A stretch of 63,764 bases of DNA, counting the filler, from Octopus bimaculoides (taxonomy: Eukaryota), in NCBI RefSeq assembly GCF_001194135.2. It is 3 parts of 3 records of this genome, joined end to end, with 100 filler letters (N's around TTAATTAATTAA, not from the genome) between each part and the next. Parts side by side here need not be neighbours in the genome. Positions count along the whole stretch, not along the records: positions 1 to 25,067 come from NC_069006.1; 2 more parts are not named here. One strand, given 5' to 3'. Under the pieces are notes generated by a model, which was given only the letters and a program-made list of their open reading frames with translations, was not told the origin of the DNA and searched no databases. Below, piece by piece: positions 1 through 63,764 of the stretch (positions are counted from its first letter, which is position 1; each line of letters starts with the position of its first letter). The translations under genes and the position numbers were made by a program.

Positions 1-127
1 AAAATAAACATCATCAATCATCACCACTTCCACAGCTTAATTAGCGAGTAATTAAAAGCGTTAATTGGCAATAGTGGAGTGGAGGTGTTCGTGGTTGTAT
101 TGGATCTGAAATAGCTACATGGCATAC

Positions 128-357
128 CTGTTATAATCGTAACCTCTTTTGTAAATCTTCTTCAGTGTCTTCATACGCTCTTTCACTTGGACCACGGATC
201 TCTGGATGCCTCTCTCAGACAGCTTCAGTCGGATGTATTCGTATACATGCCAATTCCTAATGCTATTCTCCAAATCCGTCTGGATCTCTTCATTACCCCA
301 TATGTCTATAAGATTCAACGTTTCGTTATCCGACCAATTCACTCCGCGTTGAGTCAT
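128..357 (-). CDS. Exon encoding a Myb/SANT-like DNA-binding domain (Myb_DNA-bind_4/trihelix, MSANTD/ZSCAN29-like); gene continues left of the window
   Basis: MTQRGVNWSDNETLNLIDIWGNEEIQTDLENSIRNWHVYEYIRLKLSERGIQRSVVQVKERMKTLKKIYK matches the W..(E)T..L...W.E..IQ..L....RN..VY..I...L...G..R...Q...(K/M)K.LK..Y pattern. ATG at 357-355 in ACCATG context. Donor CAG|GTATGC after 128 (phase 2). Confidence 0.85.
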
Positions 358-859
358 GGTCTAAATTTCTTAAATAACTTCCTTTTTAAATATATATATA
401 TATATACACACACACAGACAGATAGACAGCTAGATATTGTTATATATATAAACAAAGAATTTTTTTAAAGTATCTTTAAATATATATATATAACTATATA
501 TAAATGCACTATTTTTTCGTTCCTAATCGATTTATTTGATGCTATTGATTGCTAAATTGATTACTTAAAACATTTTTGTTTTTTTGTTTTCTTATTGCTT
601 TCTTAATCAATTTCGCTCTTTTATTTATTTTTTTCTTTTTGTGTTCATAGAAGTCAATTAATTCTGTTTGGGGGTGGGGGAAAACAACACAAATAAACGG
701 CCAAATGACACCTCAGTTTGCAAGAACGATATTTCTCTAATCAACTATCTTCTCCAAGACAAATTAATTGACGCTATATATATATACGTGTGAGCGTGTG
801 TGTGTGCATGTATATATAACAATAATATTAATTAAAGGCAGAAGGAGGGAGAAAGAGAG

Positions 860-1760
860 AGAGGCATCCACGAAAAAGCTCCCTGTCACGCGCATGTGCA
901 CGACTGACCAGCTTGTGAAACGAACAAAATAACAAAAACAGAGAGAAAGAACAGCAGCATGCTGGGAGTTGCCACCTCAACACGAGGGGGGGTAGCCCTG
1001 CTACTACAGTAGAAGGAAGAAAGGCTATTATAGTAGACAAGTATATAGTAGCCCTGCTACTATGTAATAATCAGTAAGTACCACTATCACAAGCAACAGC
1101 TAAATAGAGTAGAGATGCAAGATGTGATATTCCCCGAGCAGAGGGTGATTGCAAAGCAGCAAGGCTGATAATTTTGGTGACAGGTTCCGATCGATTTAAT
1201 CGGATCCTGGTCGCTTCAATGGTAATACTTTCTTTCTTGTTGTTTAGCCACAGGTCAAGTCTTTTCGAGCAGCCATATCACCATCACCATCACTACCATC
1301 ATCATCAAATATTTACAGCGTGACCAGCAATTTCTCCCCACGCCACCCGAGGTATGAAGGAGACTACATTCTGTAAAATGACTTTACCTGAAATAAGGAG
1401 GTACAGAGAGATTTAACGGAAGATTTAGGTACGGTTTCTAATAATTGACTAAGTAATGGCCAATTTTATTGAAGGTAATTTTAAAAGTGGATCTTACGAA
1501 GGACGTGTCCCTTTCTTCATTTCCGTCTTTCTTTCCCGAACAACCTTTCTAAATATGAAAATATGTGGATTCGGGAATTGCCACGACGGTGAGGAGAATT
1601 AATGTTTTGGGCATCCCAAAGGTGGTTTTACGCGTGACCAGAGAAGGAAGGAAACGAGAAGCGATTGAAGCGACTCTCTTGCAGGCTCAGATTTGAATAA
1701 ATGAAATTACTTAACACTTTTTGCTTAATTGCAACTCGCACCGGTTGTAAAATAACACTT
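860..1760 (-). promoter_or_regulatory. Candidate promoter/5' UTR region of the left Myb/SANT exon (interrupted by a repeat at about 1230-1460)
   Basis: Locally CpG-richer unique sequence. NRF1-like CGCGCATGTGCA near 889-900, GGGARTTGCCAC twice (964-975, 1573-1584), and a 15-bp direct repeat (992-1006, 1048-1062). Confidence 0.3.
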
Positions 1761-1944
1761 GATTAATTAATTATGTACGTATGCATGCATGCATGTATAT
1801 ATTCACACATGTATGCATACACACACACTTAGACGTATTTTTGTATACATACATACATGTATATACATATACACACACATACACACATGCATACACATAC
1901 ATATATACATACACATACACACAGATGTATACACACGTTCAGAC

Positions 1945-1981
<37 letters not shown>

Positions 1982-2023
1982 NNNNNNNNNNNNNNNNNNN
2001 NNNNNNNNNNNNNNNNNNNNTCA

Positions 2024-2069
<46 letters not shown>

Positions 2070-2119
2070 TACACACAGATGTATACACACACTCAGACAT
2101 GTTTATATATCAATAGGCA

Positions 2120-2545
2120 AAGAGGCTGAGTTCCTTTCGAGCACTGGGCCTCATGGAGGCAAAGTGGTTAAGTTCCTTTCAAGTGTTGGGCCTCACAGAG
2201 GCAATGGCCAAGACCTTTGGCGTTATGCCATGCATGAGAAGAAGACCCATCAAGCCGAGCAAAATTGCAGTCATGACAGATACCAGACCAGCGTCACACA
2301 AATTGGCACCTGTGCTGGTGGCACATAAACACACCCCAGTGTCACACAAATGACACCCATGCTGGTGACATGGAAGAGCACCCATTACACTCTCGGAGTG
2401 GTTGGCGTTAGGAAGGGCATCCAGCCATAGAAAACTACGCCAAATCAGACTGGAGTCTGGTGCAGACTTCCAGCGTGCCAGCCTGGTCAAGCCGTCCAAC
2501 CCATGCCAGCATGGACAACAGACGCTAAATGATGATGTTGATGAT
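2120..2545 (+). mobile_element. RTE LINE 3' end (RT C-terminal remnant, 3' UTR, (ATG)n tail)
   Basis: DLWRYAMHEK remnant followed by the same 3' UTR as 7476-8180 and a gatgat tail. Confidence 0.75.
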
Positions 2546-2759
2546 GATTTACATATCCACATTCACATATACACAGATGGACACATACATGTACAAATAC
2601 ATTTATAGATACATATTAATACGTGTATAAATGCATGTATAGAAATTTTCTGAGGAAAATCTTGAGAGAGCCTTCAAAATTTCAGGTAATTAGCTGTCAA
2701 CGTATAATGAACCGAGACTTTGAAGTCACTATCAAACTTTTCATGTTCAATTGTTTTCA

Positions 2760-3060
2760 TATCATTGGGACTCCAACAGTTACAATGACAAGGGTTCCAG
2801 TTGATCCGATCGATGGAACAGCCAGCTCGTCAAATTAACATGCAAGTGGCTGAGTACTCCACAGACGTGTACCCTTAATATAGTCCTCAGGAAGATTCAG
2901 CGCAACACAGAGTGTGACAAGGCTAGCCCTGAGTGGACTGGAGTAAAGTGCCTTGCTCAAGAACACAATGCATCACCAGGAATTGAACTCACAATCATGA
3001 GCCAAATACCCTAACCACTAAGCCACATACCCTAACCACTAAGCCACATACCTTCACTGT
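2760..3060. mobile_element. SINE fragments (tRNA-head SINE with CORE/V-like gtgtcttgagcaag block, minus strand, plus tail segment)
   Basis: gccttgctcaagaacacaa...aattgaactc is the reverse complement of the head seen at 6110-6250. Confidence 0.5.
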
Positions 3061-3650
3061 TTTCATATATACGCACACCTTGCACTGGTTTGGTCATGTG
3101 ATGCATGTGGATGAGGACAGCAGCATAAAGAAGTGCTGAGCTGTGGAGGGAACCAGTGGGAGGGGTAGACCCTCAGAGGTGTGGGATGAAATGGTGAGAA
3201 CGGATCTTCAGACGCTGGGCCTCAGAGGAAATAACAAGGGTCCAGGAGTTGTGACGCTTTGCAGTAGTTGGGAAGATGCATCAAGCTAAGTAAAACCATT
3301 GTCATCCATTCAATCAGGCATGTCCTTTATAGGTGCCAGTGCCACATGAATGCACTCATGCCAATGCCACATGAACGCACTCATTCCGGTGCCACATGAA
3401 TGCACTCATGCCAGTACCACATGAATGCACTCATACTGATGCCACATGAATGCATTCATGCAAATGCCACATGAATGCACTCATGCCGGTGCCACATGAA
3501 TGCACCCGGCACATTCTGTAAAGTGGTTGGCATAATGCCAACCACTTTACGGTCATCAAACCATGGAAACCATGTCAAAACAATTTAAGACAGGCCAGTT
3601 CCTGTCAAACGGTCCAACCCATATCAGCATGAAAAACAGATGCTGATGAT
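3060..3650 (+). mobile_element. Degenerate RTE 3' end with an internal 25-bp tandem array (about 7 units, 3336-3512)
   Basis: GHVMHVDEDS..KKC-like remnant, GCCACATGAATGCACTCATGCCAAT units, then the RTE 3' UTR and a gat tail. Confidence 0.7.
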
Positions 3651-3672
3651 GATATACACACATACATATATA

Positions 3673-4200
3673 GGTGCAAGTGTGACGGTGTGGTTAGAGG
3701 CTTACTTTCCAACCACATGATTTCCAGTTCAGTCCCACTGCATGGCACCTTCAGCAGGTCTCTTATACTATAGCCCTCGGCTGACCAAAGCCTTTTGAGT
3801 GAATTTGATAGATGGAAACTGAACGAAGCCCATCATGTGTGTGTGTGTGTGTGTTTAGTCCCACTGACACTGACAACCAGCGTTAGTGGGTTTATGTCCT
3901 CACAAGTTAGCAGTTCAGCAAAAAGAGATCAATAGAAGTACAAGGCATTAATAAATAAATACTGGTATTAATTCATTCAACTAAAATTCTTCAAAGTGGT
4001 GCCCCAGCATGGCCACAGTCTAATGACTGAAACAAGTAAAAGAGACATGGCCATGTGGTAAGAAGCTTGCTTCCCAACCACATGATTCAAGATTCAGTCC
4101 CACTGCATGGCACCTTGGGCAAATGTCTTCTACTATAGCCTCAGGCTGACCAAAGCCTTGTGAGTAGATTTGATAGACGGAAACTGAAAGAAGCCTGTCG
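3673..4200 (+). mobile_element. tRNA-derived SINE family A, two adjacent copies
   Basis: A-box/B-box head (tggctgtgtggt...ggttcagtccc), internal (TG)n, tail ...gactgaaacaagtaaaag. Confidence 0.8.
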
Positions 4201-4202
4201 TG

Positions 4203-4234
<32 letters not shown>

Positions 4235-4240
4235 GAAGAT

Positions 4241-5483
4241 GTGCAAGTTATTTGAGGATATACTTTTTTGGGGTTATTGCTGCATTTTTCGCTAATTCTG
4301 TATAATCTTTGTTTAAAAAAATAATCATGGCAGACCCGCAGCTTACTCAAGAAATGAAGGGGCATGCTGATATTGTGATTATAAAGGTTCAGCATGGTGA
4401 TTTAGAAATATCTCAATTTTTAAAAGTTGCCAGATCTTTTGTCTACAAAGTTTGTAAGGAGCTAAAGACTGAAGATAGAAATGTATCACCACTAGCAAAG
4501 CAAAACAAGCATTCTAAATGCTCTGAAATCATCAGAATACCTGAATTTATCCAGCAAGTTCAACAGACCATTTGATTACAATCCCAGAAAGTCCATGAGG
4601 TCAATTGCAAAAGATCTCCATGTGCCAGAAGTAACAGTCAGAAATGTTATCCATGAAGATATCAGATATAAGTCTTATATGATGAGGGAAAGTCAATTTG
4701 TCAGAAAAACCAAAGGAAAATCACTTCACCAGATTTAAAAGGCTCTTAAACAAACTGAAAAATCCAGTAGAAGAAGATTTGATTTTTCTCAATCAAGAAA
4801 AATTTCAACCAAGATCAAAAAGTTAACAGAAGAAATGACAGAAGATGGTTTTGTGCAGACCCTTCTGAAGTTCCAAGTGTTATGCATACAAAATTTCCTG
4901 CACCTGTCATGATTTTAGGGGTTGTTAGCAATGAAGGACATGCGATGCCTCCTTACTTCTTTCCGCAAGGCCTAAGAGTTAACTCTGCTGCTTACATTAA
5001 GGTCCCAGAAATAATTGCAAAGCCCTGGATAGACAGTGTATGCAATGGAAGGCCTTCAGTTAGTCTCTGCACTATCACACATGGCTCTAGTAACACAGAA
5101 ATGGATGGCTGAAAATTTTCATGATCATATAACCCCTAACATTTAGCCTCCTAATTCCCCAGTTTTCAATCCATTAGAATATTACATGTGGAGTGTTGTT
5201 GAGAGAGAAGTCAATGAACATGCCTATAACACCAAAGAATCTTTGAAAGCTGCCATAGTCAGAGTAATATCCAAAATGAACCAGAACCACTTGATTCAAG
5301 CATGGAGAGGATTTAGATCTCATATAGAAGCAGTTGTTGAAGCTGAAGGTGGCTTTATTGAATAACATTATAGAAAAGAAGGTTTATTTTTATCCTCATA
5401 GCATTTTTTGATAAATAAAGTTATCTGTTATTATATATTTGTTTTTTTTTATAAACATAAATCTGTCCTCAAATATCTTATGC
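4241..5483 (+). pseudogene. maT/DD37D-type Tc1-mariner transposon, disabled transposase
   Basis: Frameshifted pieces NFNQDQKVNRRNDRRW, KFPAPVMILGVVSNEGHAMPP and *PPNSPVFNPLEYYMWSVVER. Imperfect TIRs: gcaagttatttgagga at about 4243 and tcctcaaatatcttatgc at 5466-5483. Confidence 0.85.
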
Positions 5484-5719
5484 NNNNNNNNNNNNNNNNN
5501 NNNNNNNNNNNNNNNNNNNNNNNNNNNNNNNNNNNNNNNNNNNNNNNNNNNNNNNNNNNNNNNNNNNNNNNNNNNNNNNNNNNNNNNNNNNNNNNNNNNN
5601 NNNNNNNNNNNNNNNNNNNNNNNNNNNNNNNNNNNNNNNNNNNNNNNNNNNNNNNNNNNNNNNNNNNNNNNNNNNNNNNNNNNNNNNNNNNNNNNNNNNN
5701 NNNNNNNNNNNNNNNNATG

Positions 5720-5935
5720 TAACCACATGTGAATCGTTGGTGATTTTTTTACCTCCATCTTCCTTTTCTCCTGGACTTTCCTCCATCTCCTGTTTCTCAC
5801 GAAGAACTTTGCTTGAAACGTAAAACCACTTTTCTTTCCTTCCCTGAGTGTCTGCTAATACTTTTCATGTGTCACGTCCTCGCATTGTTGTTTTTTTCTT
5901 GTGTTTGTTCTTCATGTTTTGAATTTACTATATAT
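5720..5935 (+). mobile_element. PLE-type tail repeat, family F (degenerate copy)
   Basis: gaagaactttgcttgaaacgtaaaac...ctaatac is similar to 32450-32640, 34720-34890 and 45700-45880. Confidence 0.5.
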
Positions 5936-6090
5936 GCAAAGTATTAGCAGTTCATGCCAGTCACAAGGCTAAACATCTCTGAAAGTTTCATCCGAACCCA
6001 TTCAGTGGTTCTTGAGATATCTTGTCCACGGACAAACAAACAAACACAACTGAAAACAATACCTCCACCTTCACTAAAGTGGAGGGAATA
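5935..6090 (+). mobile_element. Helentron-associated (HINE/DINE-like) non-autonomous element end
   Basis: aagtttcatccgaa...gagatatc...gacaaacaaacaaaca...gaaaacaata followed by the terminal hairpin cctccac/gtggagg. Confidence 0.5.
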
Positions 6091-6109
6091 AAAATAAAGG
6101 ATATAATAT

Positions 6110-6450
6110 AAGGAGCAGGGCTCAGTGGTTAAAGTATCGGGCGTACAATCACGAGGTAATGAGTTTGATTCTCAGACTGGGCTGTGTGTTGTGCTCTTGA
6201 GCAAGACACTGTTTCATGTTGTTCCAGTTCACTCATCTGTAGAAATGAGTTGCTATGTCACTGGTGCCAGGCTGTATCGGTCTTTGCCTTTCCCTTGGAT
6301 ATCTTCAGTGGTGAAGGCTGGATAGCATGGTCTTCCATAAACAACCTTGCCTGGAATTGTGCCTCACAATGGAGCTTTCTAGGTGCAATCCCATCATCAT
6401 TCAATGACCTAAGGGGTCTTTACCCCTTATCCTATATACGTGTGTGTGTG
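6110..6450 (+). mobile_element. tRNA-derived SINE with CORE/V-like central block
   Basis: gctcagtggttaaag (A-box), gagtttgattc (B-box), then ttgtgctcttgagcaagacact. Confidence 0.6.
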
Positions 6451-7010
6451 TGTGTGTAGGCCAAGATATGGCTGTGTATTTAAGAAATTTGCTTTGGAAT
6501 TACACAGATTGCGATTTGCTCCCACCCCATGGTTGCTAATCAGCAGGTGCCCTTTGATTTCTTTATCCATCAGAAGCTGACAAATAACTTGTGAGCAAAA
6601 TCTGAGAGACAGAATCTGGAAGAGGTCCGTCATGTTTATAAGACTGTATTTTTATGTTTGTGTGTGTCTCATGAAGAGTGTAATCACCAAAGCTTAATCA
6701 TTTGTGCTGTGTCATTCACAAGAGGTCCTTTGCAAAAGCATATTATCTGAGTGACTTGATATGTCTTGGCATGAATCTGCTGATTATAAACAAAGTGTCA
6801 CTCTTCACACAAACAGTGTAGTCTGTTTACAGTTCTCCACAAAAGCAAATCCTGCTTGTTTAGACTGGCAGAATTGTTACCTTCTTTGGAAACAGGTGAA
6901 GGTCAACGACAGGAAGGGCATCCAACCGAAGAAGAAGCTGCCTCAATGAAGGCACATTTGATCCATGTAAATATGGAAAAGCAGACATTAATAACACGAT
7001 AGGATGATGC

Positions 7011-7047
<37 letters not shown>

Positions 7048-7082
7048 TATATATGTGTATATATGAATATATGTGTATGTAT

Positions 7083-8136
7083 ATGCTACATGGCAGTGAA
7101 ACATGGGCCGTGACTGCTGAGGACATGCATAAGCTTGCAAGAAACGAAGCTAGTATGCTCCGATGGATGTGTAATGTCAGTGTGCATACTCGACAGAGTG
7201 TAAGTACCTTGAGAGAAAAGTTAGACCTAAGAAGCATCAGTTGTGGTGTGCAAGAGAGACAAATACGCTGGTATGGTTATGTGGCGAGAATGGATGAGGA
7301 TAGCTGTGTGAAAAAGTGCCACACACTAGCAGTTGAGGGAACCTGTGGAAGAGGTAGACCCATGAAGACCTGGGATGAGCATGACCTTCGTACATTAGGC
7401 CTCACAGAGGCACTGACAAGCTACCAAGACCTTTGGAGATATGCTGTGCTTGAGAAGACCTGGCAAGCCAAGTGAGACCATAATCCGAGGCCTCTGCCAG
7501 GGGTGTAACCAGCCCACTTATGTGTACCTTTCTTTCATTGGACACTAAACTCTGCTTGCAAAGACCTGTTGAGGCAATCGAAATCGAACCAAATTCGACG
7601 ACTGGCACCTATGCCAACGTGTCCTTCATTGGACACTAAACTCAGCTTGCAAAGACCTGTTGGAGCAAGTGAAAGCAAAATCGTGATGGCACCTGTACCA
7701 GTGGAGCACTAAGAGGACCGTCCATGCATGATCGTTGCCAGAGCAGTTGTCTGGCTTCAGTGCCAGTGGCACGTAAATAGCACCATTTGAGCATGATCGT
7801 TACCTGCGTCGCCTTCCTGGCACTTGTGCCAGTGGCAGGTGAAAAGACATTTGAGCGAGATCGTTGCCAGTGCCGCTGGACTGGCTCCTGTGCAGGTGGC
7901 ACGTAAAATACACCACTTTGAGCGTGGCCATTGCCAGTACCGCTGGACTGGCCTTCATGCCAGTGGCACATAAAAGCACCCACTACACTCTCAGAGTGGT
8001 TGGTGTTAGGAAGGGCATCCAGCTGTAGAAACTCTGCCAGATGAGATTGGAGCCTCGTGCAGCCATCTGGTTTCACCAGTCCTCAGTCAAATCGTCCAAC
8101 CCATGCTAGCATGGAAAGCGGACGTTAAACGCTGCT

Positions 8137-8181
<45 letters not shown>
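7083..8181 (+). mobile_element. 5'-truncated RTE LINE: RT C-terminus (7083-7475), 3' UTR and (ATG)n tail
   Basis: MLHGSETWAVTAEDMHKLARNEASMLRWMCNV...RWYGYVARMDEDSCVKKC...GRGRP is a typical RTE RT end. Confidence 0.9.
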
Positions 8182-8190
8182 ATGCAGTGT

Positions 8191-8393
8191 TTAACCTTTT
8201 AGCATTCAGATTACTCAGTCAAACGCAATGCTTATTTATTCACATTGCTCTTAGCTTTGGCATTTTGATGATGTCATTGTTGATTTTTAGAATGACAATG
8301 TAGCATAGGTGTGAGGGGCCAGATCTGGCCAGTTTGAACATAAAACAGGTAGAATATTTGGGCAGGATATGGTCAGTTTAAATGCCAAAGGCT
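8191..8393. mobile_element. piggyBac-like MITE remnant
   Basis: TTAA-CC(T)TTTAGCATTC left end and aatgccaaagg right end. Same family as 11347-11480 and 26197-26961. Confidence 0.5.
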
Positions 8394-8515
8394 TGGGGAA
8401 ATGGAATATCATCCTAGCTGCAGCTGGTGAGAATCCCAAAAGCCCTTTAGCCTTTTGGGATCTTACTGATGATATGTATTTTAATTTATTGTAGCTTCAT
8501 TTACATACGCTGGAT

Positions 8516-8907
8516 CAGTGGTTCTCCAACCAGGGTCCACATGGCCCTTGGTGGATTCAGATTTTGTTGTTAAACTTTGGTTATACGTCTACAATACACA
8601 AAATATTCTTTTATTCTTTTACTTGTTTCGGTCATTTGACTGGCCATGCTGGACTGCTGCCTCAAAGGGTTTTAGTTGAACAAATGAACCCCAGGACTTT
8701 TTTTTTAAGACTAATACTTATCCTATCAGTCTCTTTTGCCAAACCACTAAGTTACGGGGACGTAAGCACACCAGCACCACAATTCCTAATAATATTTAAT
8801 TATGAAAATATAATATTATTTTTTAAACATCAAATACCTAGTGAGGTCCACTCAGGTAAAATAGGAATCAAAGGAGTCCATAGGTAAAAAATAGTTGGGA
8901 AGCACTG
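8516..8907. mobile_element. hAT (Charlie-like) MITE with a SINE A fragment inserted (8610-8780)
   Basis: TIRs cagtggttctccaac and gttgggaagcactg. Degenerate 8-bp TSD cgctggat/cactagat. Confidence 0.65.
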
Positions 8908-8959
8908 CACTAGATTATTTATTCAACCTGGGAGCCATTCACAATACTAATGAGTGTAT

Positions 8960-9272
8960 TCATCATCATCATCATAATCATCGTTTAACGTCCGCTTTCC
9001 ATGCTAGTATGGGTTGGATGATTTGACTGAGGACTGGTGAAACCAGATGGCTACACCAGGCTTCAATCTGATTTGGCAGAGTTTCTACGGCTGGATGCCC
9101 TTCCTAACGCCAACCACTCCGAGAGTGTAGTGGATGCTTTTACATGCCACCGGCACGAAGGCCAGTCGGGAGGTACTGGCAATGGCCACGCTCAAAATGG
9201 TGTCTTTTATGTGCCAGCTGCACAGGAGCCGGTCCAGGGGCACTGGCAACGATCTCGCTCGAAAGTCCCTCC
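8960..9272 (-). mobile_element. RTE 3' UTR/tail copy
   Basis: (CAT)n followed by cgtttaacgtccgctttccatgctag..., the reverse complement of 7900-8180. Confidence 0.85.
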
Positions 9273-10249
9273 GATATATACAGGGTGTTCAGGTTAAATT
9301 TTACAATTGTTAATGTCCCTTTTTTTTTTTTTTTTTTTTTCAGGAAAAGCATAATGTATTGGTGAACAATCAATGGTGTTGTGGAGCATAAAGATTAAAA
9401 AAAAATTGGCCAACATGGAGGACTGAATATTGGAAAAGATTTACCTATATCATAATGATTCATANNNNNNNNNNNNNNNNNNNNNNNNNNNNNNNNNNNN
9501 NNNNNNNNNNNNNNNNNNNNNNNNNNNNNNNNNNNNNNNNNNNNNNNNNNNNNNNNNNNNNNNNNNNNNNNNNNNNNNNNNNNNNNNNNNNNNNNNNNNN
9601 NNNNNNNNNNNNNNNNNNNNNNNNNNNNNNNNNNNNNNNNNNNNNNNNNNNNNNNNNNNNNNNNNNNNNNNNNNNNNNNNNNNNNNNNNNNNNNNNNNNN
9701 NNNNNNNNNNNNNNNNNNNNNNNNNNNNNNNNNNNNNNNNNNNNNNNNNNNNNNNNNNNNNNNNNNNNNNNNNNNNNNNNNNNNNNNNNNNNNNNNNNNN
9801 NNNNNNNNNNNNNNNNNNNNNNNNNNNNNNNNNNNNNNNNNNNNNNNNNNNNNNNNNNNNNNNNNNNNNNNNNNNNNNNNNNNNNNNNNNNNNNNNNNNN
9901 NNNNNNNNNNNNNNNNNNNNNNNNNNNNNNNNNNNNNNNNNNNNNNNNNNNNNNNNNNNNNNNNNNNNNNNNNNNNNNNNNNNNNNNNNNNNNNNNNNNN
10001 NNNNNNNNNNNNNNNNNNNNNNNNNNNNNNNNNNNNNNNNNNNNNNNNNNNNNNNNNNNNNNNNNNNNNNNNNNNNNNNNNNNNNNNNNNNNNNNNNNNN
10101 NNNNNNNNNNNNNNNNNNNNNNNNNNNNNNNNNNNNNNNNNNNNNNNNNNNNNNNNNNNNNNNNNNNNNNNNNNNNNNNNNNNNNNNNNNNNNNNNNNNN
10201 NNNNNNNNNNNNNNNNNNNNNNNNNNNNNNNNNNNNNNNNNNNNNNNNN

Positions 10250-12287
10250 CTGTGGGTAGATGTAGCATGGCCAAATGATTAAGAAGTTTACTTTGCAATC
10301 AAAAGACAACAGGTTCAATCTCACAGTGTGGCATCATGGGACGAGTATTTTTTTCATAGACTCAGGTTGACCCAAGCCCTTTAAACAAAATAGGGTCGAA
10401 GGGACTTGTGTGGAAGCTCATCAGATGAACTGTACATGTAAACTGAGGGACATATGAGTGTGAAGTACTCAGCCACAAATACACTAACATGTTTGGGAAC
10501 ATAAACAGACATAGAAGCTGCACCCCAGTTTTAGTGCATACGACACAGACTCTGTCTTTCATCCTTTCAGGGTTGGTAAAATATATTTCTTTATTGCCCA
10601 CGAGGGGCTAAACATAGAGGGGACAAACAAAGGATTAAGTCGATTACATCGACCCCAGTGCATAACTGGTACTTATTTAATAGACCCCAAAAGGATGAAA
10701 GGCAAAGTCGACCTCGGCGGAATTTGAACTCAGAACGTAACAGCAGACGGAATAGTGCTAAGCATTTCGCCCGGCGTGCTAATGCTTCTGCTAGCTTGCC
10801 GCCTTGGTAAAATAAGTAGCAGTTAAACACTGGGGTCAATGTAATTAACTACTCCTGGGCATGAGTATAAAAGAAACTGCACCCCTCTGCAAGGCCATGT
10901 TGAAGCAGTGTGATAGAGTACACTCATCAAACCAGTATGATATGGCCCCCACATCAGACCATGGTTGGGTGGAGAGAACATGCTGACAGCCTTGTACTGT
11001 AGTGGACTGAACATGAGCAACCCCAAAATGCTGCATCTCTCTGCCAAGCCATGTTGAGCTCAAACTCTCCAGCTCAAACTCATAGTCCCCACATCAGACC
11101 CTAGTTGGTGGAGAAAACATGCTGAGGCCTTTGTCCAACAGTGGACTAAAACATAGGCAATCCAATATAGATCCACCTTCACATATAGAGGGCAGGATGA
11201 CATTTGGGTGGGGGGGAAGAAAAAGAAAAGAAAAAGTGTGTCTGATATGCCATCAAATATGGAAATTTAATGAGCAAGAAGTTCCAGTTGAGTAAACAGA
11301 AAAGTCACGACATGAAATCATGACCAAGATCCATTTTTATTGTTGTTTAACCCACTAGCCTTTAAACCAGCCATATTCAGCCGAAATATTTTCCCTGTTT
11401 TATGTTCAAAATGGCCTGATCTGGCCTCTCACACCTTCTCTGCAACGTTATTCTATAAAGAAACAATCACATCATCAAACTGTACCAGTAAGTTGAGGAA
11501 ACAAGTGATTAAATTGACCCCAGTCTGCAACTGGTACTTACTTTATTGACCCCCAAAAGGATGAAAGGCAAAGTCAACCTTGGTGGAATTTGAACTCCAC
11601 CAGTCCTCAGTCAAATCGTCCAACCCATGCTAGCATGGAAAGCGGACGTTAAACGATGATGATGATGATGATGATGATGAATGTAAGACTACATAAAATG
11701 CCTGTAAGCATTTCGCCTGAAATGCTAACAATTCTGCCAGCTTTTGCAGCCTTGTAATAATAATAATAATAATTAAAGGTCTCATATTTTGGGGAGAGGG
11801 ACTAAGTTGATTACATCAACCCCAGCGTTTCACTGGTACTTAATTTATCGATCATGAAAGGATGAAAGGCAAAGTCAACCTCAATGGAAATTGAACTCAG
11901 AATGTTAACAGAGATGAAATGCCATTAAGCATTTTGCCCAGGTGTGATAACGACGCTGCCAACTCACTGCCTTACAACATGAGGAAGTATTACCGTGCTC
12001 GGACGCAAGAAGGGTGTCCGGCTTTAGAAAATCTGCCTCAACAAATTCCATTTATCACTCCACTCTCCACCCACCTTGCAAGCATGGAAAAGTGGACATA
12101 AAAACAACACTGATTTACTAATTAGGCACAAGCATAGCAGTGCAATAAGAAGCTTGCTTCCCAACTACAAGGTTCTGGGTTCAGTCCTACTGCATGGCAC
12201 CATGGGCAAGTATCTTCTACTATAGTCTCAGGCCAACCAAAGCCTTGTGAGTGGATTTGGTAGATGGAAACCGAAAGAAGCCTATCA

Positions 12288-12320
<33 letters not shown>

Positions 12321-14120
12321 ATATATCTGTCCGTGTTTGTGTTTGACCCTCACCACCACTTGACAACCAGTGTTAGTGTGTTTACACCTCTATAACTTAG
12401 TGGTTCAGCAAAGGAAACTGATAAAATAAGTACCCAGCTTAAAAAAAAAAAAAAAAAAAAAAAGAAATTGTATTCTTGACTGTCATCATTCAACGTCCGT
12501 TTTCCATGCTGACAAACCAGATAATTCTGCTTAGCCATCTTTTTTAATAATTTCAAGTTTAGGCACAAGGCCAGCAATTTTGAGGGGAGGGTGTTTAGTC
12601 AACTCTATTATTTGTCTGTTACTTTATTGACTCTGAAAGGATGAATAGCAGAGTTGACCTTGGCAGGATTTGAACTCAAAACGTAAACAGCAGGTGTAAG
12701 CATGTCAGCATGGGTGAGGAACCTGCTTTCCAACCATGTGGTCTAGGGTTCAGTCCCACTGCACTGAACACTGGGCAAAAGTCTTCTAAAACAGCCCCAG
12801 GGCAACCAAAGCCTTTTGAGTGGATTTTGTAGATGAAAACTGAAAGTAGCCTGTCATATACAGGTGTGTGTGTGTTTGTGTGTGTGCCTATGCGTGTATA
12901 CCGTATCTGCCTCCAACGCTTGACAACTGGTGTTGGTCTGTTTACATCCACATGACTTAGCAGTTCAGAAAAAAATGAACTGACAGAATAAATATCAAAT
13001 TTAGAAAATAATGAGTACTTGAGTAAATTCCTTTGACTAAACTCTTCAAAGCAGTGCCCCAGCTTGGCCAGTGACTGAAACAAGTAAAAAAATGCATGAT
13101 AAAAGAACAAATACTACTATGTAATTTTGACCAATGCTCGGAAGATCCTGCCAAAACCACTCTTTAAATAATTTATTATTCTTTTACTTGTTTTGGTCAT
13201 TTGACTGTGGCCAAGCTGGAGCACCACTTAAAGAAATTGACCCCAGGACTTATTCTTTGTAAGCCTAGTACTTATTCTATTCTATTCTTTTGCCGAACTA
13301 CTAAGTTATGGGGACATAAACACACACATACATATATATATATACGACGGGCTTCTTTCAGTTTCCGTCTACCAGATCCACTCACAAGGCCTTGCTCCGC
13401 CTGAGGTTATAGTAGAAGACACTTGCTCAAGGTGCCACGCAGTGGGACTGAACACGGAACCGTGTGGTTGGGAAGCAAGGTTCTTACCACACAGCCACGC
13501 CTGCGCCTATTACCTAAATAAAAGGCAAAAAAATACAGGGGAAAGGAACAGTCAGTTATACTGTTCGTAATACTTGGCTATTTTTCAAAGAGGCTTACTG
13601 GTAGAATCGTCAGCACACCGAACAAAATGTTCAGCGGTATTTCGTCCGTTTTTTACGTAGAGTTCAAGTTCCGCTGAGGGCAAGTTTGCCTTTCATCAGT
13701 TCGAGGTCTATAAAATAAGCACCAGCTGAGGGCTGTGGTCGATGTAATTGACTGAACCCCTCCCCCGAAATTGCTGGCCTTGTGCCAAAATTTAAAACTA
13801 ATATTTGACTATTTTTACCGAACAAGGAAGAAAGGCAAAACTGACCTCGACGGGACTTGAACTATAAAGAAATTGAATAAATACCGCAAGATATTTTGCC
13901 AAACGCTTTAAAGATTTATCTGTAAATTACCCTGAATTTCCAACATAAGCACCGCAGTAGAAGTTTGAAGAGTACGCCGACCCAAGTACTTGACTGGTCC
14001 TGTAGTTTATCGATTCCGGGCGAATGAAAGACAACGCTGACCACGTCGGGATTTGAAGTGAGATCACAGAAGGCCGGGAGAAATACTGCAATGCATTTTG
14101 TTCGAGGTTTTAACGATTCT
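10250..14120. mobile_element. Dense SINE field. SINE A: 10250-10560, 12124-12450, 12690-13090, 13170-13510. SINE B (Meta-domain-like): 10590-10806, 11460-11980, 12560-12690, 13590-14120. An RTE tail is inserted at 11598-11680.
   Basis: Recurrent blocks gccgaggtcgactttgcctttcatcc (SINE B) and ggttcagtcccactgc..ggcaagtgtcttctactatagcc (SINE A). Confidence 0.8.
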
Positions 14121-15078
14121 GTAAATCCAACGAACATTTAAATGTCGTAGTATTTTAACTATAACCTACGTTAAAACGGCAAGCAATGGTTGGTCAAGAG
14201 TTTTTTGATAAAGAAAAAACAATTAGTAAATTAATAACAACGCTATTAATAATTAGTTGATGAGTAGAAATGAAAATTTTTGGTGTATGTGCGTGAATGT
14301 ATGGATGTGTGTGTGTGTGTGTGTGTCCAACCACTCCAAAAAGAGGGAAGTAACTCTCATTTAAAAACCGGATATTTCTCAATTTGTTTTTGAAAAAAAA
14401 ATAATTGTTTTTAAATTTACCACCAAACACAGTACAATTATATAACTGTTAAAATTAGAATTAATCAATTAGTATACAAACCATATATATATATATATAC
14501 ATTTAGATGATTAGAATAGTAAATAATGAAATGCTATAACAATAAATATTTAAGAGGAAACAACAGTGACCAAGCACCGGTTAAGCTCACCACGTATTTA
14601 CATGATAGAGTGTAAAATTTTCTCAAATATATATACACCTATCTAATATTTACCATTGATAATAATAAATCGATTTGTCCCAGTCGGTTCTTGACAAGCC
14701 ATAAAAACCCATTATTTCATTACAAGAGTTTTAATAACATTTATAGGCTTCTGATGTAACAGTAACCACAAGCATATAAAGGGGGAGGTGCCGGAGGTTC
14801 TTCTCAGTTCCTAAAGCAAATATAAACGTAGTTTCCTGAAGCAATATTACTTCCGATCTTCCACTATACATTATGATTGCATTTAATGTAAACCTAAAAA
14901 CAAAATCTGATAGATATGCTGAACGGGAAAGAGAGAAATATATATAAGTATTTCGTTATTTGGAATGTTTTTAATTTCCAATGGCAAGGGGGGGTTTTTT
15001 ATGCGGACAAATCAGATAATCGGGCATAGATAGTTTCAAAATAGCAACAATAATGGTTTTATAAAACATGCCTCATAC

Positions 15079-15305
15079 CTCTCGATATCGATATATTTTT
15101 TATAAGTCTTCTTCAAAGTTCTCATCCGTTCCTTAACCTGAGGAACTGTCCTCTGAATACCCCTTTCCAATAACTTCTGGCGTATAAGTTCATAAATATG
15201 TCTATTCCTACAACTTTCGAGTCCCTCTTGGATTTCCTCTTCGCCCCAAACATTAATGAGTTCAAATGTCTCGTTGTCGGTCCAATTTTGGCCACGTTCG
15301 GTCAT
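15079..15305 (-). CDS. Second, paralogous Myb/SANT-like DNA-binding domain exon
   Basis: MTERGQNWTDNETFELINVWGEEEIQEGLESCRNRHIYELIRQKLLERGIQRTVPQVKERMRTLKKTYKKYIDIER is about 50/77 identical to the 128-357 exon. Donor GAG|GTATGA after 15079, at the same codon and phase. Confidence 0.85.
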
Positions 15306-15564
15306 TCTTTGGGAGATAGTAGTCAACATGTAATATGCATGTGACTCCCAGCTCACTAACAACAGAGTGTTGCATGATGGGAGTCGTTTAGCCAGGATAA
15401 CTGTTCTTCGCCAATGAATGATATATATACATACACACATACACATATATATATATATATACATAAACATACACACACACATATATAAATATATATATAC
15501 TCATGCGCAACTACACACACATATACACAGACACGCACATACATATATATATATAACAAACGAA

Positions 15565-15618
<54 letters not shown>

Positions 15619-16939
15619 NNNNNNNNNNNNNNNNNNNNNNNNNNNNNNNNNNNNNNNNNNNNNNNNNNNNNNNNNNNNNNNNNNNNNNNNNNNNNNNNNN
15701 NNNNNNNNNNNNNNNNNNNNNNNNNNNNNNNNNNNNNNNNNNNNNNNNNNNNNNNNNNNNNNNNNNNNNNNNNNNNNNNNNNNNNNNNNNNNNNNNNNNN
15801 NNNNNNNNNNNNNNNNNNNNNNNNNNNNNNNNNNNNNNNNNNNNNNNNNNNNNNNNNNNNNNNNNNNNNNNNNNNNNNNNNNNNNNNNNNNNNNNNNNNN
15901 NNNNNNNNNNNNNNNNNNNNNNNNNNNNNNNNNNNNNNNNNNNNNNNNNNNNNNNNNNNNNNNNNNNNNNNNNNNNNNNNNNNNNNNNNNNNNNNNNNNN
16001 NNNNNNNNNNNNNNNNNNNNNNNNNNNNNNNNNNNNNNNNNNNNNNNNNNNNNNNNNNNNNNNNNNNNNNNNNNNNNNNNNNNNNNNNNNNNNNNNNNNN
16101 NNNNNNNNNNNNNNNNNNNNNNNNNNNNTTTTCTTCTTTTTTTGACATAACATTTTAAACCTTTTCATAACTCGAAATAAAAGTAGTTGATTTGATGAAA
16201 ATTACTTGGCTATTCTATTTATGAAAATAAAGTATACAATTTGATATGTATATATATTAGATATCGATATTACTTTTTCGTGTTAGTCATTGGACTGCGG
16301 CCATGCTGGAGCACTTTTTCAATAAACGAATTTTATTTTTATTTGAAATAAATGTGTACAATATATATATATATATATATAATATACATGCGAATATTCT
16401 TCCTCCAATAACATGAAATATGTTTACATAATATTTTTTCATAACTTGAAATAAAAACGTAATTATACATATATATTGTAATCGAAGTATAATTTCATTT
16501 AAAAGTTGTGTATTTTCACAACTTTAAAAAAGATATTTTTGATATATACAGAAAGTATTTTTTTAAAGTTGTGAAAATATACAACTTTATTGTCTTTTAT
16601 TTTTAAAAACTAGGATTTGCAGTTGTTACGACAAACATTTCGTTGTCAAATCAAATCGATCGATAAATATATAATGACAAATGATGGAATGACTTATTAG
16701 ATTTGGCTGATGGATACTTTTCTTGATTTCTTAACTTTTTCGTAATAAATTGTAAATAACGGTCAAGAAATGTCCAAGTAATAAAAGGAAAATTAAAGAA
16801 CTATGCAATTTAATATAAATACTAATTAATTATTAGGTTCTTTTACATAAAGTTTTTCGGCTGTAATAGATGGGAGTGAAACTGTTGTTGTGGTTGTTCG
16901 TCTTTCATTAGTTTTTACGTTGATTTAAATCCTTCATCT

Positions 16940-17275
16940 TTATCTTTTGTTTGTTTCAGTCATTGGACTTCGGTCACACTAGGGCACCACTTTGGAGGGT
17001 TTTAGTCGAACGAATCAACCCCAGTACTTATTTTTTTAAGCTTCGCCACGCAGTCAGTTTACGGGGACGTAAACAAACTAACACCGGTTCCAAGCGGTGG
17101 AGGATAAACACCAAAACATACACCGAAATATACACAGAAAATTTCCAGTTTCTGTTTACCGAATGTACGCACAAGGCATTTGGGCACTCTGAGGCTATAG
17201 TAGAAAATACTTGCCCAAGGTGCCACGCAATGTGACTGAACCTGGTCGGGGGGCAACCTTCTTACCACACACCCA
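16940..17275 (-). mobile_element. SINE A copy
   Basis: Reverse complement of the family A body. Confidence 0.75.
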
Positions 17276-17791
17276 TAATTTCTTATTATTATTATTTCTT
17301 CTTTCCAATATCACAGTGAAATACGCCAATTCTTAATTTTAACGAAGCACCTTGTCGGAGAGAATAATCAGTTTTGTATCGCCATTTACGGTTTCAAATA
17401 CTAGACCGCGGCGACCGTGCTGGAGCACTAACTTCTTTGAGGATTTTTTGGTTGATTATTTCTATCTTCTTCATCTATTTCATGCTGGTTCTTTTCTCTT
17501 TTTTTTTTCTCCCCGATTTCTGCCTCGTAAGGTTTCGTTTCCTTCTGACATTGAGGGAAGCAACTCGATGCACTGTTTTACACAGGTAAGGAACCAGGCA
17601 CATACGTTCGTACGTACGTACATACTTACATGCATGCAAACATACATACATACATACGAGCGTACGTACATACATGCATACACGTGGATACATACATATA
17701 TACAAGTGTACGTTCATACATATATATATATACATGCATGTATACATATATACATACGCTCATACATATAGAGATACACAGACGCATGCGT

Positions 17792-17839
<48 letters not shown>

Positions 17840-18234
17840 TAATCTTCAAGTTTAGGGGGATGAAAAAAATAAATAAAAATATTCAAGGGAAATAACTGAA
17901 CGACTTACCAGTATTATCCGTTTTCTTCTAGCNNNNNNNNNNNNNNNNNNNNNNNNNNNNNNNNNNNNNNNNNNNNNNNNNNNNNNNNNNNNNNNNNNNN
18001 NNNNNNNNNNNNNNNNNNNNNNNNNNNNNNNNNNNNNNNNNNNNNNNNNNNNNNNNNNNNNNNNNNNNNNNNNNNNNNNNNNNNNNNNNNNNNNNNNNNN
18101 NNNNNNNNNNNNNNNNNNNNNNNNNNNNNNNNNNNNNNNNNNNNNNNNNNNNNNNNNNNNNNNNNNNNNNNNNNNNNNNNNNNNNNNNNNNNNNNNNNNN
18201 NNNNNNNNNNNNNNNNNNNNNNNNNNNNNNNNAT

Positions 18235-18560
18235 AGGCATAACTACAGAGTTGTACCCCGCCCCCGACTTTGGAAGGTCATAACTTTCAGAAAAATGAAT
18301 ATTTTTTAATGAAATTTTCTATGCATATATTATTTATTATGTAGATTCCGAATATACAAAATATTTTGGTGAAAGTGTTTTGGAATGGGGGTGGGGGACA
18401 ATTTTCGGAAATACCAACAAAGTCCACTTAAATTCCTCTTAACTTCCAGGAAAATGAATATTTTTTCATGAAATTTTCTTGTCACATGTTTTATAAATCA
18501 TATAAAGCGCTTTTCACCTAATCTTGTAGGATTTTCAAATTTTTGATTTCACCTTCTTTA
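18235..18560. mobile_element. DNA-transposon-like dispersed repeat; a near-identical segment of about 125 bp recurs at 50027-50150
   Basis: ggcataactacagagttgtaccc...gactttggaaggtcataactttcagaaaaatgaatattttttaatgaaattttctatgc is present at both sites. Confidence 0.6.
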
Positions 18561-18679
18561 TATAGTTTTATTGAGTGTGTAGGGGTGGATGCATACATAT
18601 ATACATAAATACAGATGTACATTCACATGCATCTATTTGTACATGTATATACACATGTTTGCATGTAAGTATATATAAT

Positions 18680-18880
18680 GGTTCTAAATTTTGGTAGAAA
18701 GCCAGTAATTTCAGAGGAGGGGGCAAGTCGGTTATATCAACCCCATTACTCAATTAGTATTTATTTTATCGGCCCTGTAAGCACAAAAGGAGGTCAACTT
18801 CGACGGAATTTGAACTCTGAACATAAAACTAGCTGAAATGTTGCTGAGCATTTTCCCATTGGGCTAACAAATCTCTGCAG
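18680..18880 (-). mobile_element. SINE B copy
   Basis: aggtcaacttcgacggaatttgaactc block. Confidence 0.7.
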
Positions 18881-19541
18881 ACAAGATATCAGTCAAGCTG
18901 AAATCAGAGTTCACCAAGCAAAGCTGTACAGTTATTCAATGTGAAAGAAGCCTCTAGACGCGAAGAGGGGGAGTTCTCGATTTTTTTTTTTCCATCCATT
19001 AGGGAGAGGGTACCATTAGATTCTTGTGGGCACAAGCATAACTAGCATGTGTTTTTTTCTTTACTACCCACAAGGGGCTACACACAGGGCAAAATATGTG
19101 GCATCACCAGTAAGATTGACTCTGCTCAGAAAGGGAGATAATCTCTAGAATCTGGTATTCTACAAAGCTGACATAGTTTTTTACCCTTTAGCAGTCAGAT
19201 TTCTGTGTCAAGTGTTATGCTTATGTATTCGCATTGATATGAATTAGTCACACATACATGCATGCATGCATACATACATGCATGCATACATATATACATA
19301 CATACATTTTGTGGCTTTGAAATTTCAATGGTGGGATTACTCTTGTACTTGTTTCAGTTCATTTTTTTATCACTTAAAATTTCAACAAAGGATAAAAAAA
19401 TGAACTTTCCAAATTATAGGAGAATTAATTTTACAATTTCTTTAAAGGACAGTACACACTTTAATATTTTTAATATTTTTTAATATTTTAATTAATATTA
19501 CATATACCATTCGTTCTTAACACATAGATTATAAATCCATT

Positions 19542-19629
19542 CATCTCCGAAGAGTGGAATTATTGATAGTATGCTGATCTTTTGATTACATTGTGATTAC
19601 AATAATATCCGCGAAACGATCGTCAGATG
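19542..19629 (+). ncRNA. Type I hammerhead ribozyme fold (U4C core variant), PLE-type
   Basis: Helix I CATCT/AGATG. Core CCGAAGA at 19547-19553. Helix II GTGGA-ATTATTG/CAATAAT-A-TCCGC. GAAA at 19613-19616. Helix III C-GATC-G. GUC triplet, predicted cut after 19624. Confidence 0.75.
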
Positions 19630-20620
19630 TTTAATTTTTTTAAATTTTAGAATTTTTTTAAATTTTAGACTTTATAATATTCATGCTCAAGTACGCATAA
19701 ATTTTTATATGCATTTATATTCATATGTATCTTTATCTACATTCATATTTTTATATATATTTATATTTATATTTCGTATATTTTAAATTTTAAATTTATT
19801 ATATTACCATGTCATATTGAATATATATCTTNNNNNNNNNNNNNNNNNNNNNNNNNNNNNNNNNNNNNNNNNNNNNNNNNNNNNNNNNNNNNNNNNNNNN
19901 NNNNNNNNNNNNNNNNNNNNNNNNNNNNNNNNNNNNNNNNNNNNNNNNNNNNNNNNNNNNNNNNNNNNNNNNNNNNNNNNNNNNNNNNNNNNNNNNNNNN
20001 NNNNNNNNNNNNNNNNNNNNNNNNNNNNNNNNNNNNNNNNNNNNNNNNNNNNNNNNNNNNNNNNNNNNNNNNNNNNNNNNNNNNNNNNNNNNNNNNNNNN
20101 NNNNNNNNNNNNNNNNNNNNNNNNNNNNNNNNNNNNNNNNNNNNNNNNNNNNNNNNNNNNNNNNNNNNNNNNNNNNNNNNNNNNNNNNNNNNNNNNNNNN
20201 NNNNNNNNNNNNNNNNNNNNNNNNNNNNNNNNNNNNNNNNNNNNNNNNNNNNNNNNNNNNNNNNNNNNNNNNNNNNNNNNNNNNNNNNNNNNNNNNNNNN
20301 NNNNNNNNNNNNNNNNNNNNNNNNNNNNNNNNNNNNNNNNNNNNNNNNNNNNNNNNNNNNNNNNNNNNNNNNNNNNNNNNNNNNNNNNNNNNNNNNNNNN
20401 NNNNNNNNNNNNNNNNNNNNNNNNNNNNNNNNNNNNNNNNNNNNNNNNNNNNNNNNNNNNNNNNNNNNNNNNNNNNNNNNNNNNNNNNNNNNNNNNNNNN
20501 NNNNNNNNNNNNNNNNNNNNNNNNNNNNNNNNNNNNNNNNNNNNNNNNNNNNNNNNNNNNNNNNNNNNNNNNNNNNNNNNNNNNNNNNNNNNNNNNNNNN
20601 NNNNNNNNNNNNNNNNNNNN

Positions 20621-20973
20621 AATTATGGTAAAAATGGATACATAAGGGTGGAAGACCACAGGAACAATACCATATATCCAACACAAGATTTAATATATAT
20701 GTGTATATGTGTGTTCAAATCATTCTAAAATCACTATACCCACTATATGTTAAATCATAATGTATGTTTATATATCGTAATGTATTGTCTTAAATTGTTA
20801 AATATTTTTATACAACTTGGAAACTATGCATGTTTATAAATACTTTTAAATAAATATTTTAAACATTCATGATATTTCTGAAATTTATATCATTGTATAT
20901 GCCTGTATATTTTATCTTACTTTTTAGACATTTTAGAGACTTATATATATTTATTGATTCTAGAATGATTTGA

Positions 20974-21009
<36 letters not shown>

Positions 21010-21066
21010 CAAATCTTGCGTTGGATATATGGTATTGTTCCACCCTTATGTATCCATTCTATAATT
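20621..21066. repeat. Foldback element with imperfect inverted termini of about 70-80 bp
   Basis: aatggatacataagggtggaa...caataccatatatccaacacaagattt (20633-20690) is the reverse complement of 21008-21060, apart from an 11-bp insertion in the left arm. Confidence 0.7.
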
Positions 21067-21152
21067 TGAACTCTAGCTCATGCTGAGCACTTCAACTCTA
21101 GCCCGTTTTTATGTATTGTTATATTAACAATATCTAGTTATACAAAAAATTA

Positions 21153-21188
<36 letters not shown>

Positions 21189-21300
21189 TTCAATAATAGG
21201 ATAAGATCTTTTACAAGAACTTATCAAGTAGCTAGCATGAAAAAACCTCATAAGGGAAAAAATCCATCATTTATTCCCTAGAATATATTTATTTATATTT

Positions 21301-21412
21301 ATATAAGGGCATTACTATAGAAGAATGCCTCACGCTAAACTGCCATAATAAACACATTTTTTATTATGGTAGTTTAGCATGAGGCATTCTTCTATAGTAA
21401 TGCCTCTTATAT
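21301..21412. repeat. Near-perfect palindrome of about 110 bp (MITE-like)
   Basis: atataagggcattactatagaagaatgcctcacgctaaactgccataataaa pairs with its reverse complement around a loop of about 6 nt. Confidence 0.8.
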
Positions 21413-21519
21413 AATTATATATATGTGTGTGTGTGTGTGTGTACATGGATACATATATACATGTGTATATATATGTGTGTAATATATATGTGTGTGTATG
21501 TATATATATATATATGTGA

Positions 21520-21845
21520 ACCATTTTGAGCGTGGCCGTTGCCAGTACCGCCTGACTGGCTCCTGTAGGATTTTCGAGCGAGATCGTTGCCAGTGCCCCT
21601 GGACTGGCTTGTGCGGGTGGCACATAAAAGACACCATTTCGAGCGTGGCCGTTTTCGTGCGGGTGACACGTAAAAGCACCCACTACACTCTCTGAGTGGT
21701 TGGCGTTAGGAAGGGCATCCAGCTGTAGAAACTCTGCCAAATCAGACTGGAGCCTGGTGTTGCCATCCGGTTTCACCAGTCCTCAGTCAAATCGTCCAAC
21801 CCATGCTAGCATGGAAAGCGGACGTTAAACGATGATGATGATGAT
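21520..21845 (+). mobile_element. RTE 3' UTR/tail copy (young subfamily, near-identical to 48361-48605)
   Basis: Shared gttttcgtgcgggtgacacgtaaaagcacc junction. Confidence 0.85.
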
Positions 21846-22139
21846 ATATGTATTTAAGTAAATAAAGTTAGATAAGGCCGGTTTATGGGTTTACCCTAGA
21901 TTTCACGGCATATCATCAGATTTCAAAACCTCTTGGCTTATGGCCTCTCCAGAATATGGAGGAGGAAAGGACCTTGCTACTCAAAGACAATAACAGGCTA
22001 TTGATCACCAGTGACCCTGTAATCCTGTGGGTTCCAATAGGTCAGCAGGAATTCTTGAAATGCCAGCATAGTCTGAAGATCTGTGTTCTGATGTTAAGGC
22101 TCTTTACCTGGGTCAAGAGAATCCTTTAGAATCCTCACC

Positions 22140-22700
22140 CATTCCGTTATGCATAGTGAGCAAACTCGCCTCCATGGGACTGAAAATCACCATCAAGACC
22201 AATCTCACCACTTCTTAGACGTGATGCTGGACTTGGGCTCCGGTACATACAGGCCCTACCACAAGCCAAATGAGAGGTTAACGTATATCAACACAGCCTC
22301 CTGTCACCCACCTATTGTGTTCAAAAAACCTGGTGAAGAGTGTTAGCAAGAGGATCACAAACCTTTCCCCCAGCCAAGAGATTTTTGATGCAGGTGTCCC
22401 CTACTATAATGAGGCTCTAGCTGTTAGCAGATTTAGGGACCACATCTCCTACATACCAGGCCCCAACATCTGTAGAAGGAAGTGCCACAGAATTACCATT
22501 TGGTTTTCGGCACCCCCTCTCTCTTAATATAAAAACGTTGGTAGGTAGGATATTCCTTAAGTTAACAGATAAACATTTCACACGGTCACATAGGTACAGA
22601 CAAATTTTCAACAGGATAACCTTAGGGTCTCTTTTAGCTGTGCCCCCAACATTGAGAGCTTTCAAGTTAGCTCCCCAAGACCATGAGTGGAGGCAGGATG
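22140..22700 (+). mobile_element. Penelope-like element RT C-terminal remnant
   Basis: HFLDVMLDLGSGTYRPYHKPNERLTYINTASCHPP..KNLVKSVSKRITNLS..EIF..VPYYNEAL...IWFSAP...KHF...RQIFNR, frameshifted. Confidence 0.8.
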
Positions 22701-23059
22701 TTCATGCAGGGACCACAACAGATGCTCAGTGAGAGGCAACGGCAAAACCAAGAGAGCCAACCCTAATAATAGCAACAAATCAGTTTTGAATGTGAATTAA
22801 TCTTCACTCTCCTCTTGGTTTTCAATAATATATATGTAGTGGCTTCATGCAGGCAGAGAGTGAATTCAATCCTCGATAGTCAAATTTCACTCAGCAGTTT
22901 AACAGCACTTTAACAGCACTTTTCTCACGGTAAAACAATAGTTTTTCTGTGAGTGACAGTAGTTACATTTACCAGATGCCTTCACTAAGTGGAATAATGT
23001 CATTGCCACTTGACCCTTCTAACTTCTTCCATTTCACCAATGGCTAGAATAGAGATATC

Positions 23060-23820
23060 ACAGGCCTCCAACGAAATCTATTGTTCTCAACAATATGTCT
23101 ATCCTTCTGGCTAATTTTGGATAGTTATAAAAACAAGAACTCCGTAAGCCAAAGTCAGAGAAGGTGGTTTGGTCGTTCTGGATCTAACAATCAGTAGTAA
23201 AACCTTCAGGTTGATCAGCATTTACACTCCTTGTACAACAGGCAAATAGAATGAGTTCTATCGATGCCTGGAGGACTTTCTTGTGACATCAAAGACAATA
23301 GTGATGCTAGGAGACTTTAGCGCTATTCTAGATGCATGCTTGGAGAGCGCTGGCTCGAGTGATAGGAAAGGTTACTCATGCCTCATCAATCTGCTAAAGC
23401 GATTTAGGCTGGCAGATCGATAGACTGGAGAGTCCGAGCATGCCAATGTGGACTTGGAGTAATAACAACGGATCTCTCAGGTCTTGTATAGACAGGATAG
23501 CAGTCAATTCTAGAGACAGGTCCTGTTTTAGTTGTCCACAGTTTACTTATATACCCTACATGGATCACAAATCAGTGACGTGTGGGGTACATATAGAAAA
23601 AGTCCAAAGACAGGGATCTGGCTACTGGAAGTTGAACAAGACCTTATTGGCTTGCGAAACATACTGTAGCCAGATTAAGGAGTTAGTCATGAGGGCGCTC
23701 AATGGTGCTGTGTTAAATTACTGGTGGTGGGATGCCCTCAAAAGAACCATTCGACTTGAGTCTATTAGATTTAGCAAACAGTTAAGTCTAGAACAGGCTA
23801 GAGTAGAAGGGTCTCTGAGG
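23060..23820 (+). mobile_element. L1/Tx1-like LINE AP-endonuclease region, disabled
   Basis: LDLTISSKTFRLISIYTP...MLGDFSAILD...SCIDRIAV...DHKSV...GSGYWKLNKTLL. Confidence 0.8.
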
Positions 23821-23837
23821 CATTTTTATTTAATCAT

Positions 23838-24140
23838 TGTATAACCCCTTAAATGTTTTTGCTTTATCCTTGTGTTGTCACTTTTATATTAGCCCTTTTT
23901 GGCAATAAAAGAAATTAGTGAGAGCAGTGAGTGAACAGACAACTAGAGTCATAACCAGAAGCAGGCAGCCACTAGTTACAACCAGCGACTACACAAGACA
24001 ACTTCCCTCGACTCTCTCACTTTCACTAGCTCACTTTCTTTTCTCTGTAACATTACCATATCTCTCTGAATATACTACTATGAGAACGGTTGAAATTAAC
24101 CCTTTTTACCGTGTATGCTTTTCCATTTACTAGTTACACA
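23838..24140. mobile_element. Possible solo LTR (about 300 bp)
   Basis: Termini TGTATAAC...GTTACACA (TG..CA with imperfect inverted ends) and an internal AATAAA. No TSD found. Confidence 0.3.
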
Positions 24141-24154
24141 TACCAACCCATCGT

Positions 24155-24550
24155 GGTGTGGTAAGTAGCTTGCTTACCAACCACATGGTTCCGGGTTCAG
24201 TCCCACTGCGTGGCACCTTGGGCAAGTGTCTTCTACTATAGCCTCGGGCCGACCAAAGCTTTGTGAGTGGATTTGGTAGACAGAAACTGAAAAGAAGCCC
24301 GTCATATATATGTATATATATATATGTATGTGTGTGTATATGTTTGTGTGTCTGTGTTTGTCAAACCCACCTACCATCGCTTGACAACCGATGCTGGTGT
24401 GTTTACGTCCCCGTAACTTAGCGGTTCGGCAAAAGAGATCGATATAATAAGTACTAGGCTTACAAAGAATAAGTCCTGGGGTCGACTTGCTCGACTAAAG
24501 GCGGTGCTCCAGCATGGCCACAGTCAAATGACTGAAAACAAGTAAAAGAG
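24155..24550 (+). mobile_element. SINE A, near-consensus copy
   Basis: Complete head, body, microsatellite and tail. Confidence 0.85.
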
Positions 24551-25111
24551 TAAAAGAGTAATGTATAAAGTAACGATAAATAAATATCTTTACAACTTCA
24601 ATCACTGTTCTTCCATCTTGTATAACGGCAACCAACACCTTAACAACACTACAATTGGTGATCATGACGTTGCACCCATAACAGGCATCGATCACTGTTC
24701 ATCTTTCACTTCTTACAACATGTCGTAGCAATAAAACTTTGCCGTTACAATCGCTGAGCCCGAGTTAAAGAACTGCAGCCTTCGCCTTCACCTTCGCATG
24801 AACAGTTGTCACACCCATCGATTACATATATATTTATAAAGTTAGATAAGGCCGGTTTATGGGGTTACCCTGGATTTCATATCCATAAAGCATTTAGCTT
24901 TACGGCGTATCATCAGAAGGCCTCTCTAGAATACACACACATGCATGTACGTACGTATGTATGTACGTATGTATGTATTATCCTGTCAACTGTCTGACGG
25001 TCATGGGAAACTAACAGTTATATATATATATATATATATCATTATATATATATATATATATATATATNNNNNNNNNNNNNNNNNNNNNNNNNNNNNNNNN
25101 NNNNNNNNNNN

Positions 25112-25123
25112 TTAATTAATTAA
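25112..25123. other. Assembly linker TTAATTAATTAA inside an N gap (also at 54807-54818)
   Basis: Identical 12-mer flanked by Ns twice. It gives stop codons in all six frames. Confidence 0.8.
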
Positions 25124-25229
25124 NNNNNNNNNNNNNNNNNNNNNNNNNNNNNNNNNNNNNNNNNNNNACTGAACCTGGAACTATGTGTTTGGGAAGCAAG
25201 CTTCTTACTACACAGCCACTTCTTTGAAA

Positions 25230-26050
25230 TACTTGGAAAAAAAAAAAAACACTTCACCTCAACATAAATATCACCAAATTTTCAATGACCTCACTGTCAA
25301 AGTTTATTACTCTAGCTTAACAGATAATATCACCTTTATGAACTTAACCTACACTCTAAAAATAACAATAATTGAAGCAAAATAAAAATACATCTATTCA
25401 TTCTAATAATAATGTTATTAACAAGGATTGGAATTTTGCCCAGTATCACTGCAATAATATTGAGACAATTATATCTATATATCTATTGCTAATAACCATT
25501 CACTGACTGAACAAAATGATAATGAAACTAGTATGAATAATACTGCTATTATTAAAAGGATTAATTTTGAGTGCTTACACTTACCTAGTGAATCTTTGGT
25601 AACAATAGTACTACCACTAGGGTAGTGATATTTATAAGCATAAAATGTACACATCATTAGAATGAGATAACATGCATGATACATCTATCACAATTCTGCA
25701 TCCCTAACTACTACTCTTAGTAGCATTAATTTACATATATGTAATTGTAGAATAGCTAAGGCGTGTCCTGTTAATGGAAATTGACTAAGGCAAAATATAG
25801 TTTATAGATGTAAGGTCCTTATCCATAAAAATAGATAGTACAACATCATCTATTTTGAATATCTTCAAAAGTATGTTCTCAACACATAAACATTCATTCA
25901 TTAATTGTAAATTGATGCATTCAACTTCATTAGCAGAAACTCTTGGAATTTCAGATCAAGAAATATATTGATTTTATGACCAAATAAAGCATTAAAGACA
26001 CAGGTGATTGATGCCAAGGTCAATTGTGTACATATGAATTTATTAAAATA
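25230..26050 (+). mobile_element. Degenerate Penelope-like element: RT-to-GIY-YIG linker and endonuclease
   Basis: HQIFNDLTVKVYYSS (compare PLE KIFNRNTVKVSYSC), then CNCRIAKACPVNGN*LRQNIVYRCKV and STSLAE, which match the PLE CNCR..CP..G.CL...VY motif. Confidence 0.7.
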
Positions 26051-26196
26051 TCATTTGCGAATGATACTCTCTTAAACATGAAAAATGAATTCCTAATTAA
26101 TTATGATCATAAGATATTCAAAACTTGTAAGTTTTACTAGGTAACTACTAAGTATGATAATTAGGGAATCAAAATTAATATCCAGTGTATTATTAA

Positions 26197-26961
26197 CCCT
26201 TTAACATTCAAACTGGCCTTTTCTGATCAAAATACTGTTTTATATTGAAAGTGACCAGATCTGGCCTCTTACCTCAACCCTACAATGTCATTCTAAAACT
26301 AAAAAAATCACATCACTAAAACCTCTAAACTATAAGATGATGCATGTGTGGTAAGAAGCTTGCTTCCCAACCACATGATTCCGGGTTCAGTCCCACTGCG
26401 TGGCACTTTGGGCTAGTGTCTTCCAGGGTCAACCAAAGCTTTGTGAGTGGATTCGGTAGACAGAAACTGAAAGAAGCCCATCATATATATATATATATAT
26501 ATANNNNNNNNNNNNNNNNNNNNNNNNNNNNNNNNNNNNNNNNNNNNNNNNNNNNNNNNNNNNNNNNNNNNNNNNNNNNNNNNNNNNNNNNNNNNNNNNN
26601 NNNNNNNNNNNNNNNNNNNNNNNNNNNNNNNNNNNNNNNNNNNNNNNNNNNNNNNNNNNNNNNNNNNNNNNNNNNTGTACATATACATATATATATATTT
26701 ATGTATGTATTTGTGTGTTTGTGTTTGTCCCCCACCATCACTTGACATCTGATGTTGGTGTGTTTATGACCCCCCATAACTTAGCGGTTCGGCAAAAGAA
26801 ACTGATAGAATAAGTACTAGGCTTACAAAGAATAAGTCCTTGAGTCGATTTATTCGACTAAAGCCGGTGCTCCAGCATGGCCACAGTCAAATGACTGAAA
26901 CAAATAAAGAAATAGAAAAATAAAACATTACATTTGACAGGACAACGTGAATACTAAAGGG
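26197..26961. mobile_element. piggyBac-like MITE flanked by TTAA, with a SINE A inserted (26345-26910)
   Basis: TTAA|CCCTTTAACATTCA ... TGAATACTAAAGGG|TTAA. Confidence 0.7.
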
Positions 26962-27435
26962 TTAATCAAAATCTTTCAATTATACATCAATAAATATATT
27001 TTAAACTCTGATCATATTTACTCGTTATCCGTACAACTAAGCATTGGATTGCCTTCAGCTCTTCTCTTAGATGCTATGTCACAAAAGTACAAGTGGCTGA
27101 GAGCGAACGTACTCCACATGACTAACAGGGTGTACTTTTATCTTTTGATTGGTCTCAAGTATCCAACCAGCCAATTGTTTGTGCATTGCTGTCATAATAG
27201 TATTATGCACATGAAATGATACATGTTTACTCATGAGGATTGCCAGGCCCTGCACTGTGTGTGTATGTATATACACATGTATAGACCCGTGTTAGTGTAT
27301 ATGCATGCTTGTGTGCACATGTGTCTTTGTAAGTGTACATTTACAAGACTCTATTTCTGTGTATGTATGTTCATGAATGAAGATGTATACACATATGCAC
27401 AAAAGTATTTACATGCACACATATACACACATATG

Positions 27436-27468
<33 letters not shown>

Positions 27469-27857
27469 TTATATACATATATATATATTATATATACATA
27501 TGTATATATAATATATATGTATACACATACATATGTATATATAATATATATGTATACACATACATATGTATATATATGTATATATAATATATATGTATAC
27601 ACATACATATGTATATATTTGTATATATATATATTAATATATATGAGGTATATATGTATTTGTGTATTTTATAAGTAATATATACATATCAAGCTGTAGA
27701 AACTCTGCCAGATCAGATTGGAGCCTGGTGCAGCCTTCTGGTTCACCAGTCCTCAGTCAAATCGTCCAACCCATGCTAGCATGGAAGGCGGATGTTAAAC
27801 GATGATGATATATATATATGTATTATCTGTAAATATAATATTTGACAATTATTCGGT

Positions 27858-27929
27858 AGCCATGATAAAACTCCAAGTTTCGGATGTCGGGGCAGAAACC
27901 CACACCAGCATCCCTTCAGTTATCCGGCC
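27858..27929 (-). ncRNA. Type I hammerhead fold, left arm (core CTGAAGG, probably decayed)
   Basis: Mirror of the right arm: core at 27919-27913, GAAA at 27881-27878, GUU cut after 27869. Confidence 0.45.
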
Positions 27930-27955
27930 ATCACAAAAATGCCATTTTTTTCGAT

Positions 27956-28028
27956 GGCCTGATAACCGAAGAGATGGCGGCGTAGGTTTCCGCCCCTGAC
28001 ATCCGAAACTCGGAGTTTTATCATGGCT
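27956..28028 (+). ncRNA. Type I hammerhead fold (U4C), right arm
   Basis: Helix I GATAA/TTATC, extendable. CCGAAGA at 27966-27972. Helix II GATG../CATC plus one extra C. GAAA at 28005-28008. Helix III CT-cgg-AG. GUU triplet, cut after 28017. Confidence 0.6.
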
Positions 28029-29062
28029 ACCGAATAATTGTCACATATTACATTTACAGATAAATTCCTCTATTTACATAATATCGACGTCTCTTTCATT
28101 CTTTTGTTGTCTTACCATTTCTATCAATATATTACTCTTTTACTCTTTTACTTGTTTCAGTCTTTTGACTGCGGCCATGCTGGAGCACCGCCTTTAGTCG
28201 AAGAAATCGACCCCAGGACTTATTCTTTGGAAGCCTAGTACTTATTCTATCGGTCTCTTTTGCCGAACCACTAAGTTACGGGGACATAAACACACCAGCA
28301 TCGGTTGTCAAGCGATGTTGGGGGGACAAACACNNNNNNNNNNNNNNNNNNNNNNNNNNNNNNNNNNNNNNNNNNNNNNNNNNNNNNNNNNNNNNNNNNN
28401 NNNNNNNNNNNNNNNNNNNNNNNNNNNNNNNNNNNNNNNNNNNNNNNNNNNNNNNNNNNNNNNNNNNNNNNNNNNNNNNNNNNNNNNNNNNNNNNNNNNN
28501 NNNNNNNNNNNNNNNNNNNNNNNNNNNNNNNNNNNNNNNNNNNNNNNNNNNNNNNNNNNNNNNNNNNNNNNNNNNNNNNNNNNNNNNNNNNNNNNNNNNN
28601 NNNNNNNNNNNNNNNNNNNNNNNNNNNNNNNNNNNNNNNNNNNNNNNNNNNNNNNNNNNNNNNNNNNNNNNNNNNNNNNNNNNNNNNNNNNNNNNNNNNN
28701 NNNNNNNNNNNNNNNNNNNNNNNNNNNNNNNNNNNNNNNNNNNNNNNNNNNNNNNNNNNNNNNNNNNNNNNNNNNNNNNNNNNNNNNNNNNNNNNNNNNN
28801 NNNNNNNNNNNNNNNNNNNNNNNNNNNNNNNNNNNNNNNNNNNNNNNNNNNNNNNNNNNNNNNNNNNNNNNNNNNNNNNNNNNNNNNNNNNNNNNNNNNN
28901 NNNNNNNNNNNNNNNNNNNNNNNNNNNNNNNNNNNNNNNNNNNNNNNNNNNNNNNNNNNNNNNNNNNNNNNNNNNNNNNNNNNNNNNNNNNNNNNNNNNN
29001 NNNNNNNNNNNNNNNNNNNNNNNNNNNNNNNNNNNNNNNNNNNNNNNNNNNNNNNNNNNNNN

Positions 29063-29096
<34 letters not shown>

Positions 29097-29214
29097 GTGC
29101 CTATATCAATGTACGTATATAAATGTATATATAAATATGTTTATGATTGTGTGTATATATCATCATACACACACTCGCACACAAGTATATATATATGTAT
29201 GTATGTAGATATGC

Positions 29215-29247
<33 letters not shown>

Positions 29248-29439
29248 TCAACATACATACATACATTTGTGTAATGTAATTATACAGTATATCTAATTAT
29301 AGAGTTACATAGGCACATATATACATGGTGTGTTGTGTATATGTGTGTGTGTGTGTATACACACACACACACACACATGTATTCATACATGCACACTCAT
29401 AGTATATTGTTTTATAATAGTATATTACATACATATACA

Positions 29440-29955
29440 TACATAATACGCACACACACGCATATATACATATAGTATATTATATATACATCATCATCAT
29501 ATTATATAAATAATATAACATGTATAATATAATTTGTATATAATATAATGTATATAAAATATATATATAATACATATATATGTATATATAATATATATAT
29601 TATATATATATGCATATATAATATATATATATATATGTATATATAATATATATTATATATATATAAATTACATATATATATCATATATATATTATATTAT
29701 ATATACATACATATATATATAAATATTTATATATATTATATATATATTATATTATATATACATACATATATATATAAATATATATCTATTATATATATTA
29801 TATATATATTATATTATATATACATACATATATATACATATAAATATATGTTATATTTATATTATATATGCATACATATATATATAAATATATATATAAT
29901 AAATATATATATAATAAATATATATATATTACATATATATTATATATACATACAT

Positions 29956-29986
<31 letters not shown>

Positions 29987-30210
29987 ATAAATATATATAT
30001 ATTTATTATATATATTATATTATATATACATACATATATATGAATATATATATATTTATATTATATATATTTATCATATATATTATATATACATATATAA
30101 TATAATTATATATACATAATATATACATATATAATATAATTATATATACATAATATATACATATATAATATAATTATACATACATATATATATAATCCTC
30201 ATATATATAA
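29440..30210. repeat. Long degenerate (TA)n low-complexity tract
   Basis: Almost exclusively A/T with occasional C. Confidence 0.95.
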
Positions 30211-30559
30211 AAAGGAAAAAGAGAGATTAAGGGGATTTTATATGGGTGAGTGGGTGTGGAAATGTGGTGGGGGTTGGTATAATTTATAGCAGACTGTTGG
30301 GAGAGAGTTATCAAGTTGAACAAAGAATACACACAATATTGAAGAAGTTGCTAATATAAAACCAGGCTGCTACATTGTGGAAACATGTCACTGCCTGAAC
30401 AATGACCTTGGAAAGATGGATCATTCTTTCTGTGAAAGCTTTCATCTGAACTTGTTCCTCATTATAACAAGCTTCATTCACTTGACTCATTTTTTTCTTC
30501 CTGCTGGTATTTTTACCTTCTTCAATTTCTTCTTCATTACCTTTTTTCGTTTTTGTTTT

Positions 30560-31135
30560 TTCCTTTTCTTTTTTATATGTTTATTTTGATTAATTTGTTT
30601 CATTCTGCTAGTTTTTTCTTTCCTATTTCTTCCTCCCTTCTTCTTCTTCTTCTTCCTCCTCCCTTTTCTTTCACCTTCCTTTTCTTCCTTTTCTTCTTCT
30701 TCTTCCCTCTCCCTTTTCTTTCACCTTCCTCCTCCACTTCTTTTTCTTCTTCTTCTTCTTCCCTCTCCCTTTTCTTCTGCCTTCCTCAGCCTCTTCTTTT
30801 TCTTCTTCTTCTTCTTCTTCTTCCCTATCCCTTTTCTTTCACCTTCCTTCTCCTCCTTTTCTTCTTTTTCTTCTTCTTCTCTCCTTTTTCTTTCACCTTC
30901 CTTCTCCTTTTCTTCTTTTTCTTTTTTTCTTCCCTCCTCCTTTTCTTATCTTCCTCCTACCCTCCCCTCCTCTTTTTCATTCTTCTTCTTCCCTCTCCCT
31001 TTTCTTCTTTTTCCCTTGCCTATTTCTCTCATCTTCCTCCTCCCCTCCTCTTCTTCATTCTTCTTTTCCTCCTCCTCCTTCCCCTTCTTATTCCCCCTCC
31101 CTTTTCTCTCATCTTCCCCTCCTCCTCCTCCTTTA
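30560..31135. repeat. Polypyrimidine/polypurine tract of about 580 bp with (CTT)n and recurring cccttttctttcaccttcct units
   Basis: Direct reading. Confidence 0.95.
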
Positions 31136-31639
31136 AGGGACACTCTGCTGTTTATTTTCCAGTAGTTTCCTGTTAGTACATGATGTATTTTTGTTCTTTT
31201 TTTCCATCTTGATTTCAGTGATATTAAAGTAATTTTCTCATCAATTATGCATATATGTCAGTATAAATGTTAATATATGTATCAGTGAACATGTGTCTCC
31301 ATAACAAACAAAAGATTTCTATGACAATGTTGGTACATGTGATGTTTGTGTGCTTTTTCTCCCCCCCCCCCACCTTTCCAGTTATTTTTTTTGCTTTTCC
31401 AAATATTTGATTAATATAAAGAAAAGAAAATTTTTAGCTACCAGATATTGGTGTTATTGCTGAGTTTTACACTTACATAGGTATCACAGAATACTTATAT
31501 GAGTATGCACGTATATGTGTGTGTGTGTTGAATATATGTATGTATGTATGTGTATATATAATAATATAAACAATATATAAATATATGCGTATATCCATAC
31601 ATATATGTACATAATTACCTATGTGTGTATATATATATG

Positions 31640-32030
31640 TATATATACTCTTTTATTTGTTTCAGTCATTTGATTGTGGCCATGCTGGAGCACCACCTTT
31701 TTGTAAAACAAATCAACCCCAGGACTTATTCTTTGTAAGTCTAGTACTTATTCTATCAGACTTTTTTGCCGAACTGCTAAGTTATGGGGACGTAAACACA
31801 CCAGCATCAGTTGTCAAGCAATGTTGGGGGATGGGGGACAAAAAGACACACAAGTACACACACACATATATGACGGGCTTCTTTCAGTTTCCGTCTACCA
31901 AATCCACTCACAAGGCTCTGATCGGCCTGAGGCTATAGTAGAAGACACTTACCCAAGTTGCCATGCAGCGGAACTGAACCCGGAACCATATGGTTGGTAA
32001 GCAGGCTAGTTACCACACAGCCACTCCTAT
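31640..32030 (-). mobile_element. SINE A copy
   Basis: Reverse complement of the family A consensus. Confidence 0.85.
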
Positions 32031-32180
32031 ATATATGTGCTGAAAAAAGAACAAAGAAGAAACAGTACTTGTAGTGGAGCTTCATTCCAGCAGTAAACAT
32101 CCATGTAAATAATTATCGCTCTCACGTCTTACTACAACTCTCCTCTTATAGATGTAATAATCCATTCCTCTACTATTACC

Positions 32181-32229
32181 GTCTCCGATGAAGGGATACA
32201 TTGGATTTTCCCTGAAACAGCTGTAAGAC
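32181..32229 (+). ncRNA. Minimal type I hammerhead ribozyme fold (U4C), PLE-type
   Basis: Helix I GTCT/AGAC. CCGATGA at 32185-32191. Helix II AGGGA/TCCCT. GAAA at 32214-32217. C-AGCT-G. GUA triplet, cut after 32225. Confidence 0.75.
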
Positions 32230-32428
32230 TTTATCCATAAAATATTTCTAACTTTGCCATTGGTCTCTTTATCCTTTTCTCTCTTTATACATATACACGC
32301 TAATACACGACTTATGTTATATTCCCCACTCATGTTTATACAACGAAAGGGGCAAAACTAGCTGGTATACAGCACTTACTCGGTATTACCTGTATCTTTG
32401 GGTATGGTTGAATCTAATACTCTTCATA

Positions 32429-32449
<21 letters not shown>

Positions 32450-32463
<14 letters not shown>

Positions 32464-32640
32464 GAGAATTCACAAAAAAACAAAAGACGAAGACGGTTGG
32501 TGTAGACAACAAATGGATGTATTAGTTTAACACTCAGGAAGTGAAAAATCTTTAAGGTTTCGAGCCTGTGCTCTTCCACAGAAAGGAACACGGAAAGAAA
32601 CAAGGAGAGAAAATAAAGAATATGTAGTGCCTAGTGATCT
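32450..32640 (-). mobile_element. PLE-type tail repeat, family F
   Basis: Reverse complement: ttcctttctgtggaagagcacaggctcgaaaccttaaag...ctaatacatc. Confidence 0.65.
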
Positions 32641-32661
32641 ATCATGATATATAAATATATC

Positions 32662-33590
32662 TATCATTATCATCATCATCATCATTCCCTCTATCCATGC
32701 TGGCATGGGTTGGATGGTTTGACTGGGGTCTGGCAAGCCAGGAGGCTGCACCAGGCTCCAATCTGATTTGGCAATGTTTCTACAGCTGAATGCCCTTCCT
32801 AACGCCAACCACTCCAAGAGTGTAGTGGATGCTTTTTACATTCCTCTGGCATAGGAGCCAGTCAAGGTGAGGAGGCTGGCATCAGCCATGTTCAAATGGT
32901 GCTTTTTACATGCCACTAGCACAGAGAGCTAGTCAAACAGCACTGGCAACAACCATCACATGAATGGTGCTTATTGTGTGCCACCAGCTTGGGAGCCAAT
33001 CAGGCGGTCCTGACATCAGCCACAACTACAATTTCCATTTGATTGTGGTTTGATTTAATTTTGGTTTTGATGTACTTCACTCAGTAGGTCTCCTAAAGCA
33101 TGATATGTCGCTCGACGATCCAAAGGTACTTCTTTTAAGTGGGCTGGTTATGCAACACTGTGATCTCACTTTACTTGCTGGGTCTTCTCAGTCACAGCAT
33201 ATCTCCAGAGGTCTCAGTCTTTTGTCATTGCCCTTGTGAGGCCCAACGTCCGAAGGTCATGCTTAACCACTTTGTCCCACATCTTCTTGGGTCTCCCTCT
33301 ACCACATGTTCCTTCCACTGTTTGGGAGTGACACTTCTTCACACAGCTCTCCTCATCCATCCGTAGTGCATGACCATACCAGCACAGTTGTCTCTGTTGC
33401 ATGCTGGCATGGGTTGGACGGTTTGACTGGGGTCTGGCAAGCCAGGTGACTGCACCAGACTCCAATATGTTCTGGCAGTGTTTCTACAGCTGGATGCCCT
33501 TCCTAATGCAAAACACTCCAAGAGTGTAGTTGGTGCTTTTTGCATACCACCGGCATGGGAGCCAGTCAGGCGGCCAGTCAGGCGGCCAGT
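32662..33590 (-). mobile_element. RTE 3' end(s): RT C-terminus, 3' UTR and tail, with a second 3' UTR fragment
   Basis: QLCWYGHALRMDEESCVKKCHSQTVEGTCGRGRPKKMWDKVVKHDLRTLGL. Confidence 0.85.
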
Positions 33591-33609
33591 CAGTATATGT
33601 ATATATATA

Positions 33610-34025
33610 CATACATATTCTTTTATTTGTTTCAGTCATTTGACTGCAGCCATGCTGGAGCACCGTCTTTAGTTGAACAAATCGGCCCCAGGACTTTTTT
33701 CTTGTAAGCCTAGTACTTATTCTATCAATCTCTTTTGCCAAACCACTAAATCATAGGGTCGTAAGCACACCAACGTAAGTTGTCAAGCAATGGTGGGGTG
33801 GGTGGGACAAACACAGACACACAAACATACACACACACACACACACACACACATATAAACGACGGGCTTCTTTCAGTTTATGTCTACCAAATCCACTCTC
33901 ATGGCTTTGGTTGGCCAAGGCCGTATTAGAAGACACTAGCCCAAGGAGCCATGCAATGGGACTGAACCCAGAACCATGTGGTTGGGAAGCAAGCTACTTA
34001 CCACACAACCACTCCTGCGCCTATC
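33610..34025 (-). mobile_element. SINE A copy
   Basis: Reverse complement of the family A consensus. Confidence 0.8.
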
Positions 34026-34079
34026 CACATATATATTATTATTAATATCATTATCATCATCAATTTTATTATTATTATT

Positions 34080-34376
34080 ATTATTGATTTGACTCACGGT
34101 TGTTCTTATTCCTTGTAGAATTTATGTAGGTAGTGGGTTACTGCCTGTAATCTTAGATATCCACAATTTTTCAATAGTCTTTCAAGTGCTTAAGACCCTC
34201 CTGATAATTTTTCTTGTCCCTAAGAGACAAACTTTCTCTAGAAGCTCCACAGGACATTCCATTCCAATCTCCATTCATCCATATCTTCATTTACATTTCC
34301 CAGTGGATCAATTATTACAGACACAACCTTTGCGGTTTTCATACTCCTAATTCTTTCAATTTCAAATTATTATTAC

Positions 34377-34390
<14 letters not shown>
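34080..34390 (-). mobile_element. R4/Dong-like non-LTR element 3' end remnant
   Basis: Degenerate LEKVCLLG..KIIRRVLST, the equivalent of the QK.VL.GTA.ILRK.L ending seen at 62430-62490. Confidence 0.55.
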
Positions 34391-34413
<23 letters not shown>

Positions 34414-34554
34414 TGAAGCTGTTTGGTTTGGCCCAATGTAACTTTAAAGCTTTGTAGATTTCTTACAGAAACCTAGCTTATCAATCTCAATTATATATGT
34501 ATAGGTAGATATATCTACTCTCTCTCTCTCATACACACATGCACATACTTTCCC

Positions 34555-34624
<70 letters not shown>

Positions 34625-34719
34625 TATATAATATTTATGTGTGTGTGTGTATATGCATAGATAGGTAGATAGATACATACATACATACATACATACATAT
34701 CTATGTATATATGATAGAT

Positions 34720-34890
34720 TGCTAGCCACTAAACCTTTTTTATTTACTTTCCCTGTTTATTTCTGCGTTCCTTTCTGTCGAAGACCGTAAGCTCGAAATG
34801 TAAAAGACTTTCTCACTTCCTGATTGTTAAACTAATACATCTGTTTATTGTTTACACACCTGTCTTTGTCTTTTGTATATTCTGATGAAC
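34720..34890 (+). mobile_element. PLE-type tail repeat, family F
   Basis: ttcctttctgtcgaagaccgtaagctcgaaatgtaaaagactttctc...ctaatacatctg. Confidence 0.65.
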
Positions 34891-36589
34891 TACATTTACC
34901 AACATTATGATGGATCTCTGAACCCACCAAAACTGCTGTTGAACTTACAACACCTTTCGTCATCCTCATTAATTTTCTCTGTCATTTGTACTCAGTGTGA
35001 GCTGAACTTATTAGTATAAATATCTATATATTTATACTTAAGTATTCATCGTCTGAAAGTTTCCACCTATTGCTTTCTCTCATTTTGAATGGATACATAT
35101 ATACGTATTTTATACTTCATACCCAAATTGTTATATTTAATATATCTAATTTGTTTATCCACGTAATTGCCTCTATATCTGCTCAAATGAATCCCTCTTA
35201 TAGCCATTCTTTACCCTGAGGAATTGATCCCCTGTAAAGACATCAGAATCTAAGTTTGAATCTTTTGAGCACTACTACTAAGTCTCTTCTATACTGAGAA
35301 TCTCTGGATCTCATTTGTAGACTCTGTGTGTGTGTCTATTTATATAAATGCCATCAAAGTTTCAATTTAGCTTTGAGAAACTTCAGTGAGCATTATAAAA
35401 AGCTAGTGAATTGAATTGCATGCAATTTGATTATGAATATTTTAAAATAGGTGGGAGTGTAATGTAGAACCTTGAACAAGGTTAAATCAAAAGGGAAAAC
35501 ATACAGACTCAAAATAAAAAGGAAAACAAAATGATATTCACATTTTTTCAGTTTGTGTGTGTGTGTGCACATTTTCCTTTTTGACTTCAGCCAGCATGAG
35601 ATTTTATAATTAAAAAAGAACAACCCACATTTTAAAATATTTATATTCAAATTGTCTGAGGTTCAGTTCACCAGCTTTTTGTAATGTTTAACCAAGCTAT
35701 TTGATGAGAAGCTTTTGGCTTACATAGTCACACACCAACCAATGCGATTGGCCAGACCATCTTCATGTCCATGTTTAAATTTCTTTTAGAAATATAGTTA
35801 AGTTGAGGTTCTAAGCTAGAATACTGAGTGAGACAGTTTTGAATTCTAGTAAAACCTTTTAGGCTTCATTCATAAATTTTATGCCAGAATCTTTTGTCAG
35901 GTTGCATGCCAAACACTGGTTTAATAATGACACAGTTATTTTAATAAATTGCTCTAAATTCTTAATTATTTCTAAATATTTAATGAACATGACTATGCTT
36001 CAAAAAATTTTCTAAATTTATTAAAACACAGTTACTGTCACTCTTTAAAATTGAGGTCATTGATTGTTGAAAGAGGCAGCTACAGATTCACGTCTCATTT
36101 AATGACATATGCTCTACATTAAAATTAAACAAGGACTTACATTTAAAAAAAGTCTAACACATGATTATCTTTTCTGTACATTGTATTTTCCTCTCTGAGA
36201 TTCCAGATATTTATGAACATGGATTTACTCTTATACATTATACTTAATCACTTCCATAATCCTTTTCTGTTTCAATCTCACCTGTTCTTCATTTGTATTA
36301 GTATATTCAGGTTGCTATGAAAAGCCTTTATACATAAATGCCTTTATATTAATATATAAAAACCTTTACATATAAAGGCTGGATTCTATTGTTTAAGTGC
36401 ATGTACATGCTTTTACATAAATCACATGGCATGCATATCTTAAGATGCTGGTTGTATGCATCTATATTCATACACATACGCACACACAATATATATATAT
36501 ATATATATATATATGTATAGTATAAACATAGATGAGTGTATATGTGGGAGAGGAATGAATAATTCTGTTTACCCATTTATACCTACGTC

Positions 36590-36870
36590 ATTGCCAGTGC
36601 TGCCTGACTGGCTCCTTGTGCCAGTGGCACGTAAAAAGCACCATCCGAATGTGGCCGATGCCAGTGCCATCTGACTGGCTCCCATGCTGGTGGCACATAA
36701 AAAGCATCCACTACACTCTCAGAGTGGTTGACATAAGGAAAGGCATGCAGCTGTAGAAACATTGCCAGATCAGATTGGAGACTGATGTGGCCTCCTGGCT
36801 TTCCAGTCCCCAGTCAAACCGTCCAACACATGCCAGCATAGAAAACAGACACTAAACAATGATGGTGATG
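36590..36870 (+). mobile_element. RTE 3' UTR/tail copy
   Basis: ggcacgtaaaaagcacc repeats and the ccactacactctcagagtggttg block. Confidence 0.8.
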
Positions 36871-37415
36871 ATAATATAAACTGATGTCACAGATATTCAA
36901 TTTCCCAGCTTCTGTATGGGTCAAGGTGGCACTATAACATATATAGTCATACATTGCCCCCCACTAGTATTGGAGTTATGAGCTGGTCGCCTTGATGCAG
37001 TGCTGGTTTAAATGCCTCACGGTTATTTGTTCAAACTCTCTGTACTCTGCATTTGAATCCTGATGGAATTAACTTTGCCTGTCTTTGTTTTGGGGTCATC
37101 CAAAGGAATGAAAAACAAAGCACCATTCCAGAGCATTTGACTGCTATCCCATCTGTCACACTAACAGTCCAAATGTTGGCATGATGGATGAGATGGTTTT
37201 GTGGTATCTATTCCAATTCCATACATTGAGGTCAAAAACCCACCAGAAAGCCATTCAATGAACCAACTGCTTCTCAGTGGATTAAAAGTGAGGAAAGAGA
37301 AAAGAGAAACACTGAACTCAAAAGAGTTTGTGTTCTTATTGAGTAAGAAGAATTGAAGTACATCAAATTTTCAGTTGTTAAATATGATTATAATGAATTA
37401 TGATGCGCTTAAAGC

Positions 37416-38070
37416 CAGACCTGGATTAACCATTATGCAAAATAAGCACTTGCTTAGGGCATCAAAGGAATGATGGGTACCACAGAAATGGTATATGGTT
37501 CACGGCACAAAGAAATCACTTTAAACTTGCTGGAATAATATTCAAAGTTGTTTGTATGATCGGGAATATAAATTTGAAGTGTTTATGGTTTCATAGTGAG
37601 GATCTGATCAAAGACTTTGCAATTGAAAAAAGTAGGAGAAATTTTTTAAAAATATAAATGAATTGAAAGTGCAAAAATATAAACATTATTTTCCATCTTA
37701 CTAAGGTGCTGAGCTGGCAGAATCATTAACCCACTGGGTGAAATGCTTAGCAACATTTCATCCTTCTTAATGTTCTGAGTTCAAATTGCACCGATGTCGA
37801 CTCCGCCTTTCATCCCTTTGGGGTCGATAAATTAAATGCCAGTGAACCACTGGGGTTGATGTAATCAACTAGTCTCCTCCCCCAAAATTTCAGACCTTGT
37901 GCCTATACTAGAAAGGATTATTTTCCATCTTACTATTAGTTTTGTTTAATTTTTGAAACGTAAAAATTTATTTTATAGTCTATTGTTGTTTATATTTTAA
38001 ATTACATATGTATGGGGGCACCAAATTCTTCTAAGTATTTAGGGCCTCTGTGACACTGAATCCAGCCCTG
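37416..38070. mobile_element. hAT (Tip100-like) MITE with a perfect 8-bp TSD and a SINE B inserted (37700-37910)
   Basis: TIRs cagacctggatt and aatccagccctg. TSD CTTAAAGC on both sides (37408-37415, 38071-38078). Confidence 0.8.
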
Positions 38071-38279
38071 CTTAAAGCAAAGACCATACAGCATCATGCA
38101 GTCTTTGATATATTATTCCTGAGGGTATTCTTGTTTGTATTCCTCATAGTTTGTTAGCTTTTGTTGAAGAGAAATTGGGAGACCAAAGAGGACACATAAT
38201 TCGTATGAGATCTAATATATTGTTTGTACAATAATGCTGTTGCTTCTCTATATTGACCAAATTGAGATCTAACATATTC

Positions 38280-39215
38280 TTTTCTACTCTAGGCACAAGG
38301 CCCGAAATTTTTGGGGAGGGAGCCAGTTGATTAGATCAACATCAATACGCAACCGGTACTTAATTTATCGATCCCAAAAGGATGAAAGGCAAAGTTGCCC
38401 TCGGCAGAAGAGATCTAATATATTGTTTGTACAATAATACTGTTGTTTCTCTGTGTTGACCAAATGCGTTACTTATCAGTGCTCTCTGTATATTGGTTTC
38501 AAATTTTGGCACAAGGCCAACAGTTTCAGGTGATAGGGTTAGTCAATTACATCAATCCCAGTGCATAACTGGTACTTATTTCATCAAACCTGAAGGGATG
38601 AAATACTAAGTTGACCTCAGCAGAATTTGAACTCAGAATGTTAAGTAGCAAGAAATGTTGCTAGGCATTTTTTCCAGCATGGTAACAACTGTGAAAGCAT
38701 GTTGCTTCTATATATTCATGTTTTTTTGAGGGGTTCTTTACTATTTCTTCTACATGTATTCCTCGAGAAATACTTCGAGTTTTGTCTTTTGTGTTAAGGG
38801 TGTAGTCTTTTATTTTTTTTATTCTTTTACTTGTTTCAATCATTTGACTGTTGCCATGCTGGAGCACCGTCTTCTTTTGAACAAATTGACCTCAGGATTT
38901 ATTCTTTGTAAGCCTAGTACTTATTCTATCTATCTCTTTTGCCAAAGCGCTAAGTTACAGGGATGTAGACACACCAACATCGATTGCTGAGCGATGGTGG
39001 TTTGGGGGGGACAAAAACAGACACACAAATACATACATACAGACACACACACACACACATATATATATGATAGGCTTCTTTCAGTTTCCATCTACCAAAG
39101 CCACTCACAAGGTTTTGGTTGTAAAAAAACACTTCCCTAAGGTGCTACGCAGTGGGACTGAACCTGGAACCATGTGGTTGCGAAGCAAGCTTCTTGCCAC
39201 ACAGCCACTCCTGCA
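38280..39215 (-). mobile_element. SINE B (38280-38408, 38490-38690) and SINE A (38815-39215) copies
   Basis: Family blocks as above. Confidence 0.8.
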
Positions 39216-39239
39216 CCTCTGTGGACTTGGCTTTAATGT

Positions 39240-40070
39240 CACTTCTTTCTTCTGACCCCTTGCAAAGATAACACCTTGGGGCCTGTTTGGGTTGGTTTTT
39301 GAGTAAAATGAATAAAACAATGCCCTAGTTTGGAGCTGAAGTTTTTGGCTGCTTAGTATAATGTTTACGAATGTGGGGGGGTTAAGCTGAGATGTCAGGA
39401 TAGTATGGTGAGAAAGATGTGGTTGAGATGTCTTCTTTCTTTGAGGCTTTCTTTCATGGAGATTTGAGAAAGGTCATTTATGTAGAAGTTAAGAAATGTT
39501 GGTGAGGATAGATATCCCTTTCAGGAAGTTGCAGATTGTAGATAAGCTTGCCAAAGCGACAGACAGTTCACTAGCCAGTGTTTTGGCTTGTTTCTTAAGG
39601 ACTTGTTGAGTATTGTGTGTATAAAAGGGTATTAGGAAATGGTTGATGTAATGGTATATGCGAGATTTTTGTTGTTGTCGTTGTTGAAACCATTAAGTAT
39701 TTCTTGTATAAGGCTTGAAGTAGTAATACAGTGGTTGAATGTAGCAAGCTGTGATTTAGAGGAGAGAGTGTGTGAAGTTGTAATATGAGCTTTTCTAAAA
39801 TGTTTGATGGGTTTCAATGATAGTACTTCACTTAAGCTTTTGTTGGACTTCAAAAAATTATGCGAAGTGCTGACCTTATTTACATAGCAGTGTAAAACTA
39901 GCCCCTCACATTAATTGATAGGATTACTGACGCAACATGTTTTAACAGTAGTATTTACTAAGTTCTCTCAGACGTTAGGAGGAAGTAAACACATCCTGAC
40001 AATGCTTTAACCAAATGGAAACTAGAGTTTATGATCACCTTTCCTGGTTGATAATATATGATATCCCTGT
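39240..40070 (-). mobile_element. Degenerate Jockey/I-like LINE RT fragment
   Basis: KSNKSLSEVLSLKPIK..HITTSHTLS..HCITTSSLIQEILNGFN, then degenerate QG.ILSP..N.Y.NDL-like sequence, in RT motif order. Confidence 0.55.
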
Positions 40071-40172
40071 GGATTAATGACAGCATCTAGTTTCACAACT
40101 CGGTTAGATATCCAGTGTAATTTAGAAGAGCTTTTAGAATTTAAATAATACATGAATTACTATTTCTTTGTT

Positions 40173-40208
<36 letters not shown>

Positions 40209-41699
40209 AATAATAGGGGTGAAAAATTGAATATTAATTTGATTAATATCAATTTAAAACCAGTGGCCTAGTAAATTGAAAAGTCTGAAGATTACATATA
40301 TATAAGAGGGCTGACCACTAAGTGGACAATCATTTTGCTAGAAGACCACCTATGATGGTCTGACCACTAAGAAAAGATTGTTCTTAAGAAAATTCAGCAA
40401 ACACCAGAATGTAAGCTTATGTTCTGGTGCCTGCTGAATTTTCTTGAGAACAATCTTTTCTTAGTGGTCANNNNNNNNNNNNNNNNNNNNNNNNNNNNNN
40501 NNNNNNNNNNNNNNNNNNNNNNNNNNNNNNNNNNNNNNNNNNNNNNNNNNNNNNNNNNNNNNNNNNNNNNNNNNNNNNNNNNNNNNNNNNNNNNNNNNNN
40601 NNNNNNNNNNNNNNNNNNNNNNNNNNNNNNNNNNNNNNNNNNNNNNNNNNNNNNNNNNNNNNNNNNNNNNNNNNNNNNNNNNNNNNNNNNNNNNNNNNNN
40701 NNNNNNNNNNNNNNNNNNNNNNNNNNNNNNNNNNNNNNNNNNNNNNNNNNNNNNNNNNNNNNNNNNNNNNNNNNNNNNNNNNNNNNNNNNNNNNNNNNNN
40801 NNNNNNNNNNNNNNNNNNNNNNNNNNNNNNNNNNNNNNNNNNNNNNNNNNNNNNNNNNNNNNNNNNNNNNNNNNNNNNNNNNNNNNNNNNNNNNNNNNNN
40901 NNNNNNNNNNNNNNNNNNNNNNNNNNNNNNNNNNNNNNNNNNNNNNNNNNNNNNNNNNNNNNNNNNNNNNNNNNNNNNNNNNNNNNNNNNNNNNNNNNNN
41001 NNNNNNNNNNNNNNNNNNNNNNNNNNNNNNNNNNNNNNNNNNNNNNNNNNNNNNNNNNNNNNNNNNNNNNNNNNNNNNNNNNNNNNNNNNNNNNNNNNNN
41101 NNNNNNNNNNNNNNNNNNNNNNNNNNNNNNNNNNNNNACAGTTAACTCAACTGCCTGATGTACTCTGGTGTCTGGCAGTGTGAATGGCAGGAGAGTAAAC
41201 CAGCTTCCCTGGAATCCCTGGACCATGGTAGTCAGCAAGGGGACTGGGGTCAGGAGGAGATTAACTGAATACAGTATATAGATGGGTAAAACTGTAGTAA
41301 GGAAGTGAGGGGGGGGGGTCATTTGTTAGCTGATTTATGTGACTGCCAAAGAGACTTCTGAATCATCTTGTAGGGTTATGAAACACAGGCTTCTTATTGT
41401 TTTCACACTCAGTATTAGAAAGACTGTATTGGTGTTTCAGTTAATGCACTCAGTCCTGTTTTGTACCACTTTGTAAATGAGATCATGTTTAACTTGATTA
41501 CATTTAGACTTTCCATGAATTAGTGTTACAACATTCACTTGGCTGCTAAGAGGAAATAAGCACTTCAATGAAAGTTGATCCAATCATCGTTTCTCAGAAC
41601 TGAAATCTCTGTGGTTTAATCACAAAGCCTATTTTCTCAGTGAAGTAAAAGAAATATCTGTTATACTTCTGTTCACAAAGTCCATCCTTTTTTAATGTT

Positions 41700-42600
41700 T
41701 AATTTCCCACTTTGCATCTACATGTCTTGGGTACATCTTCTTCAGCACAGCATTTCCCCATTTATTATACAATCCCTTGTCCATTTTCTTCACAAGGTGA
41801 AGCATCCTCAAATCCCCACTTCCTCTGTGTCTTCTTTGGTTTTCTTCTTCTGCTAACTGCTTCTGCTTGGATTGCTCAGTGCTTCTTCACCCAATTTTTC
41901 TCCTTCATATTTGCAGCATATCTGTTCTAGCTAAATTTTCTCTTTTGTGCTCTACAATTAATACCTCTTAAAAACAGTTTTCTTTTTTTTTTTCCTCTCA
42001 GCATATTTGTGCTGCTCTATATTTCATGCATTCTAGTATCACACATCCAGTGAAGCATACTATTGCACTTTGTATTCAGTAATCATAGAATCTGCCTTTC
42101 CCTCAATGTGAGAATCCCTTTGTTGTCATAGCTCCTTGAACCATTTTTTCAAGCCATCCTTACTCTGGCAACTACGCTTTCACAATGTCCACTTCCACAA
42201 CCGATTAGGTCATCCAGTTATTAGAAATTGTCTCCTACTTTAGCGAAGCCTTCCAGGCATTTGAAAACAATCTGTTTTATGACTACTTTTACAGCTAACT
42301 ACTCCTGCGTATTTACTATATAAGAAGTCCTTCTCTAACAGCCTGCTTCTGGTCTCACTGCATTTCTTTTGCACCCATTGTTAATATTCAGTATATAGTA
42401 TAGAATTCTTAACTACTTCTTTTGGACATGTCAAGCAAAGTAAGGTCACTTTCCAGATGGCAGTAGAGGGTTTTTCTCTCTTTTTTTTGCTAGGTTTACT
42501 TTCAGATATCTTGATTCTGGCTCTGCTTCCATATTTGGAAACTTTCCCTTTAGTTCTTCGATTGATTCAGTCATGAGAACTAACTTGTCAGTACACAGAA
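41700..42600 (-). mobile_element. Old RTE RT fragment
   Basis: MTTKGFSH*GKGRFYD aligns with LATKGLSLRVKGRLYD in the younger copy at 49340-49587. Confidence 0.6.
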
Positions 42601-43294
42601 GTCACTGGTGAGCCACTCTTGAATTCTTTCATTATGATCTGGAGAACTACACATGCACACACACACACACACACAGACACACACACACGCATACATGCCT
42701 ATGTGCGTGTAGATGTGTATATAAACACACACAGGCACACATGCATATATGCATATGTGTAAGTACATATATAAACACGTGCATCTCATTCCCACTCTGT
42801 AGCATCATACTTTTGCCATCTCCATCCAACCATTCAGTAGCAGACTGGGTCTAAAAATATTGGTTGCCAGGAGACTAAGGGGGCCCACATGCAACAACAA
42901 GGGGTCGATAAATGCACATCTGCTTAATTACTATTATTATTTATTTATTTTCTTGTACATGCCTGGGGGTGGGGTCAAGGATGCATGAAGGGGTCGATGG
43001 TTTAAAAAGTTTGGGGACCCCTGAAATCTAAAGTCATGTGATAGAAAAAAAGGGGAAGAAAGACAGGGAAGAAGGAAAGAAGGAAAAAAATGAAAAAAGA
43101 AAACAAGGAAAATAAAACAGGTAAAAAGAAAGAAAATTCACAGTGACAATGCACTTCTCAATACATGTGACAAACCAGTTGAGACAATCTTTTGCACTTC
43201 CTGCATGGATCAGGGTTCAAACAGGTATGAATGTATGTTTGATATGGTGCTTATTTGATGGCACAATCCCACATGAGTTGTCAATAGTCAATAA

Positions 43295-43639
43295 TAGGCG
43301 CAGGAGTGGCTGTGTGGTAAGTAGCTTGCTTACCAACCACATGGTTCCAGGTTCAGTCCCACTGCATGGCACCTTGGGCAAGTGTCTTCTACTGTAGCCT
43401 CGGGCCGACCAAAGCCTTGTGAGTGGATTTGGTAGACGGAAACTGAAAGAAGCCTGTCGTATATATGTATATGTATATGTATATATATATGTGTGTGTGT
43501 GTATGTTTGTGTGTCTGTCTCCGCCAACATTGCTTGACAACCGATGCTGGTGTGTTTACGTCCCCGTAACTTAGCAGTTCGACAAAAGAGACCAATAGAA
43601 TAAGTACTAGACTTACAAAGAATAAGTCCTGGGGTCGAC
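43295..43639 (+). mobile_element. SINE A copy running into a gap
   Basis: Near-consensus head and body. Confidence 0.85.
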
Positions 43640-45699
43640 NNNNNNNNNNNNNNNNNNNNNNNNNNNNNNNNNNNNNNNNNNNNNNNNNNNNNNNNNNNNN
43701 NNNNNNNNNNNNNNNNNNNNNNNNNNNNNNNNNNNNNNNNNNNNNNNNNNNNNNNNNNNNNNNNNNNNNNNNNNNNNNNNNNNNNNNNNNNNNNNNNNNN
43801 NNNNNNNNNNNNNNNNNNNNNNNNNNNNNNNNNNNNNNNNNNNNNNNNNNNNNNNNNNNNNNNNNNNNNNNNNNNNNNNNNNNNNNNNNNNNNNNNNNNN
43901 NNNNNNNNNNNNNNNNNNNNNNNNNNNNNNNNNNNNNNNNNNNNNNNNNNNNNNNNNNNNNNNNNNNNNNNNNNNNNNNNNNNNNNNNNNNNNNNNNNNN
44001 NNNNNNNNNNNNNNNNNNNNNNNNNNNNNNNNNNNNNNNNNNNNNNNNNNNNNNNNNNNNNNNNNNNNNNNNNNNNNNNNNNNNNNNNNNNNNNNNNNNN
44101 NNNNNNNNNNNNNNNNNNNNNNNNNNNNNNNNNNNNNNNNNNNNNNNNNNNNNNNNNNNNNNNNNNNNNNNNNNNNNNNNNNNNNNNNNNNNNNNNNNNN
44201 NNNNNNNNNNNNNNNNNNNNNNNNNNNNNNNNNNNNNNNNNNNNNNNNNNNNNNNNNNNNNNNNNNNNNNNNNNNNNNNNNNNNNNNNNNNNNNNNNNNN
44301 NNNNNNNNNNNNNNNNNNNNNNNNNNNNNNNNNNNNNNNNNNNNNNNNNNNNNNNNNNNNNNNNNNNNNNNNNNNNNNNNNNNNNNNNNNNNNNNNNNNN
44401 NNNNNNNNNNNNNNNNNNNNNNNNNNNNNNNNNNNNNNNNNNNNNNNNNNNNNNNNNNNNNNNNNNNNNNNNNNNNNNNNNNNNNNNNNNNNNNNNNNNN
44501 NNNNNNNNNNNNNNNNNNNNNNNNNNNNNNNNNNNNNNNNNNNNNNNNNNNNNNNNNNNNNGTGTCTAATTAGCATCTATTTCCAATTCTGGCATCCAGT
44601 TTCTACTGATTTATCTGTACAAATACAAGCATGACTTAATGAAAGTAAAATAAATGAAATTGGATTTTATTGGAAAATTTTGAAATTTCTCAAATCATAT
44701 TTCTCTTTATTAGAATTTTAAAATTTCATTTTTTTTTTTTTTTTCTCGTTTTGTTTAACAACCAGTGATTTAGCTTGACGATGTGAATTCCTTTCCAGCT
44801 AAGGAGAATACCAAACTATAAATTACAAAGGATTATTAACGTTCGTAAACAAAAGCAAATATTTGAATACTCTTCACAGACACAAATACACACACACACA
44901 CACACACACACATGCTGAGTTGTGTAAATAAATAAAATATCTTAAACTATCTTTCTTCATTACTATATAAGTATAAATAAAACTGAAGTGTTTACTTCAA
45001 ATGTGCACAATGATATAAATTAATGCTAATATTTGCTAGGAAAATCTACAAAGAAAAAGTAGAGTGCCTTTACTTTTATTGGAAGACAGGCTGTCTATTA
45101 TTTTTATAATTATAAATTAGTAAATAAACCATGGGAAATATGTAGACTTTATGCTATTAGCTTAATAACAAAAGATATTTTTGTATTTGGTTACAGAAGT
45201 GAGGAAATGCATGGGAACAAAATACTTCTTCCTTTTTATAGCAACAAAGATTAAAAAATTGTATACAAATTTGCCCAAGTAAAAGTATTTTTGTTTTGGC
45301 ACCCTTACTTTGAGTGAGAAGAGAATGTGAAATATTTTCTAAAAATTAAAACATTTTCAACCTTCTCACATGACAGTTAGTGGGGAAGACGTGGAAAGAA
45401 AGTTGTTGCTTTACACCGACAGCTGTTAATCCCCACAGCAAGCAATACTGCAAATAAACACATCTACAGTAATTAATGATGCAGTATTGAACTGAACATA
45501 TATCAATAATTATCACACACACACACAGATCTTATGTAACTTAAAATTATTTTCTGTAGCAATAATACCTCAAGGAACTGACAGCATATCACAATTACTA
45601 TATATACACACATACATCAAGTGTTAAATAAATACCACATTGTTGAGTTTACTGTAATATATTTTTGTGCACTATACTAATATATATATATATATATAT

Positions 45700-45876
45700 A
45701 CTAGTATATGGGTTTTTTCTCTCCTTTTTTTTCTCTCTTTGTTTCTTTCTGCGTTCCTTTCTGTGGAAGAGCGTAGGCTCGAAACATTAAAGACTTTTTC
45801 AATTCCTGAGTGTTATACTAATACATCTATTTTTCTACACCACCTGTCTTCATCTGTTTTTTTTTTGTGAATTCTC

Positions 45877-45880
<4 letters not shown>
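45700..45880 (+). mobile_element. PLE-type tail repeat, family F
   Basis: ttcctttctgtggaagagcgtaggctcgaaacattaaagactttttc...ctaatacatct. Confidence 0.65.
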
Positions 45881-45922
<42 letters not shown>

Positions 45923-45978
45923 NNNNNNNNNNNNNNNNNNNNNNNNNNNNNNNNNNNNNNNNNNNNNNNNNATATATA

Positions 45979-47239
45979 TAAATGTCCGATTTTCTTAAAC
46001 ACCAAGTTTGACGGTCATTAACTCTAATGTTTTGTCCTGACGATTCTTTGTTTTACAACATTGAAGAGTTACATCATCACTTTTCGAAATGCAATTCATG
46101 GTGTCTGATTATATTGTGAGTTTTCTCTGGTAAATCAGTTTTTGTGAACCCGTGGATAGATCAAGAATTCATGTTGTTTATGAATATGAGTTCTGTCATG
46201 GAACCAATGTATTCCAGACAACTTGAAACATCAATAAAGTGTTTGGTGAAGATATGGCGAATGAGCACACTGTACATCAATGGTTTAAGAAGTTCCTGTC
46301 TGGTGACTTTACTCTTGAAAATCAGCCCCATGGTAGACCTGAGACCAAGGTGGATGACGATGAGCTGGAAACTGTAGTGGAAGCAGATACATCTCAAACT
46401 ACATGTGAATTAGCAGCAAAGTTTCATGTTTTGATTCCAACTGTATTTGACCATCTGAAACAAATCGACTAGGTAAAGAAGCTGGACAAATGGGTACCAC
46501 ATGAACTGAATGAGCATTAAATGATACGTCATCTTGAAATTTGCTGTTCTTTGCTGTTATGGCATAAAAGCGAACCATTTTTGCATCATGTGATGAAAAG
46601 TGGCTTCTTTTCAATGATGGGAAGCATTCTGCACATTGGCTGGATAGAGATGAAGTGCAAGAACACAATCCTAACAAGAATATTCACCAAAAAAAGCTAA
46701 TGGTGTCAGTTTGGTGGTCCAGCACTGGTGTCATCCACTACAGCTTTATGAGACCTGGTAAATGAATTACAGCGGATGTATACATCAGCCAATTGGATGA
46801 AATGATGAGTGAAATTGCAATCAAACAACTCAGATTGGTCAATAGAGACAGGTCAATTCCCTTGCAAGACAATGCTCGACCACATGTTGCACAAAGAACG
46901 CCACTCAAGTTACAGGAACTGAACTTGGGAGTGCTCTGTCATCCACCATATTCACCAGACCTTGCACCAACTGACTATCATGTTTTCCAGACATTAGACA
47001 AATTTTTGCAAGGAAAAAATTTGAAATCTGAAGAAGATGCAAAAACAGCCTTTCATGATTTCATCACCTCTTGCACTCCAGAATTCTTCACTGCTGGCAT
47101 AAATAAGCTCCTGATAGAATGGTAAAAATTGTATTGATGATTTAGGTGCATACTTTGATTAACTGCATTTCTTTTCGTTGAGATAAGGTAAAATAACTTT
47201 CAATTCAAAATCAAACATTTCATTCTTCATGATCTGATA
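45979..47239 (+). pseudogene. Mariner (DD34D) transposon, disabled transposase
   Basis: QWFKKFLSGDFTLENQPHGRP, KWVPHEL, DEKW, HQKKLMVSVWW, LQDNARPHVA and HPPYSPDLAPTDYHVF. The 3' TIR ends ...catgatctga|TA. The inner 5' TIR aaatgtccgatttt abuts the gap. Confidence 0.9.
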
Positions 47240-47474
47240 CATTCTGATAAATTGTGACTGTCACATTTTGTCAGAATGTGTGTATATCTGAATAAATATT
47301 GCCTACATTATGTTGTATATATTTTCTACATAGCAGTATGTAGTCAACGTATCATATCTTTAAGTATTTATGTTGTACACCCATCTTTCTGTGGCATGAA
47401 AACTGCACAAAATCTACTTTGAAAATTCAAAGAATTTTATCATCATTGTCATCAACAACAACAGCAGCAATAAT

Positions 47475-47515
<41 letters not shown>

Positions 47516-47904
47516 GCAATAGTAACAATAACAACTACATATATATACATATATATATATGCATATTAACTTCCATATATATTCTATATATATATATATA
47601 GGTAAGTTAATTTTTGCGAACAGGTATTATGTTGACATTTACTAATTATTGCGCATACAGGCATTGTAATAACTTGACAAGGTCATGTGATATGCTTAAA
47701 TCTTTGTATGACATGAAGAACATATTTATTCCTCCAGACATTCTGCCAAGGGTATACCATAACTAACATTCACATGAAGTCCACTTTGGCATATACAATT
47801 TGCTGTGTATGCATGCACAACATGCATTTCACAAGAAGCCAGCAGTCATTACTTTAGATTGAAATCATGATGACATGTCAGTTCTATTAACTCTCTTTCC
47901 TTTA

Positions 47905-48360
<456 letters not shown>

Positions 48361-49587
48361 TCATCATCATCATCATTATCGTTTAACGTCCGCTTTCCAT
48401 GCTAGCATGGGTTGGACGATTTGACTGAGGACTGGTGAAACCGGATGGCAACACCAGGCTCCAATCTAATTTGGCAGAGTTTCTACAGCTGGATGCCCTT
48501 CCTAATGCCAACCACTCAAAGAGTGTAGTGGGTGCTTTTACGTGTCACCCGCACGAAAACGGCCACGCTCGAAATGGTGTCTTTTATGTGCCACCCGCAC
48601 AAGCCNNNNNNNNNNNNNNNNNNNNNNNNNNNNNNNNNNNNNNNNNNNNNNNNNNNNNNNNNNNNNNNNNNNNNNNNNNNNNNNNNNNNNNNNNNNNNNN
48701 NNNNNNNNNNNNNNNNNNNNNNNNNNNNNNNNNNNNNNNNNNNNNNNNNNNNNNNNNNNNNNNNNNNNNNNNNNNNNNNNNNNNNNNNNNNNNNNNNNNN
48801 NNNNNNNNNNNNNNNNNNNNNNNNNNNNNNNNNNNNNNNNNNNNNNNNNNNNNNNNNNNNNNNNNNNNNNNNNNNNNNNNNNNNNNNNNNNNNNNNNNNN
48901 NNNNNNNNNNNNNNNNNNNNNNNNNNNNNNNNNNNNNNNNNNNNNNNNNNNNNNNNNNNNNNNNNNNNNNNNNNNNNNNNNNNNNNNNNNNNNNNNNNNN
49001 NNNNNNNNNNNNNNNNNNNNNNNNNNNNNNNNNNNNNNNNNNNNNNNNNNNNNNNNNNNNNNNNNNNNNNNNNNNNNNNNNNNNNNNNNNNNNNNNNNNN
49101 NNNNNNNNNNNNNNNNNNNNNNNNNNNNNNNNNNNNNNNNNNNNNNNNNNNNNNNNNNNNNNNNNNNNNNNNNNNNNNNNNNNNNNNNNNNNNNNNNNNN
49201 NNNNNNNNNNNNNNNNNNNNNNNNNNNNNNNNNNNNNNNNNNNNNNNNNNNNNNNNNNNNNNNNNNNNNNNNNNNNNNNNNNNNNNNNNNNNNNNNNNNN
49301 NNNNNNNNNNNNNNNNNNNNNNNNNNNNNNNNNNNNNNNGTACGCATGCGTCATACAGTCTGCCTTTTACTCTGAGTGAGAGTCCCTTTGTCGCCAGCAG
49401 GGGTAAGAGCTCTCTAAACTTTGCCCAGGCTATTCTTATTCTAGCAGCTACACTTTCAGCGCACCCACCCCCACTACTAACTTGGTCGCCCAGATAGCGG
49501 AAGCTATCGACTACCTCTAGTTTTTCACCCTGGAATGAGATAGAAGTTGTTTCCTGTTTGTTTACAGTCTTTATTGCACCTGAACAT
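48361..49587 (-). mobile_element. Young 5'-truncated RTE LINE (middle hidden in a gap)
   Basis: Tail and 3' UTR at 48361-48605. Uninterrupted RT piece CSGAIKT...VVDSFRYLGDQVSSGGGCAESVAARIRIAWAKFRELLPLLATKGLSLRVKGRLYDACV at 49340-49587. Confidence 0.9.
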
Positions 49588-49596
49588 GTATATGTA

Positions 49597-49630
<34 letters not shown>

Positions 49631-50637
49631 TATCTGAAAGATACTTACCTGACTTCTTCTTCAACAGCAGAAACATTTTCTGCAGCTTTTCAGCACATTT
49701 TGCTGAGAACCAGCTCGTCTGCATGCAATGAATCCAAGAACATTTAGTGTTGGACTAATTTGTCATTGGTTTAAGGAATATAATGAAGTATGTGTCACAA
49801 ACAGGGGAGACAGGATGACTGCCATTTTTGGCTATACCAACAGCATAATGTAGTGCTGTTAATAAGAGTGAGCGAGTGAGGGATGAATGAAGTGTGTGGG
49901 TGCAAGAAGAAAGAGCAAATGGGGTGAGTTATGGGCGAAAAGGACTTGGATGACATTGATATGGATGAGTGATGGAGATGTGTGATGCTAGGGACCAGAG
50001 ATAGCAATCATTCACGTTCGTCAATGTGGCATAACTACAGAGTTGTACCCACCGACTTTGGAAGGTCATAACTTTCAGAAAAATGAATATTTTTTAATGA
50101 AATTTTCTATGCATATATTATTTATTATGTAGATTCCGAATATACAAAAATATACATAGGTGATGTAGGTATTAGAGGGGTGAGAGGCTATCAAAGAGGT
50201 CAAACGATGTAGACTAGATGGCAGACAGACATGCTTACTCACCTGCACACAGGTACATATATGCGTATAATACCTAGCAATTCATACCTGTATGTATGGA
50301 CATAAGCTAAAATTAGAAATTGGACACACAAAAAATTAGTATTCAAAGTAATCGAACATAAACAATGATGTGAATTATTTCCCTTGAGTGTTTAAAAAAA
50401 ATATTGTACAGGTGCTATGGGTTATTTTCCTTGGGTATTTAAAAAAAATTAGTTATATGAGGTAGATATATAGACCCCTTCCAGGGGCCGTATTATAAAT
50501 TTTTTCAACAATCTAAGTATGTCACAAGGTTTCCAGACATGAGTTCTACTCTCATGTCAAATTTTATCAAAACTAATAAAACGATGTAGGAGGAGTTAGC
50601 TATCAACGCCACAAACAAACACACCAATTTTCCACAT

Positions 50638-63764: not shown

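What the first reader, a model, noticed from the sequence alone, without database searches (positions are those of the whole stretch)
128..15305. Two diverged Myb/SANT DNA-binding exons with an identical phase-2 donor and no visible separate C-termini: possible variable-exon transcription factor locus
Seen: both minus-strand exons start at their own ATG with the same N-terminus (MTQRG/MTERG) and are about 50/77 identical. Both end in the same split Arg codon (AG|GTATG). Synonymous sites look saturated: Q-V-K-E-R is CAA GTG AAA GAG CGT in one and CAG GTT AAG GAA CGG in the other. This indicates an old duplication under purifying selection. Each ATG has an acceptor-like AG 1-3 nt upstream (tttag|ACCATG, ctcccaaag|AATG). 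Established: Myb_DNA-bind_4 domains normally continue with an SG...CPF(Y/F).ELD.ILG segment, and many such genes derive from Harbinger Myb-like ORFs. I found no such continuation, and no Harbinger transposase, in the readable 14.7 kb between the exons. Inference: these may be tandem genes whose later exons lie in gaps. Alternatively, they may be alternative (promoter-choice or mutually exclusive) DNA-binding exons spliced to one shared 3' exon left of the window, like a variable-exon array that switches DNA specificity.
Basis: partly seen in the sequence, partly recalled or inferred. Interest (0 to 1): 0.7.

Follow-up and report, generated by a model that had tools for sequence, protein, structure and literature searches.

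The report
Two tandem Myb/SANT first exons
Two old, still-selected copies of the first coding exon of a trihelix-type Myb/SANT DNA-binding protein lie 15 kb apart on the same strand. They are most likely two ordinary tandem genes whose later exons are unread, and the idea that they share later exons could not be tested here.

Summary
Window 357..128 and 15305..15079 (minus strand) each start at an ATG and hit Pfam Myb_DNA-bind_4 well above its cut-off. They are 66% identical in protein, with saturated synonymous sites. Both stop at a phase-2 AG|GTATG donor about three quarters of the way through the domain.

Exon B has an orthologue in a second species with collinear flanks and dN/dS of about 0.03. 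Two intronless pseudogene relatives in that species run straight across the donor position into ...ER|KGG(H/Q)K..C.FF(D/E)KLDE.., which is the missing end of the domain. So the donors are very probably real, and the next exon encodes that tail.

No such tail exists on either strand of the readable window. About 1.06 kb of the 14.7 kb between the exons is unread.

Whether B has its own hidden second exon or skips over exon A to shared exons left of the window cannot be decided here. I favour ordinary tandem genes (0.5) over alternative first exons (0.3), mainly on base rates.

The "switches DNA specificity" idea is weakened, because the recognition helix is the most conserved segment between A and B (17/21). 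Mutually exclusive internal exons are excluded in coding terms: the acceptor phases differ, and a direct B-to-A splice gives a stop. Interest is low to moderate.

The parts
128..357 (-). Exon A: the first coding exon of a trihelix-type Myb/SANT protein. It encodes MTQRG...DYN(R), 76 codons plus 2 nt, covering helices 1-3 including the recognition helix.
   Evidence: Pfam PF13837 at 55.5 bits. AlphaFold model with helices at 10-20, 23-31, 36-48 and 55-75. Kozak-like ACCATGA, with an in-frame TAG 3 nt upstream.
122..127 (-). Donor of exon A: AG|GTATGC, phase 2. Read-through would stop after 3 more codons (YAM*).
15079..15305 (-). Exon B: the paralogous first coding exon. It encodes MTERG...IDIE(R), 75 codons plus 2 nt.
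   Evidence: Pfam PF13837 at 60.0 bits. Orthologue L001/P0001 is 97% identical in protein, with dN 0.011 and dS 0.387.
15073..15078 (-). Donor of exon B: AG|GTATGA, phase 2. The orthologue has AG|GTAGGA, which stops the open frame at once.
   Evidence: Homology to the intronless relatives L002 and L004 ends exactly at 15078.
15306..15420 (-). Conserved block upstream of exon B, bounded by a microsatellite. It holds ATTGG (an inverted CCAAT) about 105 nt before the ATG. It then has 49 nt with a single difference from the orthologue, including an in-frame ATG at 15329 and a TTGAC...pyrimidine run...AG that looks like an acceptor. It is a candidate promoter/5'UTR or 3' splice site.
   Evidence: The function is inferred, not shown.
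358..15078 (-). A 14.7 kb interval that is either intron or intergenic. It is repeat-rich, has three assembly gaps (1982-2020, 5484-5716, 9465-10249), and contains no readable exon for the end of the domain.

Best explanation
These are two anciently duplicated tandem genes for small trihelix-type Myb/SANT (Pfam Myb_DNA-bind_4) nuclear proteins.

What the window shows is only the first coding exon of each gene. Each exon starts translation at its own ATG and encodes helices 1-3 of the DNA-binding domain, including the recognition helix. Each is spliced from a phase-2 donor (AG|GT, a split Arg codon) to a second exon. That second exon supplies the last segment of the domain (approximately G-KGG.K..C.FF[DE]KLDE[VA][LF]) and the rest of the protein.

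Exon A's later exons lie left of the window. Exon B's later exons lie in unread or misplaced sequence between the two exons; the 785-N gap at 9465-10249 is the main candidate.

Shown: the domain identity, the purifying selection, the orthology of B, the conservation of the donor, and the content of the missing tail in relatives.

Inferred: that the donors are used in vivo, that each gene has its own downstream exons, and that the products bind DNA.
For: - Domain and fold: Pfam hits are far above the cut-off but truncated at profile position 68-71 of 89. The closest solved relative by sequence and by fold is the Arabidopsis GT-1 trihelix domain: E 1.8e-4 and TM 0.69, probability 1.0.
- Selection: A versus B differences are 21/14/49 by codon position, and 0 of 20,000 random-substitution trials reach the observed protein identity. 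B versus its orthologue has dN/dS 0.011/0.387, with flanks collinear at 81%.
- Donor: GT is kept in A, B and the orthologue, while the read-through tails differ (YAM*, YEACFIKPLLLLF*, and an immediate stop).
- Content of the next exon: L002 and L004 are intronless relatives, 76-78% identical to exon B. They align up to exactly 15078 and then continue as KGGHKMCCFFDKLDEVLC and KGGQKKTCRFFEKLDEAF. Family members align to this as the end of the domain.
- Family consensus after the exon end is ...RSSGRGRKTCKFYDELDAILG.
- Start exons: the ATG is conserved in A, B and L001. There is an A at -3 in both, and a TAG just upstream of A.
- Base rate (my own knowledge): whole-gene tandem duplicates are far commoner than homologous alternative first coding exons. 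Exons lost in gaps are common in draft short-read assemblies with this gap density (six gaps in 25 kb).
Against: - No tail exon was found in the 13.66 kb of readable sequence between the exons, on either strand, by four methods. This includes 4.8 kb of uninterrupted sequence directly downstream of B's donor.
- Only about 7% (nominal) of the interval is unread, so this explanation needs the exon to sit just there, or needs an assembly error.
- No transcript or annotated protein containing either exon exists in the protein collections searched. Expression and exon linkage are therefore unshown.
Confidence: 0.5

Rival explanations
1. One transcription unit with two alternative first coding exons, chosen by promoter. 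On this view only exon 1 and its promoter were duplicated inside a long first intron. B's intron 1 (at least 15 kb) runs past exon A, and both phase-2 donors join one shared acceptor left of the window. The two isoforms would differ in helices 1-2 and the loops of the Myb/SANT domain but share the tail and C-terminus. This is a minimal Pcdh/UGT1A-like arrangement.
For: - No separate tail exon for B was found in 93% of the interval.
- Both donors are in the same phase with identical AG|GTATG.
- Both exons keep their own ATG.
- Exon A has a poor acceptor (purine-rich aagttatttaagaaatttag), and including it after B would give a stop (AGA CCA TGA), so it would have to be skipped.
- B has a conserved promoter-like block upstream.
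Against: - The shared exon has not been seen.
- Gaps could hide B's own exon.
- Homologous alternative first coding exons are rare (my own knowledge).
- There are only two exons, and none further in the 9.8 kb upstream.
- The recognition helix is nearly identical (17/21), so a switch in specificity is not indicated.
- The orthologue's donor is GTAGG, so the GTATG identity between A and B is not itself conserved.
Confidence: 0.3
2. The exons are not spliced at all. Each would be a stand-alone short ORF (76-97 aa, helices 1-3 only), or a truncated relic of an originally intronless gene like L002/L004 whose homology simply breaks at this point.
For: - A stop follows within 0-13 codons of the supposed donor in A, B and L001.
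- The exon alone gives a fairly confident four-helix model (pLDDT 77).
- Relatives without an intron at this point exist.
- No transcript evidence was found.
Against: - GTA is kept right at the break in three sequences, and the break is at the same codon and phase in paralogues that are otherwise saturated.
- The C-terminal read-through differs completely between orthologues (13 residues against 0) although the rest has dN/dS 0.03.
- The family-wide fourth segment would be missing.
Confidence: 0.08
3. Both exons are internal repeats of one long multi-Myb/SANT gene, like the fish proteins with up to 8-10 repeats.
For: - The best-scoring database proteins are multi-repeat: P0002 from Megalops atlanticus has 8 stretches and P0022 has 10.
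- B has an acceptor-like site 1 nt before its ATG. It is in phase 2, in frame with the family donor, and perfectly conserved in the orthologue.
Against: - A's only acceptor-like AG is in phase 0, and its AG is part of an in-frame TAG.
- A B-to-A join gives a stop.
- A Met kept at the same position in both copies is not a family feature.
- No tail exons lie between the two exons and no further repeats are in the window.
Confidence: 0.05

Closest known systems
Animal Myb/SANT-like DNA-binding domain-containing proteins (Pfam Myb_DNA-bind_4). Examples are the Amphimedon protein XP_011408995.1, 'zinc finger protein with KRAB and SCAN domains 2-like / Myb/SANT-like DNA-binding domain-containing protein', and the vertebrate ZSCAN20/29, ZKSCAN2 and MSANTD-type domains.
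   Same: The domain family is the same. There are 1,959 relatives at E<=1e-3, and single-domain proteins of 200-320 aa are 45-53% identical to the exons. The expected continuation ...GR.RK.W.[FY][FY]..LD.ILG is present in relatives.
   Different: No full-length product is known here. The nearest full-length relatives are at most about 53% identical. The intron lies 6 codons downstream of the position seen in L007 and in fish genomic ORFs (...FKQ| and ...FRQ|) and is in phase 2 instead of phase 0.
Plant trihelix factor GT-1 DNA-binding domain (PDB 2JMW, 2EBI)
   Same: It is the closest solved structure by sequence (E 1.8e-4, residues 2-73 of 86) and by fold (TM 0.69, rmsd about 2 Å, probability 1.0).
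   Different: Identity is only 27-28%, and these are plant proteins. This is a resemblance in fold, not orthology. The exon stops before the last about 13 residues of the solved domain.
Variable first-exon clusters (clustered protocadherins, UGT1A)
   Same: There are tandem paralogous exons on the same strand. Each has its own ATG and a donor of one phase. No partner exon is visible between them.
   Different: There are only two exons. No constant exon has been seen. No promoter element is shared between A and B. The variable part is a DNA-binding domain whose recognition helix hardly varies. The description of those clusters is from my own knowledge.
Myb-like ORF of PIF/Harbinger transposons and the genes domesticated from it (MSANTD2 family, NAIF1; PMC9392472)
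   Same: It has a Myb/SANT/trihelix-type domain. The multi-copy decayed relatives (L002, L004) are reminiscent of a mobile or retrocopied origin. Processed pseudogenes of such genes are known (MSANTD2P1, PMC9392472).
   Different: No DDE_Tnp_4 transposase or any Harbinger feature was found in the window. Exon B sits at an orthologous, selected host locus. Descent from Harbinger was not tested.

Membership tests
Pfam Myb_DNA-bind_4 (PF13837), trihelix-type Myb/SANT domain | Profile match above the curated gathering score | tested here: met
   A scores 55.5 bits and B 60.0 bits against a cut-off of 27.
Pfam Myb_DNA-bind_4 (PF13837), trihelix-type Myb/SANT domain | Helical bundle with a long third (recognition) helix, GT-1-like fold | tested here: met
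   The model has pLDDT 77 and helices at 10-20, 23-31, 36-48 and 55-75. The top Foldseek hits are GT-1 2EBI and 2JMW, TM 0.69. hmmsearch against the PDB gives GT-1 at E 1.8e-4.
Pfam Myb_DNA-bind_4 (PF13837), trihelix-type Myb/SANT domain | C-terminal segment of the domain (profile positions about 72-89, ...[FY][FY]..LD..LG) | tested here: not met
   It is absent from both exons and from all six frames of the readable window. It is present in the intronless relatives L002 and L004 and in exon 2 of L007, so it is presumed to lie on an unseen exon.
Variable first-exon cluster (Pcdh/UGT1A type) | Tandem paralogous exons on the same strand, each with its own start codon and a donor of the same phase | tested here: met
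   There are two exons, ATGs at 357 and 15305, and both donors are phase 2.
Variable first-exon cluster (Pcdh/UGT1A type) | No private downstream exons between the variable exons | tested here: inconclusive
   None was found in 13.66 kb of readable sequence. 1,057 nominal bases in three gaps are unread.
Variable first-exon cluster (Pcdh/UGT1A type) | Shared constant exon(s) with one acceptor used by all variable donors | not testable with these tools
   It would lie left of position 1. No transcript and no flanking sequence were obtainable.
Variable first-exon cluster (Pcdh/UGT1A type) | A promoter in front of each variable exon | tested here: inconclusive
   B has a conserved 115-nt block upstream with an inverted CCAAT. 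A has only an AT-rich microsatellite and no orthologue for comparison. No motif is shared between the two upstream regions.
Mutually exclusive internal exons | Both exons have acceptors of the same phase, compatible with a common upstream coding exon | tested here: not met
   A's AG at 362-361 gives phase 0 and B's AG at 15308-15307 gives phase 2.
PIF/Harbinger element (Myb-like ORF plus DDE transposase) | A DDE_Tnp_4-type transposase ORF next to the Myb-like ORF | tested here: not met
   Pfam scans of the larger ORFs and stop-free stretches gave no such hit. The only transposase trace is a decayed Tc1/mariner type on the opposite strand. The test was limited to 19 fragments.
Processed pseudogene (for L002/L004 in the related species) | No intron at the parental intron position, disabled reading frame, polyA tail and target-site duplications | tested here: inconclusive
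   Intron absence, frameshifts and stops are met. PolyA tail and duplications are not testable because the contigs end. The two copies share at least 1.26 kb at 72% identity, which would also fit a transposable element.

The most novel reading that the evidence does not exclude
The two exons are alternative, promoter-selected first coding exons of a single gene. Both donors would join one constant exon that completes the trihelix domain. This would be a Pcdh/UGT1A-style variable-exon arrangement applied to the DNA-binding domain of a transcription factor, possibly with more variable exons further upstream of the window.
Probability: 0.3. Interest if true: 0.55.

Novelty: new member of a known kind. 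Interest (0 to 1): 0.3.

Why it matters
As it stands, this adds two apparently unannotated, selected members to a very large and poorly studied animal family of Myb/SANT (trihelix-type) proteins. It also shows that their intron sits at a different place from the one seen in other members.

If the two exons shared downstream exons, this would be a rare case of a DNA-binding domain diversified by a choice of first exon. It would also give a simple system for asking what the non-recognition surfaces of a trihelix domain do. That reading is cheap to test with existing RNA-seq data or a long-read assembly.

Tried and rejected
1. Search for the missing domain tail in the window. I used two regular expressions in six frames, an HMM built from 256 family tails run with --max against all stop-free fragments, tblastn with 149 relatives, and tblastn and blastn-short with the L002 tail. 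All gave only noise. A CCYFETI string just after B's donor (15049-15029) looked like CCFFDKL, but it is not conserved in the orthologue, so I rejected it.
2. Search for transcripts or annotated proteins holding either exon. Three homologous-protein runs and the full HMMER representative search found only short genomic ORFs from other species.
3. Exact look-ups of the window's own ORFs, to get flanking DNA or gap-spanning contigs. None is on record.
4. Flank similarity between A and B, meaning duplicated promoter or intron sequence. Only microsatellite matches appeared.
5. An upstream exon homologous to the 5' part of L002/L004. None is in the window.
6. Harbinger transposase or other domains in the ORFs of the interval. 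There were no Pfam hits above threshold.
7. Rfam and tRNA scans found nothing.
8. Literature searches for the domain in octopus and for the SRA run numbers found nothing.
Full report
**What is there**

On the minus strand, window 357..128 (exon A, 230 nt) and 15305..15079 (exon B, 227 nt) each open with an ATG. Each ends two bases into an Arg codon, directly before GTATG.

Both translations hit Pfam Myb_DNA-bind_4, at 55.5 and 60.0 bits against a gathering score of 27. The match covers only profile positions 2-68 and 2-71 of 89, so the domain is cut at the donor.

The two peptides are 51/77 identical. tblastn finds no third copy in the window. No assembly gap touches either exon; the nearest gaps are 1982-2020 and 15619-16128.

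**More than chance, and under selection**

Differences between A and B fall 21/14/49 on codon positions 1/2/3. Of 47 identical degenerate residues, 33 use different codons. dN is 0.25, while dS is undefined by NG86 and 4.2 by ML, which means it is saturated. When the same number of substitutions is placed at random, 0 of 20,000 trials keep the observed protein identity and only 4% stay stop-free. Outside the exons the two copies share nothing but microsatellites. The duplication is old, and both copies were kept by selection for most of that time.

Exon B has an orthologue. This is a 1.3 kb genomic contig from another species (L001, Logan run SRR11869384). It is collinear with window 15383..14485 at 81% identity. 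Within the exon there are 15/228 nucleotide differences but only 2 amino-acid changes, giving dN 0.011, dS 0.387 and a ratio of about 0.03. The downstream intron is 84% identical overall, with indels, and only 73% over its first 99 nt. No orthologue of exon A was found, so A's present-day constraint is inferred only from its intact frame.

**The donors are very probably real**

GT follows the same codon position in A (CAG|GTATGC), in B (GAG|GTATGA) and in the B orthologue (AAG|GTAGGA). The read-through tails are unrelated: YAM*, YEACFIKPLLLLF*, and an immediate stop.

Two further contigs from the related species, L002 and L004, carry a disabled relative with stops and frameshifts. These come from proteins P0112 and P0153, and each is seen in several runs. 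The relative is 76-78% identical in DNA to exon B from 15286 to exactly 15078. It then runs on without an intron...FDNER|KGGHKMCCFFDKLDEVLC in L002 and ...IDSER|KGGQKKTCRFFEKLDEAF in L004. Family members align to that stretch as the end of the domain. It also matches the family consensus after the exon end...RSSGRGRKTCKFYDELDAILG.

So the partner exon of A and B should begin with G and encode roughly KGG.K..C.FF[DE]KLDE... L002 and L004 are either retrocopies of a third paralogue or copies of a mobile element. They share at least 1.26 kb at 72% identity, and their roughly 900 bp of upstream sequence matches nothing in the window.

**Start exons, not internal repeats**

The Met at position 1 is kept in A, B and L001, although it is not a family feature. 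Both ATGs have an A at -3. A has an in-frame TAG 3 nt upstream.

Joining B's donor to A's AG reads AGA CCA TGA, a stop. This rules out A and B as consecutive coding exons, and it rules out mutually exclusive internal exons fed by a coding upstream exon.

The best-scoring database proteins are fish multi-repeat proteins, for example Megalops atlanticus KAG7454542.1 with 8 repeats. That ranking reflects summed repeat scores, not a closer relationship.

**An unexplained detail upstream of exon B**

The 49 nt immediately upstream of B's ATG differ at one base from the orthologue. That is more conserved than the exon itself. This stretch contains an in-frame ATG at 15329 (MLTTISQR-) and a branch-point, pyrimidine run and AG arrangement. 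About 105 nt before the ATG there is an inverted CCAAT box. The whole conserved block is bounded by a microsatellite. It could be a promoter with 5'UTR, a 3' splice site, or an N-terminal extension.

**Fold and likely function**

A model of exon A has mean pLDDT 77 and four helices, at 10-20, 23-31, 36-48 and 55-75. Its closest solved structures are the Arabidopsis GT-1 trihelix DNA-binding domain (2EBI and 2JMW; TM 0.69, probability 1.0) and then Drosophila Zeste. GT-1 is also the only significant PDB match by sequence (E 1.8e-4).

The exon therefore holds the whole three-helix core, including the recognition helix. The unseen exon adds the last, packing segment. Sequence-specific DNA binding is inferred from family membership and was not tested.

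Between A and B the recognition-helix segment is the most conserved part (17/21, against 13/20 and 19/28 elsewhere). This speaks against the idea that the two exons confer different DNA specificities.

**Where is the next exon?**

The tail is absent from every frame of the readable window. Directly downstream of B's donor there are 4.8 kb of uninterrupted sequence without it. The rest of the interval consists of three further contigs separated by gaps of 785, 233 and 39 N.

The interval is largely interspersed repeats, plus a decayed Tc1/mariner-type remnant on the other strand. No Harbinger transposase is present.

No transcript, annotated protein or same-species contig containing either exon could be retrieved.

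**Weighing the explanations**

If these are two complete tandem genes, B's tail exon must sit in the roughly 7% (nominal) of the interval that is unread, or in a misassembled piece. I put the chance of that at perhaps 0.1-0.2, given six gaps in 25 kb.

If only exon 1 was duplicated and both donors use one acceptor left of the window, the data follow directly.

Against that stands the prior. From my own knowledge, tandem whole-gene duplicates outnumber homologous alternative first coding exons by a wide margin.

My estimates are:
- Tandem genes: 0.5.
- Alternative first exons: 0.3.
- Unspliced short ORFs or truncated relics: 0.08.
- One multi-repeat gene: 0.05.
- Other: the remainder.

**Comparison with what is known**

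The exons are clear members of the Myb_DNA-bind_4 / trihelix-type Myb/SANT family. This family is widespread in animals, with 1,959 relatives at E<=1e-3 that include sponge and fish proteins. Some vertebrate members are documented domestications of Harbinger Myb-like genes (PMC9392472). Descent from Harbinger was not tested here.

One difference from other members is the intron position. A third-species homologue (L007) has a 60-nt phase-0 intron after ...KKSFKQ|. Fish genomic ORFs lose homology after ...CFRQ|. The donor in the window lies 6 codons further on and is in phase 2.

**Verdict**

The features are a new member or members of a known kind, and interest is low to moderate. RNA-seq junctions or a gap-free assembly would settle the question at once.

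Noticed in passing
window 15306-15354 (minus strand): The 49 nt directly upstream of exon B's ATG differ at one base from the other-species orthologue. That is more conserved than the exon itself (93%) or the intron (73-84%). The stretch holds an in-frame ATG at 15329, a short conserved upstream ORF (ATG CAT ATT ACA TGT TGA), and a branch point, pyrimidine run and AG. Its function is unknown.
   Followed up: partly
L002:1-1272 and L004:1-1301 (Logan runs SRR11869391, SRR11869385, SRR11869390, SRR11869394): Two copies, 72% identical over at least 1.26 kb, of an intronless and disabled relative of exon B. About 900 bp of shared upstream sequence matches nothing in the window or in the protein family. 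They are either retrocopies of a third paralogue or a transposable element carrying a Myb-like ORF.
   Followed up: partly
L007:239-720 (Logan run SRR13325282): A homologue in a third species with a 60-nt phase-0 intron after ...KKSFKQ|. Its second exon encodes ACDKRRTTGQMAIKCHYFDELSEILGNRPAIQPP and is followed by another GTAAGT donor. Fish genomic ORFs break at the same place. So the widespread intron position is 6 codons upstream of the donor in the window.
   Followed up: partly
window 4306-5362 (+ strand): A decayed Tc1/mariner-type transposase spread over three frames, ending ...PPNSPVFNPLEYYMW.... Pfam gives only sub-threshold hints (HTH_Tnp_Tc3_2 at E 0.09 and the C-terminal end of DDE_3 at E 0.035). 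It ends about 120 bases short of the 5484-5716 gap.
   Followed up: partly
window 2358-2548, 7846-8153, 8960-9268, 21568-21845; also 3687-4214, 12123-12451, 12713-13089, 13176-13497, 17142-17270, 24155-24550; also 10632-10814, 11503-11597, 11799-11973, 13579-13759, 18725-18853: At least three families of short interspersed repeats (67-96% identity between copies, in both orientations) fill much of the sequence between and around the two exons. No tRNA or Rfam match explains them.
   Followed up: partly
window 7047-7472, 22098-22729, 23398-23841 (+ strand): Open stretches that look like retroelement remains. Examples are ...FLDVMLDLGSGTYRPYHKPNERLTYINTASCHP... and ...CIDRIAVNSRDRSCF.... None has a Pfam hit, so this reading rests on my own recollection only.
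   Followed up: partly
window 1781-2130, 15430-15618, 17630-17900 and other places: Long TA/TG/TATG microsatellite tracts flank most of the assembly gaps. The 39-N gap at 1982-2020 lies inside one such tract, so the gaps are probably repeat-caused.
   Followed up: no
P0002, P0003, P0005, P0022 (proteins): Fish proteins carry 7-10 tandem Myb_DNA-bind_4 repeats behind a conserved N-terminal domain, for example Megalops atlanticus KAG7454542.1 (1,594 aa). This is a striking architecture, but it is unrelated to the question in hand.
   Followed up: no
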